Made by a program: the position numbers and the translations under genes. The notes under the pieces were generated by a model. That model saw nothing but the letters and a program-made list of their open reading frames with translations, did no database searches and was not told the origin of the DNA. 64,000 nucleotides of DNA from Phycisphaerae bacterium (GTDB taxonomy: Bacteria; Planctomycetota; Phycisphaerae; FEN-1346), in contig JAWODB010000350.1 of the NCBI GenBank assembly GCA_046483505.1, positions 218-64,217 of the forward strand, written 5' to 3'. Below are positions 1-64,000 of this stretch, piece after piece (within the stretch, counting starts at the first letter, position 1; every line of letters begins with the position of its first letter).

Positions 1-516
1 GGGAAAGCCCTCCAGGTCGGGCTCGGCCACGCGGGCCGTGACGGTCGGCGGCTGGGCCGAGGCCGCCGACGCCACCGCGCCCGTCACCTGGACGTCCACC
101 CGGACGTCCGGCACTTCGACGAGGCGGGTGACCTCAGCGTAGATCTTTCCGTCGAAGAGGCGTCCCTCGGCGTCGCGAAGTTCGCTGACGGCGATGCGGC
201 GGTCGTTCAGATAGTCGAGGCCCTCGCGGGCGGACAGCACGAGCGGGTTGGTCTGGAGGTCGGCCTTGGTCAGGTTGAAGCGGCAGACCTTCTGGGCCGG
301 GGCCGTCTGGAGGCTCTGGAGTTCCCCCTCCGGCCCCTTCAGCGTGACGGTCAACTGCTTCGGGTTGACGCTCCGGAGGCGATAATCCTTCGGCAGGTTG
401 ATCTCGACCGGCACGACGGCCTCCGTGGTCCCGGTCTGTTCGAGGTCGGCCCAGACCCAGACCGCGACCGTGAGGACGGTGACGGCCAGGAAGGTCTTGA
501 TGCGTTCGCTCATCAT
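1..516 (-). CDS. YbbR-domain protein, CdaR-like regulator of diadenylate cyclase (C-terminus cut by window edge)
   Basis: Frame is absent from the ORF track because it runs off the window. My translation from the ATG at 514-516 is MMSERIKTFLAVTVLTVAVWVWADLEQTG..VPVEINLPKDYRLRSVNPKQLTVTLKGPEGELQSL. This gives an N-terminal TM anchor followed by a YbbR-like beta-repeat pattern. The start overlaps the cdaA stop (ATGA), the conserved cdaA-cdaR arrangement. Confidence 0.55.
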   Translation of the reverse strand, partial: MMSERIKTFLAVTVLTVAVWVWADLEQTGTTEAVVPVEINLPKDYRLRSVNPKQLTVTLKGPEGELQSLQTAPAQKVCRFNLTKADLQTNPLVLSAREGLDYLNDRRIAVSELRDAEGRLFDGKIYAEVTRLVEVPDVRVDVQVTGAVASAASAQPPTVTARVAEPDLEGFP

Positions 517-1403
517 GCGGTGTCGCCGGAGGGCGTGGTCTCGGTTTCGGGTTCGGGCTCGCGGGGTTTGGGCGCGTCGGACTCGGCGAGGGAGTGCTCG
601 GTGAGGGTGGCCTCGGCGCCGCGGAGGAGGTCGGTCAGGCGCTCGCGGAGTTGCTCCGGCGCGTAGGGGGTTTCGAGCCGTCCCTCGACGGCGATGGAGA
701 TGTCGCCGGTCTCCTCGCTGACGACGACGATGACGGCATCGGTTTCCTCCGAGAGGCCCACCGCCGCCCGGTGCCGCGTGCCGTACCGGGGGTCAAGGAT
801 GGTCTGCCGGGGCATCGGGAACTCGCAACTGGCGGCGGTGATGCGCCCGCCGCGAATCACGACGCCCATGTCGTGCAGGGGGGAACCCGGCCAGAAGATC
901 GTCGTCAGGAGGCGGCTCGTCAGTTCGGCGTCCAGGTACGTGCCGGTTTCGATGACGGCGCCGAGGCGGGTGTCGCGCTCGATGGCCATGATGGCCCCGA
1001 TCTTGTTGCGGCTGAGCATGGCGGCGGAGCGGACGATGCGGTCGATGAACGCCGACGCCCCCTCCTTGAGAAACAGCCGCAGAATCGGGTTCTCCCCCAG
1101 CCGCATCAGGCTCCGCCTCAGTTCCGGCTGGAAGACGATGGCGGCCAGAATGGCCATCGCCGGCACCAGCAGGCCGTACAGGGTTCGCAGGCGGCCCATA
1201 TGAAGATAGTCCGACAAAATCCGCATGACGACGAAACTGACCAGCAGCAGGAACGTGAACCCGCGGACGACCCGCGCCCCGCGCGTCCCGCGAAGCCCGC
1301 GGTACAACAGGTAAATGAAGCCGGCGATCAGCGCCGCCTCCAGCGCATCGGTCGGCGTGAACGTCTGGTAGACGCGCGCGATGTAGTTGAGGATCTCTTG
1401 CAT
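513..1403 (-). CDS. cdaA: Diadenylate cyclase CdaA (c-di-AMP synthase), membrane-anchored
   Basis: ORF 513..1568 trimmed to the ATG at 1401-1403 (MQEILNYIARV). It has three N-terminal hydrophobic helices and a DAC domain with AIMAIERD, PLHDMGVVIRG and YGTRHRAAVGLSEETDAVIVVVSEETGDISIA. Confidence 0.85.
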   Translation of the reverse strand: MQEILNYIARVYQTFTPTDALEAALIAGFIYLLYRGLRGTRGARVVRGFTFLLLVSFVVMRILSDYLHMGRLRTLYGLLVPAMAILAAIVFQPELRRSLMRLGENPILRLFLKEGASAFIDRIVRSAAMLSRNKIGAIMAIERDTRLGAVIETGTYLDAELTSRLLTTIFWPGSPLHDMGVVIRGGRITAASCEFPMPRQTILDPRYGTRHRAAVGLSEETDAVIVVVSEETGDISIAVEGRLETPYAPEQLRERLTDLLRGAEATLTEHSLAESDAPKPREPEPETETTPSGDTA

Positions 1404-1410
1404 GGCGAGC

Positions 1411-2649
1411 CTACGTTTCCCCTCGGCCGGCGTCCCGGACGGCCGCGCCGACGGCGACGGCCTGGACGGCCTCGGCCACGTCGTGGACGCGGACGAGCAG
1501 AGCGCCGGCCGCCACGGCCAGCGCGCACGCCGCCGCCGTGCCGGGCACGCGGTCGGCGGGTGTCTCAACGCCCGTTACGTCGCCGATGAACCGCTTGCGG
1601 CTGGGCCCCACCAGGATCGGAGCGCCGAGCGCCCGCAGTTGCGCCAGCCGGGCCAGGACTTCCAGGTTGTGGGCCAGCGTCTTGCCGAACCCGATGCCGG
1701 GGTCCACGATGACGGCGTCGTCCGGGACGCCGGCGTCCCGCGCCGCCCGCATGCCGCGGCGGAGGTGCCGGGCGATGTCGGCCATCAGGTTGTGGTATCG
1801 CGGCTCCCGCTGCATCGTCTTCGGTTCGCCCAGCATGTGCATAATGACGCAGCCGGCGCCCGTCTCGGCGACGGCGGCGGGCATGTCCGGGTCGCCCAGC
1901 AGGCCCGTCACGTCGTTGATGAGGGAGGCGCCGGCGCTGGCCGCCTCGCGCGCCACGCGCGCGTGCCGCGTGTCGATGCTGATCGGCACCGACAGCCGCG
2001 ACGCCAGCGTTTCGACGACCGGCAGGACGCGGGCGAGTTCCTCGTCCTCCGGCACGGGGTCGCTGCCGGGGCGGGTCGACTCGCCGCCCACGTCCACGAG
2101 GTCCGCGCCCTCGGCGACGAGCCGCTCGGCCCGGGCCACCGCCTCGGCGGGGTCCAGGTACTCGCCCCCGTCGCTGAAACTGTCGGGCGTCACGTTGAGG
2201 ACGCCCACGACGGCGGGCCGGGGCCCGACCTGGAGCGTGTGGGCGCCGAGGCGGATGCGGAACCGCCGGCGGTCGTGGTTCTCGACGGCCCGGGCGATGT
2301 CGCGTGCCAGGGCGGGGGCGCCCGCCGACGCCTGCTCCAGCCGCTGGACGAGGGCGGCGACCTGCCGGCGGTCGCCCGTCAGGATGACCTCGGCCTCGTC
2401 GCCCTCGCCGCCCGCCTTCGGCAGGAGGACCGCCGTGCCGCGGGCCGCGCCCATCTGGCGGTTCAGGCGGTCGGCCTCGGCGTGCGTCAGGTTCTCCAGG
2501 GCCAGGGCCAGGACGCCGCCGCCGGCGGCCTGGGCGGACCCGGCGGCGCGCGACGGTTCCGCCTCCGGCGCCGCCCGCCGCATCTCGGCGGCGAGGGGCT
2601 CGGCGGGCGTCTCGGTCAGGATGCGAGCGTTCAGGCGAAGATCCGACAC
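1411..2649 (-). CDS. folP: Dihydropteroate synthase with an N-terminal extension of about 135 aa
   Basis: 412-aa ORF. The pterin-binding core reads VVGVLNVTPDSFSDGG..DLVDVGGESTRPG..ISIDT..INDVTG..DPGIGFGKT..LVGPSRKRFIG. Confidence 0.85.
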   Translation of the reverse strand: MSDLRLNARILTETPAEPLAAEMRRAAPEAEPSRAAGSAQAAGGGVLALALENLTHAEADRLNRQMGAARGTAVLLPKAGGEGDEAEVILTGDRRQVAALVQRLEQASAGAPALARDIARAVENHDRRRFRIRLGAHTLQVGPRPAVVGVLNVTPDSFSDGGEYLDPAEAVARAERLVAEGADLVDVGGESTRPGSDPVPEDEELARVLPVVETLASRLSVPISIDTRHARVAREAASAGASLINDVTGLLGDPDMPAAVAETGAGCVIMHMLGEPKTMQREPRYHNLMADIARHLRRGMRAARDAGVPDDAVIVDPGIGFGKTLAHNLEVLARLAQLRALGAPILVGPSRKRFIGDVTGVETPADRVPGTAAACALAVAAGALLVRVHDVAEAVQAVAVGAAVRDAGRGET

Positions 2650-2665
2650 GCGTCGCCTCGCGATC

Positions 2666-4630
<1,965 letters not shown>

Positions 4631-4694
4631 TGCTGAGTCTTCTTGCGTCGCGCGTGCGGTGCCGTGCCGTGGCCGGCACAGGCGGCGCCCGCGA

Positions 4695-5195
4695 CTACCA
4701 CTCCTTTTCCATGGCTTCCACGATGCGTTCGGCCAGGCGCGAGGAGGCCTCGAACGTGGCCGAGTCGAGTGTCTCGTTGACCGCCGCGGCGTACGTGGCG
4801 GAGGCCGAGATGCGGTCCACGTGCTTCAGCACCTCGCCGGTCCGCAGGTCCTTCCACTCGAACCAGCAGGAGAGGCTGACCTCAATGTCGCTCGGGGCGT
4901 CGGTGTCGAGGTCCTCGGTCAGGACCGGGGCGTAGAGGTTGAGCACCTCGCCGCGAAGCGCCGTGTCGGCCCGCTTCGGGTCGTGGACCACCTTGTAGGG
5001 CGTGCGGAGTTCGATGAACTTAACGAGTTGGCGCGTGAGTTCGAACTCGAGTTCCCGGCGAAACTCCTTGGAGGCGAAGATCGAGACCGACACCGTCCGC
5101 ACGTCGGTGCGGTGGAGCGGCTGCATCGAGTAGCCGCACCCCGTTGCCGCCGTGGCCAGGGCAAGGGTCAGGATGAGGAGGGGGGTGCGTTTCAC
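4695..5195 (-). CDS. LptE-like outer-membrane lipoprotein
   Basis: Tail of ORF 4695..6230 starting at the GTG at 5193-5195 (VKRTPLLILTLALATAATGCGYS). It has a lipobox. Size (166 aa) and the alternating beta pattern fit the LptE family. The start overlaps the upstream gene's stop (GTGA). Confidence 0.5.
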   Translation of the reverse strand: MKRTPLLILTLALATAATGCGYSMQPLHRTDVRTVSVSIFASKEFRRELEFELTRQLVKFIELRTPYKVVHDPKRADTALRGEVLNLYAPVLTEDLDTDAPSDIEVSLSCWFEWKDLRTGEVLKHVDRISASATYAAAVNETLDSATFEASSRLAERIVEAMEKEW

Positions 5196-6538
5196 GGCTG
5201 ATTCTCCTCCTGGGTCGTGGAACCGGCGCCCGTCGGCCGGGCGAGTTGACGTGGACCGGACGTGGCCGGGACATCCCCGGGTTCGGCGGGTTCGGCGGCC
5301 TCGGCGGTGCGGGCGGCGTCGGCAGGTTCGGCGGCCGCGTCGGCTTCGGCGGGTTCGGGCGGGGGCGCCGCGGCGTGGAACTCCGGGGCCAGGAACCGGC
5401 CGGCCTTTTCGCTCCACGGCGATTGCGGGTGGCGTTTGCGGAGCCGCTCCGCGTAGAACGCCGCCGCACAAGGATGCCCGGCCCGGCGATAGCGAGCCGC
5501 GATCTCGTACAGCGACTGGGCCTGCAGGTCCTCCAGGCCCTTGATCAGGGCGGGCACGCCTTGGCGAGCCGCCTCGTCGGGGTACTTCTCCTTGAACTGG
5601 CGGAGCCGGTCCCGCGCCAGCCGAAGGCTCGTCGTGCAGTACCGGGGTCCCTCGCACTGTCGGAGGGAACAGCGGGCCCGCCGCAGTTCGGCGTGCCGGA
5701 CGGCATCGCCGTTCGGATACTCCTTGCAATACTTGTCGTAATACTCCTCGGCGTCGGGCCACTTGCGCTTGGACCAGTAGTAGTCGGCGATGCGGAGGAC
5801 GACGTCGTCGGCGAGGTCGCCGGAGGGCTGGTGCTCGTAGACGCGGCGAAGGATTTCGATAGCCTCGTCCTCGCCGGACATCAGCGGGATGCCGAGCACC
5901 CGCCGGCGGACCGGGCCGAGGTACAGTTCGGCGATCTCGATCTCCTTGCGCAGGGCGTCGCGGTAGCGGCTGCTGCCGGCGTACTGCTCGATGAGGTCCT
6001 CGTACTGCTCGTACGCCTTGTAGTAGCGTTGGCGGGCGAAGAGCGACTCGGCCCGCAGCCACATCGCCTCTTCGCGGAACGTCGACTCCGGGTAATCCTC
6101 GATGAGGTCCTTGAACGTCTTCTCGGCCCGGCGATGCTCGCCGGCCTGGACGTGGGCCTTGGCCGTCTCGAAGAGGGGCGCGTCCCGGCCGGGAGGCGGC
6201 GGCTTCTCCCACCACTTGGCGCGTTCCCACCAGGACGGTTCCTCCTCCGGACGGGCCGGCTTCTCGGTGTCGGGCAGTTCCGACGGCTTCGGGGGCGCGG
6301 GCGGCTCCGCCCGGTCCGCCGGCGTGGCCGGCCGGACGGGGCTCTTCTCGGGCGGAGGCGTCTCGGGTTCCGGTTTCGGCTTGGGCTTGGGCTCGGGCGC
6401 CTGAAGTTCGGGCGGCAGCGGCAGGTCAGAGGCGTCGTAGACCCACTCGCCGTCGCGCCAGACCCAGCCCGCCTCGGCGGCCGAGGCGGCGCCCAGCAGG
6501 ACGGTCAGCGCCGTGCCGATGACGATCGCGCGTCGCAC
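5192..6538 (-). CDS. BamD/YfiO-like TPR outer-membrane assembly protein with Pro-rich linker
   Basis: In-frame part of ORF 5192..7483 from the GTG at 6536-6538 (VRRAIVIGTALTVLLGAASAAEA). It has a signal peptide, a PEPKPKPKPEPE linker and TPR-like repeats (FKDLIEDYPESTFREEAMWLRAESLF.., YDKYCKEYPNGD). The start codon is uncertain. Confidence 0.5.
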   Translation of the reverse strand: MRRAIVIGTALTVLLGAASAAEAGWVWRDGEWVYDASDLPLPPELQAPEPKPKPKPEPETPPPEKSPVRPATPADRAEPPAPPKPSELPDTEKPARPEEEPSWWERAKWWEKPPPPGRDAPLFETAKAHVQAGEHRRAEKTFKDLIEDYPESTFREEAMWLRAESLFARQRYYKAYEQYEDLIEQYAGSSRYRDALRKEIEIAELYLGPVRRRVLGIPLMSGEDEAIEILRRVYEHQPSGDLADDVVLRIADYYWSKRKWPDAEEYYDKYCKEYPNGDAVRHAELRRARCSLRQCEGPRYCTTSLRLARDRLRQFKEKYPDEAARQGVPALIKGLEDLQAQSLYEIAARYRRAGHPCAAAFYAERLRKRHPQSPWSEKAGRFLAPEFHAAAPPPEPAEADAAAEPADAARTAEAAEPAEPGDVPATSGPRQLARPTGAGSTTQEENQP

Positions 6539-6768
6539 GTCTCCATCCCCTAGAAAGTCCTGTCCGTTCCGGACCCGGCGGCAGTCCAGTTGGCGAGCGT
6601 GCCGGTCGCGGCTCCAGTGTCTATTATACGGATTCATCGGCCCGTGAATAGTTAAACGTGGCGGACTTCCCGTCCGGCCCGTTCGTGCCGCAGGCGGGCC
6701 GCGGCCGTTTTCTGCACGCTCTCGCGGCGGTTTGGGGAGGCCGCCGCGCGGAACCGCGGGCTGTCGTG

Positions 6769-7518
6769 TTAAACGTGGCGGGCGGCCGAGAGTTCCCTTC
6801 CCCCGAGTTCGATGACCGTGGCCGAGAGGATATCCCGCACCTGGTCCGCTGTGGCCGGTTTGAGGCGGACGCGGTGGACCTGGTCCCACTCGGCGGCGGC
6901 CAGGAAGGCCATCGCCTCCGCCGTCTTGGCCGAGAGGCGGTGCACCTTGCCCTTGTTGGCGGGGCGGCAGGCGTCGCAGACGGGTCCGCCGAGGCCGACG
7001 CTGTAGTCGACGGCCCGGCCCTCGGGCAGCCCCCGGCCGCACTCCACGCACCGGTCCGTCGGCGGGCCGTAGCCGAGCAGTGCCAGCAGCCGCAGCGCAA
7101 AGGCGAAGGCGACGGCCCGGCAGGCCTCCGGCTCCACCGCCGCCAGGCGCGACAGCGTCCCTGCCGTCAGGTCGAACACCGCCGGCTGCGGGTCCATGTC
7201 CGGCACGAGCGCCGTGACGAGTTCCGTGACGGTGGCGGCCGCGTAGTAGGCGGGCAGCGAGCGGTGCAGGCCGTCGAACCGGTCCGTCTCGTACAGTTCC
7301 ATCAGGGTGGCCAGGCGATTGGGACTGCTGACGCTGAAGACGGCCTCGCCGAGCATCCACCGGTCGAGCGGTCCGCTGAAGGGGTTCCGGTCGCGGCGCG
7401 ACCCCTTGGCGAGGCACCGGAGGCGGCCGACCTCGCGCGCGAGGACGTGGACGACCTGGCTGGTCTCGCTCCAGTCGGTGCACCGCAGGGTCAGGATGGT
7501 GGACTTGTGGACGGGCAC
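6769..7518 (-). CDS. recO: DNA repair protein RecO
   Basis: ORF 6769..7656 trimmed to the GTG at 7516-7518. It has an OB-fold N-terminus (STILTLRCTDWSETSQVVHVLAREVGRLRCLAKG) and the zinc motif CVECG..PVCDAC. A GTG at 7545 is an alternative start. Confidence 0.8.
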   Translation of the reverse strand: MPVHKSTILTLRCTDWSETSQVVHVLAREVGRLRCLAKGSRRDRNPFSGPLDRWMLGEAVFSVSSPNRLATLMELYETDRFDGLHRSLPAYYAAATVTELVTALVPDMDPQPAVFDLTAGTLSRLAAVEPEACRAVAFAFALRLLALLGYGPPTDRCVECGRGLPEGRAVDYSVGLGGPVCDACRPANKGKVHRLSAKTAEAMAFLAAAEWDQVHRVRLKPATADQVRDILSATVIELGGRELSAARHV

Positions 7519-7671
7519 GGGGGTTTCCCCGGGTCGGTCAGTCACGTGCGCGGCGGGCCGGGAGCCCCGCCGCGCGGGAACTCCGACAATCGCCTCCGCC
7601 TTTCGAGCCCGGTGCGGAAGCACCGGGTCATGTGCATCCGGCATGGCCCACGCCACCGCCGATGAGGATGA

Positions 7672-7702
7672 CCGGCCGCTTCCGCGGCCGGCTCGAACGG
7701 CG
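7672..7702. repeat. Hairpin repeat family D downstream of the CNNM gene (likely terminator hairpin on the minus strand)
   Basis: CCGGCCGCTTCCGCGGCCGGCTCGAACGGCG. A near-identical 31-mer lies at 23667-23697, downstream of uspA. Confidence 0.7.
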
Positions 7703-7720
7703 GCGCAACGTGAGGGTGCG

Positions 7721-9004
7721 CTACACTTCGCCGGCGGCGCCGGGCGTCTCGGCGACGTCGATGCGCAGACGCAGGATGCGGCGCTGGTCGGCCTCCAGGA
7801 CGGCGATGGTCACCCCGTTCTGTTCGAGCGATTCGCCGGCCTTCGGGATGTAGCCGAGGCGGCTCAGCACGAAGCCGCCGATCGTTTCGTAGTCCTCGTG
7901 CTCGGGCAGGTCGAGGTCGAGTTCCTCATTGAGTTCGTCGATGTGGACGCGGGCCTCGACCTGGTAGGCCTGGCGGCCGACGCGGCGGATCGGCTGGGCC
8001 GGCTCCGGCTCGTACTCGTCAACGATCTCGCCGACGATTTCCTCGACGACGTCCTCGATGGTCACCAGCCCCGCCGTCCCGCCGTACTCGTCGAGGACGA
8101 CCGCGATGTGGACCTGGTTGGCCTGGAAGTCGCGGAGCAGTTCGTCCAGGCGTTTCGTCTCGGGCACGAACAGGGGTTTGCGCATGACGTCGCCGACGCG
8201 CTGCGGCTCGGCGCCCTCCGCCGGGGCGGGGCTCAGCAGGTCCTTCGCGTACAGGATGCCGACGATGGTGTCCAGGTTGCCGCTGGTGGCGGGGATGCGG
8301 CTGTAGCCGGATTCGGCGATGAGGCGCCGGGCCTCGTCGACGGGCTGGGCGGCGTCGACGCTGGTGATGTCGGTCCGGGGCGTCATGATCTGGCTGGCGT
8401 CGGTGCGCTTGAACTTGATGACGTTGGCGATCATGTCCTTCTGCTCTTCCTCGAGCGTGCCCTCGCGTTCGCCGACATCGGCCACGCTGACGAGTTCCTC
8501 CTCGATGTTCGAGACCGTTTCCTGGTTTTCCGGGACGCCGGCCAGGCGGCGGACGAGGACGGCGAAGATGTCGAGCAGCCGCCGGCACGGCGCAAACACG
8601 GCGCGGACGGCCTGGAGCAGGGGCAGGGTGGCGGCGAGGATGCTCTCGGCGCTGCAATTGGCCCAGGCGGCCGGCACCACGCCGCCGAGAACGACGGCCG
8701 CGACGGCGGCAATCGCCGTCCCCACGAGCCATCCCGCCGCGGGGCCGGCGAAGTACTCGAGCGCCCAGACCTGGAACAGGACGACCATCGCCACGAGGCT
8801 CAGCAGATGCAGCGAGCGAGTCGTCTCGAGCAGGGCGTCCTGGTGGGCGGCGAGGCGGTCCAGGTGGTCGGGCCGCCCCTTTCGCTCCAGCGCCTCTTCC
8901 AGCCGGAGGCGCGAGTAGGACCGGAGGGCGTGATGGGTCAGGCCGAAGAACGCCGCCAGGCCTGTGCCCGCCAGGCCGAGCGCGAAAGGCACGTAGGATG
9001 GCAC
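7721..9004 (-). CDS. CNNM/HlyC-CorC family transporter (DUF21 + CBS pair + CorC_HlyC)
   Basis: 427 aa with four N-terminal TM helices, a CBS pair (IMTPRTDITSV.., VMRKPLFVPET) and a C-terminal CorC_HlyC transporter-associated domain. It is the last gene of the phoH-ybeY operon. Confidence 0.85.
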   Translation of the reverse strand: MPSYVPFALGLAGTGLAAFFGLTHHALRSYSRLRLEEALERKGRPDHLDRLAAHQDALLETTRSLHLLSLVAMVVLFQVWALEYFAGPAAGWLVGTAIAAVAAVVLGGVVPAAWANCSAESILAATLPLLQAVRAVFAPCRRLLDIFAVLVRRLAGVPENQETVSNIEEELVSVADVGEREGTLEEEQKDMIANVIKFKRTDASQIMTPRTDITSVDAAQPVDEARRLIAESGYSRIPATSGNLDTIVGILYAKDLLSPAPAEGAEPQRVGDVMRKPLFVPETKRLDELLRDFQANQVHIAVVLDEYGGTAGLVTIEDVVEEIVGEIVDEYEPEPAQPIRRVGRQAYQVEARVHIDELNEELDLDLPEHEDYETIGGFVLSRLGYIPKAGESLEQNGVTIAVLEADQRRILRLRIDVAETPGAAGEV

Positions 9005-9013
9005 CGCGACCTC

Positions 9014-9496
9014 CTACTGAACCGTCGCCTGACCGGCGTAGACGCACGGGAACCCGAGTTGGGAGAGGAGGGCGTCTTCACGGGCGTGCATCCGCCGGGC
9101 GTCCTTCGCCGTCCGGTCGTCGTAGCCGACCAGGTGCAGCAGACCGTGGACGATGTAGAGCAGCAGTTCCGCCTCCGGGTTGCCGTGAATCGCCTGGGCC
9201 TGGTAGTAGGCGCGTTCGGCGGAGGCGATGATCTCGCCGTTGATGCTTCCGTTGTTGGCGTGCTGGCCTTCCGGCCACTCGGGGTCTTCCAGGGGGAAAC
9301 TGATGACGTCGGTGACGGCGTCGCGGTTGAGGTACTCGTTGCTGAGGTCGCGGATGTGCCGGTTGTCGGTCAGGACGACGCTGAGGCTCTTGGCGGTTCG
9401 TCCCTCTTCCTTGATGACGTGGCGGACGACCTGGAGAATCGTCTTCTTGTCGATATGAACGTGGTCCTGGAGGTCGGTGATCTCGATCTTGGCCAT
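9014..9496 (-). CDS. ybeY: rRNA maturation endoribonuclease YbeY
   Basis: ORF 9014..9565 trimmed to the ATG at 9494-9496 (MAKIEITDLQ). It carries the metal motif HGLLHLVGYDD. Confidence 0.9.
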   Translation of the reverse strand: MAKIEITDLQDHVHIDKKTILQVVRHVIKEEGRTAKSLSVVLTDNRHIRDLSNEYLNRDAVTDVISFPLEDPEWPEGQHANNGSINGEIIASAERAYYQAQAIHGNPEAELLLYIVHGLLHLVGYDDRTAKDARRMHAREDALLSQLGFPCVYAGQATVQ

Positions 9497-9580
9497 GTCC
9501 CCGTGCCCCGGAGTCTCGTGTCTCCGCGGTTGCGCCGCGCATCCTGCCGGCGGACCTCCCCACACGTTCCGCCGGGAGGG

Positions 9581-12091
9581 CTACGCGTTCGGCTCGTCGG
9601 CGGGTGCCGCGGACGGCTGGGGCGTGGGTTCGCCGGGACCCGTGCCGGCGCGATCCGTCTCGGCCGGCTGCTCACCCCTCGCCGCGGACGGCTCCGCCTT
9701 CCCGGCCTCCTCGGCCTCCTGTGCTTGGGCGGCCTCGGCCTGGCCGGGGTATTGAATGCGGCCATGATAAACGGAGAGGAGGGTCTTCGTCAAGGCCTCC
9801 TCGATGCGCGTGAGGTCGTTCATCGTCAGACCGCTGTCGTCCAACTGCCCGTCGAGCAGCCGTTTCATCACCATGTCGTGGACGGTGGTCTTGATCTTGC
9901 CGGCCGTCCGGTCCTTGAGGCTGCGGGTGGCGCCCTCGACGGCGTCGGCGAGCATGACGATGGCGGTCTCGGGGCGGCGCGGCTTCGGCCCGGGATACCG
10001 GAAGTCGTTTTCGTCGGGCGGGTCCTCGCCGGCGCCCTCGGCCTGGCGGCAGGCCTGGTGATAGAAGTATTCCATGAGCGTCGTGCCGTGATGCTCCGCG
10101 ATGAAGTCCCGGATCATGGGCGGCAGGCCGAGGCGGTCGGCCATCTCCTGCCCGTCCTTGACGTGGCTGGAGATGATGAGGCGGCTCATCGCGGGCGTAA
10201 GCCGCTCGTGCGGCTTCTCGCCGTTCTGGAGGTTCTCGACGAAGTAGTGCGGCTTGTTGGCCTTGCCGATGTCGTGGAAGTAGGCGCCGACCCGGGCCAG
10301 CAGGCCGCCGGCGCCGATGGCCTCGGCCGCCGCCTGGCTCAGCGTCCCGATGAGCAGGCTGTGGGCGTACGTGCCGGGCGCCTCCAGGGCCAGGCGTTTC
10401 AGGGCCGGCTGGTTCACGTCGCACAGTTCCAGGAGGCTGATGTTCGTGACGATGCCGAACACGCGCTCGATGAAGGGCAGGATGGCCAGCATGACGGTGC
10501 CCGCCGCCAGCCCCGCGGCGAAGTAGAGGACGGCCGGCCAGAGAATGGTCTGGGCCACGGCCGCCACGTCCAGGTCCGGCGGCGACAGGCGCCAGAACGC
10601 CAGGGCCGTGTGCGCCAAAAAGAACACCAGGCCCGCCAGCGCCCCCACCTTGATGAGCCGGGAGCGGTTGTTCACCTCGCCGAGGGCCAGGATGGCGATG
10701 CCGTTGCCGGCGATCGTCACGAGGACCCAGTCCAGGCCCGTCCGGTTCGCCAGGGCGATGAGCAGCGTCAGCGCCCAGACCGTGCCGAGCGCGAACGCCT
10801 GGTTGTAGGCGATGGTCACGATCATGCCGGCCGTGGCGACGACGAAGGTGGCCGTCGCCAGCGAGGCGACCGACGGGCCCTGCGTCTGGCCGACGGCCTT
10901 CGCCAGCGCCAGAACCACGATGCCGAGGATCGCGAGCATGAGGCCCCTGGGCACGCTGCGGGCCACCTTAGGCTGGAACTGGGCCGTGTAGCCGGCCAGG
11001 ACCAGGACGAGGACGGCGGCGAGGACGGCGGCGCCCGCCCATGCCAGGGTCCGGCGGGTGTAGCCGAGACTCTCCAGGTACGCCTCCTGCTCCTGCTCCA
11101 GGATCTGGATGTCGGCCTCGGTAATCCGCTTGCCGGCCTCGACCAGGGTGGTGCCCTCTTTGCGGAGGATCGGGACGGGTTGGACCTTGCTTCGTACCTC
11201 CGCCCGCTCGTTCTCGGTCTTGGCCTGGTCGTAGATGAGGGTGGGCCCGACCTTGGGGGCCATGCTGACGGCCAGGAGGCCGACGCCGGGCCGGCCGAAC
11301 GGCTCCTGGAGCAGCGGGTCGATAAGCCGTTTGATCCGCGACTGGATGCGGTCGGTCTGCGGGACGGTCAGGACCTTCTCCAGGGGCAGTTCCCGGTCGC
11401 CCTCGGCCAGTTGGACGGTGATGATGGCGGTCGGCTCCTCGAGGATGGGAGCCGTCTCCGGCGCCAGGCCCGCGGGCAGTTGCTTTCTCAGTTCGCGGAA
11501 GTTGGCGATCCGCGCCTGGGCCCGTTGGAAGTCCTCTTCGCGGACGACCGGCAGATTCATCGGATCGGCCAGCAGCGACGTGGCCTCGGTGATCGCTTTC
11601 GAGACGTCGGCCAGCGCGGTGCCCGACTGGCCGAGCGTCTCCTTGACGGACGCGAACGTCTCGGCGTCCAGGTGCCACGGCTCGCGCCACTTCTTGGGCA
11701 CGGCGTCCGGGGCCTCGGCCTTGGCGATCGCGTTCAGGAGCGCGAGCAGGCCCTCGCGCAGCGCAATCGCCGGCCGCGCGTTCGGCGTGTACAGGCCGGG
11801 CACGCGCAGCAGGGCCGTCAGTTCGCGGACGTCGGCCGTCACCTGGTGGTCGATGTACTCGAAGTCGACCCGCGAGAGGATCGGGTGCGGGCTCGTCTCG
11901 CCCTTGCGGTAGGGCAGGGGCGGGCGCGGCAGTTGCATGAGCAGCACGGCGCCGGCCACCCAGGCGATCAGAATGACGACCTGCCACCGCACGTGCCGGT
12001 GCGCCAGGCGCTCGTACCACGAGACGTCGCCTTCGGCCCGAAGGCGGTCCACGCGTCGCGGCTTCTGCCGTTTCCGGTTCCAGCGGGCCAT
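9581..12091 (-). CDS. pgpH: 7TM-receptor/HD-domain phosphohydrolase (PgpH/YqfF-type c-di-AMP phosphodiesterase family)
   Basis: 836 aa with a large extracytoplasmic N-domain, a 7-TM block and an HD domain (GTYAHSLLIG..YFHDIGK..SSHVKDG..EHHG). The context phoH-pgpH-ybeY matches Bacillus phoH-yqfF-yqfG. Confidence 0.75.
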   Translation of the reverse strand: MARWNRKRQKPRRVDRLRAEGDVSWYERLAHRHVRWQVVILIAWVAGAVLLMQLPRPPLPYRKGETSPHPILSRVDFEYIDHQVTADVRELTALLRVPGLYTPNARPAIALREGLLALLNAIAKAEAPDAVPKKWREPWHLDAETFASVKETLGQSGTALADVSKAITEATSLLADPMNLPVVREEDFQRAQARIANFRELRKQLPAGLAPETAPILEEPTAIITVQLAEGDRELPLEKVLTVPQTDRIQSRIKRLIDPLLQEPFGRPGVGLLAVSMAPKVGPTLIYDQAKTENERAEVRSKVQPVPILRKEGTTLVEAGKRITEADIQILEQEQEAYLESLGYTRRTLAWAGAAVLAAVLVLVLAGYTAQFQPKVARSVPRGLMLAILGIVVLALAKAVGQTQGPSVASLATATFVVATAGMIVTIAYNQAFALGTVWALTLLIALANRTGLDWVLVTIAGNGIAILALGEVNNRSRLIKVGALAGLVFFLAHTALAFWRLSPPDLDVAAVAQTILWPAVLYFAAGLAAGTVMLAILPFIERVFGIVTNISLLELCDVNQPALKRLALEAPGTYAHSLLIGTLSQAAAEAIGAGGLLARVGAYFHDIGKANKPHYFVENLQNGEKPHERLTPAMSRLIISSHVKDGQEMADRLGLPPMIRDFIAEHHGTTLMEYFYHQACRQAEGAGEDPPDENDFRYPGPKPRRPETAIVMLADAVEGATRSLKDRTAGKIKTTVHDMVMKRLLDGQLDDSGLTMNDLTRIEEALTKTLLSVYHGRIQYPGQAEAAQAQEAEEAGKAEPSAARGEQPAETDRAGTGPGEPTPQPSAAPADEPNA

Positions 12092-12094
12092 GGG

Positions 12095-13099
12095 TCAGTC
12101 CTGCTTCGGGGACGACGGCTCGGCCCGGCGCCGGCGTCGGCGTCGGTCGGAGCGGTCCTCCAGGCCGCGGTCGCCCTGCTCGTAGGCGTCGACGATGGCC
12201 TGGACCAGGCGGTGGCGGATGATGTCCTCGCGGGCCAGTTCCACGATCTCGATCCGATCGATGCCCGAGAGTTTGTTGATCGCGTCCACCAGCCCGCTCT
12301 GCTGGCCGGCCTCCAGGTCCACCTGCGTGATGTCGCCGGTCACGATCATCTTCGAGCGCATCCCCATCCGCGTCAGGAACATCTTCATCTGGGCCGCGGT
12401 CGAGTTCTGCGCCTCGTCCAGGATGATGGCGGCGTCGTTCAGCGTCCGGCCGCGCATGTATGCCAGCGGGATGATCTCGATGACGTCGGTCTCCATGTAC
12501 GCCCGGACCTGCTTGAAGCCCATCATGTCGTGCAGCGCGTCGAGCAGCGGCCTCAGGTACGGGTTGACTTTGGCCTCCAGGTCGCCGGGCAGGTACCCGA
12601 GTTTCTCGCCGGCCTCCACGGCCGGTCGCACCAGCGCGATGCGCTTGATCTGCTCGTGCTTGAGGGCCTGGACGGCCATGGCGACGGCCAGGTACGTCTT
12701 GCCCGTGCCGGCGGGCCCGATGCAGAAGACCAGGTCGTTATGCTCGATGGCCTCGCAGTAAGCGAGTTGGCCGGGCGTCTGCGGCCGGACGGGCCGCCCT
12801 GCCGTGAACACCTCGATCTGCTTCAGCGAGGGCCCCCGGCCGCTGCGGCCGACCGTGTCGATGATCTGCTGGACCTCGCTCTCGGTAATGATCTGGCCGT
12901 CCTCGGCCATCCGGATGAGTTCCTCCAGGACGGTGCGGGCCTGCTCCACGGCCTCGGCGTCGCCGGCGAGGCGGATGGTCTCGTCGCGCGCCGTCAGGCG
13001 GACCTCGAATCCGTCGCGGATCATGCGCAGGTGCCGGTCGCGCGGCCCGAAGACCAGACGGCGGTGGACGTCGCTGCCGAGTTGGAGGGTCCGTTCCAT
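12095..13099 (-). CDS. phoH: PhoH-like ATPase
   Basis: Tail of ORF 12095..13969 from the ATG at 13097-13099 (MERTLQLG). Motifs: Walker A GPAGTGKTYLAVA, LPGDLEAKVNPYLRPL, Walker B IILDEAQN. Confidence 0.9.
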   Translation of the reverse strand: MERTLQLGSDVHRRLVFGPRDRHLRMIRDGFEVRLTARDETIRLAGDAEAVEQARTVLEELIRMAEDGQIITESEVQQIIDTVGRSGRGPSLKQIEVFTAGRPVRPQTPGQLAYCEAIEHNDLVFCIGPAGTGKTYLAVAMAVQALKHEQIKRIALVRPAVEAGEKLGYLPGDLEAKVNPYLRPLLDALHDMMGFKQVRAYMETDVIEIIPLAYMRGRTLNDAAIILDEAQNSTAAQMKMFLTRMGMRSKMIVTGDITQVDLEAGQQSGLVDAINKLSGIDRIEIVELAREDIIRHRLVQAIVDAYEQGDRGLEDRSDRRRRRRRAEPSSPKQD

Positions 13100-13146
13100 A
13101 GAGTGTTTGCGGGATGTACGGCCGAGGCCGCCGCCCGCATGCGCCA

Positions 13147-14058
13147 TTATCCCACCGCAGCGGGCTCGGTCAATACCACAAGCAGAACGTACGCCACGGG
13201 GGCGGCCGAGAGCATCGAGTCCAGGATGTCCAGCGCCCCGCCGAACGTGGGGATGCGGCCGCTGTCCTTCACGCCGCAGGCGCGTTTCATGAGGCTCTCG
13301 GCCAGGTCGCCCAGGACGCCGCTCACGCTGACGCCCGCCCCGAAGAGCAGGAGCATCGCCCAGTGGAAGCGCCCCCAGGCGAGGCCGATGGCGAGCGCCA
13401 TGGCGGTCCCCGCCACGATGGCGCCGACGAGCCCCTCGATCGTCTTCTTGGGGCTGAGTTTCGGCACCAGCCGGTGCCGGCCCAGCCACGTGCCGACGGC
13501 GTAGGCGCCGATGTCGCTGCCCTTGACGACGCCGAGGGTCAGGACCAGATACATCAGGCCGTCGGACGGCCGGGGCGAGAGGAACCGGACCTTCGCCAGG
13601 AACACGCCCAGCAGGCCGACCGTCAGGACGACCAGGACGGTCCACGCCACGCGCGCCAGCGACGTCTGCGGGGCGACGTCCGCCCGCTCGATGACGACGA
13701 ACTCCGCCAAAAACAGCGTGAACACGAGGACCACGATGACCAGCAGGTACAGTTCCAGGCCGCGCTCGTACAACCAGGGCAGGATGTGGAACGTCCGATG
13801 GATCTCCAGCCACGCGCTGCCGAGCATCAGGCCGACGAACACCAGGCCGACGACCGGGCGGCAAGGCAGGCCCCGGCCGCGCAGCATCCGGAAGAACTCG
13901 TGGCAGCCGGTCAGGAGGGCGCCCGTCAGGAGGATCCAGAACCCCGGGGCGATGGGCAGGTCGGCCCATTCGGCGATGCCGACGTCGGCCAGCAGCACCG
14001 CCGCCGTGCCGGCGATCAGGCCGGTGCCGATGGAGACCCGGACCAGGGCGGTGTTCAT
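13147..14058 (-). CDS. cdsA: Phosphatidate cytidylyltransferase
   Basis: Tail of ORF 13147..14871 from the ATG at 14056-14058 (MNTALVRV). It is polytopic and carries the CTP-transferase signature SPKKTIEGLVGA..GDLAESLMKRACGVKDSG..GGALD. Confidence 0.85.
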   Translation of the reverse strand: MNTALVRVSIGTGLIAGTAAVLLADVGIAEWADLPIAPGFWILLTGALLTGCHEFFRMLRGRGLPCRPVVGLVFVGLMLGSAWLEIHRTFHILPWLYERGLELYLLVIVVLVFTLFLAEFVVIERADVAPQTSLARVAWTVLVVLTVGLLGVFLAKVRFLSPRPSDGLMYLVLTLGVVKGSDIGAYAVGTWLGRHRLVPKLSPKKTIEGLVGAIVAGTAMALAIGLAWGRFHWAMLLLFGAGVSVSGVLGDLAESLMKRACGVKDSGRIPTFGGALDILDSMLSAAPVAYVLLVVLTEPAAVG

Positions 14059-14822
14059 GGGCGCTCGCTCTCGGTGGGCAGGCCGCCGAAGCGCCGCTGG
14101 CGGCCGGCGAAGTCGCGCATGGCCTCGTGCAGGTCGGCCGCGTGGAAGTCCGGCCACCCTTTCGGCGTGACCCAGAGTTCCGCGTACGAGATCTGCCACA
14201 GCAGGAAGTTCGAGAGGCGCATCTCGCCGGCCGTCCGGATCAGCAGGTCGGGGTCCGGCATGCCGGCCGTGTGCAGACGGGCCGCGAGGGCGGCTTCGTC
14301 GATGGCGGCCGGATCCAGGTCGCCGCGGACGGCCTCCTCGGCCAGGCGGCGGGCGGCCGTGGCGATCTCGCGCCGGCTTCCGTAGTTCACCGCCAGGCAC
14401 AGCACGGTGCCGTCGTTGCCGGCGGACATCTCGACCGTCCGGTCCACCTCCGCCAGGACGTGCGCCGGGATGCCCTCGCGCCGCCCGATGGTCGTGAACC
14501 GGATGGCGTTGGCCATGATCGTCGGCCGCTGGTCCACCACGTACTGCCGGTACAGTTCCATCAGGACGTCGATCTCGTGCTGCGGGCGGCGCCAGTTCTC
14601 GCTCGAGAACGCGAACAGCGTGAGTTGCTCCAGGCCCAGGTCCGACGCCCCCTCCGTGATGCGGGGGACGTTGGCGGCCCCTTCGCGGTGACCCGCGATG
14701 CGGGGCAGACCGCGGGCCTGCGCCCACCGGCCGTTGCCGTCCATGATGATGGCCACGTGCCGCGGCCACGACGCCGGCGGGACGTCGGCCAACGCGCCCG
14801 GGATGCGTTTGGGTTCGGGCAT
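14055..14822 (-). CDS. uppS: Undecaprenyl-diphosphate synthase (cis-prenyltransferase)
   Basis: ORF 14055..14849 trimmed to the ATG at 14820-14822. Motifs: HVAIIMDGNGRWA, FAFSSENWRRP, RLSNFLLWQ. The stop overlaps the cdsA start. Confidence 0.9.
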   Translation of the reverse strand: MPEPKRIPGALADVPPASWPRHVAIIMDGNGRWAQARGLPRIAGHREGAANVPRITEGASDLGLEQLTLFAFSSENWRRPQHEIDVLMELYRQYVVDQRPTIMANAIRFTTIGRREGIPAHVLAEVDRTVEMSAGNDGTVLCLAVNYGSRREIATAARRLAEEAVRGDLDPAAIDEAALAARLHTAGMPDPDLLIRTAGEMRLSNFLLWQISYAELWVTPKGWPDFHAADLHEAMRDFAGRQRRFGGLPTESERP

Positions 14823-14852
14823 GGTTGCTGCCGACCCCGCGGATCGCAATGA

Positions 14853-14928
14853 GCGCGGCGGGTCTCCGCACCCCCCGCGCGACGCGCGCGACTGTTTTCC
14901 GCGCGGCGGGTGCGGAGACCCGCCGCGC
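14853..14928. repeat. REP family A, head-to-head pair
   Basis: GCGCGGCGGGTCTCCGCACCCCCCGCGC (14853-14880) and GCGCGGCGGGTGCGGAGACCCGCCGCGC (14901-14928). Each is a hairpin, and the loops are reverse complements of each other. Confidence 0.85.
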
Positions 14929-14943
14929 TCAATGCGGCGCTCG

Positions 14944-16233
14944 CTAATCCCGCCGGATCGTCTCCTCCCGGTCCGGGCCCACGCTGATCATGCGCACGGG
15001 CGCCCCGACCAGGTCCTCCACCCGCTCGACGTACGCCTGGGCGGCGGCCGGCAGGTCGTCGAACGTCCGGGCGCCGGAGATGTCCTCCGGCCAGGGGTCG
15101 AGCGACTCCAGCACGGGATCGGCCCGCGGCAGGAGCGTCGGGTCCGCCGGGAACGCCTCCAGCGGCTTGCCGTCCACCCGGTAGCCCGTGCAGATCTTCA
15201 GTTCCGGCAGTCCGCCCAGCACGTCGAGCAGCGTGATGACGATGCCGTCCAGGCCGTTGACCGCCGCCGCGTATCGGATGGCGAAGGTGTCCAGCCACCC
15301 GCACCGCCGCGGCCGGCCCGTCGTCGTGCCGTACTCGTTGCCCTGCTGGCGGATCTGCTCGCCCACGGGGCCGGTCAGTTCCGTCGGGAACGGCCCCTCG
15401 CCGACGCGGGTCGTGTACGCCTTGACGACGCCCCAGATGCGGTCGATGAGCCGCGGCGAGACGCCCGTGCCCGTCCACACGCCGGCCGCCGACGCGTTGC
15501 TGCTCGTCACGTACGGGTACGTGCCATGGTCGATGTCCAAGAGCGTGCCCTGGGCGCCCTCGAAGAGGATTCGCCGGCCGTCCGCGACGGCCTGGTGTAG
15601 CCAGGCGGTCGTGTCGGCGATCATCGGCCGGAGTTGTTCGCCGTAGGTGGCGTACTCTTCCCAGACGGCGGCGGGGTCGAGCGGCTCGTCGCCGAAGACC
15701 TTCGTGAAGACCTCGTTCTTCTGGCGGACGATGCGCTCGACCTTCGGCTGGAGATGGTCCGGCCGCAGGAACTCGCCCATGCGGACGGCGGTGACGCGGT
15801 TCGCCTTGTCGGCGTAGGCGGGCCCGATGCCTCGCAGGGTCGTCCCGATCTTGCCCTTGCCGAGGTGCTTCTCCGAGAGGGCCTCGATTCTCTTGTGCCA
15901 CGGCCAGATGGTATGGGCGCGGTCGGAGATGAGGAGCCGGTCGCGCAGGCCGCCCGCCAGCGATTCGTTGGCGCGGATCTCCTCGAGCAGCACCTGCGGG
16001 TCGATCACCAGGCCGCCGCCGATGACGCACGTCACGTCCGGATGGAACAGGCCGGACGGCACGAGGTGGAGTTTGTGCGTGCCGTCGTCGAACGCGACGG
16101 TGTGGCCGGCGTTGTTCCCCCCGTTGTACCGGACGACGACGTCGTGCTCGGCGGCGAAGATGTCGACGATCTTGCCCTTGGCTTCGTCGCCCCAGGTCAG
16201 GCCGACGACGCAGGTGGTGGTGGCCGTGCTCAC
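14944..16233 (-). CDS. purA: Adenylosuccinate synthetase
   Basis: ORF 14944..16380 trimmed to the GTG at 16231-16233. Motifs: VVGLTWGDEAKGKIVD, NGGNNAGHTV, GTTLRGIGPAY, YGTTTGRPRRCGW. Confidence 0.92.
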   Translation of the reverse strand: MSTATTTCVVGLTWGDEAKGKIVDIFAAEHDVVVRYNGGNNAGHTVAFDDGTHKLHLVPSGLFHPDVTCVIGGGLVIDPQVLLEEIRANESLAGGLRDRLLISDRAHTIWPWHKRIEALSEKHLGKGKIGTTLRGIGPAYADKANRVTAVRMGEFLRPDHLQPKVERIVRQKNEVFTKVFGDEPLDPAAVWEEYATYGEQLRPMIADTTAWLHQAVADGRRILFEGAQGTLLDIDHGTYPYVTSSNASAAGVWTGTGVSPRLIDRIWGVVKAYTTRVGEGPFPTELTGPVGEQIRQQGNEYGTTTGRPRRCGWLDTFAIRYAAAVNGLDGIVITLLDVLGGLPELKICTGYRVDGKPLEAFPADPTLLPRADPVLESLDPWPEDISGARTFDDLPAAAQAYVERVEDLVGAPVRMISVGPDREETIRRD

Positions 16234-16261
16234 GGTTCGCCTTTCGTTTTTGTCCGTGTGG

Positions 16262-16380
16262 CCCGGCCGGTCTTGCCCGGCCGGGAGATGCGCCGGGTGG
16301 CATGCTTTCGCGCCTTTGCGAAAGCATGCGCTTCCGGCGCCGGTGACACACGGTTTCGCAGAAGCGCGAAAGCGTGCCAC
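16262..16380. repeat. Cluster of hairpin repeats upstream of purA (families C and F)
   Basis: CCCGGCCGGTCTTGCCCGGCCGGG lies at 16262-16285 and shares GGCCGGTCTTGCCCGGCCG with 23157-23180. GCATGCTTTCGC-GCCTTT-GCGAAAGCATGC lies at 16300-16329. An imperfect inverted copy lies at 16349-16376. Confidence 0.7.
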
Positions 16381-16609
16381 CCGCCTGTGTGGCCCGGCTG
16401 GCGACGTGCCTCGGGCGCAAAGCCACGGCGCTGGCCCCGCGGGGGCTCGCGCCGTCTCGGAACGCTAGCCGAAAGGGGCCCCGAATGCCAGAAAAAACCG
16501 CGGGCCGGGTGCTCGGCACCTTTCGCCTTCCGGAGAAGGTGCCTGACACCTCTCCGCCGCGCGCCTCGCCCCGTTTTGCCTTCAACCCGACCGCCCTTCC
16601 GGCCGATAG

Positions 16610-16703
16610 ATAGGACGAGGCTGTGGGTCACCCCGGTATGTTTGCCGGGGACAGCCTGACGTGGAGGACCCGAGGCGCGGCGAACTCGGGTCCTCTCTTT
16701 TTG
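16610..16703 (+). ncRNA. Candidate small structured RNA (two hairpins, the second an intrinsic terminator)
   Basis: Hairpin 1 pairs AGGCTGT (16618-24) with ACAGCCT (16651-57). It has an inner stem CCCCGG/CCGGGG. Hairpin 2 is the terminator at 16664-16703. There is no CDS on the plus strand here, and the flanking gene purA is on the minus strand. Confidence 0.3.
16664..16703 (+). terminator. Rho-independent terminator
   Basis: An 11-bp perfect stem GAGGACCCGAG / CTCGGGTCCTC with a 10-nt loop, followed by TCTTTTTG. Confidence 0.6.
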
Positions 16704-16751
16704 CGCCGGCGGCGCCACAGACGCCTACAGCACTTTGAGTTTAGATGGTAA

Positions 16752-16827
16752 CGCGGCGGGTCTCCGCACCCGCCGCGAGCCAAACCTGGGCGGCACGACG
16801 CGCGGTGGTTACGGAGAACCACCGCGC
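16752..16827. repeat. REP family A pair
   Basis: CGCGGCGGGTCTCCGCACCCGCCGCG (16752-16777) and GCGCGGTGGTTACGGAGAACCACCGCGC (16800-16827). Confidence 0.85.
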
Positions 16828-16905
16828 TACCGCCGGAGGCTAAACCGTTCCAGCCAGCGCCCGCGTCGTTCGTCCGCCCCTCCTTCCCGCGGCTGTCTCA
16901 TCCGC

Positions 16906-16911
16906 TATAAT
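16906..16911 (+). promoter_or_regulatory. Perfect -10 hexamer upstream of the DUF4405-like gene
   Basis: TATAAT lies 33 nt upstream of the ATG at 16944. No good -35 element is present. Confidence 0.25.
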
Positions 16912-16943
16912 GGGCCGTAAGCCTCCAGCCCGAAGGGAACGGC

Positions 16944-17495
16944 ATGACCAAGCCCCGCCTCAACCTCCTCATCGATATCGTGATGACCGTCCTGATGGCC
17001 GCCATTGCCGGACTCGGGTTTCTCATCAACTGGGTGCTGATTCCCGGCGAGGAGCGGCCGGCCGTCTACGGCAGCCGGCCGGACCTGTACTGGCTCGGCC
17101 TGGACCGGCACGAGTGGGGCGACGTGCACTTGACCCTGGGCGTCGCCCTGCTCGTGCTGCTCGTGCTGCACGTGGCCCTGCACTGGTCACAGGTCGTGGG
17201 CATCTGGCGTCGGATGGTGGCGAGCGGTGCCGTCCGCGTGGCCCTGGCCCTGGCACTGCTCGTCCTCGTGGTGGCCTCGATGGCGTTTCCCGCGTTCATC
17301 AAGCCGGAGGTAGTTGAGGACGCGCGCGGCGGCGGACGGGGTGGACGCGGACGGAGCGAAATCGGAAACCGGGAATCGGAAATCGGAACCGGCGAGGAAA
17401 CGTCCTCCGAAGCGCCTGACGGCGTCGGGCGCGGTCGCGGGGGTTCGGGCCGCGGCCTCGGACGCGGCCGCGGCGGCGGGCGGGCAAGGGAGTAG
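16944..17495 (+). CDS. DUF4405-like small membrane protein with Arg/Gly-rich tail
   Basis: 183 aa with three hydrophobic helices and conserved His residues (WGDVHLTLG..LHVALHW). The C-terminal RGG-rich tail is encoded partly by ATCGGAA heptamer repeats (17356-17394). Confidence 0.5.
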   Translation: MTKPRLNLLIDIVMTVLMAAIAGLGFLINWVLIPGEERPAVYGSRPDLYWLGLDRHEWGDVHLTLGVALLVLLVLHVALHWSQVVGIWRRMVASGAVRVALALALLVLVVASMAFPAFIKPEVVEDARGGGRGGRGRSEIGNRESEIGTGEETSSEAPDGVGRGRGGSGRGLGRGRGGGRARE

Positions 17496-17549
17496 CCGAC
17501 CGCGCCGCCTGTGTTCGCCGCCGCGCTTGCGCGGCGCGTGCCGTTCGTC

Positions 17550-18146
17550 TCACGGAATAATCGTCGGCACGACCGGCTCGGCGGCCGCCACCTTCTTCCG
17601 GAGGACGTGCGGGTCCAGGTCCTCGACGTACCGCTGAATCTCCGGCCACGTCGCGGCGTCGTAGCCGAGGCGCTCCATCTCGGCCAGGGCCCGCTGCTTG
17701 GTCCATCCCTGGACGACGATGCGGCACACGGCGGCCATCATGCCGCACCGGTCCGTCCCCCATTTGCAGTGGACGAACACGGGCCGGTTGGCGGGGTCCG
17801 CCAGGACCTGGAGGAACTGCACCACGTCCTCGTCCTCCGGGTGGTTCGCCTTGAACGAGATGTGCACGTAGCGGAGGCTCAGGCCTTCGAGGCGGTCGGT
17901 GTGGACGTCGAACGTGCGGAGCGAAACGACCGTGCGGATGCCCATGTCCTTGAGGCGCGCGAGCGACTCGGCCGTGGCGTGCCCGCCGCGGTACAGGTCG
18001 TCCGAGACCTTGTGGAAGTTCAGGACGCCCGTCTCCGGGTCGACCGGCCGGTCGCTGGAGGAGAGGGGGCAGCCGGTGCAGAGCACGAGCGCGGTCACCA
18101 GCAGCGACGCGGCAACGTGAGGTGAACAAAGCGGATGAGAGGACAT
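17550..18146 (-). CDS. Lipoprotein tyrosine/dual-specificity protein phosphatase
   Basis: Tail of ORF 17550..18722 from the ATG at 18144-18146 (MSSHPLCSPHVAASLLVTALVLCTGC lipobox). CX5R active site: VHCKWGTDRCG. Confidence 0.7.
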   Translation of the reverse strand: MSSHPLCSPHVAASLLVTALVLCTGCPLSSSDRPVDPETGVLNFHKVSDDLYRGGHATAESLARLKDMGIRTVVSLRTFDVHTDRLEGLSLRYVHISFKANHPEDEDVVQFLQVLADPANRPVFVHCKWGTDRCGMMAAVCRIVVQGWTKQRALAEMERLGYDAATWPEIQRYVEDLDPHVLRKKVAAAEPVVPTIIP

Positions 18147-18196
18147 CGCAGTCGGTCTTCCTTGATCATCCGCCCCGGAGGGTCGGACGGCCGGCC

Positions 18197-18586
18197 TCAG
18201 GACGTGCCATATCTTTCCTCGGGATCGAAAACCATCACACCATTGTCCGCCCAGTCGCCGTCGGCGAGGACCCAGGAGAAGCACGACCGCCGGCCCGTGT
18301 GGCACGCGGCCCCGCCCACCTGTTCGATCTTGAGGAGCAGGACGTCCTTGTCGCAGTCGGTGCGGATTTCCTGGACCTTCTGGATGTTGCCGCTCGTCTC
18401 GCCCTTGTGCCATAGTTCCTGCCGGCTGCGGGACCAGTAGACGGCCTCGCCGGTCTCGATGGTCCGGGCGAGGGACTCCCGGTTCATCCAGGCGAGCATG
18501 AGCACCTCGCCGGTGGCGCCGTCCTGGGCGATGGCGGGGATCAGCCCCTGGTCGTTGAATGTCAATTGCTCGATGGCGTCGGTCAT
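18197..18586 (-). CDS. hisI: Phosphoribosyl-AMP cyclohydrolase
   Basis: 129 aa with [29 protein letters not shown] and [16 protein letters not shown]. Confidence 0.9.
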
Positions 18587-18607
18587 CGCTTCTCCTTGGT
18601 TCGATTC

Positions 18608-18780
18608 TTAACGCAGAGATCGCAGAGAGCGCAGGGGAACAACAGAGAACGGCGGAAAGAGAGATAGAAAAACGGTCAAAGCAAACGCTGTGAATCGTGC
18701 TGGATCTGCGCCTTCGGCGCACTCTAACGGCTTTGTTGTTCTCCGTCTTTCCTCTGCGCTCTCTGCGATCTCTGCGTTAA
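18608..18780. mobile_element. MITE-like 173-bp element with perfect 27-bp terminal inverted repeats
   Basis: The left end is TTAACGCAGAGATCGCAGAGAGCGCAG at 18608-18634. Its exact reverse complement lies at 18754-18780. The interior is AT-richer than the surroundings. There is no internal coding capacity beyond a 62-aa spurious ORF. Confidence 0.7.
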
Positions 18781-18792
18781 ACATTGATCCGC

Positions 18793-20868
18793 TCAACCCA
18801 CTTCAATGAGCCGCAGCGTCTCCCGGAAGCGTTTCGCCAGCGCCCGCCGCACGGGCTGCGACTCCGGGGCCGAGAGGTCCGGGTCCCGTTTGATCCACTC
18901 CAGCGCCTCGTTCCGCGCCAGACGGAGCAGGTCGTAATCCTCCACGATGTTGCCGATGGCCAGTTCCGGCATCCCGTGCTGGCGGGTGCCGAAGAACTCG
19001 CCCGGCCCGCGCAGTCGCAGGTCCTCCTCCGCGATGCGGAACCCGTCGGTCGTCTCGCACATCACCCCGATGCGCTGCTCGGCCTCCTCGGTTTTCGGTT
19101 CGGCAAGCAGGAGACACGTGCTCTTCTCGGCCCCGCGGCCGATCCGCCCGCGCAACTGGTGCAACTGGGCCAGGCCGAACCGCTCGGCGTGCTCGATCAC
19201 CATCACGGTCGCGTTCGGCACGTCCACGCCCACCTCGATGACGAGCGTGGAAACGAGCACCTGCACCTCGCCGCGCCGGAAGCGGCCCATCACCGCCTCC
19301 TTCTCCTCGGGCTTCATCCGGCCGTGGAGCAGGCCGACCTCGAACTCGCCGAAGACGTCGCGGCCCAGGCGCTCGGCTTCCTCGGTGGCGGCCCGGATTT
19401 CCAGCGACTCGCTCTCCTCCACCAGGGGATACACGACGAACGCCTGCCGCCCCGCGCGCACCTCGCGGCGGACGAACTCGTACGCCTTCCGCCGCTCGTC
19501 GGGGGCGACGGCCCACGTCTCGACGGGCGTCCGGCCGGGCGGCATCTCGTCGATCGTCGAGACGTCCAGGTCCCCGAAGACCGTCAGCGCCAGCGTCCGC
19601 GGGATGGGCGTGGCGGTCATGACGAGGTAATGCGGCTCGGCGTCGGGCCGGTCGACGCCGGTCCGCCACTTCGCCTCGGCCCGCTGGAGGACGCCGAACT
19701 TGTGCTGCTCGTCCACGACCACCAGGCCCAGCCGATGGAACGCCACGTCCTGCTGGATGAGGGCGTGGGTGCCGACCACGATGTCCGCCTCGCCGCGGCG
19801 GATGCGGCGAAGGACCTTCTTGCGTTCGGCGGCCGGCATCCCGCCCACGAGCAGGGCCCACTTGACGCGGCTGCCGACGAGGTACTTCTCCACGTTCTGG
19901 TAGTGCTGGACGGCCAGGATTTCGGTCGGGGCCATGATGGCCGCCTGGTACCCCGCCGCTACGGCGCCGAGGGCCGCGTACAGCGCGACGGCCGTCTTGC
20001 CGCACCCCACGTCGCCCTGGAGGAGACGGGTCATCGGCCGCGTGCGGGCCAGGTCCTCGCGGATTTCCGCGATCGCCCGGTCCTGGGCCCCCGTAAAGGT
20101 AAACGGGAAGCGGGCGCGGATGCGCGCATCGACCTGGCCGGAGACCTCGATGGGCGGCGCGGCCGTCGAGGCCATCGCGCTGCGCCGCCGCAGCACGACC
20201 GCCAGTTCCATCAGGAAGAACTCGCCGAACACCAGCCGCCGGCGGGCCCGATGGACGTCGTCCATGGTCTCGGGGCGGTGAATCTTCTCCAGGGCCGAGC
20301 GCAAGTCCACCAGGTTCAGCCGCGCGCGCATCGCTTCCGGCAGGGTTTCCTTGACGAGCGGCAGGCCGACGCGCAGGGCCTCGCTCGTCATCCGCTGGAG
20401 GCTGGCCTGCTGGAGGCCTTCCGTGACGGGGTACTCGACGAGGATGCGGCTGCCGGGCTCGTGGCCCTCGTCCGAGAGACGCTCGAACTTCGGGTGCTGC
20501 AACTGGAGCCGGCCCTTGTACCGGCTGACGCGCCCGTAGAAGAGGTACTCGGCCCCGGTCGCGAGGGCCTTGGCCAGGTAGCGGGCGTGGAACCAGACGA
20601 CCCGCATCTGGCCGGAGTCGTCCTCGATGAGCGCTTCCAACCGCTGCGAGTAGCCGGGCGAGCGCATGTCGACGACGCGGCCGCGGACGGTCTGCTCCTT
20701 GCCCTCGACGACCCGGGCAATGGGCACCGCGCTGCCGCGGTCCACGTACTTGCGCGGGAAGAACTGGAGGGCGTCCCCGACGGTCCGCACGCCCAGTTTC
20801 TCCAGCAGCCGGGCGCGCTTCGGGCCCACGCCCTTCAGGTACTGCACGCTGTCGCCGAGCCGTGCCAT
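18793..20868 (-). CDS. recG: ATP-dependent DNA helicase RecG
   Basis: 691 aa with a wedge/OB N-domain and SF2 motifs: GDVGCGKT, DEQHKFG, TATPIPRT, and a helicase C domain with QLHQLRGRIGRG. Confidence 0.92.
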   Translation of the reverse strand: MARLGDSVQYLKGVGPKRARLLEKLGVRTVGDALQFFPRKYVDRGSAVPIARVVEGKEQTVRGRVVDMRSPGYSQRLEALIEDDSGQMRVVWFHARYLAKALATGAEYLFYGRVSRYKGRLQLQHPKFERLSDEGHEPGSRILVEYPVTEGLQQASLQRMTSEALRVGLPLVKETLPEAMRARLNLVDLRSALEKIHRPETMDDVHRARRRLVFGEFFLMELAVVLRRRSAMASTAAPPIEVSGQVDARIRARFPFTFTGAQDRAIAEIREDLARTRPMTRLLQGDVGCGKTAVALYAALGAVAAGYQAAIMAPTEILAVQHYQNVEKYLVGSRVKWALLVGGMPAAERKKVLRRIRRGEADIVVGTHALIQQDVAFHRLGLVVVDEQHKFGVLQRAEAKWRTGVDRPDAEPHYLVMTATPIPRTLALTVFGDLDVSTIDEMPPGRTPVETWAVAPDERRKAYEFVRREVRAGRQAFVVYPLVEESESLEIRAATEEAERLGRDVFGEFEVGLLHGRMKPEEKEAVMGRFRRGEVQVLVSTLVIEVGVDVPNATVMVIEHAERFGLAQLHQLRGRIGRGAEKSTCLLLAEPKTEEAEQRIGVMCETTDGFRIAEEDLRLRGPGEFFGTRQHGMPELAIGNIVEDYDLLRLARNEALEWIKRDPDLSAPESQPVRRALAKRFRETLRLIEVG

Positions 20869-20911
20869 GAGGGGAGGCTACCGCAGCGCCGCCGCAAGGT
20901 CAAGCAGACGT

Positions 20912-20987
20912 GGCGAACGCGGAACGCGGAACGGGGAATGCGGAACCGCCGAAATCGGAAATCGGAAGGCGGAAATCGGAAACCGCC
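20912..20987. repeat. Tandem heptamer array (GCGGAAC x5 then ATCGGAA-type x4)
   Basis: The array reads GGCGAAC GCGGAAC GCGGAAC GGGGAAT GCGGAAC CGCCGAA ATCGGAA ATCGGAA GGCGGAA ATCGGAA. Confidence 0.75.
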
Positions 20988-21007
20988 GCGCCCTGCCGCA
21001 CGCCCCC

Positions 21008-21136
21008 TTAGCCCTACAACGCTAAGTCGGCCATTTGCGCGGTGGGTCTCCGCACCCACCGCGCTTGAAACCTCCTTGCCAGGGCTGCGCGGCGGGTGCG
21101 GAGACCCGCCGCGCAGGAGTTAGCGTTGTAGGGTTA
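21008..21136. repeat. Composite palindromic element (outer CTACAACGC arms enclosing a REP-A pair), copy 1
   Basis: The outer arms CCCTACAACGCTAA / TTAGCGTTGTAGGG enclose REP-A copies at 21037-21064 and 21087-21114. Confidence 0.85.
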
Positions 21137-21247
21137 GCCGCCGGGCGTGCCCGGGGCGTTTCCTCCGCGTTGCCCAAACGCTTGCACCGGCGCATAAGGC
21201 TTCGGTACACTTGTCGGCGCACCTCGCCATCCGAAGGAGGCTACGCC

Positions 21248-23128
21248 ATGCGACGCATCGTCCCAGCCGCGCTTCTCGTCCTTATGCTCGTCGGCCCGGC
21301 CGCCGCCGACGGCCCGCTCCCGCCCGTCCCGGAGAAGGCCAAGCACCGCTACGTCCTGATGACCGACATCGGCGGCGACCCGGACGACATGCAGTCCCTC
21401 GTCCGCTTCCTCCTCTACGCCTGCGATTTCGAGGTCGAGGGCCTGTGCACCGGCCTCGGCTGGGGCCACGACCGTGACACCCGCCCCGAACTCATCCGCG
21501 AGCGGGTCGAGGCCTACGGCAAGGTGGTCGCCAACCTCCGCAAACACCGGCCGGACTATCCGTCCGAGCGGACCCTGCTCGACCTCATCAAGGACGGCCG
21601 CGATACCGACAAACACGAGGTCGGCCCGGGCAAGGATTCGGAGGCCTCCGACTGGATCGTCAAGGTGCTGGATCGCAAGGACCCGCGGCCCGTCTGGTTC
21701 GGCATCTGGGGCGGGCCGAGGGAACTCGCCCAAGCCATCTGGAAGATCTCCGAGACCCGTTCGGCGGAGGAGGCCAAACGCCTCAAGGCCAAGATCCGCG
21801 TCCATTCCATCGCCGACCAGGACAAGACCGCCGGCTGGGTCAAGAAGCACCATCCGGACGTCTTCTGGATCTACTCCATGCCGTGTTTCCGCGGCATCTG
21901 GGCCGAGGGCGACCAGTCGCTCGTCGACGCCGCATGGCTGAAGGAGAACGTCCGGACGGGCCATGGGCCCCTCGGGCCCGTCTACCCGCCCAAGGCCGCC
22001 GGCAAGAACGCCGTCAAGGAGGGCGACACGCCGTCCTTCTTCTACGTCCTGCCGAACGGCCTGAGCGACCCGGAGCATCCCGAGTGGGGCGGATGGGGCG
22101 GACGCTTCCGCCCGAGCGGCCGCGGCCACGAGTACCGAGACGCCGCCGACACCGTGGGCGGGAAGTCGAGTTCGCTCGCCACCATCTACCGCTGGCGGAA
22201 GGCGTATCAGAACGACTTCGAGGCCCGCATGGACTGGTGCGTCAAGCCGTTCGACGCGGCGAACCATGCGCCCTCGGCCGTCGTCAACGGCGACAGGACG
22301 CTCCGCGTGCTTCGCGTCGAGGCCGACCCGGGCGAGGCGGTTCGCCTGACGGCCGCCGCCCGCGACCCCGACGGCGACGACGTCGCCTTCCACTGGTGGG
22401 TGTACCGCGAGGCCGGCACGTACTGGGGTGACGTGCCCCTGACCGGCGCCCGCGCGCCCGAGGCCACGGTCACGGTGCCGGCGAAGGCCGCGGGGCGGAC
22501 CGTCCACGTCATCCTGGAAGCGGCCGACCGGGGCGCCCCGCCGCTCACCGCCTACCGCCGCATCATCCTGGAGGTCTCCGGCGAGCCGCTTCCGGACGCC
22601 CCCGGCCCCGGCTGGCACGCGCGGACCAAGCCCGTCACGCACCTCTCGCCGCCGCCCGAGAAGGACGGGCCGTGGACGTTCTACCGCGGCATCAACATCG
22701 GCGGCAAGCCGGTGACCATCGACGGGCAGAAATGGGAGGGCGACGACGCCCCGAACTTCCAGTGCGACGAGAAGCGCCTCGACAGTCCGCAGGTCGCCTT
22801 GCGCCCGCCGACGGACAAGGACCGGGCCGCGATGATCCACGCCTTCCGATGGAACCGCGACGCCTCCGTCCGGCTGACCGGCGTCCCCGACGGCACCTAC
22901 GCCGTCTACCTGTACGTGTGGGAGGAGACGGGGCCGACGACGTTCAGCATCAGCCTGGAGGGGAAAGAGGTCATCGAAGGGTATAACAGCGGGATGGCGG
23001 GCGACTGGCGCCGCCTCGGCCCGTGGACGGTCGAGGTGACCGACGGGTCCATCGACCTGCGCGCCCGCGGCGGCGACGCGAACCTCTCCGGCGTCGAAGT
23101 CTGGCGGCGAACGGCGAAACAGCCGTAG
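21248..23128 (+). CDS. Secreted DUF1593 (nucleoside-hydrolase-like) protein with C-terminal malectin-like carbohydrate-binding domain
   Basis: ORF 21035..23128 trimmed to the ATG at 21248. The upstream part is a translated REP element. It has a signal peptide (MRRIVPAALLVLMLVGPAAADG), the DUF1593 signature YVLMTDIGGDPDDMQSLVRFLLY and a C-terminal GINIGG..DGQKWEGDD.. domain. Confidence 0.7.
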   Translation: MRRIVPAALLVLMLVGPAAADGPLPPVPEKAKHRYVLMTDIGGDPDDMQSLVRFLLYACDFEVEGLCTGLGWGHDRDTRPELIRERVEAYGKVVANLRKHRPDYPSERTLLDLIKDGRDTDKHEVGPGKDSEASDWIVKVLDRKDPRPVWFGIWGGPRELAQAIWKISETRSAEEAKRLKAKIRVHSIADQDKTAGWVKKHHPDVFWIYSMPCFRGIWAEGDQSLVDAAWLKENVRTGHGPLGPVYPPKAAGKNAVKEGDTPSFFYVLPNGLSDPEHPEWGGWGGRFRPSGRGHEYRDAADTVGGKSSSLATIYRWRKAYQNDFEARMDWCVKPFDAANHAPSAVVNGDRTLRVLRVEADPGEAVRLTAAARDPDGDDVAFHWWVYREAGTYWGDVPLTGARAPEATVTVPAKAAGRTVHVILEAADRGAPPLTAYRRIILEVSGEPLPDAPGPGWHARTKPVTHLSPPPEKDGPWTFYRGINIGGKPVTIDGQKWEGDDAPNFQCDEKRLDSPQVALRPPTDKDRAAMIHAFRWNRDASVRLTGVPDGTYAVYLYVWEETGPTTFSISLEGKEVIEGYNSGMAGDWRRLGPWTVEVTDGSIDLRARGGDANLSGVEVWRRTAKQP

Positions 23129-23156
23129 CCGTAGGCCGTGACGGTGCGCCATGTGC

Positions 23157-23217
23157 CACGGCCGGTCTTGCCCGGCCGTGGGCAGCTGTTCGATGGAACG
23201 CGCCGGGCAAGCCCGGC
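23157..23217. repeat. Hairpin repeat family C copy plus adjacent GCCGGGCAAGCCCGGC hairpin
   Basis: CACGGCCGGTCTTGCCCGGCCGTG (23157-23180) and GCCGGGC-AA-GCCCGGC (23202-23217). Confidence 0.7.
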
Positions 23218-23666
23218 GGCTAAATGGGCAACCCGTGTACCCTGGCCGTTTACCTTTCCGCCGTTGCCGTCTTTGCGCCTTGGCGCCTTGGCGTGAGGCA
23301 TGCCGTTGTCGTTGCCGTTCGTTCCGCCTTCCGCGTTTCCCATTCGACGCTCTGGTTCATATGGCCCGTCTCCGATGCGCCGCAAAAACCCGGAAATTCC
23401 GGGACATTTCTCGCGCGTTTTCGCGCGTTTCCGAAAAAAGCGGGGCAAAAGTCGCGCGTTTTGCCTTACCCATTTTAACATTTCGGACCCAAATCGTCCC
23501 TCACGCGTCAGAATCGGCGATTCGAGGTCCGAAAAGGCGCATTTTCGGGGGTGGCGAGGAAACGCGTTTTCTTAGAATGTCGATCGTGCCGCGCCGTGCG
23601 AGCCCGCTGCGGAAGCAGCGGGTCATCCTGATCCGGCATGGGGTGTGCCAAGGCAGATCAGGATGC

Positions 23667-23697
23667 CCGGCCGTTCCCGCGGCCGGCTCGAACGGCG
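23667..23697. repeat. Hairpin repeat family D, second copy
   Basis: CCGGCCGTTCCCGCGGCCGGCTCGAACGGCG. Confidence 0.7.
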
Positions 23698-23745
23698 CGG
23701 CGCGCTCGCACGACACGGTGCCATGTCAGCAGGCCGACGAGCACG

Positions 23746-24216
23746 TCACGGCATGACGAACTCGCGTTCCTTCTGCTTGATCACCAGCACGGGGCAGGGG
23801 GCTTTGCGGACGACCTTCTCCGCCACGCTGCCGAACAGGGCGTGTGTCAGGCCCGTCCGGCCGTGGGTGGCGATAACCACGAGGCCCACCTCCTTCTCGC
23901 GGGCGTAGCGGATGATCTCGACGAACGGCCGGCCCTCCAGGAACGCCGTCTCCACCGGCAGGTCCGGCAGGTGCTGGGCGGCGAACTCCTCCAGGCTGCG
24001 GCGGCTCTCGTCGCGAATCTGGTCGATGAACTGCTCGCTCGGCCCGGTCAGGTAGTAGCCGGAGGTGGCCATCAGGTCGGCCGGGATCTCGCTGACGTGG
24101 ATGCAGTGGACCTCTTCGGCCTCGAACCGCCGGGCGAGTTCCGCCGCGTACGTTGCCGCGTGCTCGGCGTGTTCCGAGAAATCCGTCGGCACGAGAATGC
24201 GCTTCAGTTGGATCAT
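23746..24216 (-). CDS. Universal stress protein (UspA family)
   Basis: Tail of ORF 23746..24735 from the ATG at 24214-24216. Motifs: MIQLKRILVPTDFSEHAE, VVIATHGRTGLTHALFGSVAEKVVRKAPCPVLVI. Confidence 0.85.
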   Translation of the reverse strand: MIQLKRILVPTDFSEHAEHAATYAAELARRFEAEEVHCIHVSEIPADLMATSGYYLTGPSEQFIDQIRDESRRSLEEFAAQHLPDLPVETAFLEGRPFVEIIRYAREKEVGLVVIATHGRTGLTHALFGSVAEKVVRKAPCPVLVIKQKEREFVMP

Positions 24217-24226
24217 GGCAGGCTCC

Positions 24227-25873
24227 TTACTCGGCCTGAAACGCACCCGGCTCATAGGTTTTGCCGAGTGCCTCCAGGGCCGCCAGCGCATGGGCCGCCA
24301 CCGCGCGCACGGGGTCGTCGAGCCGTTTCTCGAGCGCCGCGACGGATTCTTCGGACCGGTCGGCGGCGATGCGGAGGGCGTCGCAGGCGGCGGCGCGAAT
24401 CCGCCACGCGTCGGCCTCCAGGGCCGTACGCAGCGCCTGCCGCCCCTCTTCGGAACGGATGCGGCCGAGGGCCTCGGTGGCGGCCAGTTCCGGCCGGGCG
24501 TACATCTCGCCCACCCGCACGGGCACGCCCCCGCTGCTGTCGTGCGACGTGCAGACCTCGATGAGGGCGGGGGCGGCGTCGAGCCAGCCCGTCGCGCCCA
24601 GCCCCCACGCCGCCATCGAAGCGACGAGCGGCGAGGGGTCGTCCAGCATGTCGAGCAGATGATTGGCGGCATAGATCGTCCCGACCTGCCCGAGGGCCTT
24701 GGCCACGGCCGCCCGGACGAGCGGTTCGGGGTCATCGCACGCCTCGACGAGAGCGGCCTGGGATTCGGGGTGACCGATGCGGCCGAGGACGCTGGCCGCC
24801 GCCGCCCGGACGTACGTGTCGTCCGACGCCAGCCGTGCGCTCGCCCAGGGGATATCCTGGCGGCCCGCGTTCGGCGCCAGGGCCATCATCGCGCGGACCT
24901 GGAGTTCCGGCCCGGCGCCGGAGGTGCGGATGTACTCGCGGAGGACGTCCTCGGCCGGCCGGCCGATGACCCCCAGGGCCCCCAGGGCGTCGGCGGTCGT
25001 CCCGCGGTCGCCCCGCTCCAGGAACTCGGCGAGCAGGCGGACGGGGGCGGCCGCGCCAAGGTTCCCCATCGCCCGGATGGCATTGCGGCGGACGGCGGTG
25101 TCGTTGTCGCGCAGGCCGCGGCGGAGCAGCATCTGGAGCCGCGGGTCCGGCGACGCCACCAGGGCCCGCATGGCGGCCCGGCGGCCGGCCAGGCTCCGCT
25201 GGCAGGCGAGCGGCAGGAGCGTCGGGCCGAGACCCATGCGGTGCCGGACCGCCGCCCGCACCGCCTTGGCCAGCACCTGGCCCTCGGCTTCCTCCGCCAG
25301 AAGAAGGAGCCGCCGGCGGGCGCCCGCGTCGCCGATGCGCGCCAGGATGTCGGCCGCCAGGACGGCCGTCTCCGGCTCGGCCTCGAGGGCCTCGCGCAGG
25401 GTCGCGCGGTGGTCGGCGATCACCTCGTCGAGGTCGACGCGGCCGTGGGGATCGCCCAGCCGGGCCAGGGCCTCCAGAACGTACGGCGGGTCCTCGGCCA
25501 CGCGGCCGTCCACGACGACCGGGGCCATGCCGTACGGGTGATGCTCGATGTATGAGGCCTGGGCGATACCGCGCACCAGCGGGTCCTCGTGCGTCAGGGC
25601 CGCCAGCGCGAGGCCGGGGCCGCGGTCGGCGGCGACGGCGGCGAGCAACTGGGCCGCTTGGGCCCGGACGACGAGCGACGGGTCGCCGAGCAACCGCTTC
25701 AGGACGGGCGGCGCGGCCTCACCGCGCAGGCCGACGGCCTCGATGGACAGGATCTGCTCCGCCGCGGGCAGACGGGCGAGGGTGTCCTCCCGCTGCGGCG
25801 AGGGGGCGCAGCCGGCGGCGACGAGGCATCCCCCGAGGAGCATCCAGCCGAGAAGTGTGACGGACCTCTGCAT
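24227..25873 (-). CDS. HEAT/PBS-lyase-repeat lipoprotein
   Basis: 548 aa with a lipobox (LLGGCLVAAGC) and many repeats of the form D..VR.AA..ALG. Confidence 0.7.
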   Translation of the reverse strand: MQRSVTLLGWMLLGGCLVAAGCAPSPQREDTLARLPAAEQILSIEAVGLRGEAAPPVLKRLLGDPSLVVRAQAAQLLAAVAADRGPGLALAALTHEDPLVRGIAQASYIEHHPYGMAPVVVDGRVAEDPPYVLEALARLGDPHGRVDLDEVIADHRATLREALEAEPETAVLAADILARIGDAGARRRLLLLAEEAEGQVLAKAVRAAVRHRMGLGPTLLPLACQRSLAGRRAAMRALVASPDPRLQMLLRRGLRDNDTAVRRNAIRAMGNLGAAAPVRLLAEFLERGDRGTTADALGALGVIGRPAEDVLREYIRTSGAGPELQVRAMMALAPNAGRQDIPWASARLASDDTYVRAAAASVLGRIGHPESQAALVEACDDPEPLVRAAVAKALGQVGTIYAANHLLDMLDDPSPLVASMAAWGLGATGWLDAAPALIEVCTSHDSSGGVPVRVGEMYARPELAATEALGRIRSEEGRQALRTALEADAWRIRAAACDALRIAADRSEESVAALEKRLDDPVRAVAAHALAALEALGKTYEPGAFQAE

Positions 25874-26085
25874 AGTAGGACTCCGGTGTGGGTTCCCTTG
25901 GCCGACTCGCGGGCAATACCTTATCTATAGGCGGGCCCTCGGGGCGATGCAAGCGAAATCGATGCACGCCCGGCCCGCCAGAACGGCTAAAGCACGGCCG
26001 ACAACTGGCCGACATGCCCAACGACAGGCCCCGGCCGGGAGGGCCGCGGCCGACCGTCCACGAACCTCACGGAAAGGATACGACC

Positions 26086-26391
26086 ATGACCTGGAAGACC
26101 CTCTTGCCCCTGGCGGCGGCCGCAGGGCTCATCGTCGCGGCGGCCACCCTGACGAGCCAGGCCGGACACGCGGGCGGCGGCACCGGCCTCTTCGCGGGAC
26201 TCCGCAAGGGCCAGTCCGTCCGGCTCACCGAAACGGGCGACGCGTTCGAGATCGAGACCTACGGCGGCAGCCGCTCGGGGCACCAGACCATCGCCGAGAT
26301 CGGCGGCGACTACCTGGCCATCACGGACACCCGCGGCAACGTCGTCCGCATCCCCGTCACGTCAATCAAGAGCGTGACGGTTCGCAACTGA
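26086..26391 (+). CDS. Small secreted hypothetical protein
   Basis: Internal ATG at 26086 of ORF 25888..26391, preceded by GGAAAGGA. It has a signal peptide (MTWKTLLPLAAAAGLIVAAATLTSQA). No family recognised. Confidence 0.45.
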   Translation: MTWKTLLPLAAAAGLIVAAATLTSQAGHAGGGTGLFAGLRKGQSVRLTETGDAFEIETYGGSRSGHQTIAEIGGDYLAITDTRGNVVRIPVTSIKSVTVRN

Positions 26392-26398
26392 GCGGGCG

Positions 26399-26575
26399 GA
26401 AAGGTGTCAGGCACCTTTAGCACTACAACGCCAAGTCGGCCATTTGCGCGGTGGGTCTGGGCACCCACCGCGCTCGAAACGGCCTTTCCAGGGCTGCGCG
26501 GCGGGTACGGAGACCCGCCGCGCACGAGTTAGCGTTGTAGTGTCAGGCCGTTCGCAAAGGTGCCAGACACCTTAC
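26399..26575. repeat. Composite palindromic element, copy 2, nested in an additional AAGGTGTCAGGCACCTTT inverted repeat
   Basis: About 110 nt of core align with 21011-21133 with roughly nine mismatches by hand. REP-A copies lie at 26446-26473 and 26496-26523. The extra outer arms are 26401-26418 and 26556-26573. Confidence 0.85.
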
Positions 26576-27255
26576 ACGTCCGCCGACGGGCAGAGGTCGC
26601 GCAGGCAGCAGGCGGCGTGGTCGGGACGGCGGGCGTGGCACACCTCGCGGCCGTGCTGGATGGCCAGCACGTGGAACGCGTAGACGTTCTCCTCCGGCAC
26701 CATCTCCGCCAGCACCTCGTGCGCCTGTTCGGCCGTCGTCTTCGGCCCGATGAGTCCCAGCCGCCGCGTCACCCGGTGGACGTGCGTGTCGACGGGCAGG
26801 GCCGGCCGCTTCAGGCAGAAGAGGAGGACGCAGGCGGCGGTCTTCGGCCCGACGCCCGGCAGGGCCCGCAGGTACTCCTGGACCTTTGGCGTGGACCACC
26901 GTCGCAGGAACCGCAGGTCCGCCCGGCCGCGGTCGTCGCGAATCCGCCGCAGGACCGTGCGGATGGTCTCGGCCTTGCGGCGATGGAGGCCGGCGGGGCG
27001 GATGGCGTCGGCGATGGCCGGGAGGGGGGCGTCGGCGGCCTCGTCCCACGAGGGGAAGCGACCCTTCAGCCGCGCCATCGCCGTGTCGCGATTCCGGTCG
27101 TTGGTGTGCTGGCTGAGGATGGTGCCGACGAGGGAATCGAGCGGTCGGCCGGCGGCCCGCCACGGGCGGGGGCCGTAGGCCTTCTCGAGGCGGCCCAGGA
27201 CGGTGGCGACGCCCGGGGGCCGGCGCTCGGACACAGGACGCCGCGCCGGGGTCAT
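26572..27255 (-). CDS. nth: Endonuclease III-like HhH-GPD DNA glycosylase
   Basis: 227 aa with the HhH motif LPGVGPKTAACVL, catalytic Asp context PVDTHVHRV and a C-terminal Cys cluster CHARRPDHAACCLRDLC. The start overlaps the tatC stop (ATGA). Confidence 0.8.
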   Translation of the reverse strand: MTPARRPVSERRPPGVATVLGRLEKAYGPRPWRAAGRPLDSLVGTILSQHTNDRNRDTAMARLKGRFPSWDEAADAPLPAIADAIRPAGLHRRKAETIRTVLRRIRDDRGRADLRFLRRWSTPKVQEYLRALPGVGPKTAACVLLFCLKRPALPVDTHVHRVTRRLGLIGPKTTAEQAHEVLAEMVPEENVYAFHVLAIQHGREVCHARRPDHAACCLRDLCPSADV

Positions 27256-28820
27256 TTCATGCGGTCCTCGGGCGGGAGGTCGGCGCCGGTTCCCGGCGAT
27301 TCCTCGGTTCCCGGGGATTCCTCGGCTGCGCCTTCGTCATCGCCGGTGTCGCGCGGCGCGCTTTCATCAGGTGACTGATCTTCGTCAGGGGTTCCCGGCG
27401 ATTCCTGGGTTCCCGGGGGTTCCTCGGCTCCGCCTTCGTCATCGCCGGGCGTGGGGCTCTGGTCATCCCCGGGTGTTGGGGCTTCGTCTTCGCCGGATTC
27501 TTCTGTGTAATCGGGTGCGTCGTAGCCTTCGTCATGATAGCCGTAGAGGTCCTCGTCGTCGTACTGGCCGTACTCGCGCTCGTATTCGTAGAGGTCGTCT
27601 TCGGGGTAGGTTTCCGGCGCTTCCTCGGTTCCCGGGGATTCCTCGGGACGGGCCTGGTCATCCTCGGGCGTTGGGCCTTCTTCACCGCCGGGCGTGGTGC
27701 CCTCGTCTTCAGCAGGTGGCGTGGAGGCGCCCTCATCGCCGGGGCCTTCGCCCGTGGGTGCGGCGGGGAGGCTGCCGCCCTCGTCGCCGCCGCCCCACCA
27801 GTCGTCGTCCTCGTCGCCTTCCTCGGCGCGGCGCTTGCGTTTGCGGCGAAGGGTGATCCACGCCAGCAGCAGGCCGAACTGGTACAGAAGGATCAGGGGG
27901 ACGGCCATCAGGGCCATCGTGACCGGGTCCTGCGGCGTCAGGACGGCCGAGGCGACGACCAGCACCATCAGCACCACGCGCTGCTTCTTGAACAGCGTGC
28001 CCAGGGGGACGATCTCGGTCCACGCAATGAACATGACGACGAGCGGCGTCTGGAACACCACGCCGAAGACCAGCGTCATCATCGCCACGAACTTGAAGTA
28101 ATCGTTCAGGAAGAGGCTGGGGTCGATGATGGGCATGCCATCGACCAGGATGCCGGCCGTCGGGGCCATCAGGGCGCCCAGCGCCACGGGCAGCATCACG
28201 AAGTAGAAGGTGGCGGCCCCGCCGATGAACAGGAAGAAACTGAACGGCCCGTAGATGTACACGAACCGCCGCTCCCGCGGGTACAGGCCCACGCCGACGA
28301 ACGCCCAGATCTGGTACATGATCCACGGGCTGCCCAGGATGATGCCGCAGATCACGCACAGCAGGATCGCCGTGATGTACCCGGTCAGCGGTCCCCCCTG
28401 GATGACCCGGGGCGCCGGGAAGCGGTTGGCGTAGGCCACGTCCTCCTTGTCGGCCTCGGGCCCGGCTTCCTTCTGGGGGGCGATGGCGTCCAGGCGGCGC
28501 TCCAGGTCCAGGAGGCGTTTCTCGATGCGCGCCAGGACGGGTGCCAGGGGCGAGTCGGGGGGCACGCCGATGCCTTCGGGCTCCTTGCCGAACGGCGGGA
28601 TCTTCTCCTCCTGCTCCTGTTCTCCCTTCTCGGCGTTGAGTTTCCGGGCAATCATCTCCTCGTGCGCGTTCTTGTAGGGCCGGAGCAGGGCGGAGATGAG
28701 GAACTTGTAGTTCACGCCGCAGACGACCGCCCCCACCACGAGCCCCAGCAGGGCGTAGATGACCCGCCGCCGGAGTTCGTCCAGATGGTCGCCGAACGGC
28801 ATTTCCACGTCGTTGTGCAT
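27252..28820 (-). CDS. tatC: Twin-arginine translocase subunit TatC with expanded first loop and long acidic C-terminal tail
   Basis: 522 aa. TatC signatures: FGDHLDELRRRVIY, IMYQIWAFVGVGLYPRERR, FYFVMLPVALGAL. It has six TM helices. About 190 aa of D/E/P/G-rich tail are encoded by tandemly repeated DNA. Confidence 0.85.
   Translation of the reverse strand: MHNDVEMPFGDHLDELRRRVIYALLGLVVGAVVCGVNYKFLISALLRPYKNAHEEMIARKLNAEKGEQEQEEKIPPFGKEPEGIGVPPDSPLAPVLARIEKRLLDLERRLDAIAPQKEAGPEADKEDVAYANRFPAPRVIQGGPLTGYITAILLCVICGIILGSPWIMYQIWAFVGVGLYPRERRFVYIYGPFSFFLFIGGAATFYFVMLPVALGALMAPTAGILVDGMPIIDPSLFLNDYFKFVAMMTLVFGVVFQTPLVVMFIAWTEIVPLGTLFKKQRVVLMVLVVASAVLTPQDPVTMALMAVPLILLYQFGLLLAWITLRRKRKRRAEEGDEDDDWWGGGDEGGSLPAAPTGEGPGDEGASTPPAEDEGTTPGGEEGPTPEDDQARPEESPGTEEAPETYPEDDLYEYEREYGQYDDEDLYGYHDEGYDAPDYTEESGEDEAPTPGDDQSPTPGDDEGGAEEPPGTQESPGTPDEDQSPDESAPRDTGDDEGAAEESPGTEESPGTGADLPPEDRMK
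27288..27448. repeat. Intragenic tandem duplication in the tatC 3' tail
   Basis: Two copies of about 59 nt lie at 27288-27346 and 27390-27448, of the form GGTTCCCGGCGATTCCTNGGTTCCCGGGGNTTCCTCGGCTNCGCCTTCGTCATCGCCGG. A partial third copy lies near 27620-27652. Confidence 0.75.
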
Positions 28821-28841
28821 GGCTGGGGGAGGTCCCGGGGG

Positions 28842-30257
28842 TCAAGAGGTGGCGGCCGAGAGACCGACCGCCTCTTCACCCTTGAGGAAGTTCCGGTAGT
28901 CGCTGAGTTCCGAGAGGATCTGGTGGGCCTGCCGGGCCCGCTCCATCGTGATCCGCCCGGAGGCGATCCACTCGTACGCCAGGTCCAGGTTGTCCGGCCG
29001 GTACAGGGAGGCGAAGTGCCGGTAGAACTCCTCGCGCGGCAGGCGGGTCGGCAGGACGGCGTGCAGCGCGTCGTACAGCCGGTAATCGCGGGTCAAGAGT
29101 TCGTCCTTCCGCTGCTCGTACAGGTCCGTGCCGGGCAGGGGAGTCAGCACGGTGAACTGCGGGTAGATAATGCCCTTCTCCTCCCGGTACCGTTTGAGGG
29201 CCTGGAAATCCTCGGGGGTGGCCTGCGGGTCCACGATGAACGCGCCCCACATGTGGACGCCCAGGTCATCGAGAATGGCCATCGCCCGCTCGTTCTGCTC
29301 GATCGTGGCACCCTTGCAGACGGCGTCGAGTTGTTCCTGCGTGGCGCCCTCGAAACCGATGAGGATTGTCTCCAGGCCCACCTCGCGCCAGGCGGCGATC
29401 AGGTCCGGGTGCTTCGAGATCGTGTCCGTCCGCGCCTGCATCCCGTACGTCTTCTCGATGCCCCGCTCCTTGATGAGTTCGAGGATCTTCCAGGCGCGCG
29501 GCACGTGGGAGAGGAAGTTGTCGTCGACGAAACTGACGGCCGTCGGTTCCACCGTCTCGAGTTCCTCGACGACCCGCTCGGCGGACATGTACCGGCACTT
29601 CTTGTGGTAGAACTTCCAGACCGAGCAGAAGTTGCACCGGAACGGACACCCCCGGCTGGTGGCGATGCAGGCGTGCGGACGGTCGAACAGGAAGAAGTAG
29701 TCGTCCTTGTGGTCCCCGGCCAGGTGGCGGGCGGGCAGCGGCAGATTGTCCAGCGAGGGCATGAGCGACCGCTGGGGGTTCTCCGCCCATTCACCGCCGG
29801 CGCGCTGCCAGATGAGACCGTCGATTCCGGCGAGGGCCGATTCCGTCGGCCGCCCGTCCGCCCGGTCGATGGCGGCAAGAAGCGCCTCGAACGTCCGCTC
29901 GCCCTCGCCCACGATGATGGCGTCGACGTACGGCTGCTGGAAGTCGGCCGGCAGCAGGCTGGCGTGCAGGCCGCCCACGAGCGTCACGATGGCGCCGTCG
30001 CGCGCCTTGACGGCCTTCAGGATGTCCTGGGCGTTGTAGACCTCGGTCGTCAGGCACGTGACGGCGACGGCGTCGGGCTCGAACGATTCCAGCGCCTCCT
30101 CCAGGGAATCGCCGAACCGCATGTCGATGAGCCGCACATCGTGGTCGCGCACGGCGACCGCGCCGATACACTCCATGGCCATCGGTTCCGGCAGGGCCGT
30201 GCGGCGGAAGCCGACCCAGTCCGGCGGCGGCGGCGGCTGAACCAACAGAATCTTCAC
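28842..30257 (-). CDS. B12-binding-domain radical SAM protein (class B)
   Basis: ORF 28842..30329. The likely start is the GTG at 30255-30257 (VKILLVQPP). It has an N-terminal cobalamin-binding-like domain and the radical SAM motif CPFRCNFCSV. Confidence 0.8.
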   Translation of the reverse strand: MKILLVQPPPPPDWVGFRRTALPEPMAMECIGAVAVRDHDVRLIDMRFGDSLEEALESFEPDAVAVTCLTTEVYNAQDILKAVKARDGAIVTLVGGLHASLLPADFQQPYVDAIIVGEGERTFEALLAAIDRADGRPTESALAGIDGLIWQRAGGEWAENPQRSLMPSLDNLPLPARHLAGDHKDDYFFLFDRPHACIATSRGCPFRCNFCSVWKFYHKKCRYMSAERVVEELETVEPTAVSFVDDNFLSHVPRAWKILELIKERGIEKTYGMQARTDTISKHPDLIAAWREVGLETILIGFEGATQEQLDAVCKGATIEQNERAMAILDDLGVHMWGAFIVDPQATPEDFQALKRYREEKGIIYPQFTVLTPLPGTDLYEQRKDELLTRDYRLYDALHAVLPTRLPREEFYRHFASLYRPDNLDLAYEWIASGRITMERARQAHQILSELSDYRNFLKGEEAVGLSAATS

Positions 30258-30520
30258 GCAAACGCTCCCAACGGGGCACGGGGCCGATTGAAGGTGTCCT
30301 ATCCTATCGCCGAGGAAGCCGGCTGGCAAGGGGATAGCCGGCCGGGCGCCGCCGATTCGTATTCCCTCGGGGAACGATGCCGCGCCGACGGCCGGGTGTC
30401 AACGATCTTCAATCCGTCAAAGCCGGACGGTTGAACGAGCGCGGAGGCGCTCAAGAAAGAGGAAGATGCCGCACGAGAAGCCGGGCGGCAGCGCACCCTG
30501 GCCCATTGCCGGAAACGGCG

Positions 30521-30958
30521 CTACGCGTTGTTGTTCGAGGTCTGCCGCAGCGTGCCCGTGAGTTCGGCCGCCATGCTGAACAGGCGCGGGAGGCCGAGGT
30601 ACGGCGAGCGGTGGGGGTCGTCTTCCCGCTCGTGAAACTGGATGCCGACCTCGTACCGGTCCTCGCGCTCGCGGCAGTGGATAACCCGGCCCGTGAGGTG
30701 GACGGGCGGATGCCGGCCGCCGGCCGGCAGGCTGACCGTTACCGGTTCGTTCACCTCCAGGGGCCGCGGGCTTTCGAGCCGGACGCCGCCCAGTGAGAAA
30801 TCGCGCAGTTGCAGGTGGCAGCGGACGGGCTTCTCGGCCGCCTCCTCGTCCAGCATATCGTCCAGGCGGGTGCGGACGGGCATACGGGCGGCGAACCGCC
30901 CGAAACGGCGGCGTTCTTCCGTCTTGCCGCGATGCCCTGTCTTGCGATCCGTGACCAT
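30521..30958 (-). CDS. PilZ-domain protein
   Basis: 145 aa with RRRFGRFAARMPV (RxxxR) and LRDFSLGGVRL (D/NxSxxG). Confidence 0.7.
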   Translation of the reverse strand: MVTDRKTGHRGKTEERRRFGRFAARMPVRTRLDDMLDEEAAEKPVRCHLQLRDFSLGGVRLESPRPLEVNEPVTVSLPAGGRHPPVHLTGRVIHCREREDRYEVGIQFHEREDDPHRSPYLGLPRLFSMAAELTGTLRQTSNNNA

Positions 30959-31383
30959 CGGGTTGTGTCCCTAGCCGCGCAGGGGCTCGTCCTGCCTTCT
31001 TTCCGTTGCACGTCGGGGAACGGCTGTACGTACTATCGGCAGGAGGAGCCCCCGCTCTTCACGTCCGCCGGGGAATTATGGCGCATAAATGACCAAAAGC
31101 AAACGCGTCCCCGGAATTCTGGACACCCGGTCGCTGCTGTGACATCCCCATGACACGGGCATACCGTCTGAACGATCGGGAAGGGTGTTCGGCGGGCCGC
31201 GGGCCGTCATCGGGCTACTCCCCCGCCCCAGGGGTCTCGGCGGACATCGTGGGCGCTGGGCACCCGCCCACGAGTCCGACCCCTTGTTGACGGCCCCGTC
31301 GCTGGATAGGCGAGGATGGCAGATTGTCGGTCAGCGGGCCGGAATCGCGCTGCTTATCCGGAACGCTGCCATTTGCACGTCGT

Positions 31384-31412
31384 AGTATACACCATTTTTC
31401 GGCCGGACGCAA
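31384..31412 (-). promoter_or_regulatory. Candidate minus-strand promoter just downstream of the second PilZ gene
   Basis: On the minus strand: TTGCGT (31412-07), 17-nt spacer, TATACT (31389-84). It would give a leader of about 420 nt before the PilZ gene at 30958. A second candidate is TTGCTT-16-CATAAT at 31102-31075. Confidence 0.25.
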
Positions 31413-31423
31413 AAAAATCGGGG

Positions 31424-31765
31424 TCAGGTGGCGGGAATTCTTTCCACATCCGGTAGGGGGTCCTCGAACGCGATACCCACCTGCCAGTGGTCTCGGCGGC
31501 CCTCGCAACGGACCACCCGGCCCCGGGTATCCCGCGCCTCGGCCGAGCCCATCGGTGGAAAGAACAGCGTGACGGGTTCCTCCGTCGGCAGCGGCCGGTA
31601 CACGACCGCCCCGGCGCCGCTCGGCGAGAGGTCCGTCACGTGCAGGCCCACCACCCGGTTCGGATCGCGTGGGGGAAGGTCGCGCCGGACGGCCTCCACC
31701 GGAATGCCGACCACCGACCGCGGATGGCGGCGGCGTTCCGGACGGGTGCTGGAGTCGTCGGCCAT
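31424..31765 (-). CDS. PilZ-domain protein
   Basis: Tail of ORF 31424..31942 from the ATG at 31763-31765. Motifs: ERRRHPRSVVGIPV and VTDLSPSGAGAV. Confidence 0.65.
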   Translation of the reverse strand: MADDSSTRPERRRHPRSVVGIPVEAVRRDLPPRDPNRVVGLHVTDLSPSGAGAVVYRPLPTEEPVTLFFPPMGSAEARDTRGRVVRCEGRRDHWQVGIAFEDPLPDVERIPAT

Positions 31766-31862
31766 GGCGCCCTCGGTGCCGGGCGCGGCAGCGCGCGAAC
31801 CTGCCCGCGACAGGCTGCCGTATTCTACCTCAGGTTTCCGCCCGACGCAATCGCGTTGCCCG

Positions 31863-32519
31863 TCAGCCGGCGGCCGGCGCGGTGGCTTCGGAGGCGCGGG
31901 GCGCGGCGGGCTCAACGCCGCGGCCGTCGAGCCGCTCGTCAATCCGCCGGCGCAGGTGCCGGATGCCGGCCTCCTGGAGACGCTGCTGCTGCCGCAAGGT
32001 CGTGGCCCGGGCCTCGAGGTCGGCGGTCTCGCGGCGGAGTTGGTCGCGCAGGGCGAGGAGTTTCGTCCGCAGGCGTTCGTGGGCGACGACGGCGGCCGTC
32101 GTCAGGCGCGGGTCGCGGCCGGCGTCCGTCTGCGCGGCGCCGCCGGCTTCGCGGATGATCTTGTGGAGGGCCCGGACGGTCGTGTTCTCGGCCAGGAACG
32201 GCGGGCAGTCGGTCAGGCGGCCGGTGTCGAGCATCTCGTCGAGCGTTCGGGCCTGGCGGCGCCGGTCGGCGATCTCGGTCCGGAGGGTCGCCAGGCGCGC
32301 CGCCGTGGCCGACCGCTGCGCGTGGAGATATCGGAGCCGCCTCCCGGCCGCCGCCAGGTCGGCGGCCTCGCCGGCGACGCGGCCTTCGGCGAGGTTGCTG
32401 GAGGCCACCATCGGGCGCGTCGCCCAGCCGGACCACATGCGGAATGCCACGACGGCCGCCAGGCCCGCCAGCAGAAGGGCCGGCCAGAACCAGGCAACCT
32501 GCCGCCTCGGGCGTGCCAC
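31863..32519 (-). CDS. Hypothetical membrane-anchored coiled-coil protein
   Basis: Part of ORF 31863..33281 from the GTG at 32517-32519 (VARPRRQVAWFWPALLLAGLAAVVAF). It has one TM helix followed by heptad-like R/L/A/E-rich sequence. Third-codon positions are strongly G/C in this frame. No family recognised. Confidence 0.35.
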   Translation of the reverse strand: MARPRRQVAWFWPALLLAGLAAVVAFRMWSGWATRPMVASSNLAEGRVAGEAADLAAAGRRLRYLHAQRSATAARLATLRTEIADRRRQARTLDEMLDTGRLTDCPPFLAENTTVRALHKIIREAGGAAQTDAGRDPRLTTAAVVAHERLRTKLLALRDQLRRETADLEARATTLRQQQRLQEAGIRHLRRRIDERLDGRGVEPAAPRASEATAPAAG

Positions 32520-32817
32520 CACAGACTCCTCTCGAAACGATCGGCGGGGACGACGGAGGCGTGACCGGAGCAGCCGGGAAGAGTCGCTCCCACGTCGGAT
32601 GTATCGGCGGTCGCGGGCGGACGGGTTGAACGATTCCGGGAACGGTTCGGGGCTTTCCGGGGCACGAGGCTTCAGAGTATACCTCAAGCGTCGAACGTGC
32701 AGGTTTCCGCCACTGGATTGACGCCGGCGCCGGGCGGGTTTATACTCGACAGGGTCATCGCGGTCGGTGGCAGGCGTTTCGCGCGATCCTTCCAGCACCC
32801 AGCACGGGGGACAGGTC

Positions 32818-33390
32818 ATGGACGAGCAGCAGAACGACGAGCGGCCGGAAGAGGCGGCCCCGGAGGCCGAAGGCGAGGAGATCCAGGGCGAGGCGCAGGC
32901 CGGCGAGGGGGCCGGCGAAGCCGAGGCTGGCGAGGGGCCCGGGGGTCCGCCGCCGCCACCGCCCGGTCCCGGCGGGGCGGAGGCGCCGCCCCTGCCGCCC
33001 GAGTTGCAGGCCGCGGGTGCTTCCAAGGACGAACGCACCAGTGCCATGCTGTGCCACCTGCTGGCCCTGGTAGGCCTGGTGTTCCCGTTCGGGAACATCC
33101 TCGGGCCGCTCATCATGTGGCTCGTGAAACGCGAGCAGTCGCCGTTCGTGGACTTCCACGGCCGGCAGTCGCTCTGGTTCCAGGTGTGGGCGGCCATCGC
33201 CGCAACGGTGCTGGGGATCGTCTCCATCCCGCTCATGTACGTCTGCATCGGCGTGGTGACGATCCTGCTGGCCATGGCCATCGGTATCGGAGCCGTCGTC
33301 TACGCCGTTATCGGGGCGGTGCAGGTCTCGGGCGGGAAGGACTTCGAGTACCTGTGGGTCGGCCCGTGGGTCCGGCAGTCGATGATGTAG
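32818..33390 (+). CDS. DUF4870-family membrane protein with acidic/Pro-rich N-terminus
   Basis: ATG at 32818 in ORF 32767..33390. Matching segments: ERTSAMLCHLLALVGLVFPFGNILGPLIMWLVKREQSPFVDFHGRQSLWFQ. Confidence 0.7.
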   Translation: MDEQQNDERPEEAAPEAEGEEIQGEAQAGEGAGEAEAGEGPGGPPPPPPGPGGAEAPPLPPELQAAGASKDERTSAMLCHLLALVGLVFPFGNILGPLIMWLVKREQSPFVDFHGRQSLWFQVWAAIAATVLGIVSIPLMYVCIGVVTILLAMAIGIGAVVYAVIGAVQVSGGKDFEYLWVGPWVRQSMM

Positions 33391-33441
33391 CCGGCGTGCC
33401 CGCGTCCCCCAGGGTTCTCGCGCGGTGGGCGGAGGCGGTCC

Positions 33442-33572
33442 CGCGCGGCGGGTTTCCCGACCCGCCGCGTGCCAGGTGTTCGTCGTCTGAAGTGCCGCGC
33501 GGCGGCCTTCCAGGCCGCCGCGATTCCTGGCATTCGCGCGGTCGGCGTGGTGGCCTGGAAAGGCCACCACGC
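33442..33572. repeat. REP family A-like hairpin triplet
   Basis: CGCGCGGCGGGTTTCCCGACCCGCCGCG (33442-33469), CGCGCGGCGGCCTTCCAGGCCGCCGCG (33496-33522) and GCGTGGTGGCCTGGAAAGGCCACCACGC (33545-33572). Confidence 0.8.
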
Positions 33573-33640
33573 GGGCGGAGCAGCCGCTGCCGCGCCGCGT
33601 GTTCTTTGCCTGCCTCGGGGGATACCATGAGGTCTTCCGC

Positions 33641-34849
33641 GTGAACGTCCTGGTCGTCAACTGCGGGTCGTCCAGCATCAAGTATTCTCTCTTCGACATG
33701 GGCGACCCGGCCGCGCCCGCCGTCCTCGCCTCCGGCCTGGTCGAGCGCATCGGCGAGGCGACGAGCAGGCTGCGGCACGAGGCGGGCGGGCGCGTAGACA
33801 GGCGCGAGGCCGAGGCGCCCGACCACGAGGCCGCCTTCGGCCTGATGGTCGAGGCCCTGACCGAGGGGGAAGTGGCCGCCATCGCCTCGGCCGGCGACAT
33901 CGACGCCGTCGGTCACCGCGTGGTCCACGGCGGCGAGCGGTTCGCCGAGAGCATCCGCATTGACGACGAGGTCATCGGCGCGATCGAGGACTTCGCCGCC
34001 CTCGCCCCGCTGCACAATCCCCCGAACCTGACGGGCATCCGGGCCGCCATGGCCCTCATGCCGGGCGTCCCCCACGTCGCCGTCTTCGATACGGCGTTCC
34101 ACCAGACCCTGGAGCCGCACGCCTACCTCTATGCTCTCCCGTACGACCTGTACCGCGAGCACGGCATCCGCCGGTACGGGTTCCACGGAACGAGTCATCG
34201 TTATGTATCCGAGGTGGCGGCCGGCAGGCTCGGCAAGGCGCCCGGCGAAGTCAACCTCATCACGGCCCACCTCGGCAACGGGTGCAGCGCGGCCGCGGTG
34301 CGCGGCGGGCGGTGCGTGGATACCTCGCTCGGCATGACGCCGCTCGAAGGGCTCGTCATGGGCACGCGCAGCGGCGACGTGGACCCGGCCGTCATCTTCC
34401 ACCTGGTCCGGGCGCTGGGGATGGGCGTGGACGAAATCGACGACCTCCTGAACCGCCGCAGCGGCCTGCTCGGCGTCTCGGGCGTCTCGAACGACATGCG
34501 CGAGGTCACGCGGGCGGCCGAGGAGGGCAACGAGCGGGCGGACCTCGCCATCCGCCTCTTCTGCCATCGCCTGCGGAAGTACATCGGCGCCTACACGGCC
34601 GAACTCGGACGGGTGGACGCCCTCGTCTTCACGGGCGGCATCGGCGAGAACGCCGCCCACATCCGCCGGCGGACGTGCGAGGGCCTTGGGCCCCTCGGTT
34701 ACGTGCTCGACGCCGAGGCGAACGCGGCCGCCGCCGACGGCCCGCGCGACGTGGCCGCCGACGAGTCGCCCAGCCGCATCCTCGTTATCCCCACCGACGA
34801 GGAGGCGATGATCGCCCGCGATACGGCTCGCATCGCGGCACAGGGGTGA
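33641..34849 (+). CDS. ackA: Acetate kinase
   Basis: ORF 33599..34849. The likely start is the GTG at 33641 (VNVLVVNCGSSSIKYSLF). Motifs: GHRVVHGG, RYGFHGTSH, ITAHLGNG, FTGGIGEN. Confidence 0.9.
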   Translation: MNVLVVNCGSSSIKYSLFDMGDPAAPAVLASGLVERIGEATSRLRHEAGGRVDRREAEAPDHEAAFGLMVEALTEGEVAAIASAGDIDAVGHRVVHGGERFAESIRIDDEVIGAIEDFAALAPLHNPPNLTGIRAAMALMPGVPHVAVFDTAFHQTLEPHAYLYALPYDLYREHGIRRYGFHGTSHRYVSEVAAGRLGKAPGEVNLITAHLGNGCSAAAVRGGRCVDTSLGMTPLEGLVMGTRSGDVDPAVIFHLVRALGMGVDEIDDLLNRRSGLLGVSGVSNDMREVTRAAEEGNERADLAIRLFCHRLRKYIGAYTAELGRVDALVFTGGIGENAAHIRRRTCEGLGPLGYVLDAEANAAAADGPRDVAADESPSRILVIPTDEEAMIARDTARIAAQG

Positions 34850-34855
34850 GCGGCC

Positions 34856-35539
34856 TCACTCCGGCGAAATGCCGCAGTTCCCGTCGTGGTACCGGACGAT
34901 GATGCCCCGCGGGTCGTGCGGATACCAGCCCGCCGGGTCGGCCGGGTTGGATTGCATGACCTGGATGAAATCCTCCTCGGGGCCGTTCGGCCCCACAGTC
35001 CAGGCGATCCACCGGATGGGCGAGGTCTGCGGGTCGCCCTCCCGCACCAGCGTGCCGCCGGGCTTGGGGAAGGTCTCCGGCACCCACAGCGAGATGGGCG
35101 TCGCGTTGCCGTTGACGTAGCCGGGGCCCACGGCCGTATAGCGGTACGTCCGGCCGGGATTGAACCGGTCGTAGAGCGGGCCGCCGAGGAAGTCGTATCG
35201 CCACAGTTCCTCGGGCAGACAGTGGTGCAGCGGCCGCTTGTCCGTGTTGCAGTACATCCGGGCGGGCGGGTAGGCGTCGAAGTGCAGCCAGTAATCGTGC
35301 AGCGCCAGGTCGATCTGCCTGAGGTCCGACCGGACCTGCGTGACCCGGGCGGTCAACTGGGCGCCGAAGACGGCGGGCAGGACGAGGGCGGCCAGGACGC
35401 CGATGATGGCGATCGTGATGAGCAGTTCCGCCAGGGTGAAGGCGGGCAGGCGGCTGCGTGGCCCGCGGTGGCGCGCGGCGGAACGGCCGGCCCGCCGGGC
35501 GGGACGACGGCGTGTCGGGTTCGGGGCGGTCCCGGGCAT
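34856..35539 (-). CDS. Prepilin-type N-terminal cleavage/methylation-domain protein (pseudopilin-like)
   Basis: Tail of ORF 34856..35821 from the ATG at 35537-35539. It has an Arg-rich leader followed by [24 protein letters not shown]. Confidence 0.7.
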
Positions 35540-35547
35540 GATCCGAC

Positions 35548-35910
35548 TCAGGCCGTCTCCTCGGCGTCGCCGGCACCCGCCGCTGGGGCCACCACGTAGA
35601 TGTACCGCAGGAGCGGGCTGTCGGGGTTCCGCACGTTGTGCGTGCTTCTCGGCGGGATGTAGACGGACTGGCCGCCGCGGACGGCCATCGGCTCGTGCCC
35701 GTCCACGTGCACCACGCCGCTGCCTTCCAGGACGACGAGGGTCTCCTCGTGGTCGTTGGTGGAGTGCTCGCCGATTTCCTCGCCCTGGGCGAGTTCGACC
35801 CGCCCGCTTCGCATGCCGCACGTCTGCGGCACGCCGTCGAGGATGGGGCGATACGACTCGCCGCCTTGCCAGTCGATGACCTGGGGGGCAGGGGGGTTGG
35901 TCTCGCTCAT
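35548..35910 (-). CDS. Cupin-domain protein
   Basis: 120 aa with the cupin motifs [21 protein letters not shown] and [16 protein letters not shown]. Confidence 0.75.
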
Positions 35911-36021
35911 CGTTTCTCCCGTTGCGTGGGTGTCAGGTAAGTGGACCTTTTTCCGCGCGCCCGTTGCCGTGCCGCTGGCGTGCTTTCGTGACGCACGGAG
36001 CGTCAGCGGCGCTGCGGATGC

Positions 36022-37482
36022 CTAGCGTTCCCTTCTACGGCGGAGGAGGATGCGCGTCAAGCCCAGGGCCGCAAGGGCCAGCGTGGCCGGCTCGGGGACG
36101 ATCGTCAGGGGCACGGTGACCTGGTTGCCGCTGGTCAGGCTCGCCTGGTACGTCAGGGTAAGGTCGCCCTCGCCGAGTCCCAGGGCGGCGACGTTGCCGA
36201 GGCTGGCGTCGGTGAACGTTTGGGCGTTCTCCATGTCCAGGTAGCCGATCATGTTGTCGTGGTCGTCGAGGGCCGAGTCGGCGGAGAGGTTCAGGAACGA
36301 GAGGTCGGGGTCCTCGCCGGTCAGCAGCCCCTCGGCGTAGATGTAGAGGAACTTGATGCCGTCGGCGCTGAGGACGACCTCGCCGGTCGAGGGGTCGTAC
36401 GTTCCGGTGGCGGTGCCGGGCGGGATGCCGGCTCCGACGGGCATCGGGACGCCGCCGCCGGCCGGTCCACCGCCCATACCGGTGTAGTTACGGAGCAGTT
36501 CGCCGGCGTCAAGGAGATCGACGTCGCCGTCGGCGTTGAAGTCGCCCTGGCCCCAGACCATGCCGCTGCCGCCCATGCCGGTGTAGTTGGCGAGGAGGCT
36601 GCCGGCGTCAAGAAGGTCAACGTCGCCGTCGGTGTCGGCGTCGCCCCAGAGGAGGAAGTGCGTCGTATCGTACGCGAGCGGCCACATGCGGTAGCCGGCG
36701 TGGTACGGCTCGCCGGTGGTGTCTTCCTGGTCAAAGATGGCGGTGAGGTTGAACGTGCCGGGGGGCGGGAGGACGGTGTCGAAGTTGCCCACATCGCCGC
36801 AGAACATGTCGAGCGTCTGGCCGGAGGCGTCTGTGATGGGCACCGCGGTGCCGTTGGCCCATCCCGCACCGGGGTCGAGGAGGGAGACGCCCGTCAGTTG
36901 GCACCACTGGCCCTGCCAGCGTTCGCCGCCCGTGGCGCGGTCCATCACGCCGTCCCCGTCGCTGTCGGTGGTATCGAAATAGTTGCAGTTGGCAATGCTC
37001 GGAATGGGTTGCGGGTCCGGCATGCCAACGTGGCCCAGTAGCGTGACCTCGAACTGGTCGACCATGCCGTGGCGGCTGTTGCAGTTGACCTTGCCGTTGT
37101 GGTCGCCGACGTAGCCGGTGACCCGGACGTGGTCGCCGGGCGAGAGGCTGCCGGTGTACGGGGGATAGTCCGGGAAGAAGGTGCCGGCCCACAGGGCGAT
37201 GCCGCTCTGGTCGTACGGGGCGGGGTTCGTCGGCAGGGCCTGGACGTACACCTGCCACATGACGTTCGTGTCGAGCATATCGTCGGGGGCGTTCAGGCAG
37301 ACGCCCTCGAACGTGACGGGGGTGGCCGGGTTAAGGGCCCCGTGCACCCCTTTGCCGGCCGAGTCGACGGCCTCGAGGTCCCAGATCTCCTCCAGGGCGG
37401 CAGCCGGTACGGCCGCGGCGGCGAGGGCGAGGGCGGCAACGAACAGGCCCAGGATGCATCCGAGGCGGTGGGTGGACGACAT
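36022..37482 (-). CDS. Secreted PEP-CTERM-anchored protein with two dockerin-like Ca-binding repeats
   Basis: 486 aa with a signal peptide, the repeats DADTDGDVDLLDAGSLLANYTGMGG and DFNADGDVDLLDAGELLRNYTGMGG, and a C-terminal VPEPATLALAALGLTRILLRRRRER. Confidence 0.75.
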   Translation of the reverse strand: MSSTHRLGCILGLFVAALALAAAAVPAAALEEIWDLEAVDSAGKGVHGALNPATPVTFEGVCLNAPDDMLDTNVMWQVYVQALPTNPAPYDQSGIALWAGTFFPDYPPYTGSLSPGDHVRVTGYVGDHNGKVNCNSRHGMVDQFEVTLLGHVGMPDPQPIPSIANCNYFDTTDSDGDGVMDRATGGERWQGQWCQLTGVSLLDPGAGWANGTAVPITDASGQTLDMFCGDVGNFDTVLPPPGTFNLTAIFDQEDTTGEPYHAGYRMWPLAYDTTHFLLWGDADTDGDVDLLDAGSLLANYTGMGGSGMVWGQGDFNADGDVDLLDAGELLRNYTGMGGGPAGGGVPMPVGAGIPPGTATGTYDPSTGEVVLSADGIKFLYIYAEGLLTGEDPDLSFLNLSADSALDDHDNMIGYLDMENAQTFTDASLGNVAALGLGEGDLTLTYQASLTSGNQVTVPLTIVPEPATLALAALGLTRILLRRRRER

Positions 37483-37802
37483 GGCAGGTCCCCTCCATAG
37501 TCCAGCGGTTCATGTGGTTCGGTTTGACGGCAGCGGGGAAGGGCGACGGGCGGGTCCACGATCGGTGGGTCATCGCCCGGCAGGCGGCCCCCTGTAACAC
37601 GACTTCTGAAAGCATAACACCCGTGGCGGGCATTGTCAAGGCGCCGTGTAACTTTTTTCGTCCACGTGTTACTCCGCGCTCGGCAGCCCGACTTTTTGCC
37701 CTTGTGGTGGGCGAAAAGAACCACAATAATGGCAGCGCCGTGTTACCGGCAAGGCAGAGGTGCCACAAAAGGGCGCGCGAGGAATCGGAAGGAGCAGGCC
37801 GG

Positions 37803-38648
37803 ATGGCCCGCACACCGCTCATTCTGGCACTCGTCGTCCTCTTGGCCGGGGGCTGCGCGGACGGACCGGCCGATTCCGCCGAACCGCCGGCGCGCATCGC
37901 CGTCGCCACGTCCTACCTGGGGGCGGCCGCACGCGACCTCCTGAACGAGGACGTGCCGCTCGTGGAACTCTGCGGCCCGGGCACGTGCCCCGGCCATTTC
38001 GACGTGACGCCGGGCCACCTCGTCCGGATTCGCCGGTGCCGGCTGCTCCTGCGGTTCGACTTCCAGAAGCATTTCGACGCCAAACTACGGGCGGCCGTAG
38101 ACGACGGCCTCGCCGTCGTCGAGGTGCCCGAGTCCGGCGGCCTGGGCGAGCCGGAGACGTACCGCACCGCTTGCCGGACGGTGGCCGATGCCCTCGTGCG
38201 GAAGGGCATGCTGTCGCAGCCGGCGGCGGAGGCGCGGCTCCGGGACATCGGCTTGCGCCTGGAACGCCTGGCCGTGGCCGTCCGCTCGGACGTCCGCGAG
38301 GCCGGCCTCGTCGGGACGGCGGTCGTGGCGGCCCATCATCAGGCCCGCTTCTGCCGGTGGCTGGGGCTGGAGGTGGCGGGTGAGTTCCAGGCCTCGGACG
38401 ACCCGGCCGCGCTCAACCGGGCCGTCGCCGACGCCCGCGCCGCCAAGGCGCGACTGGTTGTCGGGAACGTGCCGGCGGGCCGCGTACTGGCCGACCGCCT
38501 GGCCGGGGCACTGGGCGCGCCGGTCGTCATGTTCGAGAACTTCCCGGCCGCCGGCGACGGCCGGCGCGGCTACGACGGGATGGTCCGGCGGAACGTGGCA
38601 CGGCTCTGCGCGGCGGGTGGGGGACCCCGCTCACCCCGAGCACAGTAG
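37803..38648 (+). CDS. Metal ABC transporter substrate-binding lipoprotein (TroA/ZnuA-like, divergent)
   Basis: ATG at 37803 in ORF 37512..38648. It has a lipobox (LLAGGC) and IAVATSYLG..CGPGTCPGHFDVTPG. It lies in an operon with the ABC ATPase and permease. Confidence 0.6.
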   Translation: MARTPLILALVVLLAGGCADGPADSAEPPARIAVATSYLGAAARDLLNEDVPLVELCGPGTCPGHFDVTPGHLVRIRRCRLLLRFDFQKHFDAKLRAAVDDGLAVVEVPESGGLGEPETYRTACRTVADALVRKGMLSQPAAEARLRDIGLRLERLAVAVRSDVREAGLVGTAVVAAHHQARFCRWLGLEVAGEFQASDDPAALNRAVADARAAKARLVVGNVPAGRVLADRLAGALGAPVVMFENFPAAGDGRRGYDGMVRRNVARLCAAGGGPRSPRAQ

Positions 38649-38653
38649 TATGC

Positions 38654-38734
38654 CGCGCGGTGGCCGTCCCCGGCCACCGCGCCGCTGGTGATGGAGAGTG
38701 TTCCGCGCGGCGGGCCAGGAGCCCCGCCGCGCGG
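38654..38734. repeat. REP family A-like pair inside the metal ABC transporter operon
   Basis: CGCGCGGTGGCCGTCCCCGGCCACCGCGC and CCGCGCGGCGGGCCAGGAGCCCCGCCGCGCGG lie between the SBP stop (38648) and the ATPase start (38789). Confidence 0.8.
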
Positions 38735-38788
38735 GAAGTGGTGTGGACGGGCCGGGACCGCAGGACGAGAAGCCGTAAAGGAAACGCC

Positions 38789-39592
38789 GTGACCGCCGAC
38801 GCCGTCATCGACCTGCGAGCCGTCCACGTCCGGGCCGGCCGGCGGACCATCCTCGGCGTGGACGCCCTCGCGGTCGGTGCGGGCGAGTTCGTCGCGGTCA
38901 TCGGGCCGAACGGCGCGGGCAAGAGTACGCTGCTGAAGATGCTCATCGGCGTCCAGCGGGCGACCGGCAGCGTCCGTGTCCTTGGCCGGACGGTCGGGGA
39001 CCTGACGGCGGGCGACCTCGCCCGGCTGCGCCGGCGCATTGGCTACGTGCCGCAGGTCCTGGCCGAGCGGACCGAACTGCCGCTGACCCTGCGCGAGGTC
39101 GTCGCCATCGGGCGGACGGGCATCGCGGGTCTCGGCCGTCGTCTCCGCCGCGACGACTGGCGGCAGGTGGACGAATGGCTGGAGCGGCTGGGCCTCGCGG
39201 ACCTCGCCGGGCAGGCGTACAGCGACCTTTCCGGCGGCGAGCAGCGCAAGGGCCTCATCGCCAAGGCGATGGTCCAGGACCCCGAGGTCCTCCTCCTGGA
39301 CGAGCCGACCGCCAACCTCGACCTGGCGTGGCGTGAACGCATTGTCGAGACGCTCGAAGCCCTCTTCCGCGACGTGCCCGTGACGGTGCTGCTCGTCTGC
39401 CACGATCTGGAGGTCATCCCGGCGTGCTGCGGGCGGCTGGTGCTGCTGGAGGGCGGGCGGATCACGGCCGACGGGACGCCCGCCCAGGTCCTCACCTCCG
39501 ACCGCGTGGCCCGTCTGTACGGGGCGCACCTGGAGGTGCTGCACCGCCGCGGACGGTACGTCGTCGTGCCGCAGGGGGGCGAGACGGCATGA
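38789..39592 (+). CDS. Metal ABC transporter ATP-binding protein (ZnuC-like)
   Basis: GTG at 38789 in ORF 38660..39592, preceded by AAAGGAAA. Motifs: Walker A GPNGAGKSTLL, signature LSGGEQRK, Walker B LLLDEPT. Confidence 0.85.
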   Translation: MTADAVIDLRAVHVRAGRRTILGVDALAVGAGEFVAVIGPNGAGKSTLLKMLIGVQRATGSVRVLGRTVGDLTAGDLARLRRRIGYVPQVLAERTELPLTLREVVAIGRTGIAGLGRRLRRDDWRQVDEWLERLGLADLAGQAYSDLSGGEQRKGLIAKAMVQDPEVLLLDEPTANLDLAWRERIVETLEALFRDVPVTVLLVCHDLEVIPACCGRLVLLEGGRITADGTPAQVLTSDRVARLYGAHLEVLHRRGRYVVVPQGGETA

Positions 39593-40419
39593 GTGTCGAA
39601 CTGGGGTTCTGGGCTCCCGTGATAACGGCCGGGGCGTTGGCCGGGGCGTCCACCGGTCTGCTGGGCGTCTACATTATAGGCATGCGGATTCCGTTCCTGG
39701 GGGTGTGCGTGGCCCACGCGGCCCTGGCGGGCGCGGTGTTCGGCTCGCTGGCGGGACTGACGGGGCAGGCCCTGCTCGTGCCGGCGCTGGTGGCGGCGCT
39801 CGCGACGGCCCTGGCGCTCGGGCTGGCGGACCCGCGACGGCTGCGGGCGGACGTCAACGTCGTCATGGGCCTGCTGTTCACGCTGACGATGGGCCTGGCG
39901 TTTCTCGGGGTCGGCCTGTTTCCGCGGTTCGGCCGCAGCGCGAGCGAGGCGTTCGGCCTGCTGTGGGGGAGTTTGACGTTCTGCAGTTGGCGGGACGTGG
40001 CCCTGATGGTGCCGCTGACGGCCGTCGAGGTCGCCTTCGTCCTCCTCTTCTATAAGGAGATGCGGGCGATCATGTTCTCGCGGGAGCACGCGGCCGCGGC
40101 GGGCGTGCGGGTGGGCCTGGTGTGGACGGCGTTCCTGTTCCTCGCCAGCGCGGTCCTGACGGTCAACTTCAAGATCGTCGGCGGGCTGATGATCTACAGC
40201 CTGATGGCGAACCCGGCGGCGGCGGCGTTTCAACTGGTCCGCGGACACGGGCGGGCGCTGGTGCTCGCCGTCGCCCTCGGCACCGTCAGCGGCGTGGGCG
40301 GGTTCCTCATCGCCCTCGTGGCCGAACTGCCCACCGGGGCGACGATCGTGATCCTCTCCTCGGCCCTGGTCGGCGCGGCGGCCTTGGGCGCTCGGCTGTG
40401 GGGTCTCAAGCGGCAATGA
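39589..40419 (+). CDS. Metal ABC transporter permease (ABC-3/ZnuB-like)
   Basis: The ATG at 39589 overlaps the upstream stop (ATGA). 276 aa, polytopic. Typical ABC-3 segments: LGVYIIGMRIPFLG, LWGSL. Confidence 0.85.
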   Translation: MSVELGFWAPVITAGALAGASTGLLGVYIIGMRIPFLGVCVAHAALAGAVFGSLAGLTGQALLVPALVAALATALALGLADPRRLRADVNVVMGLLFTLTMGLAFLGVGLFPRFGRSASEAFGLLWGSLTFCSWRDVALMVPLTAVEVAFVLLFYKEMRAIMFSREHAAAAGVRVGLVWTAFLFLASAVLTVNFKIVGGLMIYSLMANPAAAAFQLVRGHGRALVLAVALGTVSGVGGFLIALVAELPTGATIVILSSALVGAAALGARLWGLKRQ

Positions 40420-40447
40420 TGAACAAGGAATGATGAACGCCGAATGG

Positions 40448-40519
40448 CTAAGAGCCTATCCGGATAACCCTCTGGCTTCGGCCTGAGGCCGACGAGGGGT
40501 TATCCGGACAGGCTCTAAG
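40448..40519. repeat. Palindromic element family B (AGAGCCTATCCGGATAACCC arms), compact copy
   Basis: The full sequence is CTAAGAGCCTATCCGGATAACCCTCTGGCTTCGGCCTGAGGCCGACGAGGGGTTATCCGGACAGGCTCTAAG. It folds as one long hairpin. Confidence 0.8.
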
Positions 40520-40560
40520 GGCGCGCGTCGGATGAGGGCGCCGCGCCGGCCCGAAAATCC

Positions 40561-40588
40561 TTGACCCCTCGGCCCGGCCGGGTAGAAT
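40561..40588 (+). promoter_or_regulatory. Sigma70-like promoter of the por operon
   Basis: TTGACC (40561-66), 16-nt spacer, TAGAAT (40583-88). It lies about 70 nt upstream of the porG ATG. Confidence 0.45.
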
Positions 40589-40659
40589 GTTTGGGCCTTC
40601 CTTTGGTTTGCTTACCTAGCCAGGTCAGACCAGGAGCCCCGAGGCAGGAGAGCCGCAGC

Positions 40660-41205
40660 ATGCTGAAAGAGATTCGGATTCACGGCCGGGGTGGCCAGGG
40701 CAGCGTGACCGCTGCCGAGGTCCTCGCCAAGGCCGCCTTCAAGGACGGGACGACCAGCCAGGCGTTCCCCGCGTTCGGGTCCGAGCGGATGGGTGCCCCG
40801 GTGCAGGCGTTCGTGCGCCTCTCGGACAAGCCGATCCGGAGCCGCGCCGTCATCGAGGAACCGGACTACCTGATCGTCCAGGACCCCACCCTGTTCGGCC
40901 TGGTCGACGTGTTCCACGGCATCAAGGACGGCGGCATCGCGGTCGTTAATACCGAGAAGCCCGACGAGATCGACGTGCCCGACGGCGTCAGCCTGAAGGA
41001 CGTGGCCGGCACGCGCATCGCCATGGACGTCATCGGCCGGCCCATCCCGAACATGGTCATGGTGGGCGCGTTCGCGGGCATGACGGGCCTCGTGAGCCTG
41101 GAATCGATCCAGGCGGCCGTCAAGGAACGGTTCCCCGGCAAGGTGGGCGACCTGAATGCCGAGGCCGTCGAGCAGGCGTACAATGCCGCCAAGGGAGAGA
41201 AGTAA
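40660..41205 (+). CDS. porG: 2-oxoacid (pyruvate-type):ferredoxin oxidoreductase gamma subunit
   Basis: ATG at 40660 in ORF 40561..41205. Motifs: IRIHGRGGQGSVTAAEVLAKAAF, FPAFGSERMGAPV. Confidence 0.8.
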   Translation: MLKEIRIHGRGGQGSVTAAEVLAKAAFKDGTTSQAFPAFGSERMGAPVQAFVRLSDKPIRSRAVIEEPDYLIVQDPTLFGLVDVFHGIKDGGIAVVNTEKPDEIDVPDGVSLKDVAGTRIAMDVIGRPIPNMVMVGAFAGMTGLVSLESIQAAVKERFPGKVGDLNAEAVEQAYNAAKGEK

Positions 41206-41206
41206 G

Positions 41207-41234
41207 GGCGAACGCGGAATGCGGAACGCGGAAC
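41207..41234. repeat. Tandem heptamer array (GCGGAAC-type x4) between porG and porD
   Basis: GGCGAAC GCGGAAT GCGGAAC GCGGAAC, nearly identical to the start of the array at 20912. Confidence 0.75.
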
Positions 41235-41256
41235 AAACGACATAAGAGGAATAGCC

Positions 41257-41577
41257 ATGTCCAACGAGTTGTTGAGCACCGAGAAACTGTCCATCGGCTG
41301 CGTGGCCCCGCCCGGCGAGAGCATGGTCAATAAGACCGGCACCTGGCGGACGCAGCGGCCCGTCTTCAAGAACGAGGCCTGCATCGGCTGCCGCGCCTGC
41401 GAACTGGCGTGCCCGGAGGGCTGCGTCTTCGAGGACACCGAGCACACGCACACGCTCGAGGGCAAGGACCGCGAGGTCACCAACCGCGAGTTCGATCCGG
41501 ACTTCTGCAAGGGGTGCGGCATCTGCGCCACGGAGTGCCCCGTCGACGACATTGACATGGTCATGGAGGAGAAGTGA
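41257..41577 (+). CDS. porD: 2-oxoacid:ferredoxin oxidoreductase delta subunit (2x[4Fe-4S] ferredoxin)
   Basis: 106 aa with CIGCRACELACP and CKGCGICATECP. Confidence 0.85.
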   Translation: MSNELLSTEKLSIGCVAPPGESMVNKTGTWRTQRPVFKNEACIGCRACELACPEGCVFEDTEHTHTLEGKDREVTNREFDPDFCKGCGICATECPVDDIDMVMEEK

Positions 41578-42776
41578 TGGCCGAGACCCAGGAAATCCTC
41601 GAAGGCGCGATGGCCGTCGCCCACGCCGTCTCCCGCTGCCGGCCGGAGGTTGTCGCGGCCTACCCCATTACGCCGCAGACCCACATCTCGGAGGAACTCT
41701 CGCAGATCGTGGCCGACGGCGACCTCGACGCCGAGTTCGTCAAGGTGGAGAGCGAGTTCGGTGCGGCCAGCGTCTGCTGCGGCGCCAGCGCCACCGGCGC
41801 CCGCGCCTACACCGCCACCTCCAGCCAGGGCCTGCTGCTGATGAGCGAGGTCCTCTGGAACATCGCGGGCATGCGGCTGCCGGTGGTCCTGGCGTGTGCG
41901 AACCGGTCCATCTCGGCCCCGCTTTCCATCTGGTGCGACCACCAGGACGCCGAGGCCGTCCGCGACGCCGGCATCATCCAGTTCTACGCCGAGGACAACC
42001 AGGAGGCGTGCGACCAGCACCTCATCGCCTACAAGGTGGCCGAGGATCGCCGCGTCCTCCTGCCCGCCATGGTCAACCTGGACGGGTTCCTGCTGACGCA
42101 CGTCTTCGAGCCGACGATCCTCCCGGACCAGGAACTCTCCGACAAGTACCTGCCGCCGTACGAGGCGGTCATGAAACTCGACGTGGACGACCCCGCCACG
42201 TTCGGCGCGTTCACCGAGCCCGACAAGTGCATGGAGGGCCGGTGGATGGTCCACGACGCCTGCCGCCGCAGCCTGCCGGTCATCGAGGAAGCGTCGGCGG
42301 AGTTCGAGAAACTCTTCGGCCGGGCCAGCGGCGGCCTCATCGAGGAGTTTCACACCGACGACGCCGAGATCATCCTCGTGGCCAAGGGGTCCCTTTGCGG
42401 CACCATCAAGGACGTGGTCGAGGAGATGCGCGGCGAGGGGACGAAGGTCGGCCTCATGCGGATCAAGACGTACCGCCCCTGGCCGGACGAGGCCGTCCTG
42501 AATTGCCTGAAGAACGCCAAACACATCGCCGTCATCGAGCGGGGCGCCTCGTTCGGCGCCGGCGGCGTCATGACGCCGGAACTCAAAGAGACGCTCTTCG
42601 ACGCCGGATTGCAGATTCCCGTGAGCGGGTACTGCGTCCAGTTGGGCGGCCGGGAGGTGCCCCCGGACGGCATCCGCGAGATCGTCGACCGCGCCGCCAA
42701 GGGCGAGAAGCAGACCGCGTACGAGTACTTCCGCCTCCGAGAGGAGATCCTCCCGGACCTCGTGCCGGGGGCGTGA
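41574..42776 (+). CDS. porA: 2-oxoacid:ferredoxin oxidoreductase alpha subunit
   Basis: 400 aa with GAMAVAHAVSRCRPEVVAAYPITPQT and ATSSQGLLLM. The start overlaps the porD stop. Confidence 0.88.
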   Translation: MMAETQEILEGAMAVAHAVSRCRPEVVAAYPITPQTHISEELSQIVADGDLDAEFVKVESEFGAASVCCGASATGARAYTATSSQGLLLMSEVLWNIAGMRLPVVLACANRSISAPLSIWCDHQDAEAVRDAGIIQFYAEDNQEACDQHLIAYKVAEDRRVLLPAMVNLDGFLLTHVFEPTILPDQELSDKYLPPYEAVMKLDVDDPATFGAFTEPDKCMEGRWMVHDACRRSLPVIEEASAEFEKLFGRASGGLIEEFHTDDAEIILVAKGSLCGTIKDVVEEMRGEGTKVGLMRIKTYRPWPDEAVLNCLKNAKHIAVIERGASFGAGGVMTPELKETLFDAGLQIPVSGYCVQLGGREVPPDGIREIVDRAAKGEKQTAYEYFRLREEILPDLVPGA

Positions 42777-42794
42777 ACGCGGGCGCGCCATGTT

Positions 42795-42821
42795 GCGCGG
42801 CGGGTCTCCGCACCCGCCGCG
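42795..42821. repeat. REP family A single copy downstream of porA
   Basis: GCGCGGCGGGTCTCCGCACCCGCCGCG. Confidence 0.85.
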
Positions 42822-42943
42822 TGAAGTGGGAAAGCCAACATTCCCGCGCGTGTATCTCCCGATGCACCGCGCCAAGAGAGTCGCAGGGTGGGTGCTTGCG
42901 CCCACACAGACCAGGGGCAGACGAGGTCGAACGGGGCGGACCC

Positions 42944-43273
42944 ATGCTTCGCGTCATCGACCGGGAAACGATTGACGAGGCGGCCCGCCGCCTCCTGGAG
43001 GCGGCGCCGGACGGGTCGCGCGTCATCCTGTTCGGCTCCTACGCCCGCGGCGACGCCGACCCGCGAAGCGACGTCGACTTCCTCGTCGTCGAGCCGGAGG
43101 TCGCGGACGTGGTCGCCGAGGAGGTGCGGCTGATCAACGCCATGCGTCCGATGCGGCTGGCCGTCGATGTGGCCGTGATGAGCGCGAAGGAATTCGACTC
43201 CTGGAAAGATACGCCGAACACGCTGGCGTACCGAGCGGTCCGGGAAGGCGAAACACATGGACCGCTCCGATGA
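42944..43273 (+). CDS. Minimal nucleotidyltransferase (MNT/MntA-type antitoxin)
   Basis: ATG at 42944 in frame of ORF 41552..43273. 109 aa with the NTase motif LFGSYARGDADPRSDVDFLVV. Confidence 0.8.
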   Translation: MLRVIDRETIDEAARRLLEAAPDGSRVILFGSYARGDADPRSDVDFLVVEPEVADVVAEEVRLINAMRPMRLAVDVAVMSAKEFDSWKDTPNTLAYRAVREGETHGPLR

Positions 43274-43658
43274 TCGCGCGGCAGTGCTCTTCGAGAAGGG
43301 GGCGGAAGACCGGTGCATGCTGAATGTGCTGGCCGACGACGCGAAGGTTCCGGCATCGGGGGTGGCGTTTCACGCCCAGCAGGCTGTTGAGAAGTTCATG
43401 AAGGCGGTGCTGGCCAACGAGGGAGTTGTCTTTCCGCGGACGCATAACCTGGCCCTGCTGATTGATATGCTGGCCGATAACGGCGTGCCGCTGCCGCCCG
43501 AGAGCGAGAGACTCGTGGTGCTGACGCCTTACGCCGCCCACTTTCGTTACGACAGGGCGGTCCGCGGCGAATCGAGCGACGAGACACTCGATCGGCAGTG
43601 GCTGAAGACCTGCGTAAGCCGGACCGAAGCGTGGGCCAAGGCCCTGCTCGGTTACTGA
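43257..43658 (+). CDS. HEPN-domain protein (HepT-type toxin partner of MNT)
   Basis: 133 aa that overlaps the MNT gene by 17 nt. HEPN-like helices: AFHAQQAVEKFMKAVL, FPRTHNLALLIDML. Confidence 0.78.
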   Translation: MDRSDDRAAVLFEKGAEDRCMLNVLADDAKVPASGVAFHAQQAVEKFMKAVLANEGVVFPRTHNLALLIDMLADNGVPLPPESERLVVLTPYAAHFRYDRAVRGESSDETLDRQWLKTCVSRTEAWAKALLGY

Positions 43659-43725
43659 GACGGTTGGCGCGGCAGCTACACAGGTAGGTCGCGCAAAGCA
43701 TCACATACGATTGGAGGAGCAAAAC

Positions 43726-44706
43726 GTGGCATCAGCCGAACTCTTCGATTACACCGACCGCGTCCTGAAACCGGGGTACACCTCGTGCCTGGGCTGCGGC
43801 GAGGCGCTGGCGATGCGCATCGTCGCCCAGGCCATCGGCCCGAAGGCCGTCTTCACCAACTGCACGGGCTGCTCGGAGATCTTCACCTCGCGCTACCCCA
43901 CGTCCTCGTGGTCGGCGCCGTGGATCCACAGCCTGTTCGAGAACTCCGCCGCCATCGCCTCCGGCGTCTACTACGCCCTCAAGCACAAGGGCAAACTCGA
44001 CGGCGTCCACGTCATCGGCACGGGCGGCGACGGCGGGACCGCCGACATCGGCCTCCAGTGCCTCTCCGGGGCGGCCGAGCGCGGCGACGAGTTCCTCTAC
44101 TGCTGCTGGGACAACGAGGCCTACATGAACACCGGGATCCAGCGGTCCAGCCTCACACCGCTCGACGCCGCCACCACCACCAGCCCGTCCGGGAAGGTCT
44201 CCTGGGGCAACGACCGGCCGAAGAAGGATCTGCCCGGCATCATGGCCGCCCATAACCTGCCGTACATCGGCGTGGGCTCGTGCGGCTACTACCGCGAACT
44301 GCCGAGGATGGTCAAGAAGGCCCTCTCGTACCCCGGGCCGAAGTACCTCCAGGTCCACGCCGTCTGCCCCTTGGGGTGGCGGAGCGATCCGGCCAAGTCG
44401 TGCGAACTGGCACGCCTGGCCTTCCAGACGGGCTGCTATCCCCTGTATGAGATCATCGAGGGCGAGACCACGCCCCACAAGCCGCCCAAGGGCGGGTGGA
44501 AGCCCGTCGAGGAGTATCTCAAGCCGCAGGGACGCTTCCGCCACCTCTTCCGCCAGGCGGACGGCGAAGAGCAGATTGCACGCATCCAGGCCCTGGCCGC
44601 CGGCAACATCCGACGCTTCTACGGCGACGACGAGGTCCCGGACTTTGCCAGAGAGGCCGAGAAGAAGACCGCCGACGCCAAACAGGAGGCCGAGGCGACG
44701 GCGTAG
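43726..44706 (+). CDS. porB: 2-oxoacid:ferredoxin oxidoreductase beta subunit (TPP-binding)
   Basis: ORF 43711..44706. The GTG at 43726 lies 6-7 nt after GGAGGAG. Motifs: CLGCGEALAMR, GTGGDGGTADIG, DNEAYMNTGIQRS. Confidence 0.88.
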   Translation: MASAELFDYTDRVLKPGYTSCLGCGEALAMRIVAQAIGPKAVFTNCTGCSEIFTSRYPTSSWSAPWIHSLFENSAAIASGVYYALKHKGKLDGVHVIGTGGDGGTADIGLQCLSGAAERGDEFLYCCWDNEAYMNTGIQRSSLTPLDAATTTSPSGKVSWGNDRPKKDLPGIMAAHNLPYIGVGSCGYYRELPRMVKKALSYPGPKYLQVHAVCPLGWRSDPAKSCELARLAFQTGCYPLYEIIEGETTPHKPPKGGWKPVEEYLKPQGRFRHLFRQADGEEQIARIQALAAGNIRRFYGDDEVPDFAREAEKKTADAKQEAEATA

Positions 44707-44720
44707 GACAACAGCGTGAA

Positions 44721-44846
44721 GCGCGGCGGGTCTCCGTACCCGCCGCGGAACAGGACGTAAGCGATTTCCGCGCGGCGGGTCTCCTGACCCGCCGCGTTCT
44801 TGTCGAGGCAGTGCAATTCCCGCGCGGCGGCCCTCCCGAGCCGCCG
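44721..44846. repeat. REP family A triplet downstream of porB
   Basis: Copies lie at 44721-44748, 44768-44796 and 44819-44846. The loops are TCTCCGTA, TCTCCTGA and CCCTCCCGAG. Confidence 0.85.
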
Positions 44847-44879
44847 CCCTTTCTTCACGCCCCTACATCATATCCCCGC

Positions 44880-44907
44880 GTGACAGCGTGCCACGATGGT
44901 GTAGAAT
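44880..44907 (+). promoter_or_regulatory. Candidate birA promoter
   Basis: GTGACA, 16-nt spacer, TAGAAT (44902-07). It lies just upstream of the GAGGAGG RBS and the GTG at 44926. Confidence 0.3.
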
Positions 44908-44925
44908 GGTTGCGAGGAGGCACCC

Positions 44926-45918
44926 GTGAACGCACGTGTCGCGTTGGCCCTTCGCCGCGCCCGGGGTGAGGCGCGGTCCGCCGAGGCCCTGGCCGAGGCC
45001 GTCGGCCGGTCCCCGGACGAGGTCGTGGCGGCGATTGAGGACCTCCCACGGTATGGCTTCCGCATCGAGTCGCATCCCATCCAGGGATTTCGCCTGTTGA
45101 GCAGCCCGGACGCCCTGATCGAGGACGAACTCACGTGCGACCTCGAAACGGCCCGTCCCGGTCGGACGGTCCGTTGCGTCGGGGAGACCACCTCGACCAA
45201 CGACCTGGCCTGGCAGGCGGTGGAGCAGGAAGGGGCCGAGGCCGACGGCCTGGCCGTCTTCGCCGAGTACCAGACCGCCGGCCGTGGCCGGCGCGGCAGC
45301 CGCTGGTTGGCCCCGCGGCACACGTCCATCCTGTGTTCGGTCGTGCTGATTGGGCTTCCCGGAGAGAAGGGCCGGGCCGTCCTGACGCGTGCGGCCTCCC
45401 TGGCCGCCGCAGAGGCCGTTGAAGCCGAAACGGGTCTGGACGTCGGCCTCCGATGGCCGAACGACCTTGTCATTGATGACCGCAAGGTCGGCGGTGTCCT
45501 GGTCGAGGCCCGGCCGGAGCGCGCCGGCGAGGGAGCGGCGGTCGTCGGCGTCGGCATGAACGCGACGCAGCGGCTGGAGGCCTTTCCCGCCGACATCCGG
45601 GACGGCGTGACGAGCCTGGCGGTGATCGGGGTGCGGGCCGACCGGACGCTGATCGCCCGGCGCCTCCTGGAGCGGCTGGATGCCGTCGTCCGAGAGATGG
45701 GCGCCGAGGGCAGGGCGGAGACCGTCCGTCAGGCTGCCGCACGGCGGTGCCGCACGCTCGGACGACGCATTACCGTCACCGACGGCACGGAGACGGTCGC
45801 CGGCGAGGTCGTGGACCTGGACCCGGATTACGCGCTCCTGTTGCGCCTCAGGGAGGGGACGATTCGCCGCCTTCCAGCCATGACGACGCACGTCGTATCA
45901 CAGTCCGTCGGCGGGTAG
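44926..45918 (+). CDS. birA: Biotin-[acetyl-CoA-carboxylase] ligase with N-terminal HTH (BirA)
   Basis: GTG start after GAGGAGG. 330 aa with an HTH region, the BPL motif QTAGRGRRGSRW and KWPND-like RWPNDLVIDDRKVGGVL. Confidence 0.85.
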   Translation: MNARVALALRRARGEARSAEALAEAVGRSPDEVVAAIEDLPRYGFRIESHPIQGFRLLSSPDALIEDELTCDLETARPGRTVRCVGETTSTNDLAWQAVEQEGAEADGLAVFAEYQTAGRGRRGSRWLAPRHTSILCSVVLIGLPGEKGRAVLTRAASLAAAEAVEAETGLDVGLRWPNDLVIDDRKVGGVLVEARPERAGEGAAVVGVGMNATQRLEAFPADIRDGVTSLAVIGVRADRTLIARRLLERLDAVVREMGAEGRAETVRQAAARRCRTLGRRITVTDGTETVAGEVVDLDPDYALLLRLREGTIRRLPAMTTHVVSQSVGG

Positions 45919-46074
45919 GATGGAAAACCCGGCGGAATTGGCCGGCGCGCGCAGCGTTGGAGCAGGATTAGGAGGAGCGGACTCTGGAAGGGGAGGCGGC
46001 CTGTAAGTCCTTTTTTGTCAAGGGGTTGCGCCGCGCGCCGCCTGCCTGGCCGAGACCGGCATTCGCGGCGACGT

Positions 46075-46102
46075 TTGACAGGCGGTGTGAATCTTGTAAA
46101 GT
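46075..46102 (+). promoter_or_regulatory. Near-consensus sigma70-like promoter in the long pilin upstream region
   Basis: TTGACA (46075-80), 16-nt spacer, TAAAGT (46097-102). Confidence 0.35.
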
Positions 46103-46127
46103 GGAGTACGTCGAGACGGAGAAGCAT

Positions 46128-46150
46128 GGGCCATGACCAGGCCCTTTTTT
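46128..46150 (+). terminator. Weak terminator-like hairpin plus T6
   Basis: GGGCC-ATGACCA-GGCCC followed by TTTTTT, about 20-40 nt after the promoter-like site at 46075-46102. Confidence 0.3.
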
Positions 46151-46499
46151 GCGGCCCGGTTTGTTAAGATAGGCGGCTTGGAAATCCTGGAAAAACCTGT
46201 GAAGGCAGGTTGGGATTTGGCCGATAGTCATACCACGTCGAGAAGCCGCAAGGCGAATCGATGACAAAGGGAAATGGAAATCGGGCGTGGCAGTCGGCAG
46301 TAGCGAGGTCCGGTCCGTCGTGCCGCTGCCCGGTCATCCGCGCCGAAAAAGGAGGTGAACGGCGACGGGGCGCGGCGGACTGAGAACGGCCGCCGGTATT
46401 CGGGCGGCGAGACGATGGGCCGGACTTAATCGGAGATAGAGGGGTTTTTGAAACGAGGATTGGCCCCACCGTGGGCGACGAACGTAGAAGGAGATTACG

Positions 46500-47006
46500 G
46501 TGATGAAACGCGTGGCAACAAAAGGCTTCACCCTGGTTGAGATTCTGATCGTGGTCATCATTCTCGGTATTCTGGCGGCGATCGTCATCCCGCAGTTTAC
46601 CGAGGCCTCTGCCGAGGCGAGGGTCAGCAACCTCATGACCAACCTCCAGACCATTCGCAGCCAACTGCTGCTCTACAAGACCCAGCACCTCGAGAACTAC
46701 CCGGCCGATGCGGCGGGCGAAGGCGATGCCGAGTTCGAAGACGAGATGTGCAACTACAGCGACGAGGACGGCGTCACCCAGGCGACGCCCGACTCGGACC
46801 ATCCGTACGGCCCGTACCTGACTTCCGTGCCGATCAACCCCATGTCCAACGACAACACCGTTCGCGTGGTGCAGGACGGCGCCGCGGTGTTCGCGGCGCC
46901 GCAGGCCGACGGCGGGTGGTACTTCAACTCCGTCACCGGCGAGTTCCGCGCGGACCTGACCGACACTCACACCACGAGCGACGGCACGGCCTTGAACGAA
47001 CTGTAA
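46500..47006 (+). CDS. Type IV pilin / GspG-like major (pseudo)pilin
   Basis: 168 aa reading MMKRVATKGFTLVEILIVVIILGILAAIVIPQF (prepilin leader, G|F cleavage site, Glu5). GAAGGAG RBS upstream. A stem-loop plus T-run terminator lies downstream. Confidence 0.8.
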   Translation: MMKRVATKGFTLVEILIVVIILGILAAIVIPQFTEASAEARVSNLMTNLQTIRSQLLLYKTQHLENYPADAAGEGDAEFEDEMCNYSDEDGVTQATPDSDHPYGPYLTSVPINPMSNDNTVRVVQDGAAVFAAPQADGGWYFNSVTGEFRADLTDTHTTSDGTALNEL

Positions 47007-47068
47007 CACGCTGTGGGTGCGCAGCGGTGACCGCCAGCCTCTTCGTGTAGGGGCGAAGAGGCAGGGAA

Positions 47069-47114
47069 CCGGAGGCAGGGGCGCTTGGTGCGTCCGCTGC
47101 CTCCGGTCGTTTTA
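47069..47114 (+). terminator. Terminator downstream of the pilin gene
   Basis: A 10-bp stem CCGGAGGCAG / CTGCCTCCGG followed by TCGTTTTA. It is preceded by a second hairpin, GCCTCTTCG / CGAAGAGGC, at 47037-47062. Confidence 0.55.
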
Positions 47115-47126
47115 CAGGGCCGCACC

Positions 47127-47290
47127 CTTAGAGCCTATCCGGATAGCCCTCTGGCTTCGGCCGGCTGCGGCGGGCGCGAGCGGCGTCGGGCTGCATCGCC
47201 AACCGAGCGACGGGTTGCCTGCTTCGCCCTCCTTGCCGGCGGCCGCCTCGCTCGGCCTCGGGCCGACGAGGGGTCATCCGGATAGGCTCT
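47127..47290. repeat. Palindromic element family B, expanded copy (about 98 nt between the arms)
   Basis: The left arm at 47127-47162 and the right arm at 47261-47290 match the arms of the copy at 40448-40519. Confidence 0.8.
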
Positions 47291-47472
47291 GGGGGTCGGC
47301 GCGGTGACTGCCACCTCGGATTGCCGGAAGGACGCTGCGGGCGGACGGACGATGCCGGCACAAGCGGCAGCCGGCGGGTCCCAAGCGGCTGGAATTGGTT
47401 GGCTCCAAGTCGCCGAATGGCTGAAGCCCGGCTGGCGGCCGTGCCGATAAACGCTATGCCGTATCCCGAGAA

Positions 47473-47497
47473 CAGACGCACGGCGTCTGGTTTTTTT
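47473..47497 (+). terminator. Intrinsic terminator/attenuator 43 nt upstream of the pilus assembly operon
   Basis: Stem CAGACGC-ACG-GCGTCTG, then G and seven T residues (47491-47497). Confidence 0.55.
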
Positions 47498-47539
47498 CGG
47501 GCCATAGATGTCAAGTTAGGAAGGTTAGGAGGACTGGGA

Positions 47540-47851
47540 ATGCTCGAGCGGAGCCTCAGAAATATCGCCCACGGGCTGTTGCTGGTGGCGGCCATGCTGG
47601 CCCTCATCGCGGCCGGTCTCTGGTTTCGCGGGGCCGACCTGGAGCCCGAAGCCGTCGCGCGAGGCAAGCCCATCAGCACCAAAGACACCGGCATCCCGGA
47701 CTCCGGGCGCCAGCGGCAGATGATCGTGACGGAACTGAAGGCCGTGAACGGCCGTCTGAAGGCCATCGAGTCGGCCCTGCGCGACGGCGAGTACACGATC
47801 CAAACGAAGCCGCTGGCCGACGACGGTGCCGCGGCGGGAGGAAACCCGTGA
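47540..47851 (+). CDS. Hypothetical single-pass membrane protein
   Basis: ATG at 47540 after AGGAGGA, in ORF 47321..47851. It has one TM helix (HGLLLVAAMLALIAAGLWF) and a short coiled segment. The stop overlaps the next gene's GTG. Confidence 0.45.
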   Translation: MLERSLRNIAHGLLLVAAMLALIAAGLWFRGADLEPEAVARGKPISTKDTGIPDSGRQRQMIVTELKAVNGRLKAIESALRDGEYTIQTKPLADDGAAAGGNP

Positions 47852-48369
47852 ACGCCGACCGCGCCACAACACGCGGCGCCTTTACCCTGGTCGAACTGCT
47901 GATGGTGATCACGATTCTCATCATCGCCGCCGCCGTCGTCATTCCGAACATCGGTGCAGCGAGCGATACGCAGGCGATGAGCGCGGCCAGGATCGTGGCC
48001 GCCGACCTCGAGGTCACGCGCGACCTTGCCCTGAAGACCCAGCGGCCGCACACCATGCTCTTCAGCAGCGACTCGCAGTCTTACAAGGTGGTGTCGGACT
48101 ACGGCGGCGAGCCGTACACGTCGGCCGAAGCCATCGAGCACCCGGTCCTGGAGGGCCGCGCGTTCGAGGTCACCCTGGCCGAGCGCAACGGCATGAGCGC
48201 GGTCGTGGTGGCCAACGTTTCCTTCGGCGGCGACGCATACGTCACGTTCAACGAACTCGGCGAACCTTCCTCGTCCGGCTCGATCACGGTGGAGGCCGGC
48301 GACGTGCAGATCCGCGTGGCCGTCGCGGGCCTGACGGGAAGCGTCTCGACCATCCGGCTGGCGAACTGA
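47848..48369 (+). CDS. GspH/FimT-like minor pseudopilin
   Basis: 173 aa with GAFTLVELLMVITILIIAAAVVIPN followed by AARIVAADLEVTRDLAL, typical of the GspH family. Confidence 0.7.
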   Translation: MNADRATTRGAFTLVELLMVITILIIAAAVVIPNIGAASDTQAMSAARIVAADLEVTRDLALKTQRPHTMLFSSDSQSYKVVSDYGGEPYTSAEAIEHPVLEGRAFEVTLAERNGMSAVVVANVSFGGDAYVTFNELGEPSSSGSITVEAGDVQIRVAVAGLTGSVSTIRLAN

Positions 48370-48388
48370 CCAGGACAAGGGGCGGACG

Positions 48389-49489
48389 GTGGCCCAGTTA
48401 CCGATTGGCGTCGACATTGGAAGCACGGCGGTCCGCATGCTCCAGGTGGGCGGCAGCGAGCGCGACCTGCGCGTGGTCGACGCCGGAAAGATCGCGATGC
48501 CCCGCGAGGCCACCGACCGGCCCGAGGGCCGACGCGACGCCGTCGCCGACGCCGTCCGTCGGCTCATGAAGGAGCGGCGGTTCCGCGGCCGCGAGGCCGT
48601 CATGGCCCTCGCGCCGGAGCAGGCGTCCGTGCGGAACATCCGGATGCCCGCCATGGACGCCGCCGAACTCGACGGGGCCGTTCACTGGGAGGCCCAGAAC
48701 AAGTTTCCGTTCGACACGGCGACGGCCGTCATCCAGTACCAGCGGGCGGGGCAGGTGACCCAGGGCAACGAGGCCCTGGAGGAGATCATCGTGTTTGCGG
48801 CCCCGCGGGCGGAGGTCGATGCCGCGATCGACCTGGCGTCCGAGGCGGGACTGACCCTCGTCAGCCTCGACGCCGAGCCGTGCACCATCTTCCGCGGCTT
48901 CGAGCGGTTTCTCCAGCGGCGCGAGGACGAGGAGGTGGCCAGTGTGATCGCCGACGTCGGCGCCCGCACGAAGGTGGTGATCTCCCGCGGCCGCGAAATC
49001 GTGTTCGTGAAGACGATTCCCATCGGCGGGGCCGTCTTCAACCGGGCGGTGGCCGAATGCCTGGACCTGGAACCGGCCGAGGCCGAGGCCCTGAGGCGAC
49101 GCATCGGCGGCCGTGCCGCCGAGGGCGAGATCGACGAGCACGACCGGGCCGCCAGGGCCGTGGCCGATGCCATCCGGCCGCACCTGGAGGACCTGGCCGA
49201 CGAAATCGGCCTCTGTCTGCGGTATTACAGTGTGACGTTCCGCGCGCCCCGGCCCGAGACACTCCAGTTGACGGGCGGCGAGGCGCATAACCCGACGATC
49301 CCGGCGGCCCTCGGCAACCGCCTCGGCATGCGCGCCGAGGTAGCCGACCCGTTCCGGAGGGTCCGGACCGACCACCTCGACCCCGTCCTGGACCGGCGTG
49401 GCATCCGGGCGGAGTGGGCCACGGCGTTCGGACTGAGCCTGAAAGGTTTCCACCTGGACAGGGTGGCGTCCGGGCAATACGCGGCCTAG
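48389..49489 (+). CDS. pilM: Type IV pilus assembly protein PilM (actin-like)
   Basis: 366 aa with PIGVDIGSTAVRMLQV and an ASKHA fold pattern, followed by PilN/PilO-like genes. Confidence 0.85.
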   Translation: MAQLPIGVDIGSTAVRMLQVGGSERDLRVVDAGKIAMPREATDRPEGRRDAVADAVRRLMKERRFRGREAVMALAPEQASVRNIRMPAMDAAELDGAVHWEAQNKFPFDTATAVIQYQRAGQVTQGNEALEEIIVFAAPRAEVDAAIDLASEAGLTLVSLDAEPCTIFRGFERFLQRREDEEVASVIADVGARTKVVISRGREIVFVKTIPIGGAVFNRAVAECLDLEPAEAEALRRRIGGRAAEGEIDEHDRAARAVADAIRPHLEDLADEIGLCLRYYSVTFRAPRPETLQLTGGEAHNPTIPAALGNRLGMRAEVADPFRRVRTDHLDPVLDRRGIRAEWATAFGLSLKGFHLDRVASGQYAA

Positions 49490-49504
49490 GCGAGGAGCCC
49501 GATC

Positions 49505-50089
49505 GTGCGCGAACTCGAATTCCTCCCGGAAGAGTACCTCCGGGCCCGGTTCCAGCGGCGAATCGGGTTCATCCGGTCGTGGCTGCTGCTGGCCATCGGG
49601 CTGGCCATGGTCCTGTACAGCATGCAGATGGGCACGTGGGTCCGCGACGCGCGGGCCGAACTGCGGGCCCTTCAGGGCACGGGCACCGCCGTCAAGGGCG
49701 ATGTCGAGAAGGTTCGTCGCCTCCGCGAAGAGGCCCGGACGTACAGCGAGCGGATCGAAGTGGCCGAGGCGCTCCAGCCCCGCACCACCGTCACGGCGGT
49801 GCTGGCCGACCTCGTCGCGGCGCTGCCCGAGGCGGTGTGCGTCGAAAGGCTGGAGGTCCTCTGGCCGGCGGACGATACGGCGGAGCCCGCCACCGTCCGG
49901 CTGGAAGGGGCGGCCGGCAGCGAGAAACAGGTGACCCTGGCGGTGGCCCGTCTCGACGCGTCGCCGCGCTTCGGCCGAACGATCCTGGTCGAATCGCGCC
50001 TGGCGGAGGAGGCGCCCGCTGGCGGTCGCACGTTCGCCCTGGAGACGCGCGTCATCGGCGTGGACGCAGAGCAGGGAGAGTCGCCGTGA
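49505..50089 (+). CDS. PilN-like fimbrial assembly protein
   Basis: 194 aa with N-terminal LEFLPEEYLRARFQRR, one TM helix and a coiled region. It sits directly after pilM. Confidence 0.65.
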   Translation: MRELEFLPEEYLRARFQRRIGFIRSWLLLAIGLAMVLYSMQMGTWVRDARAELRALQGTGTAVKGDVEKVRRLREEARTYSERIEVAEALQPRTTVTAVLADLVAALPEAVCVERLEVLWPADDTAEPATVRLEGAAGSEKQVTLAVARLDASPRFGRTILVESRLAEEAPAGGRTFALETRVIGVDAEQGESP

Positions 50090-50733
50090 CGGATGCCCAA
50101 CCGACGCCCCGGCGTTTTGCGATCGACCGCCAGCAACTGCTGATCCTGCTGGTGGCCTCGGTCATGGTGGGCAGTTTCGCCCTGTTCATCCTCTGGCCGA
50201 GACACCGCGAACTGGCCGACCTCGATCACGCCGTCAGCCAGCAGCGTTGGCTGCTGAGCCAGCGGGTGGCGGCCAGCCAGGAAGGCATGCTCGTCTCGGC
50301 CCGCATCCCGGGTCTGCGGAAGGCCCAGGGCCGGATCGAGCGGTGCCTCCCGCGCGGCCCGGACGTGGCCGGTTTCCTGCAGATGATGAACGCGGCCCTG
50401 GCCGAGATGCCCGCCGTCAGCCACGAGGTCACGCGGTCCGGCGAGGCCGAGAGCGGGTCCAGGCCGTCGGTGCCGCTGTGCCTGCGCCTTCGCGGGCCGT
50501 TCGAGGAGGTCTACCGCAGCCTGGGGGCGATCGAGCGGCTGGAGCGGCTCAGCCGCTTTCGCCGCGTCCGCTTCACCCGGACCGGGGCCAACGGCGAGGT
50601 GCTGGCCGAGGCCCAACTGGTTATCTACTACCTGCCCGACGGGCAGGCCGTCGATGAATACCCGCCCCGGGGCGCGACGACGGCCGAGGCGCGACCGGAA
50701 CCCTCCAGGACACAGGAGCACCAGGCGTCATGA
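50086..50733 (+). CDS. PilO-like pilus assembly protein
   Basis: The GTG at 50086 overlaps the pilN-like stop, in frame of ORF 49414..50733. It has one TM helix, then a coiled coil and a ferredoxin-like C-terminus (LCLRLRGPFEEVYRSLGAIERL). Confidence 0.55.
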   Translation: MTDAQPTPRRFAIDRQQLLILLVASVMVGSFALFILWPRHRELADLDHAVSQQRWLLSQRVAASQEGMLVSARIPGLRKAQGRIERCLPRGPDVAGFLQMMNAALAEMPAVSHEVTRSGEAESGSRPSVPLCLRLRGPFEEVYRSLGAIERLERLSRFRRVRFTRTGANGEVLAEAQLVIYYLPDGQAVDEYPPRGATTAEARPEPSRTQEHQAS

Positions 50734-51344
50734 GTGCGGCAGCGGCATTGCGACGCATCGCGACGTTCGTCCAGACCTGGCTCGTCGGGGCCGGTGCCGG
50801 CGGCCGGCGGACGAGCCAGGGCCGGTGGCTTCACGTCGGCCTGACCGTCACGCTGCTGGCGGCCGGCGTGGCCGCCTGGGCCGTGGCGCTCATCCAGCCC
50901 TGGAAGGCGAAGGCGGCCGACCGGGGCATCGTGGCCGTCCGGGGGCAGCCGGCGCCGCAGCCGGTTCGCGAGGCGGCCGAGGAGGCTGAGCAATTGTTCG
51001 AGCCGGCGACGCCGACGGTGCTGCCCGTCCTGGCGCGGAACCCGTTCGCGACGCCCGGCCTGGCCGAGGCGACGGACGCGGCGCCCCGGCCGACGTCTGC
51101 GCCGCCGGAGGAGCCGCCTTGCCCGGGCGGCGGTGCGGCGACGGCGAAACATGTGGCCGAGACCGCGCGGGACCTGCAACTGAAAGCGACCGTCCGCTCC
51201 ACGAGGGGTGAGCGGTGGGTCGTCATTAACGACAGGGTGTATCGCGAGGGGGATGAGGTGGCCGGCCTGACCCTGGTGGAGATCGGCGAGACGTGCGCCA
51301 CGCTCCGCCGCGGCGGGGTCACCTGTGTGATCCGAATGGACTAA
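50730..51344 (+). CDS. PilP/GspC-like protein (hypothetical)
   Basis: 204 aa with one TM helix, a Pro-rich linker and a C-terminal beta domain (LQLKATVRSTRGERWVVINDRVYREGDEVAGLTLVEIGETCATL) resembling PilP/GspC HR domains. It sits between the pilO-like gene and the secretin. Confidence 0.4.
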   Translation: MSAAAALRRIATFVQTWLVGAGAGGRRTSQGRWLHVGLTVTLLAAGVAAWAVALIQPWKAKAADRGIVAVRGQPAPQPVREAAEEAEQLFEPATPTVLPVLARNPFATPGLAEATDAAPRPTSAPPEEPPCPGGGAATAKHVAETARDLQLKATVRSTRGERWVVINDRVYREGDEVAGLTLVEIGETCATLRRGGVTCVIRMD

Positions 51345-51358
51345 GGAGGGAGATCGTC

Positions 51359-53320
51359 ATGGGGACGCAGAGACCCCCACAACCCGTACACTGGTGCCGC
51401 GTGATGCTGGCGGCGGCCGTCGTGCTGGCCGCGGCTGCCGCCGTGGCGGCCGCCGAGGAAGCCGCCGAGGCGGACCCGGAGACGACGGCAGCGTCGGAGC
51501 AGCCCCCGCCCGCTGTGGGCGACGCGCCGGCCGCTGACGCCGCCGGCAAGACACAGGCGGCGCCGACGGCCGCCGGCAACATCGAACTGCACGTCAAGAA
51601 CGACGACCTCACCAACGTCCTGGAACTGCTCTCGCAGCAGTACCGGCTGAATATTGTGGCCAGCAAGGGCGCCACGGGCAAGGTGACGGCCGATCTCTAT
51701 GACGTGACGGTCGAGGAGGCGCTCGACGCCATCTGCCGGGCCGCCGACCTCGGCTGGAGGCGCGAGAACGGCGTCATCTACATCTACACCGCCCAGCAAC
51801 TCAAGGCCATGGCCGAGGACGAGTCGCGCCTCGAGACCGAGGTCTTCGAGTTGAACTGGCTTTCCGCCCAGGAGGCCGTCAACCTCCTGGACCCGCTCAA
51901 GTCGCAGCAGGGCAGCGTGACCGGCAGCCAGGATCCCGAAACGGGTATCCCCTCCGGCGCGAGCGGCGGGACGGGCGGCAACTCGCTGTGCCTCTCCGAC
52001 ACCGTCGTGGCCCGCGACTTCCCGGAGAACCTCGAGCGCATGCGCGAGGTCATCCGCAGGATGGACCGCCGGCCGCGGCAGGTCCTCGTCGAGGCCACCA
52101 TCCTCCGGGCCACGCTCAACGACAACACCAGCCTCGGCATCGACTTCAACGTGCTGGCGGGCATCGATTTCCGCGATCTCTCCGACACGAACGTCCCCAT
52201 CCGGGACGTGACGGCCAACATGGATCCCACGAACCCGGGCGCGCCCGCCATGACCGTCCCCGCCGAGCAGAAACCGTTCGGCAACGTCAGCCAGGTGGGC
52301 TTCGCCGGTCCCGGCCCGGGCTTGAACATCGGCGTCATGACTAACGGCGTCTCGCTGTTCGTCCGGGCGATGGAGGCGGTCACGGACACCACCGTCATCA
52401 GCAACCCGAAGGTCCTGGCCCTGAACAAGCAGCGGGCCGAGGTCATCGTCGGCGAACGCCTCGGGTACCTGACGACCACCGTGACCGAGACCAGCGCCAT
52501 CCAGGCGGTGGAGTTCATCGAGAGCGGCACGCAGTTGATCTTCCGGCCGTTCATCGGCGACGACGGGTACGTGCGGATGGAAATCCACCCCGAGCTCTCC
52601 TCCGGCGAAATCGTCAACGACCTGCCCCGCGAGGATACCACCGAGGTCACCTGCAACGTCATGGTCAAGGACGGGCACACCATCGTCATCGGCTGCCTGT
52701 TCGACGAGGACGTTTCGATTGCCCGCAGCCAGGTGCCCGGCCTGGGCAACATTCCGGGCCTGGGCTGGCTGTTCCGCAGCAAGACGGACCAGACCATCCG
52801 CAACGAAGTCATCATCCTCCTGACGCCGCACATCATCGAGCACGAGGAGGACGCCGCCGCCTTGGGCGAAAGCGTCATGTCCGACGTGCGCCGCCGAGCG
52901 CTCGGCATCCGCGAGGGGTTCAGTTTCTTCACCCGCGAGCGGATCACCATCGGCTACGTCCAGGCCGCTCAGGAGGCCTGGGCACGCTACCAACAGACCG
53001 GCCGCGACTCGGACCTCAACGAGGCCTGCTGGAACGTCCAGATCGCCACCGACGTGGCCCCGAACAACCTCGACGCCCTCCGCCTGAAGGACAAGGTCCT
53101 GACCGCCAAGAACGGCGAGCCCTACACGCCGCCGGACGTCACCATCTGGGACAGCATCCGCGAGCGGATGCGGATGATCGACACGGCGCGCGGCGTGGCG
53201 ATGCCCCGCAAGGCCAAGTTCCGCGTGCCCGAGAAGACGCCTCCTTCCGGCTCCCGCCCGACAGCCGACGAGACGCCCGAGACGCCCGAACAAACGAAGG
53301 AGGACCCCGATGCGAACTAA
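51359..53320 (+). CDS. Secretin (PilQ/GspD family) with C-terminal extension
   Basis: ATG at 51359 after AAGGAGGG, in ORF 51293..53320. It has a signal peptide, an STN/N0-like domain (NIELHVKNDDLTNVLELLSQQYRLNIV) and a secretin domain (QVLVEATILRATLND..LGIDF.., VPGLGNIPGLGWLFRS). Confidence 0.85.
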   Translation: MGTQRPPQPVHWCRVMLAAAVVLAAAAAVAAAEEAAEADPETTAASEQPPPAVGDAPAADAAGKTQAAPTAAGNIELHVKNDDLTNVLELLSQQYRLNIVASKGATGKVTADLYDVTVEEALDAICRAADLGWRRENGVIYIYTAQQLKAMAEDESRLETEVFELNWLSAQEAVNLLDPLKSQQGSVTGSQDPETGIPSGASGGTGGNSLCLSDTVVARDFPENLERMREVIRRMDRRPRQVLVEATILRATLNDNTSLGIDFNVLAGIDFRDLSDTNVPIRDVTANMDPTNPGAPAMTVPAEQKPFGNVSQVGFAGPGPGLNIGVMTNGVSLFVRAMEAVTDTTVISNPKVLALNKQRAEVIVGERLGYLTTTVTETSAIQAVEFIESGTQLIFRPFIGDDGYVRMEIHPELSSGEIVNDLPREDTTEVTCNVMVKDGHTIVIGCLFDEDVSIARSQVPGLGNIPGLGWLFRSKTDQTIRNEVIILLTPHIIEHEEDAAALGESVMSDVRRRALGIREGFSFFTRERITIGYVQAAQEAWARYQQTGRDSDLNEACWNVQIATDVAPNNLDALRLKDKVLTAKNGEPYTPPDVTIWDSIRERMRMIDTARGVAMPRKAKFRVPEKTPPSGSRPTADETPETPEQTKEDPDAN

Positions 53321-54422
53321 ACGATTCCTGGTCGCCGCCGCCGTCGTCGCGCTCTTCCTGGCGGCCGGATGCGACAACCACATGGCCGCCAAACGCGGCG
53401 AGGCCGAGCATCGCTGGGCGGCGTCCCGCGCCGAGATGGTCACCAACATGGCCCAGCATTCGTACGAGCGGGGCAACTTCGCCCGGGCACGCGAGCAACT
53501 CGACCCGATCATCCGGTCCGGCACCCCGTACGCCCCGGCCTACGTGCTGATGGCCCGTCTGGCGGCCGACCAGGGCGACCTGGACGAGGCCCGCAACTAC
53601 GCCTGCTCCGCCACCCAGGTGGACGGCGCCTCCGCCGAGGCCTGGTACGTCCTCGGCACGGTGGAGCAGACGCTCGGCCACCGCCAGAAGGCGCTGACCG
53701 CCTTCGGCAAGGCGGCCGGAGAGGAACCCTTCAATCCGCGCCACGTCGTGGCCGAGGCCGAGATGTTCGTCGCCATCGGCGAGGTCGAGGCCGCCGAGCG
53801 CACCCTGGCCGCCGCCTGCGACCAGATGCCCGGCAGCGCCGAGGTGCACGCCTCCTACGGCGCCGTCCTCTCGCGCCTCGGCCGATACGAGGCGGCGGCC
53901 GGCCAGTACCGGATTGCGATGCGCCTGGACCCCGAGAACATGCTCCCCAAGGAGCGTCTGGCCGTCGCCCTCTTCCGCAGCGGGGCCTACGCCGAGGCCG
54001 AGCCGATGCTGGCCGACCTCCAGCGGTCCGAGCCGGAGTTCGCCACCGGCTGGATGTGCCAGATGCGGGCCGATTGCCTCATGGCCCTGCGACGGCCGGA
54101 GCCCGCCCGGACCCTGTACGCCCGCGCGGTCGAGGCCTCGCCGAAGGCCGTTGCGCCGCGCGTCGGCCTGGCCCGGTGCGCCATCCTCGAGGACCGGCTG
54201 CCGGAAGCCCGCCGGCACCTGGAGCAGGTCCTGAAGGAAAGCCCCGGCCACACGGAGGCGAACGGCCTGCTGGGGTACGTGCTGGCGGCCACGGGTCGGC
54301 CGGCGGAGGCCGTCCCGCACCTGAAACTGCCCATGCAGGACCCGGCCTGCACGGGCCGGGAAACGATACGTCACCTTCTTGCCTGCGCGGAGGCATCGTC
54401 GGCGGTCGCACCCGCACCGTGA
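53310..54422 (+). CDS. TPR-repeat lipoprotein (PilF/PilW-like)
   Basis: 370 aa with a lipobox (LFLAAGCD) and multiple TPR units. It overlaps the secretin stop. Confidence 0.7.
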   Translation: MRTKRFLVAAAVVALFLAAGCDNHMAAKRGEAEHRWAASRAEMVTNMAQHSYERGNFARAREQLDPIIRSGTPYAPAYVLMARLAADQGDLDEARNYACSATQVDGASAEAWYVLGTVEQTLGHRQKALTAFGKAAGEEPFNPRHVVAEAEMFVAIGEVEAAERTLAAACDQMPGSAEVHASYGAVLSRLGRYEAAAGQYRIAMRLDPENMLPKERLAVALFRSGAYAEAEPMLADLQRSEPEFATGWMCQMRADCLMALRRPEPARTLYARAVEASPKAVAPRVGLARCAILEDRLPEARRHLEQVLKESPGHTEANGLLGYVLAATGRPAEAVPHLKLPMQDPACTGRETIRHLLACAEASSAVAPAP

Positions 54423-54564
54423 GGTTCACCGACAGCCCCCAACGGGGACAGGATGGGTACATGGAGGGGTAGCCGGACGCCCACGACGCGCCGTCCGGGG
54501 CCGCGCGGCCACGCGCGGCCGGGCGGCGCGCCGGCGTCCGGGCGGCCGACGGAGGTGGCCTGGC

Positions 54565-56010
54565 GTGATTGAATTGCGGCGCGTGCTGGCCGTCATTCTG
54601 CTCTTCATCGGCGTTGGATTCGGACTCCATCTGCTGCTGGACCCCGTGCGCGACGCCGGCCGCAGCGCCGCCGACAAGGCCTTGATCCTGGGGGCCGGCA
54701 TGGCCCTGGCCGTCCTCGGAACCATTGGCGGGTACCTCATCGCCCGCATTCCCAAAGAGCGGATCGGAAACGTCGCCGACCACCTCGAGACCCTTGTCCG
54801 GCGCGGCACGGTGGGCATGGCGGTGGGCGAGGCGGATGCCGATGCCCTCGGCCGCCTCGGACACGCCATCAACCGGTACCTGGCCTTCGTCAAGGACGAG
54901 GTCGAGCAGTCGCGCATGGCCATCAAGGAACGCCAGATCCAGGTCAAGGTCCTGGAGGCGGAGAAGCGGCACATCGAGGCCGTCATCCATGCCATCAGCG
55001 ACGGCGTTCTGGTGATGGACGCCTTCGGCGACCTCGTGCTGACGAACGAGGCGGCGAAGACCATCTTCGGGTTCCAGTTCGAGCCCGGCCGGCGCATGCC
55101 CATCGAGGAAGCCATCGCCGACGAGCCGTTCCTGGCCCTGCTCCGCGAGATGCAGGACCAGGGTTCCTTCGTGCCGCACCGGACCGCCGAGTGGGTCCAG
55201 GGCGAGGGCGACGAGGCACGCGCCTACCGCGTCATCCTGAACACGGTCTTCGAGGGGCCGAAACGCGAACGGGTCAGCGGTGTCGTGGCCGTCCTTCACG
55301 ACGTGACCCGCGAGAGGGAAATCGCGCGGACCAAGAGCGACTTCGTCTCGTCCGTTTCCCACGAACTGAAGGCCCCCGTCGCCAGCATCCGCGCCTACGC
55401 CGAGATGCTCGTCGACGGTGAAACGTCCGGACCGGAGGAGGCCCGCGAGTTCCTGAACATCATCGTGGCCGAGACGGAACGCCTCGGCCGCCTCATCGAG
55501 AAGGTGCTCAACCTCAGCCGGCTGGAATCGGGTCTCATCCCGGCCAACAAGACGGACCTGGCGGTGACCGAACTGCTCCGCGAGGTGGCGGAAGTCGTCT
55601 CGCCGCAAGCCGCCGAGAAACGCATCCGCCTGGAGGCGGACCTGGCGCCCGTCTTCTTCCGGGTGCACGGCGACCGCGACATGCTGTACCAGGCGATCCT
55701 CAACGTGGTCTCCAACGCCGTCAAGTACACGGAGGAGGCGGGGCGCGTGTCCATCTCGACCTACCTGGCGGACGGCTCCGTCGTGGTCGACGTGGCCGAT
55801 ACCGGTGTCGGCATCGCCCCCGAGGAACTGGACCGGGTGTTCGAGAAGTTCTACCGCTCGAAACGGTCGGCGCAAAGCGCCGGCGGCACGGGACTGGGTC
55901 TCCCGCTGGTCAAACACATTGTCGAGACGATCCACGGGGGACGCGTGGCGGTCGAAAGCGAGGTCGGCAGGGGGTCGGTGTTCCGGCTGTACCTGCCGGC
56001 GGTTCGCTGA
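54565..56010 (+). CDS. Membrane sensor histidine kinase (2TM-HAMP-PAS-HisKA-HATPase)
   Basis: GTG at 54565 after GGAGGTGG, in ORF 54379..56010. H-box FVSSVSHELKAPV, N-box LNVVSNAVKY, G-boxes DTGVGI and GTGLGL. Confidence 0.85.
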   Translation: MIELRRVLAVILLFIGVGFGLHLLLDPVRDAGRSAADKALILGAGMALAVLGTIGGYLIARIPKERIGNVADHLETLVRRGTVGMAVGEADADALGRLGHAINRYLAFVKDEVEQSRMAIKERQIQVKVLEAEKRHIEAVIHAISDGVLVMDAFGDLVLTNEAAKTIFGFQFEPGRRMPIEEAIADEPFLALLREMQDQGSFVPHRTAEWVQGEGDEARAYRVILNTVFEGPKRERVSGVVAVLHDVTREREIARTKSDFVSSVSHELKAPVASIRAYAEMLVDGETSGPEEAREFLNIIVAETERLGRLIEKVLNLSRLESGLIPANKTDLAVTELLREVAEVVSPQAAEKRIRLEADLAPVFFRVHGDRDMLYQAILNVVSNAVKYTEEAGRVSISTYLADGSVVVDVADTGVGIAPEELDRVFEKFYRSKRSAQSAGGTGLGLPLVKHIVETIHGGRVAVESEVGRGSVFRLYLPAVR

Positions 56011-56033
56011 CGCCGCCGAAGGAGAGGTACCCG

Positions 56034-56411
56034 ATGGCCTGGAAGGTTCTCGTGGCCGACGACGAGCCATGCATCACGACCATCGTCTCGAAGAAACTCC
56101 GCAACGCGGGGTTCGAGGTTTGCGTGGCAAGGGACGGGCAGGAGGCCTTCGACATGGCCCTGGCCGAGCGCCCGGACTTCCTCGTGACCGACCTCCAGAT
56201 GCCGCTGATGAGCGGCCTGGAACTCGTCGCCCGCCTGACGGCCGAACTGGACGACCCCGTTCCCGCGCTGCTGCTGACGGCCAAGGGATTCGAACTGGAG
56301 AACGAGAGCCTCGACGCGCTGCCCATCTTGATGGTCATGACGAAACCCTTCAGCCCCCGCGAACTGCTCGACAACGTCCGCGAGGCCCTGGGCGCCGCCG
56401 CCCCGACCTGA
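56034..56411 (+). CDS. Single-domain response regulator (CheY-like receiver)
   Basis: 125 aa with VLVADDE, phospho-acceptor context LVTDLQMP, LLLTAKG and MTKPF. Confidence 0.9.
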   Translation: MAWKVLVADDEPCITTIVSKKLRNAGFEVCVARDGQEAFDMALAERPDFLVTDLQMPLMSGLELVARLTAELDDPVPALLLTAKGFELENESLDALPILMVMTKPFSPRELLDNVREALGAAAPT

Positions 56412-56419
56412 GGCAACGG

Positions 56420-57958
56420 ATGATTTCGCCCTCGTCAACGTGTCCGCCGAAGCCGGCCCTCGCCATCCCGGACGGGCTGGTGGACGCGCTGCGCGACCGG
56501 ACGGGCGTGGCGGTCCGTTTCTTCGACGCCGACGGCGCCCCGCTGCCCGCCGGCGACGGCGCGGACGCCGCCGGAACCGCGCCGGACCCTTCCCACGGCG
56601 AACCGCTTGCCCGAGTGGTGAGGGAGGCCGTCGAGGCCGGCGAAGACCGGGTCGAGCCCACCCCGGACGGCCTGGCGGCGGCGTGGCCGATACGGCAGCA
56701 CGGCCGGCCGGCGGTCGTGGCCGCCGCCGTCCTGACGGACGTCGGTCCCGGCGAGGCGTCGGTGGGGCGGCGGTTGCTGGCGGGCGTCGGCGAGGCCGTC
56801 CGCGCGCGGTTCGCCCTGGCCGAGGCCGCCAACCAGTGCGATTCCCTCTCCGGGGCGCTGGCCCAGAGTTTCGAAGAGATCACCCTGCTGCACAACGTGG
56901 GCGAGATTCTGCGGGTCACGCGGCCCATTCCGGGGCTGCTGGAGTACGTGTGTTCGGAATTGCGCGAGACGACGGGCGCCGAGGCCGCCGCCGCCTGCCT
57001 GCCCGACGAGGACGGTGGCGAGCCGCTCCTCGTCACGGCGGGCGAACCCCCCGTGGCCGAGGCCGACCTGCCGGGCCTCCTGGCCGACCTTCTGGACGGG
57101 GCGCAGGGGTCGGCCGCCATCATCAACTACTGTCAGCAGGAGCCGGCCCTGGCGCGGCTGTCGGGGGCGCTCGAGCGGGTGGCCGTCGTCCCGCTGCCCC
57201 TCGGCGAGGGGGACGTCGGCGCGGTCGCGATCTTCAACCGGCCGCGCATGGAGTTCGGCAGCCCCGACGTCAAACTCGTGCGGTCCAGCGCCAACGCGAC
57301 GGCCGTCTTCATCGAGAACCGCCGCCTCTTCCGCGACCTCCACACCATGATGCTCGACCTGGTGCGGGCGCTGGTCTCGAGCGTCGACGCCAAGGACCCG
57401 TACACGTGCGGCCACAGCGAGCGGGTCGCCATCCTGTGCCGCGAACTGGCCCGCGAACTCGGCCTCACCGACGAGGAAATCGAGCAGGCCTACATGGCGG
57501 GCCTGCTGCACGACATCGGCAAGATTGGGACGCCGGAGGCGATCCTCCGCAAGGAGGGGGCGCTGCGGCCCGAGGAACGGCGGGTCATCGGCGAACACCC
57601 GAGTATCGGCGGCCACATCCTGGAGGGCATCAAGCAGTTGCAGGAGGTCCGCGAGGCCGTCGTCCATCATCACGAGCGGCTCGACGGCTCCGGGTACCCG
57701 CAGGGGGTCTCGGGTGACGACCTCCCGATGCTGGCCCGCATCGTCGGCCTCGCAGACTCGTTCGACGCGATGACGAGCACGCGGCCGTACCGCGAGATGA
57801 TGCCCCTGGAGGCGGTCGAGCGGGAAATCGAGCGGCACACGGGCTCGCAGTTCGATCCCCAAGTGGCGGAGGCGTTCAAGCGGATCGACAAGCAGAACCT
57901 GATGGAGCAGTTCGCCGCCCATCCACGCTCCGCCTGTACGGCGGATGCCGGGAGGTAA
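56420..57958 (+). CDS. GAF-domain HD-GYP phosphodiesterase (c-di-GMP-specific family)
   Basis: ATG at 56420 in ORF 55805..57958. About 150 aa of N-terminal sequence is unassigned, followed by a GAF-like region. HD-GYP motifs: GHSERVA, LLHDIGKIG, HHERLDGSGYP. Confidence 0.85.
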   Translation: MISPSSTCPPKPALAIPDGLVDALRDRTGVAVRFFDADGAPLPAGDGADAAGTAPDPSHGEPLARVVREAVEAGEDRVEPTPDGLAAAWPIRQHGRPAVVAAAVLTDVGPGEASVGRRLLAGVGEAVRARFALAEAANQCDSLSGALAQSFEEITLLHNVGEILRVTRPIPGLLEYVCSELRETTGAEAAAACLPDEDGGEPLLVTAGEPPVAEADLPGLLADLLDGAQGSAAIINYCQQEPALARLSGALERVAVVPLPLGEGDVGAVAIFNRPRMEFGSPDVKLVRSSANATAVFIENRRLFRDLHTMMLDLVRALVSSVDAKDPYTCGHSERVAILCRELARELGLTDEEIEQAYMAGLLHDIGKIGTPEAILRKEGALRPEERRVIGEHPSIGGHILEGIKQLQEVREAVVHHHERLDGSGYPQGVSGDDLPMLARIVGLADSFDAMTSTRPYREMMPLEAVEREIERHTGSQFDPQVAEAFKRIDKQNLMEQFAAHPRSACTADAGR

Positions 57959-57963
57959 CTCGC

Positions 57964-58299
57964 ATGGCGACGACGGCGGATGCCTACGGCAGCATGATGG
58001 TCCTGTCGGTGGAGCCGGCGCTGACGGCGCGGGAGGGCAACGACTTCCGCGACGTCGCCGGCGAGCAGATTCGTTCGGGGGCCCGCTGGTTTATTCTCGA
58101 CCTGTCGGGCGTCGGCTACTTCGACAGTGCGGGCCTGGAAACCCTCGCCTGGTTCCAGGACCAGATGGAGGCGTCGGGCGGCGACGCGAAGGTGGCCGGC
58201 CTCAAGGGGCTGGCCCGCCAGACGTTCGAGATCGTCCGCTTCGACAGGAAGTTCGAGGTCTACGACTCCGTGCACGAGGCCGTCAAAAGTTTCCATTGA
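57964..58299 (+). CDS. STAS-domain protein (anti-sigma-factor-antagonist family)
   Basis: 111 aa with FILDLSGVGYFDSAGLETL, including the conserved phosphorylatable Ser context (DSAG). Confidence 0.8.
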   Translation: MATTADAYGSMMVLSVEPALTAREGNDFRDVAGEQIRSGARWFILDLSGVGYFDSAGLETLAWFQDQMEASGGDAKVAGLKGLARQTFEIVRFDRKFEVYDSVHEAVKSFH

Positions 58300-58396
58300 C
58301 CGGTCCGGCGGGGGGACGGCGGCGCCGCGGCCCACGGGCATACCCCGGGCCGCACGCGCCGCCGGGCCGGTCGGCTTGGAACGGGTGAAACCGGTT

Positions 58397-60157
58397 ATGA
58401 CAGCGACCAACGAAACCCCGCGGCGGGCCCGGCTGGGCGATCTGCTCATCGCCCGCCAGGCCATCAACCACGACCAACTCCAGCACGCGCTGGAGGTGCA
58501 GCAGAACGGCCAGCAGGACCGGCTCGTCGGCGAAATCCTCGTCGACCTCGGCTACGCCACCCAGGAGCAGGTCCTCTCGGCCGTCGCGGAGGCCTGCGGC
58601 GTGCCGTTCGTCCGGCTTGTGCCGCAACTCGTCGACCCGGCCGTCCGCGGGGTCCTCCCGGCCGCATTCATCCAGAAGCACTGCGTGCTGCCGCTCTTCC
58701 GCGTTCGCGACGTGTTGACCGTGGCGGTCTCGGAGCCGTCGAACGTCTTCCTGGTGGACGAGATCGCCCACGCGGCCGGTCTCAGCGTCCAGGTGGTGGC
58801 CGCCACGGCGGACAACATCTACCGGATGCTGGACGAAACGCGACCGGACGGCAAAGAGGTGGCCCAGGTCGTGGACGAGCCCGGCCTCGGCGTCTCGGTG
58901 GCCGACGACAGTCTGCTGCCGGACGACTACGAGACGATGTACGGCAACTGGCCGGCCGAGAAGGTGGCCGGCCTGCTCATCCGCGAGGCGGTCCGCGCCC
59001 GGGCGACGGCCATCCACCTGGAGCCGGACGAAAAGGTGCTGCGAATCCGGTTCCGGATCGACGGCGTGCTGCACGTGGTGATGCGTCCGCCCGCCCGCCT
59101 GGCCGAAAGGCTCGCCGCCGCCTTTCACGAGATGCTGGGCGCCACGACGGCATCCGCCAAGGTGCCGGACTACCACCGCAGCGCGCGGCTCCTGGTGCAG
59201 GGCCGGCCGGTCCAGTTGCACGTGACGGGGTTGGGCGGGGCGTTCGGCCGGCGGACCGTCATCCGCCTGGTCTGCGAGGAGGACGCCCAGAAACCCCTCG
59301 AGAAACTCGGGGCCGACTTCCGCCTCCTGGACGACTACCGCGACCTCCTCGCCGAGCCCCGCGGGCTCATCCTCCTGGCCGGGCCCCGCGAGAGCGGCGT
59401 CACAACCACCCTCTACAGCACCATCGGGGCGCTGGACCCGATTCGCCTCAACGTCTGCACGTTCGAGTCGGCCGTGACGTTCGCCATGCCGGGAGTCAAT
59501 CAGTTTTCGCCGGCCACCTGCGGGGAGCGGGACGCCGCCAGAGTGCTGCGCCGTCTGCTTTACCAGCAGCCGGACGTCCTGGCGCTGGACGGGACGCTGG
59601 ACGGGGCGGTGGCGCCGTGGGTGCTCGAAGCCGCCCTGGACGGCTGCCTGGTCGTGGCGGACCTCCGCGGCCGCGACGCCGCCGACGCCGTCGCGCGGCT
59701 GGCGAGCCAGGTGTCACCGGACCTGTTGGCCAAGGCGCTGCGGGGGGTGATGGCGCAGCGGCTGGTCCGGACGGTGTGCCTCCACTGCCGCACCAGCCAC
59801 GAGCCGTCGGCGGCCCTGCGGCGGCGCGTCGGGGAGGCCTTCGGCTCGGTCGAGGAATACGTCAAGGGACGGGGCTGCTCGAACTGCTACCAGACGGGCT
59901 TCTACGGCCGCATCGGCCTGTACGAACTCGTCACGTTCGATACGGCCCTCGCCGAGACCGTCCGCCGCAACGAGGGGGTGGAAGTGCTGCGGCGGGCGTT
60001 CGCCGAGGACGACCGGCCGACGATCTGGCGCGACGGGATCAACAAGGTCCGGGCGGGGATCACGTCGCTGGAGGAGGTGATGCGGGTCCTGGCGGGATGT
60101 CCGGGCGGGCTGCATGCGCCGCAGGCGACGGCCGAGGTGTTTTCGCGCGCCGAATGA
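58397..60157 (+). CDS. PilB/GspE-family protein with degenerate ATPase motifs (predicted pseudo-ATPase)
   Basis: ATG at 58397 in ORF 58127..60157, 586 aa. The T2SSE_N-like N-terminus reads RLGDLLIARQAINHDQLQHALEVQ..RLVGEILVDLGYATQEQVLSAVAE. The core aligns to GspE (IHLEPDEKVLRIRFRIDGVL; AQRLVRTVCLHC..CSNC). Walker A is GPRESGVTT, the Asp box is TFESAV, Walker B is VLALDGTLD and the His box is LVVADLRGRDA. Confidence 0.8.
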   Translation: MTATNETPRRARLGDLLIARQAINHDQLQHALEVQQNGQQDRLVGEILVDLGYATQEQVLSAVAEACGVPFVRLVPQLVDPAVRGVLPAAFIQKHCVLPLFRVRDVLTVAVSEPSNVFLVDEIAHAAGLSVQVVAATADNIYRMLDETRPDGKEVAQVVDEPGLGVSVADDSLLPDDYETMYGNWPAEKVAGLLIREAVRARATAIHLEPDEKVLRIRFRIDGVLHVVMRPPARLAERLAAAFHEMLGATTASAKVPDYHRSARLLVQGRPVQLHVTGLGGAFGRRTVIRLVCEEDAQKPLEKLGADFRLLDDYRDLLAEPRGLILLAGPRESGVTTTLYSTIGALDPIRLNVCTFESAVTFAMPGVNQFSPATCGERDAARVLRRLLYQQPDVLALDGTLDGAVAPWVLEAALDGCLVVADLRGRDAADAVARLASQVSPDLLAKALRGVMAQRLVRTVCLHCRTSHEPSAALRRRVGEAFGSVEEYVKGRGCSNCYQTGFYGRIGLYELVTFDTALAETVRRNEGVEVLRRAFAEDDRPTIWRDGINKVRAGITSLEEVMRVLAGCPGGLHAPQATAEVFSRAE

Positions 60158-60178
60158 CCGGCCCCGGCGCCGGAGCGG

Positions 60179-61042
60179 CTACCGTCCGCCGAGTTGGTTG
60201 ATCTTGTTCTGGATCTTCTGGCGCTCTTTCTGGTGCTTCTTGTCGTTCGGGATGTGATCCAGCATGCCCCGGTAAATCGTCAGAGCGGCCCGCGCATTGC
60301 CGGTCTTGACGTGCAGATCGGCCACCTTCTCGGCGAGTTTCTTGTCCTTGTACCGTTCCTTGGGTTTCTTGGCCTCGAAGATCTTGTTGTAAAAGGTGAG
60401 GGCGGCTTTCAGGTTGCCGGCCTTGGCGGAGAGTTCGGCCAGGGTCTTGTGGAGTTCCTCGTTCTTGTCCCGCTCCTTCTCGGGGGTCATGGCGTAGACC
60501 TGGAGATAGGCCTGGAGCGCCTGCCGGGGTTCGGCCGCCTTCTCGTAAAACTGGGCGATCTTCTCGACGTTGGCCAGATGCTTGGCCTGGACGCGTGCCG
60601 CCGTCTGGTCGATCATGGCCTGGACCGGTTTCGGGGCTTGGTCCTGCTTCTTCTGGAGGACCTGGACCTGCTTCAGGAGCGGCAGGAGCCGGCGATCGAA
60701 CTGCTGGACCTTCCGGGCCGAGGCGACGAGGACGGCCTTGTACTTCATCAGGGCGGTTGACCGTTTGCCCTCCTGGAGGTGCTTGGTGGCTTTGCCGGGG
60801 TCCTCCAGGCCCTTCTGCGCCTGCTGCTGGGCCTGCTGGATCTTCATCGTCAGGTCGAATTCCTGCGTCTGCAGGTTCATCATCTGCCGGTTGATCTGAT
60901 CGAGTTGCTTCTCGAACTCCTCGGCGTCGTCCTTATCGTCCCGCGAGTAGGCCAGGGTGGCCGCGGGTGCCGCGACCAGCGCGAGCGCCACCATGAGCGC
61001 CTTCGACACCCGGATGGCGGGGACTTCCGCTTCGTGCCGCAT
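60179..61042 (-). CDS. Secreted Lys/Gln-rich helical-repeat (TPR-like) hypothetical protein
   Basis: 287 aa with a signal peptide (ALMVALALVAAPAATLAYS) and K/Q/E-rich helices (ALQAYLQVYAM.., AALTFYNKIF.., AALTIYRGML). The region is visibly less GC-rich than its neighbours. Confidence 0.6.
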   Translation of the reverse strand: MRHEAEVPAIRVSKALMVALALVAAPAATLAYSRDDKDDAEEFEKQLDQINRQMMNLQTQEFDLTMKIQQAQQQAQKGLEDPGKATKHLQEGKRSTALMKYKAVLVASARKVQQFDRRLLPLLKQVQVLQKKQDQAPKPVQAMIDQTAARVQAKHLANVEKIAQFYEKAAEPRQALQAYLQVYAMTPEKERDKNEELHKTLAELSAKAGNLKAALTFYNKIFEAKKPKERYKDKKLAEKVADLHVKTGNARAALTIYRGMLDHIPNDKKHQKERQKIQNKINQLGGR

Positions 61043-61112
61043 GGGTTTGCCTTTCCTCTTCCCGGCGTGCTCGACGGTCCGGGGCGGCGCACCGCGGACG
61101 CCGTCGGGCCGG

Positions 61113-61424
61113 CTACGCCTCGATACGCGTGACGCGGACGTCCAGGTAGTGCTGGCGGTGCCCTCGGTGGGTCCGCGAGTTCTTGCGCCGGCGCAGTTTG
61201 AAGACCTCCAGTTTCGGGCCCTTGGCGGGGCCCAGGACCTCGGCCGTCACCGTGGCCCCGTCCACCAGCGGCGTCCCGACGCGCGTGCCCTTCTCGTCGC
61301 CGACCAGGAGAACGCGGTCGAACGTGACGGTGGCGCCGGCCTCCGCCTCGCGGGTGTCGACCTGGAGAGTCTGCCCTTCCTCGACGCGCATCTGCGTGCC
61401 GCTGTCTTCGATAATGGCGTACAT
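61113..61424 (-). CDS. rplU: 50S ribosomal protein L21
   Basis: 103 aa reading MYAIIEDSGTQMRVEEGQTLQVD..FDRVLLVGD..KLRRRKNSRTHRGHRQHY. Confidence 0.92.
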   Translation of the reverse strand: MYAIIEDSGTQMRVEEGQTLQVDTREAEAGATVTFDRVLLVGDEKGTRVGTPLVDGATVTAEVLGPAKGPKLEVFKLRRRKNSRTHRGHRQHYLDVRVTRIEA

Positions 61425-61464
61425 AATGGGCTCCGTGGCGTACCCTTATACGAATAGCCCCGGG

Positions 61465-61493
61465 AGTATAACGACGCCGGGGGGCGAAATCAA
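61465..61493 (-). promoter_or_regulatory. Candidate rplU promoter
   Basis: On the minus strand: TTGATT (61493-88), 17-nt spacer, TATACT (61470-65). Confidence 0.35.
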
Positions 61494-61561
61494 GCCCGGA
61501 CCGCCCCGCAAAGTTGGACGGTCCGCCGGCCGGTCTATTCGCCTCCGGCCGGCCAATCGGC

Positions 61562-61590
61562 TTGAACCCGACGCCGCCGCGCGGTACAGT
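61562..61590 (+). promoter_or_regulatory. Candidate trpBA promoter
   Basis: TTGAAC (61562-67), 17-nt spacer, TACAGT (61585-90). Confidence 0.35.
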
Positions 61591-61622
61591 CCTCGTTCCA
61601 CACGACCCGGAGAGGCGACTCC

Positions 61623-62828
61623 ATGGCCACCGTACCCGACGCCAGCGGCCGTTTCGGCACCTACGGGGGACGCTACGTCCCCGAGACGCTGATGGCCGCC
61701 CTCGAACAACTCGCCGAGGCCTACGCCGAGGCCCGCCAGGACGACGACTTCCAGCAGCAACTGGCCTACCTCCTGGAGCATTACGTGGGGCGGCCCACGC
61801 CGCTCTACTTCGCCCGCCGCCTGACGGAGGCCTGGGGCGGGGCACGCATCTACCTGAAACGCGAGGACCTCACCCACACCGGCGCCCACAAGATCAACAA
61901 CACGGTCGGCCAGGCCCTGCTGACCGACCGCATGGGCAAGACCCGCATGATCGCCGAAACCGGCGCGGGCCAGCACGGCGTGGCCACGGCCACCGGGGCG
62001 GCCTTCCTCGGCCTGGAGTGCGACATTTACATGGGCACCGAGGACATGCGCCGCCAGCGCCTCAACGTCTTCCGCATGCGGGCCCTCGGGGCACGCGTCG
62101 TGCCCGTCGAGACGGGCCAGTGCACCCTGAAGGACGCCATCAACGAGGCGATGCGCGACTGGATGGCCACCGTCGAGACCACGCACTACTGCTTCGGCAC
62201 GACCGCCGGGCCGCACCCGTTCCCCGTCATGGTCCGCGACTTCCAGTCGGTCGTCGGCCGGGAGATCCGGCGCCAGTGTCGCAAGCAGGAAGGGTGCCTG
62301 CCGTCGGCCGTGGTGGCGTGCGTGGGTGGCGGGTCGAACGCCGCCGGCGCCTTCTTCACGTTCATCGACGAGGAGGAGGTGGACCTGGTGGGCGTGGAGG
62401 CCGGCGGCCGGGGACTCGACTCCGGCGAGCACGCTGCCCCCCTCTGCGCCGGGCGGCCGGGCGTCCTGCACGGGTCGCTCTCCTACGTTCTCCAGGACGA
62501 GGCCGGCCAGACGCAGCCCGTCCACTCCGTCAGCGCGGGGCTCGATTACCCCGGCGTCGGGCCGGAGCACTCGTACTGGAAGGACCTGGGCCGCGTCCGC
62601 TACGCCGCCGCCACCGACGAGGAGGCGCTGGAGGCGTTCGTGGAACTCTCGCGGCTGGAGGGCATCGTGCCGGCCCTGGAGTCGGCCCACGCCCTGGTCG
62701 AGGCGAAGAAGATGGCCCCGAAGCGGGACCGGCGCGACGTCATCGTCGTGAACCTCTCCGGCCGGGGCGACAAGGACGTGGAAGAGGCCGCCCGCCTCCT
62801 CGGCGACCACCTCGGCGGCGCCGAGTAG
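61623..62828 (+). CDS. trpB: Tryptophan synthase beta chain
   Basis: 401 aa with [29 protein letters not shown] (PLP lysine), GAGQHG and GGGSNAAG. Confidence 0.95.
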
Positions 62829-62848
62829 ACGCCGCGCCGATCACGCAG

Positions 62849-62919
62849 GTGCCACGGTTTGCTTGTCAAACCGTGTTCTTCGAGCGGGCGGGCACGGATT
62901 GACAAGCAATCCGTGGCAC
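62849..62919. repeat. Head-to-head hairpin pair between trpB and trpA
   Basis: The first hairpin is GTGCCACGGTTTGCTTGTCAAACCGTG. The reverse complement of the second is GTGCCACGGATTGCTTGTCAATCCGTG. The two copies differ by a compensatory T/A to A/T swap in the stem. Confidence 0.8.
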
Positions 62920-63031
62920 CCGGCGCCGCGCGGTAGGCCAAGGAGGTTCCCCGGAGGCTACACACCGCCACGAAGGGTTGTGTTCGCCGGCGGGCTTGCC
63001 CGCCGCGTTTCTGCAAGGAAGGAAGCACCCT

Positions 63032-63841
63032 GTGAACCGCGTCACCGCCGCCTTCGAGCGCCTCCGCAGCGAGAAGCGCGCCGCCTTCATGCCGTTCATC
63101 TCGGCCGGCGACCCCAGTTTGGAGGCGACCGAGGCCATCCTGCCCGCCCTTCAGGACCGCGGCGCGGCCGACCTCGTGGAACTCGGCGTGCCGTTCTCCG
63201 ACCCCATCGCCGACGGGCCCACCATCCAGGCGAGTTACCAGCGGGCCCTCGGCCGCGGCGTCACGCCGCAGGCCATCCTCGACATGCTTCACCACCTGCG
63301 CGACGCCGGCCTGGACCTGCCCGTCTGTCTCATGGTCTCGTACTCGCTCGTCTACCGGCCGGGGATGGAGACGTTCATCGAGCGGGCCGCCGAGGCGGGC
63401 GTGGACGGCCTCATCGTGCCGGACCTCCCCGCCGACGAGGCCGGGCCGCTGGAGGAGGCCCTTCGCGCCCGGGACCTCGTATACGTTCCCCTCGTGGCCC
63501 CGACGACGCCGCCCGCGCGCCGCGAGACGGTCATCGCCCACGCCACGGGCTTCATCTACTGCGTCGCCGTGACGGGCATCACCGGCGAGCGCGATTCGCT
63601 GCCGGAGCATCTGGACGAGTACGTGCGCGGCATCCGGGAGGAGGCGAGCGTGCCCGTGTGCGTCGGGTTCGGCCTGTCGCGCCCCGAGCACGTCAAGGCG
63701 GTGGCCGAGGTGGCCGACGGGGCCATCGTCGGCAGCGCCATCATTCACCGCATCGCCGACCACGCCGCCGACGCGCCGGCCGATATCGCGACGGCCGTGG
63801 CCGACGTCTGCGCCGAACTCTCCGCCCCCCTGCGCGGGTGA
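63032..63841 (+). CDS. trpA: Tryptophan synthase alpha chain
   Basis: ORF 62978..63841. The likely start is the GTG at 63032 after AAGGAAGGAAG. Motifs: AFMPFISAGDP, ELGVPFSDPIADGPTIQ, GFGLS. Confidence 0.9.
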   Translation: MNRVTAAFERLRSEKRAAFMPFISAGDPSLEATEAILPALQDRGAADLVELGVPFSDPIADGPTIQASYQRALGRGVTPQAILDMLHHLRDAGLDLPVCLMVSYSLVYRPGMETFIERAAEAGVDGLIVPDLPADEAGPLEEALRARDLVYVPLVAPTTPPARRETVIAHATGFIYCVAVTGITGERDSLPEHLDEYVRGIREEASVPVCVGFGLSRPEHVKAVAEVADGAIVGSAIIHRIADHAADAPADIATAVADVCAELSAPLRG

Positions 63842-63929
63842 CCAGGGCAACGACGAAGGCTGCCCTGGCGTGAGGATTGCCGTTGCCGTTCCTGTTCCGC
63901 GTCTTGGCGCGAAACCGTTGACGGATGGC

Positions 63930-64000
63930 CTATCCCTGCAACTCCTCCAACCGCTGCTTCAGCCGCTGGGTCTGCTGGCGGATGAACTCCAGTTCCCACC
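63930..64000 (-). CDS. 3' end of an unidentified minus-strand CDS (runs off window)
   Basis: My translation of the reverse strand is ..WELEFIRQQTQRLKQRLEELQG, ending at stop 63930-63932. The fragment looks like a coiled coil but is too short to assign. Confidence 0.2.
   Translation of the reverse strand, partial: WELEFIRQQTQRLKQRLEELQG

Follow-up and report, generated by a model that had tools for sequence, protein, structure and literature searches.

What kind of machine is encoded by a pilus locus whose PilB-like ATPase is catalytically dead and stands at the end of a signalling cassette, and what could such an ATPase still do? The locus lies in a window (the whole stretch of DNA analysed, 64 kb), in which ORF and composition analysis delimits 14 co-directional + strand genes at 46503-60157, with coding-type GC3. 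We consider it probable, by a narrow measure, that an uncultured clade of Phycisphaerae has here its principal type IVa pilus locus, in reduced and derived form, in which a cassette with a pseudo-PilB reading c-di-GMP gates a motor encoded in trans. Loci from metagenomes and MAGs served for comparison, class A being the window's clade and class B a deeper Phycisphaerae group.

Annotation by Pfam and NCBIfam came out essentially as in a preliminary description of this DNA: the fourteen genes are real, in the order and of the families that it gave, and a pilin, a single minor pilin, PilMNOP, a secretin and a TPR lipoprotein are indeed joined to a histidine kinase, a CheY-like receiver, a GAF/HD-GYP protein, a STAS protein and a dead PilB. 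The tight or overlapping spacing that it reported holds for most junctions, but the pilin is followed by a spacer of 533 bp, and 142 and 97 bp separate the kinase and the PilB-like gene, respectively, from the genes that precede them. The next gene downstream, at 60179-61042, is on the - strand, as had been stated. The features are, in order:

46503 to 47006, + strand: major pilin (Pfam N_methyl, E = 1.4e-6; leader MKRVATKG/FTLVEIL)
47009 to 47063, + strand: ultra-conserved non-coding core of 55 nt with two hairpins, in the pilin 3' UTR (class A alignment)
47069 to 47113, + strand: intrinsic terminator hairpin and T-run, closing the pilin transcript (RNAalifold)
47415 to 47499, + strand: promoter-like boxes (GAATGGCTGAAG ... 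GCCGATAA) and leader hairpin with T-run, 5' of gene 2 (class A spacer alignment, terminator scan)
47540 to 47851, + strand: small bitopic protein, 103 aa, with one TM, a GIPDSGRQR motif and a coiled coil (class A orthologues)
47848 to 48369, + strand: GspH/FimU-like minor pilin (Pfam GspH, E = 2.1e-6, and N_methyl; TIGR01708 below cut-off)
48389 to 49489, + strand: PilM, actin-like cytoplasmic ring protein (PilM_2, E = 2e-37; TIGR01175, 142.8 for a cut-off of 133)
49505 to 50089, + strand: PilN (Pfam PilN, E = 4.5e-8)
50086 to 50733, + strand: PilO-like protein (position between PilN and PilP; alignment to the PilO of locus L013)
50730 to 51344, + strand: PilP/GspC-HR-like protein (C-terminal domain: T2SSB, E = 7e-8; GspC_delta weak, below cut-off)
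51359 to 53320, + strand: secretin, nearest PilQ (Secretin, E = 2.5e-37; STN; Secretin_N)
53310 to 54422, + strand: TPR lipoprotein with signal peptide ...LAAGC (TPR families; PilW and Tgl models below cut-off)
54565 to 56010, + strand: histidine kinase with two TMs and a short loop, coiled coil, PAS, HisKA and HATPase_c (Pfam)
56034 to 56411, + strand: receiver-only (CheY-like) response regulator (Response_reg, E = 1.3e-19)
56420 to 57958, + strand: GAF and HD-GYP protein (HD_5, E = 2.7e-41; GAF_2)
57964 to 58299, + strand: single-domain STAS protein of anti-sigma-antagonist type (STAS, E = 5e-13)
58397 to 60157, + strand: pseudo-PilB, with MshEN N-domain and PilB-type ATPase fold (Pfam MshEN, T2SSE)

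A type IVa extension ATPase has an intact Walker A, Asp box, Walker B and His box. In the PilB-like protein, Walker A reads GPRESGVTT (canonical GPTGSGKST), Walker B LDGTLD (GEIRD) and the His box LRGRDA (LHTNDA); Walker A is without its lysine, Walker B without its glutamate and the His box without its histidine, and the Asp box is degenerate too. All four zinc-site cysteines are retained. The degenerate motifs, together with conserved MshEN motifs, are common to 20 of 20 class A PilB-like locus sequences and to the ~87-protein-cluster family. The PilB-like protein had been described as dead, and this is confirmed for all four catalytic motifs, in the window copy and in the class A family. 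The family forms one cluster at 50% identity, with 1016 bits to its own profile compared to 532 for the next full-length protein. On TIGR02538 the protein scores 304, under the cut-off of 676, and PilB and GspE models score equally; the nearest solved structure is Geobacter PilB (E = 5e-84). With a dN/dS of 0.13 to 0.14, compared to 0.23 for birA, pseudo-PilB is under strong purifying selection.

Its N-domain has the two tandem 24-residue motifs that, in an MshEN receptor, form a four-helix bundle, with one deviation in the window copy, where a Q occupies the conserved glycine of motif I (ARQAIN, most of the family having ARGVIT). The c-di-GMP motif domain model NF053729 matches residues 12-65 with a score of 46.4, above the cut-off of 38, and the domain also aligns to 5htl, the structure of its counterpart in MshE (E = 5e-12); the AlphaFold model of the pseudo-PilB N-domain is of low confidence (pLDDT 50 to 67). 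Agreement with the motif consensus is closer among the pseudo-ATPases, where RLGDLL hardly varies, than among the active orthologues of class B, which mostly have PLGQLL. To judge from these motifs, pseudo-PilB probably works as a c-di-GMP signal sensor. What c-di-GMP cannot tune is its own ATPase, because the three catalytic residues are missing.

The histidine kinase, whose start lies at about 54565 and not at 54379, shows the strongest conservation within the block (88 to 93% identity among near relatives, 67 to 71% among far ones; dN/dS 0.11 to 0.16), and its nearest curated families, PnpS, WalK and PhoR, are all below cut-off. It combines HisKA and HATPase_c with SHELKAP, and the receiver has the pattern DDE...TDLQMP...T...K, with the phospho-acceptor Asp in TDLQMP conserved, as in two-component systems; from the adjacency of the genes, phosphotransfer from kinase to receiver may be expected. 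In the GAF/HD-GYP protein, the motifs GHSERV, LLHDIGKIG, HHHERxDGxGYP and LADxFDAMTSxRPYR are invariant among orthologues, and so are LLHDIGK and HHHERLDGSGYP, with the HD metal-binding residues and GYP of a phosphodiesterase; the protein is probably a c-di-GMP phosphodiesterase. The STAS protein has kept the serine of DSxGLE (dN/dS 0.12 to 0.15), and in class A loci, class B loci and others alike its gene immediately precedes the one for the PilB-like protein. To speak of a partner-switch module, as was done initially, overstates what is a lone STAS protein: a partner switch is not demonstrated, because neither an RsbW/SpoIIAB-type switch kinase nor a PP2C phosphatase was found in the cluster or the related loci examined.

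Control of PilB-type ATPases by c-di-GMP via MshEN is established (PMC11731258, PMC11656802). In the mechanism that we propose, the PAS kinase would sense a cytoplasmic or membrane cue and phosphorylate the receiver, which, directly or via the GAF domain, would tune the HD-GYP phosphodiesterase, by which the local c-di-GMP level would be set. Pseudo-PilB would read c-di-GMP through MshEN and, with its STAS partner, dock at the PilM ring or the cytoplasmic base; once docked, it would license or block pilus assembly by an active PilB, PilC and PilD whose genes lie at another place in the genome. It is most likely that the local c-di-GMP level is set by the cassette and sensed by pseudo-PilB; control of a motor encoded elsewhere is a step that we infer. 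A farther-reaching version can be offered only tentatively: the clade may have turned its extension motor into a dedicated c-di-GMP-sensing pseudo-ATPase which, with STAS and the kinase/CheY/HD-GYP circuit, gates a pilus machine that has also lost its platform gene and priming minor pilins, the near-invariant 55-nt RNA of the pilin 3' UTR being a control layer that the same clade would have gained in addition. In its extreme form there would be no other PilB or PilC, and the fibre would be non-canonical in its building or use.

Alternatively, pseudo-PilB could be structural, either forming mixed hexamers with active PilB or lying under PilM as a ring or spacer that needs no nucleotide, the signalling genes acting on other targets (pilin expression, another PilB). 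Retention of the zinc-site cysteines, of the N2 and C-terminal domains and of the PilB fold as a whole speaks for this, as does the departure of the window copy at a conserved MshEN position; CheY-like regulators acting directly on PilB, moreover, have precedents in Synechocystis PixG/PixE and P. aeruginosa PilG/PilH. We nevertheless find this rather unlikely, given MshEN motifs that are closer to consensus here than in the active class B orthologues, and an HD-GYP gene always two genes upstream.

The c-di-GMP-sensing reading supposes a type IVa pilus. The pilin has the class III leader of type IVa prepilins (G or A / F-x-x-x-E) and a hydrophobic N-terminal helix, with N_methyl and TIGR02532 both above cut-off. 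A PilM-PilN-PilO-PilP alignment complex is present, PilO being recognized by position and alignment, and PilP by its T2SSB/GspC-type C-terminal domain only. Profile searches with Pfam and NCBIfam gave no HMM match for the PilO-like protein; over its full length it can be aligned to the L013 PilO, which is PF04350-positive (25% identity, E = 9e-8). The secretin, which has a conserved C-terminal extension of ~150 aa, scores best among secretin models on TIGR02515 PilQ (218.7, under the cut-off of 284). Immediately 3' of the secretin gene, in essentially all loci (census of 80), lies the gene for the TPR lipoprotein, which probably serves the secretin as a pilotin of the PilF/PilW/Tgl type. The 103-aa bitopic protein has no family in Pfam or NCBIfam and has orthologues in every class A locus; their profile matches a small ORF just 5' of the class B GspH-like gene (E = 1e-7 to 6e-12), and the protein therefore appears to be an ancestral companion of that gene.

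The preliminary description had also entertained a T2SS-like apparatus. In such a system, a periplasmic pseudopilus would push cargo through the secretin and no surface pilus would be made. Several matches lean that way: the pilin N-terminus is nearest to the GspG, PilA and ComGC models, each below cut-off, with GspG as best curated match (53 bits); gene 3 matches GspH, and gene 7 matches GspC_delta and GspB-type domains; the PilB-like protein is equal on PilB and GspE models; and class B loci have a G/H/I/J/K-like set, with five or six pilin-like genes. However, the equivalog scores that define a T2SS (GspC/L/M/F, GspG-K, GspD/E) were not reached, every one of the Gsp matches (GspD, GspE, GspG, GspH and GspC models) being below cut-off. 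In the inner-membrane set, GspL and GspM are replaced by PilM, which exceeds the TIGR01175 cut-off, and by PilN and PilO, and GspF is absent from the 64-kb window. The best score of the secretin is on PilQ, a PilT-type retraction ATPase is encoded in class B loci L015 and L065, and pilin expression far exceeds that of the other genes, which is usual for major pilins. PilM, PilN and PilO, together with the PilT of relatives, indicate a type IVa pilus rather than a T2SS, which we regard as distinctly unlikely.

Active PilB, PilC, PilD and PilT were found neither in the 64-kb window nor within 10 kb of any class A locus, and tblastn of PilB, PilT and PilC of relatives against the window gave no match except the PilB-like gene. 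Family searches, motifs and tblastn thus agree with the claim of a cluster without PilC, PilD, PilT and active PilB. A pilMNOPQ locus without motor genes is ordinary in type IVa systems: model organisms need not have both at one locus, and in P. aeruginosa pilBCD, pilTU and pilMNOPQ are at separate loci. Given the lost minor pilins and the motor genes not seen, the class A machine may be non-canonical or partly disabled.

The 14-gene block is conserved gene for gene in ~15 distinct related metagenome/MAG loci, and class A conservation spans the whole block from birA to rplU. Chance does not explain the cluster order, which is identical in all related loci of sufficient length. The secretin-TPR-HK-CheY-GAF/HD-GYP-STAS-PilB order is also found in class B; over the two groups, whose secretins are only 37 to 46% identical, dozens of loci have it. 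In class B, PilB has intact ATPase motifs and is usually followed by (PilT)-PilC, and extra minor pilins precede it. In L013, L014, L015, L045, L047, L065 and L081, the same cassette order ends in a canonical PilB, with PilC or PilT-PilC next; three class B loci have an active PilB and yet no PilC downstream. The three further minor-pilin genes of class B have been lost from class A. By this comparison, class A is a reduced derivative, with minor pilins lost, PilB catalytically dead and PilC and PilT absent nearby, and the signalling cassette belongs to an older state of type IV pilus loci in Phycisphaerae and is no add-on specific to this cluster. The lineage-specific arrangement first suggested as a possibility is not supported, since the same order occurs with an active PilB in class B. 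Dead and live PilB can coexist, because L080 has both: a degenerate cassette-linked PilB and, 6 kb away on the other strand, an HK-STAS-active PilB-PilC module.

If the class A locus were a decaying relic, its remaining genes would be heading to pseudogenes, and the absence from the locus of ATPase motifs, PilC and I/J/K-like minor pilins (filament start and extension functions) would fit. However, no frameshifts or stops were found in the ~15 distinct class A loci, at 45 to 90% protein identity, and dN/dS is 0.11 to 0.5 over all genes, lowest for the kinase, STAS, pseudo-PilB and the pilin (dN/dS 0.14; 67 to 90% identity across class A loci). The pilin is strongly transcribed: in metatranscriptomes, exact-match RNA contigs cover 46432-47030 at a depth of 18 to 84, compared to ~1 to 3 in the remaining cluster, where contigs are few. 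The pilin gene is its own, highly expressed transcription unit. Its terminator helix shows compensatory changes at seven pairs, followed by the T-run. The class A-specific 55-nt core is almost unchanged, in single copy at the identical place and strand with 0 to 3 mismatches in 16 of 16 class A loci. It is covered by RNA contigs from wetland and soil metatranscriptomes, has no matching family in Rfam, and was not found in class B loci or elsewhere in the window. Selection and expression have already largely refuted the relic, which we hold to be highly improbable. Upstream of gene 2, the boxes GAATGGCTGAAG ... GCCGATAA are conserved in aligned class A spacers, and the terminator scan finds the leader hairpin at 47473-47499; a promoter-like role is suggested.

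That the signalling genes are independent neighbours without functional tie to the pilus genes is barely credible: the gaps of 142 and 97 bp and the generic kinase family would allow it, but it is already contradicted by synteny, the secretin-to-PilB order being kept in two deep groups, and from gene 2 to the end of the PilB-like gene no terminator-like site is seen beyond weak scan matches at chance frequency. Signalling genes adjoin pilus genes in all relatives, and the situation that would have told against the preliminary description did not occur.

Among known systems, P. aeruginosa PilMNOPQ with PilF, M. xanthus PilMNOPQ with Tgl, and Neisseria PilW resemble the cluster in the PilM/N/O/P-like order followed by the secretin, and type IVa pilMNOPQ systems share the secretin-linked TPR lipoprotein and a separate, highly expressed major pilin gene. 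Unlike in those operons, only PilM reaches a curated family cut-off here, the secretin and TPR genes overlap, five more genes, for signalling and for the PilB-like protein, are attached as a unit, and there is one minor pilin only, plus an extra small bitopic protein.

Pseudo-PilB shares an N-domain with two tandem 24-residue motifs, of the type RLGxxLLxxGLLxxxxLxxxLxxQ (PMC11731258), with V. cholerae MshE, M. xanthus PilB and T. thermophilus PilF. These are active motors, whereas pseudo-PilB is without catalytic residues. LapD and PelD are degenerate enzymes kept as c-di-GMP receptors. FimX is a dead enzyme-family member that, as a c-di-GMP reader, controls pilus assembly at the motor (PMC11656802). 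It is a degenerate GGDEF-EAL protein acting on PilB through PilZ, whereas here the dead enzyme is PilB itself, a case of which none was found in the literature searched.

The single-domain STAS protein with its conserved DSxGLE serine is like those of RsbV/RsbW, SpoIIAA/AB, P. aeruginosa HsbR/HsbA and V. fischeri SypE/SypA; these modules differ in having the switch kinase or PP2C phosphatase that the cluster and related loci examined lack. HsbA is a precedent for a STAS protein feeding c-di-GMP and motility control. HD-GYP two-component systems affecting pili include Xanthomonas RpfC/RpfG and P. aeruginosa PA4781 and PA4108. In X. oryzae, the HD-GYP two-component system PdeK/PdeR has pilus function as output (PMC11656802). 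Systems of the RpfC/RpfG type resemble the cassette in coupling a kinase and a receiver to c-di-GMP hydrolysis; there, receiver and HD-GYP are in one protein, whereas here the receiver is separate, the HD-GYP domain is joined to a GAF domain, and the genes lie inside the pilus locus.

The window has a G+C content of about 70%, which makes ORF lists noisy, and coding frames were therefore chosen by third-position G+C. A single clear series of genes on the + strand was obtained in this way, running from 46503 to 60157. Scans with Pfam and NCBIfam upheld almost every item of the gene list proposed in the preliminary description.

Genes of the block, in order, with the match on which each assignment is based
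Gene 1, + strand: prepilin (Pfam/NCBIfam)
Gene 2, + strand, 47540-47851: small protein with one TM segment (no family match)
Gene 3, + strand: GspH-like minor pilin (Pfam/NCBIfam)
Gene 4, + strand: PilM (exceeds the curated TIGR01175 cut-off)
Gene 5, + strand: PilN (Pfam/NCBIfam)
Gene 6, + strand: PilO-sized protein (no HMM match)
Gene 7, + strand: PilP-like protein (C-terminal domain of the GspB/GspC type)
Gene 8, + strand: secretin (top-scoring model PilQ)
Gene 9, + strand: TPR lipoprotein (Pfam/NCBIfam)
Gene 10, + strand: PAS histidine kinase (Pfam/NCBIfam)
Gene 11, + strand: receiver-only regulator (Pfam/NCBIfam)
Gene 12, + strand: GAF/HD-GYP protein (Pfam/NCBIfam)
Gene 13, + strand: STAS protein (Pfam/NCBIfam)
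Gene 14, + strand, 58397-60157: PilB-like protein (MshEN and T2SSE domains)

A profile search of the PDB with an alignment of the PilO-like proteins gave no match. The tight spacing described for the block holds for most gaps (-11 to +23 bp), but not after the pilin (533 bp), before the kinase (142 bp) or before the PilB-like gene (97 bp). The next gene is convergent, as had been noted, and from its translations the remainder of the window consists of housekeeping genes. PilB, PilT and PilC of relatives, compared with the window by tblastn, matched only the PilB-like gene, in agreement with the reported lack of PilC and of active PilB or PilT.

The structural half had been called 'type IV pilus/T2SS-like'. 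The first term stands and the second does not: by gene content, this half encodes the alignment and secretin proteins of a type IVa pilus and not a T2SS, since PilM, PilN and PilO are present, PilQ is the best secretin model, and relatives carry PilT. The locus does not, however, encode a complete type IVa system, because active PilB, PilC, PilD and PilT are absent from it.

Judged by its motifs, the PilB-like protein has become a pseudo-ATPase, and a conserved one (hereafter pseudo-PilB). A search of 5.8 billion proteins returned a compact family of about 87 clusters at 56 to 87% identity, with members labelled as Phycisphaerae or Planctomycetes MAGs; beyond it, identity falls sharply to the 38 to 40% of canonical PilB/GspE. 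With a pseudo-PilB profile run against 1.84 billion representatives, one 50%-identity cluster scored 1016 bits and the next full-length protein 532 bits. Across the family, Walker A reads GPR(E/A)(S/A)G(V/L/A/T)TT and lacks the lysine, the Asp box is E(S/A), and the Walker B glutamate and His-box histidine are both absent. The family has retained the four cysteines and the two MshEN motifs. The dN/dS of pseudo-PilB, calculated against two close relatives, is 0.13 to 0.14, as low as that of the kinase, STAS and pilin genes and below that of birA (0.23). Its N-domain scores above the cut-off of the curated NCBIfam model of the c-di-GMP motif (46.4, cut-off 38), and alignments were obtained with structure 5htl, the N-domain of MshE, as well as with the corresponding domain of PilB from Geobacter and Myxococcus; the definition of the motif and the role of MshEN were taken from PMC11731258 and PMC11656802. 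An AlphaFold model, moderate overall with a mean pLDDT of 70.7 and poor in the N-domain, gave no more than the sequence match to Geobacter PilB. Within MshEN motif I (residues 12-35, window 58430-58501), a conserved glycine is replaced by Q, E or R in the window copy and those nearest to it (ARQAIN, AREAIT, ARRAIT), where the remaining family has ARGVIT. This replacement could alter c-di-GMP affinity in the sub-lineage of the window.

Related loci that belong to the clade of the window were designated class A. A scan of genome contigs with strict patterns yielded only 5 loci; L010 (a secretin adjoining SecA) and L011 (Omnitrophica) were discarded as unrelated secretin loci. In class A the signalling genes do adjoin the pilus genes, and the same order was found at 87%, 61% and 57% identity to pseudo-PilB: PilM, PilN, PilO, PilP-like, secretin, TPR, kinase, receiver, HD-GYP, STAS, pseudo-PilB, convergent gene, rplU. 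Scans with secretin alignments added the 5' flank in further loci, namely birA, pilin, small TM protein and GspH-like gene. The block was complete in every class A locus of sufficient length, and neither PilC nor PilT was found within 10 kb of any of these. The product of the convergent gene (60179-61042, - strand) is a secreted, lysine-rich protein that matches TPR models weakly; most class A loci keep this gene between pseudo-PilB and rplU, the position taken by PilC in class B loci.

Class B is a deeper Phycisphaerae group, in which PilB has intact ATPase motifs. Three canonical PilBs from among the 38 to 40% matches were looked up, and all three followed secretin, TPR, kinase, receiver, HD-GYP and STAS genes. 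A metagenome census showed that this form recurs many times, with canonical PilB motifs in 12 sequences. PilC lies 3' of the canonical PilB in L013 and L014 (Tepidisphaeraceae type), and in L015 PilB is followed by PilT and PilC. The platform gene is not always linked, as in three class B loci the active PilB is not followed by PilC. Upstream, class B carries two pilin paralogues and three more pilin-like ORFs, then a small TM protein, which is the same as that of window gene 2 (profile E 1e-7 to 6e-12), and a GspH-like gene. In the class B locus L047 (2204-5855), for example, the five ORFs in a row encode a major pilin, a paralogue of it and three proteins that resemble minor pilins (one is 392 aa long); this major pilin and the window pilin have roughly their first 30 mature residues in common.

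Partly degenerate, cassette-linked PilBs were also encountered, in L012 (sequence P0122), L068 and L080. On a neighbour-joining tree all degenerate PilBs group together within the cassette-linked PilBs, and class A is their most decayed tip, a placement to which long-branch attraction may contribute. The L080 contig (560-5802, - strand, and 9833-19333, + strand) carries both a degenerate cassette-linked PilB and a kinase-STAS-active PilB-PilC module, as does L070; in L080 the active module is encoded by the other strand, at some 6 kb upstream of the secretin gene, and its PilB falls on a different branch of the tree. Relics of the lost minor pilins were sought in the spacer by tblastn, and none was found. 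We conclude that the Phycisphaerae pilus locus has long included the signalling cassette as a fixed part, placed after the secretin/pilotin pair and before the motor. In class A the priming minor pilins have been lost, the locus is without a platform gene, the motor has turned into a pseudo-enzyme, and the remaining genes are under constraint.

Where class B carries the extra pilin genes, class A has a conserved non-coding element. The first 100 or so nt after the pilin stop are 81 to 100% identical in all class A loci, whereas the proteins encoded there are only 45 to 90% identical. The core of 55 nt (window 47009-47063), directly after the stop, has 0 to 3 mismatches in 16 of 16 class A loci and folds as two hairpins, with one compensatory pair change in the second. 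The terminator hairpin that comes next (47069-47113) is free to vary and shows many compensatory changes. With a covariance model, the element was found in class A loci only, once in the window, and was absent from class B. Rfam searches of the 533-bp gap for a riboswitch or known RNA gave only noise at E up to 5. RNA contigs of wetland and soil metatranscriptomes span the pilin 3' end through the core, which is unchanged in them, whereas their coding parts differ by about 10 to 15%. The obvious idea is that of a candidate protein-binding or sRNA-like 3' UTR element; if confirmed, this would be a new RNA motif.

The source lineage is uncultured, and the window sequence was found in freshwater sediment metagenomes. 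Contig depth in salt-lake metatranscriptomes was used as a crude measure of expression. The pilin gene (46432-47030) was represented by exact contigs at a depth of 18 to 84; for the GspH/PilM junction, the secretin and the pseudo-PilB 3' end, only scattered pieces were found, at a depth of 1 to 3, which may include DNA carry-over. This pattern fits an abundant monocistronic pilin mRNA that ends at the terminator just downstream. From gene 2 to the end of pseudo-PilB, no terminator-like site is conspicuous. Conserved promoter-like boxes, GAATGGCTGAAG and GCCGATAA, lie 5' of gene 2 (window 47415-47499), and 3' of them, in the leader of gene 2, is a hairpin with a T-run (47473-47499). These features point to an operon from gene 2 to the PilB-like gene that has its own, possibly attenuated, transcription start.

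As far as their residues tell, the proteins of the cassette appear functional: in the kinase, all of the H, N and G boxes are intact, as are the acidic pocket, acceptor Asp, Thr and Lys of the receiver and every metal and GYP residue of the HD-GYP protein, and the STAS serine is conserved. The 'partner-switch' module proposed earlier is not shown, because neither the switch kinase nor the PP2C phosphatase is present. By analogy with the known behaviour of these families, the most economical mechanism would be one in which kinase and receiver tune the HD-GYP enzyme, this enzyme sets local c-di-GMP, and the MshEN domain of PilB reads it. In class B the motor itself would be the target of the signal; in class A the signal would pass via a sensor-only pseudo-PilB to a motor encoded elsewhere. 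A small protein 16 kb from the cluster (30521-30970, - strand) matches the PilZ-related family TIGR02266 weakly (E 1e-5, below the cut-off) and may be another c-di-GMP receptor.

Phycisphaerae commonly occur in sediments, soils and salt lakes, and the pilin gene is one of those whose expression is visible in such habitats; the pilus system therefore probably matters for attachment there. The occurrence of the same PilB in an active and in a dead form, in otherwise matching loci, offers a natural experiment in which the sensing role of the N-domain can be set against the motor role. Literature searches on a pseudo-PilB, on HD-GYP/STAS/PilB clusters and on the regulation of Planctomycetota pili brought up no account of the present arrangement. 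That c-di-GMP controls type IV pili is known chiefly from proteobacteria, with the signal acting on the active motor or via FimX/PilZ; here, a whole sensing circuit lies inside the pilus locus, in a poorly studied class. The principle predicted for pseudo-PilB, a c-di-GMP receptor made from a dead enzyme, is the same as that of known receptors of this kind, among which FimX is the pilus example; unlike in FimX, the dead enzyme is a PilB.

Follow-up and report, generated by a model that had tools for sequence, protein, structure and literature searches.

The pilus operon and its PilB homologue

The window, i.e., the whole 64-kb stretch of Phycisphaerae DNA that was analysed, carries a long series of type IV pilus (T4P) and signalling genes, all on the forward strand. 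The series opens with a region of prepilin genes (46500..48369), in which a major-pilin-like gene with an N_methyl motif (46500-47006) and a GspH/FimT-like minor pilin gene (47848-48369) enclose an unassigned ORF (47321-47851) whose product, as judged by eye, apparently has one hydrophobic membrane-spanning stretch. The adjoining pilM-to-pilP block (48389..51344) consists of pilM (48389-49489), pilN (49505-50089), a pilO-like gene (50086-50733) and a pilP/T2SSB-like gene (50730-51344), and it is followed by a gene for a PilQ-type secretin with STN, Secretin_N and Secretin domains (51293..53320) and by one for a TPR-repeat protein (53310..54422), which comes next after the secretin in all orthologous operons.

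The second part of the operon encodes signalling proteins. There is a histidine kinase with PAS, HisKA and HATPase_c domains (54565..56010), for which a GTG start gives the orthologue length of 481 aa, and a CheY-like single-domain response regulator (56034..56411) with conserved acidic pocket, phospho-acceptor Asp, Thr and Lys. The GAF-HD-GYP protein encoded next (56420..57958; PF13487, 141.6 bits) is a predicted c-di-GMP phosphodiesterase with intact HD (LLHDIGK), HHHE and GSGYP signatures; the HD, HHExxDGxGYP and D..R.Y motifs are present as LLHDIGK, HHHERLDGSGYP and FDAMTSTRPY, respectively. A 111-aa STAS-domain protein (57964..58299; PF01740, 49.1 bits; dN/dS 0.15) has a DS(A/R/K/D)G motif, here DSAG with its Ser at residue 53, and this Ser is kept in eight of nine operons compared. 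Neither an RsbW/SpoIIAB-like kinase nor a PP2C phosphatase that might act on it in partner switching of the SpoIIAA type was found within the operon.

The last of the 11 genes (58397..60157) encodes a catalytically degenerate PilB orthologue, which we call dPilB and which translates without a stop into 586 aa. Two upstream alternative starts, TTG at 58376 and GTG at 58385, were rejected, and the ATG at 58397 was taken as the start because it agrees with the N-termini of the family and with the length of 586 aa. The original prediction of a full-length PilB/GspE homologue holds. Pfam places MshEN/T2SSE_N (PF05157) at residues 68-151 with 58.3 bits and T2SSE (PF00437) at residues 186-563 with 224.6 bits. 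The protein can be divided into two MshEN-type c-di-GMP motifs (residues 12-66), the N1 domain (68-151), the N2 domain (186-305), a degenerate RecA-like core (306-455), and the Cys4 zinc region with the C-terminus (456-565). The AlphaFold2 (AF2) model has a mean pLDDT of 82, mostly above 90 in the C-terminal domain (CTD), and its best Foldseek matches are the Geobacter metallireducens PilB structures 5tsh and 5tsg (target-normalised TM-score 0.83-0.85). Domain order, Cys4 and predicted fold (N1, N2, RecA-like CTD) are thus those of canonical PilB, GspE, MshE and PilF (PF00437, TIGR02538/TIGR02533). NCBI names the members of the dPilB family 'ATPase, T2SS/T4P/T4SS family' or 'TadA'. With TIGR02538, dPilB scores 304 bits as compared to a cutoff of 675.65; since its canonical cousins, at 597-640 bits, also fall under this cutoff, the failure to reach it is not informative, whereas the halving of the score is.

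Loss of the catalytic motifs and retention of the sensor motifs

The motifs were positioned by HMMER alignment to the Geobacter PilB structures 5zfr and 5tsg and by a MAFFT alignment that included 33 canonical relatives. The former Walker A motif (59381..59404, residues 329-336) reads GPRESGVT where the canonical P-loop is GPTGSGKT, which bears out the predicted GPRESGVTT (59381-59407) and the replacement of its Lys by Val; across the family this position, 335, is V, L, T, A or G, and position 332 of the P-loop is variable too. In the former Walker B motif, DVLALDGTLD (59573..59602, residues 393-402), M[IV]GE[IV]RD has become ALDGTLD, with Gly in place of the catalytic Glu, in line with the degenerate VLALDGTLD noted earlier. 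The family has G, C, D, N or R at the Glu position, and the Gly preceding it has turned into an Asp, D398, that is invariant in the family. The His box was likewise correctly called degenerate: in the aligned register it reads ADLRGRDA (59657..59680, residues 421-428) for the canonical STLHTNDA, and its Asp alone survives.

Two of the earlier motif assignments have to be amended. The Asp box was given as FESAVT, and while its loss is confirmed (EDPVE to ESAVT), the register was one residue off; its first Glu, E357, is the only residue to survive and is invariant. The change from PQDGR to DYHRSAR in the first Arg-finger loop concerns a segment that is variable and modelled with low pLDDT, but one Arg of dPilB does align there with the canonical Arg of Geobacter PilB, and the canonical cousins from Phycisphaerae themselves read PQDGG. 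The second Arg finger, (D/Y)(L/F)RVS, is QLHVT in dPilB, and the family has His at the Arg position, apart from a few members with Arg or Gln. The tetracysteine motif is retained as predicted, C461, C464, C494 and C497 being invariant in 63 family sequences.

Judged from these alignments, the residues for ATP binding and hydrolysis are lost in dPilB, in a protein whose fold remains that of PilB. A search for [AG]xxxxGK[ST] over the entire protein gave no match, such that the alternative P-loop that would have contradicted this assignment does not exist. dPilB may bind nucleotide without hydrolysing it. One could also imagine that dPilB is still an enzyme, whose remodelled pocket (R331, E357, D398, D427) turns over ATP or another ligand in a non-canonical manner. 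The old pocket has indeed acquired new invariant or near-invariant residues rather than drifting, and VLALD398 resembles a classical hhhhD Walker B. However, we consider this very improbable, given the variability at the Walker A Lys position and at position 332, the disappearance of the catalytic Glu, the His box, most of the Asp box and the Arg fingers, and the absence of another P-loop.

At the N-terminus, dPilB carries tandem MshEN-type c-di-GMP motifs (58430..58594), motif I from R12 to Q35 and motif II from L43 to A66. The NCBIfam model NF053729 (c-di-GMP_motif) scores this region at 46.4 bits, above its cutoff of 38, and other family members at 47.6-60.9 bits, which agrees with the proposal of paired 24-residue MshEN motifs. 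The consensus matched by dPilB is (R/K/L)LGxx[LVI][LVI]xxG[LVI][LVI]...L...L..Q, and in the family columns R12, L13, G14, L17, L28, L32 and Q35, together with L43, G45, L48 and G52, are conserved at 89-100%. The replacement of Gly by Gln at position 10 of motif I (Q21), which had been pointed out before, is real, but it is nearly private to dPilB, since 55 of 63 family members keep the Gly there; in motif II the corresponding Gly is present (G52).

The extended MshEN consensus and a variant of it starting with Leu have been described for GSPII-B of Thermus PilF, which binds c-di-GMP at 6 nM (PMC11731258). The second motif of the predicted pair is best read as beginning at L43-V-G45, i.e., as this Leu-start, high-affinity variant; like GSPII-B, it lacks the final Gln. 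We infer that motifs I and II of dPilB are still able to bind c-di-GMP. Tandem 24-residue motifs are shared with the known receptors Vibrio cholerae MshE (5HTL) and T. thermophilus PilF GSPII-B (8PDK and related entries); dPilB differs from such systems in having a spacer of seven residues instead of five, and the Gln at position 10 of motif I. Furthermore, known MshEN domains are regulators of an ATPase that is active or, in NfrB, of a glycosyltransferase, whereas in dPilB the ATPase module attached to them appears to be dead.

A further concern is that the loss of so many motifs might simply reflect decay or error. All catalytic motifs are broken and the expected neighbours pilC and pilT are missing, as one would expect of a relic or a pseudogene, and the original prediction had named sequencing errors in 59381-59700 that restore the motifs as a possible refutation. 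However, we found approximately 87 clusters of homologues (at the 90% identity level, drawn from JGI, ENA, NCBI and Logan assemblies) that are 56-87% identical to dPilB and show identical motif losses, with the full-length ORF intact in all family members. The assemblies are independent, and chance and error are ruled out. As compared to an orthologue with 87% identity, dN/dS is 0.14 overall, the lowest value among 10 operon genes compared, with 0.086 in the dead core, 0.053 in N1 and 0.086-0.11 across N2 and the CTD. These values rest on this pair only, because in pairs at 57-61% identity, which were left out, dS is saturated or biased at a GC3 of about 0.9. Furthermore, family-specific conservation is seen at 63 positions, among them R331 where the P-loop was and D398 in the former Walker B, and the AF2 model is confident. 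The degeneracy of dPilB thus is a conserved, selected state, and its interpretation as a relic, a pseudogene or an artefact of sequencing or assembly is already refuted by the present data. All this concerns one uncultured lineage of Phycisphaerae. MAGs with dPilB include GCA_964397995.1, GCA_964526295.1, CAZNYC01, DATKUU01, DATLBA01 and JAPLML01, and an intermediate form of PilB (see below) is found in GCA_030123715.1.

Orthology to canonical PilB and loss of pilC and pilT

The original prediction regarded dPilB as a dead paralogue placed behind the STAS and HD-GYP genes. This does not hold, because in other Phycisphaerae canonical PilBs with 38-40% identity to dPilB occupy the same slot in the same pilMNOPQ-TPR-HK-RR-HD-GYP-STAS-PilB operon. 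Hence, dPilB corresponds by position and as an orthologue to the extension ATPase that belongs to this operon, and it has not been inserted as a paralogue. The gene order pilM-N-O-P-secretin-TPR-HK-RR-HD-GYP-STAS-PilB is the ancestral one in Phycisphaerae. It also follows that the neighbourhood of STAS and HD-GYP genes, which had been taken as a hint at a regulatory role, is not specific to a non-catalytic protein, as active PilBs have it too.

What sets the degenerate loci apart is the gene content after PilB. The order of the 11 genes is common to family members with 57-88% identity. The canonical operons, from three lineages (L086, L092 and L093), have pilC directly after PilB, with or without pilT, and pilC or pilT was found at none of the 12 degenerate loci as opposed to all three canonical operon loci (Fisher p=0.002). 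Among other PilB loci, pilC is present at 68 of 79, as compared to zero of 12 (p=4e-9). Degeneracy of PilB thus tracks with the loss of pilC and pilT from the locus. Using tblastn, no canonical PilB, PilT or PilC was found in the window or in any dPilB flank, and there is no second T2SSE or T2SSF gene within the window or the fetched flanks. A search for a canonical PilB of the same lineage by amino-acid composition and source names, which is a weak test, returned high-GARP candidates from Armatimonadota, Bacillota and similar sources, and a search by NCBI accession proximity gave no link.

Related lineages show different degrees of degeneracy. Some intermediate PilBs show only an exchange of Glu for Asp, while others retain the Lys and have lost Glu and His. 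In terms of TIGR02538 scores, the canonical proteins (597-640 bits) are followed by P0126 (502), P0139 (392) and P0122 (269), with the dPilB family at 280-304, whereas with the c-di-GMP motif model NF053729 every one of them reaches 46-61 bits. The two halves of the protein differ in the same sense. Across the c-di-GMP motifs and N1, dPilB is 39-55% identical to the canonical cousins, close to the 47-57% among the cousins, whereas across N2 and the CTD the values are 36-39% and 69-75%, respectively. By this comparison, the sensor and docking half evolves at the normal rate of PilB, and the motor half has changed far more. A single origin of all degenerate PilBs is not claimed, because the bootstrap support for it in a crude neighbour-joining tree, moderate at 69%, falls to 24% without the motif columns.

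The pilin genes and pilMNOPQ are retained under purifying selection beside the degenerate PilB, and a working machine of this kind would therefore still require a motor. This leads to the idea that dPilB is a non-catalytic subunit of a mixed motor, which assembles together with an active PilB encoded elsewhere, or takes turns with it on the machine, and tunes extension in answer to c-di-GMP. There are parallels for such an arrangement in the non-catalytic alpha subunits of F1 and in the dependence of PilU on PilT, and dPilB has kept the hexamer-forming N2/CTD fold, with a confident model and the low dN/dS values given above for this part. However, the Arg fingers that act between subunits are lost, no further T2SSE or T2SSF gene lies in the window or the fetched flanks, and no canonical PilB with lineage-like composition was among the best matches (in the weak test mentioned). 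We therefore regard a mixed motor as rather unlikely, if worth keeping in mind.

Conversely, pilus polymerisation may have been wholly lost along with pilC and an active pilB, and PilMNOPQ with dPilB could form a motorless, repurposed basal body, for example a conduit gated at the secretin, or an envelope-spanning complex that is static and serves signalling or adhesion, with dPilB as a c-di-GMP-sensing cytoplasmic ring. The three nearest canonical relatives that we looked at are each the PilB of their own operon, with pilC adjoining, and therefore the gene that degenerated may have been the lineage's main T4aP motor. Linked pilC and pilT are missing from every degenerate locus while the remaining operon is conserved. 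However, the prepilin genes are kept beside pilM, which would be pointless absent assembly, and we know of no T4P-like system that functions without a platform protein and an ATPase. These points make a motorless device improbable.

A candidate c-di-GMP-sensing pseudo-ATPase

The reading that we favour, with a probability of about 0.6, is that dPilB is the T4aP extension ATPase of the ancestral Phycisphaerae operon, which in one lineage has become a c-di-GMP-binding pseudo-ATPase and either docks at the pilus base or signals. Its sensor and docking domains are retained and it is under strong selection, and on these grounds its probable role is that of a signal receptor and not of a motor. In GspE, the N1 domain binds GspL, a PilM-like protein. 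In the mechanism that we propose, the co-transcribed histidine kinase, CheY-like response regulator and GAF-HD-GYP phosphodiesterase would set the local c-di-GMP level, dPilB would bind the dinucleotide via motifs I and II, and it would pass the signal on, with no turnover of ATP, as a conformational or a binding output, with the STAS protein as a possible additional partner. This output could take one of two forms. Seated on the PilM/N/O platform, dPilB might serve as a c-di-GMP-gated placeholder or adaptor that controls the access of a motor encoded elsewhere; or it might signal to a downstream pathway, as Myxococcus PilB does for exopolysaccharide (EPS). The regulatory or scaffolding role originally suggested, as a c-di-GMP receptor, adaptor or inhibitor of the true motor, remains plausible.

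With respect to known systems, one comparison is with the canonical PilB of other Phycisphaerae, which shares the operon slot, and from which dPilB differs in lacking the Walker A Lys, the Walker B Glu, the Asp and His boxes and the second Arg finger, in its halved TIGR02538 score, and in the absence of pilC and pilT after it. TadZ/CpaE of Tad pili also are P-loop-derived proteins that serve localisation or scaffolding rather than energy supply. However, they come from the ParA/MinD-like superfamily instead of the PilB/GspE family of secretion ATPases, and they are neither motor orthologues nor equipped with a c-di-GMP domain. FimX, with its degenerate GGDEF/EAL domains, is a case of an enzyme domain without catalysis that is retained as a c-di-GMP-responsive T4P regulator, and PilZ-FimX-PilB complexes have been reviewed (PMC11656802). 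There, the dead domain is that of a c-di-GMP-metabolising enzyme and the motor is active, whereas in dPilB it is the motor itself that seems dead, and the c-di-GMP site lies in a separate, intact domain.

The PilB proteins of Myxococcus xanthus and Chloracidobacterium are also relevant here, as they combine N-terminal c-di-GMP binding with a control of EPS that does not involve pilus assembly (PMC5544727, PMC6957770). In M. xanthus, EPS signalling by PilB is independent of ATP hydrolysis, and the nucleotide-free form was proposed to be the active signalling state (PMC5544727); furthermore, the binding of c-di-GMP and ADP to PilB is allosterically coupled (PMC6957770). dPilB looks like a natural, permanent counterpart of the engineered ATPase-deficient versions of these proteins. 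However, these PilBs are bifunctional and catalytically competent, and their inactive forms are laboratory mutants with lower stability in vivo, whereas dPilB has evolved to be inactive, is stably maintained by selection and has a remodelled pocket.

It is customary to treat PilB-type ATPases as engines without which type IV pili, type II secretion and competence systems cannot work, and genome annotation labels every PilB homologue an ATPase. Our literature search gave no published description of a dead or pseudo-ATPase PilB, of STAS together with PilB, or of MshEN in Planctomycetes, in keeping with the earlier suggestion that this combination is undescribed, and none of the operon pilMNOPQ-TPR-HK-RR-HD-GYP-STAS-pilB(-pilT)-pilC. 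This operon is defined here as a conserved feature of Phycisphaerae, and it links two-component, c-di-GMP and STAS signalling straight to the pilus motor.

A naturally dead PilB under strong selection and with an intact c-di-GMP domain would directly support the idea from Myxococcus that signalling by PilB is separable from catalysis, and it would offer a stable nucleotide-free PilB for structures of the signalling or docked state. The natural series from an exchange of Glu for Asp only, via proteins that keep the Lys and have lost Glu and His, to the loss of all motifs would serve studies on the origin of pseudoenzymes. More speculatively, this lineage may have turned its main T4aP motor into a c-di-GMP-sensing pseudo-ATPase and dropped the linked platform and retraction genes, while keeping the pilins and PilMNOPQ. 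If this were true, the basal body would either carry a dead, c-di-GMP-gated 'clutch' ring that governs whether a motor provided in trans gains access, or have no dedicated motor and be repurposed as an envelope-spanning device for signalling or secretion, and the intermediates in sister lineages would record a stepwise change from motor to receptor.

Loss of the catalytic motifs under selection

dPilB is encoded by a stop-free reading frame of 586 aa at 58397-60157 (+), and we consider it, with a probability of about 0.9, a PilB orthologue that has lost catalysis and is conserved under selection. Two Pfam domains are recognised, T2SSE_N/MshEN (PF05157) over residues 68-151 and the T2SSE ATPase domain (PF00437, 224.6 bits) over residues 186-563. 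Among the NCBIfam models, the c-di-GMP motif model NF053729 matches residues 12-65 with 46.4 bits (cutoff 38), and the equivalog models for PilB and GspE score just ~304 bits (cutoffs 630-676). Motif registers were set by HMMER alignment to the Geobacter PilB structures 5zfr, 5tsg and 6olj, with which dPilB is colinear over residues 9-565 (E ~1e-84). Walker A is thereby changed from GPTGSGKT to GPRESGVT, the Asp box from AEDPVEF to FESAVTF, Walker B from MIGEIRD to ALDGTLD, the His box from STLHTNDA to ADLRGRDA and the second arginine finger from YRVS to LHVT. An intact or second P-loop-like string was looked for elsewhere in the protein and not found, and all four cysteines are kept. The original prediction, which had described a PilB/GspE homologue with degenerate catalytic motifs, was therefore correct, also in the nucleotides assigned to the P-loop. 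It was right that the Asp box is altered, though its register was off by one and E357, the first Glu, is still there; the PQDGR loop, also listed as altered, is variable and poorly modelled. Intact Phycisphaerae PilBs (P0088-P0120) carry RRLPQDGG(I/S)HV where other PilBs have PQDGR, hence the first "arginine finger" is already missing in active members of the lineage.

The PilB fold is retained. An AlphaFold2 model built from the family alignment has a mean pLDDT of 82, with most of the CTD above 90, and its best PDB matches are PilB/PilF of G. metallireducens and Thermus (TM-score normalised to the target 0.83-0.85). dPilB has fold and ancestry in common with PilB/GspE, but lacks every catalytic hallmark as well as their linkage to pilC. 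Automated annotation does not flag this loss: NCBI names members of the family (P0009, P0022, P0067, P0073) "ATPase, T2SS/T4P/T4SS family" or "Flp pilus assembly complex ATPase component TadA", and JGI "type IV pilus assembly protein PilB".

Among 5.8 billion proteins searched, ~87 clusters are 56-87% identical to dPilB; all come from Phycisphaerae or Planctomycetota metagenome assemblies, and after a sharp gap canonical PilB/GspE follow at 38-40%. In a library of 50%-identity clusters, a single full-length representative stands for the whole family (812 bits; next match 388 bits). In all members the Walker A Lys is replaced (by V, L, T, A or G), the Walker B Glu and the His box are gone and the Asp box is mostly lost, whereas these motifs are intact in 33 of 33 canonical neighbours; since the same losses recur throughout the family, sequencing error is excluded.

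Selection on dPilB is strong. Measured on the one suitably close pair, an orthologue at 87% identity, its dN/dS is 0.14 overall, falling to 0.086 across the dead RecA-like core and to 0.053 across N1. This overall value is the lowest of ten operon genes compared (STAS 0.15, histidine kinase 0.16, pilM 0.18, secretin 0.29, pilP-like 0.43), and the idea that dPilB is a pseudogene or an artefact is refuted. When 84 family and 33 canonical sequences were compared by column, 108 positions were conserved in both, 76 canonically conserved positions were lost in the family, and 63 were conserved in the family only, including R331 in the former P-loop and, in place of the Walker B glycine, D398. A non-canonical enzyme that has reworked this site is very unlikely, because the former Lys and the adjacent P-loop position vary within the family.

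The ancestral operon and the missing platform gene

dPilB is the last gene of a co-directional pilus cluster that begins with a major-pilin-like gene (46500-47006) and a GspH-like minor pilin (47848-48369) and continues (48389-60157) with pilM, pilN, pilO-like, pilP/T2SSB-like, a PilQ-type secretin, TPR, a PAS histidine kinase, a CheY-like receiver, GAF-HD-GYP and STAS. No catalytic motif of the HD-GYP protein is missing, the receiver keeps its phospho-acceptor residues and the STAS protein its conserved Ser. Between the two pilin genes (47006-47848) the GC3 coding signal is not clear; an ORF there (47321-47851, 176 aa) has no Pfam match and, on reading the sequence, what appears to be one hydrophobic membrane-spanning stretch, and the region could hold a pilus accessory gene that has escaped recognition or be a non-coding spacer.

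The order from pilM to dPilB is identical in every family locus fetched (57-88% identity). One of these, CAZNYC010000011.1, is titled "uncultured Anaerolineales bacterium", but holds a complete Phycisphaerae-type operon with a dPilB 88% identical to ours; the bin is probably mislabelled or contaminated.

The closest canonical PilBs occupy the same operon in other Phycisphaerae, and there the platform gene follows: P0089 stands in the order HK-RR-HD-GYP-STAS-PilB-PilT-PilC (locus L086), and P0098 and P0096 in an operon running from pilM through STAS-PilB-PilC (L092, L093). The conserved Phycisphaerae operon is thus pilM-N-O-P-secretin-TPR-HK-CheY-like RR-(GAF)HD-GYP-STAS-pilB(-pilT)-pilC, of which 48389-60157 lacks pilC and pilT. 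From this shared position, dPilB is orthologous to the motor that belongs to the operon itself and not, as first proposed, an added paralogue; the STAS/HD-GYP neighbourhood, which had been taken as a sign of a regulatory or scaffolding role, is ancestral and accompanies canonical PilBs as well.

What sets the degenerate loci apart is the missing pilC and pilT, neither of which occurs in any of 12 independent degenerate loci, where the gene that follows almost always runs in the opposite direction. By comparison, pilC is present at all three canonical operon loci (Fisher p=0.002) and within 10 kb in 68 of 79 unrelated PilB loci (p=4e-9). The 64-kb window holds no other T2SSE or T2SSF gene. dPilB might form a mixed motor together with an active PilB encoded elsewhere, which we regard as unlikely, or the operon might form a motorless, repurposed basal body, which seems less probable still; these readings differ mainly in whether the genome has another pilB-pilC pair.

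Loss of pilC and pilT goes in step with degeneracy. Partly degenerate proteins, picked from 50%-cluster representatives and more distant than the family, form a graded series: P0126 has a nearly intact Walker A (GPAGSGKTA), GD for GE in Walker B and ALHTADA as His box; P0139 has GPAGSGKRT and GDLPD; P0122 and P0143 keep the Lys (GPR[RH]SGKTT) and have lost Walker B and the His box. In the three contexts examined, RR-HD-GYP-STAS precedes the gene each time and pilC never comes directly after it. PilB equivalog scores step down from canonical (597-640 bits) through P0126 (502), P0139 (392) and P0122 (269) to the family (280-304), whereas scores against the c-di-GMP motif model remain at 46-61 bits in all of them. 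In a distance-based (NJ) tree, the family is grouped at 100% bootstrap and joined with P0122/P0143 at 86% (51% without motif columns); a clade uniting all degenerate forms is not robustly supported (69%, and 24% without motif columns). At the P0126 locus (JGI 3300047160), a (501 aa)-RR-GAF/HD-GYP-STAS-PilB-like module stands with no adjoining pilMNOPQ; its neighbours are an ABC transporter at one end and, at the other, a receiver and a flagellin gene, so this five-gene signalling module is separable from the pilus structural genes.

Preservation of the sensor and docking half

Both the c-di-GMP motifs and N1 have been kept. Compared with its canonical cousins, dPilB has 39-44% identity in the motif region and 51-55% in N1, essentially the same as the cousins among themselves (47-57%), whereas in N2 and the CTD core it has 36-39% against their mutual 69-75%. 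Judged from these sequence identities, the sensor and docking half evolves normally, and the motor half has undergone a burst of change and is constrained again. The matches of dPilB include the GspE-GspL structure 4PHT, in which N1 binds the PilM-like GspL; N1 of dPilB may still dock on PilM.

R12, L13, G14, L17, L28, L32 and Q35 of motif I and L43, G45, L48 and G52 of motif II are 89-100% conserved in the family. The Gly-to-Gln change noted earlier in motif I is real but nearly private to this dPilB, and motif II is present as predicted, with its start better placed at L43. It reads L-[LIV]-G-E-I-L-V-D-L-G-Y-A..., and it shares its Leu start and missing final Gln exactly with motif II of Thermus PilF GSPII-B, a 6 nM c-di-GMP binder that is the source of the extended consensus (R/K/L)LG... 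(PMC11731258). dPilB has the sequence features of MshEN-type c-di-GMP receptors, and on this basis it probably binds the nucleotide.

The window also encodes a stand-alone PilZ-domain protein (30521-30955 (-); PF07238, 62 bits), its second predicted receptor for c-di-GMP. A DisA_N-type diadenylate cyclase domain protein (513-1565 (-)) and a 7TM-HD (PgpH-like) protein (9581-12088 (-)), encoded less than 10 kb apart among the housekeeping genes folP, ftsH, recO and ybeY, are likely a c-di-AMP synthesis/degradation pair. ORFs 36022-37479 (-), 31428-32561 (+) and 25888-26388 (+) have no Pfam match; the first and last passed the GC3 coding filter and 31428-32561 failed it.

A possible signalling role

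In the mechanism that we propose, dPilB would still bind c-di-GMP, the co-transcribed histidine kinase, response regulator and HD-GYP module, with STAS, would set or relay the signal, and dPilB would pass it on through its conformation or its binding, without turning over ATP. Plausibly, it could be a gated placeholder or adaptor docked at the PilM/N/O platform, with the motor supplied in trans; for such a role at the pilus base we would give slightly less than even odds. It could also plausibly signal to another pathway, for which M. xanthus PilB is a direct precedent, since that protein controls exopolysaccharide without need of hydrolysis or pili, its nucleotide-free form being the proposed signalling state (PMC5544727). 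Binding of c-di-GMP and ADP in PilB is allosterically coupled (PMC6957770), and dPilB looks like a natural, permanently nucleotide-free PilB with c-di-GMP as the sole ligand left.

In full-text searches we found neither a naturally dead PilB nor a STAS-HD-GYP-PilB operon described, in line with the original prediction, which knew of none, nor a paper on a STAS-PilB link; term searches within a 2024 review of PilB regulation, which has a section on multiple PilB homologues, gave no inactive PilB. dPilB is thus a well-supported, apparently unreported pseudoenzyme of uncultured organisms. The conserved Phycisphaerae operon couples a type IVa pilus motor directly to two-component, c-di-GMP and STAS signalling, and dPilB and its relatives form an informative evolutionary series.
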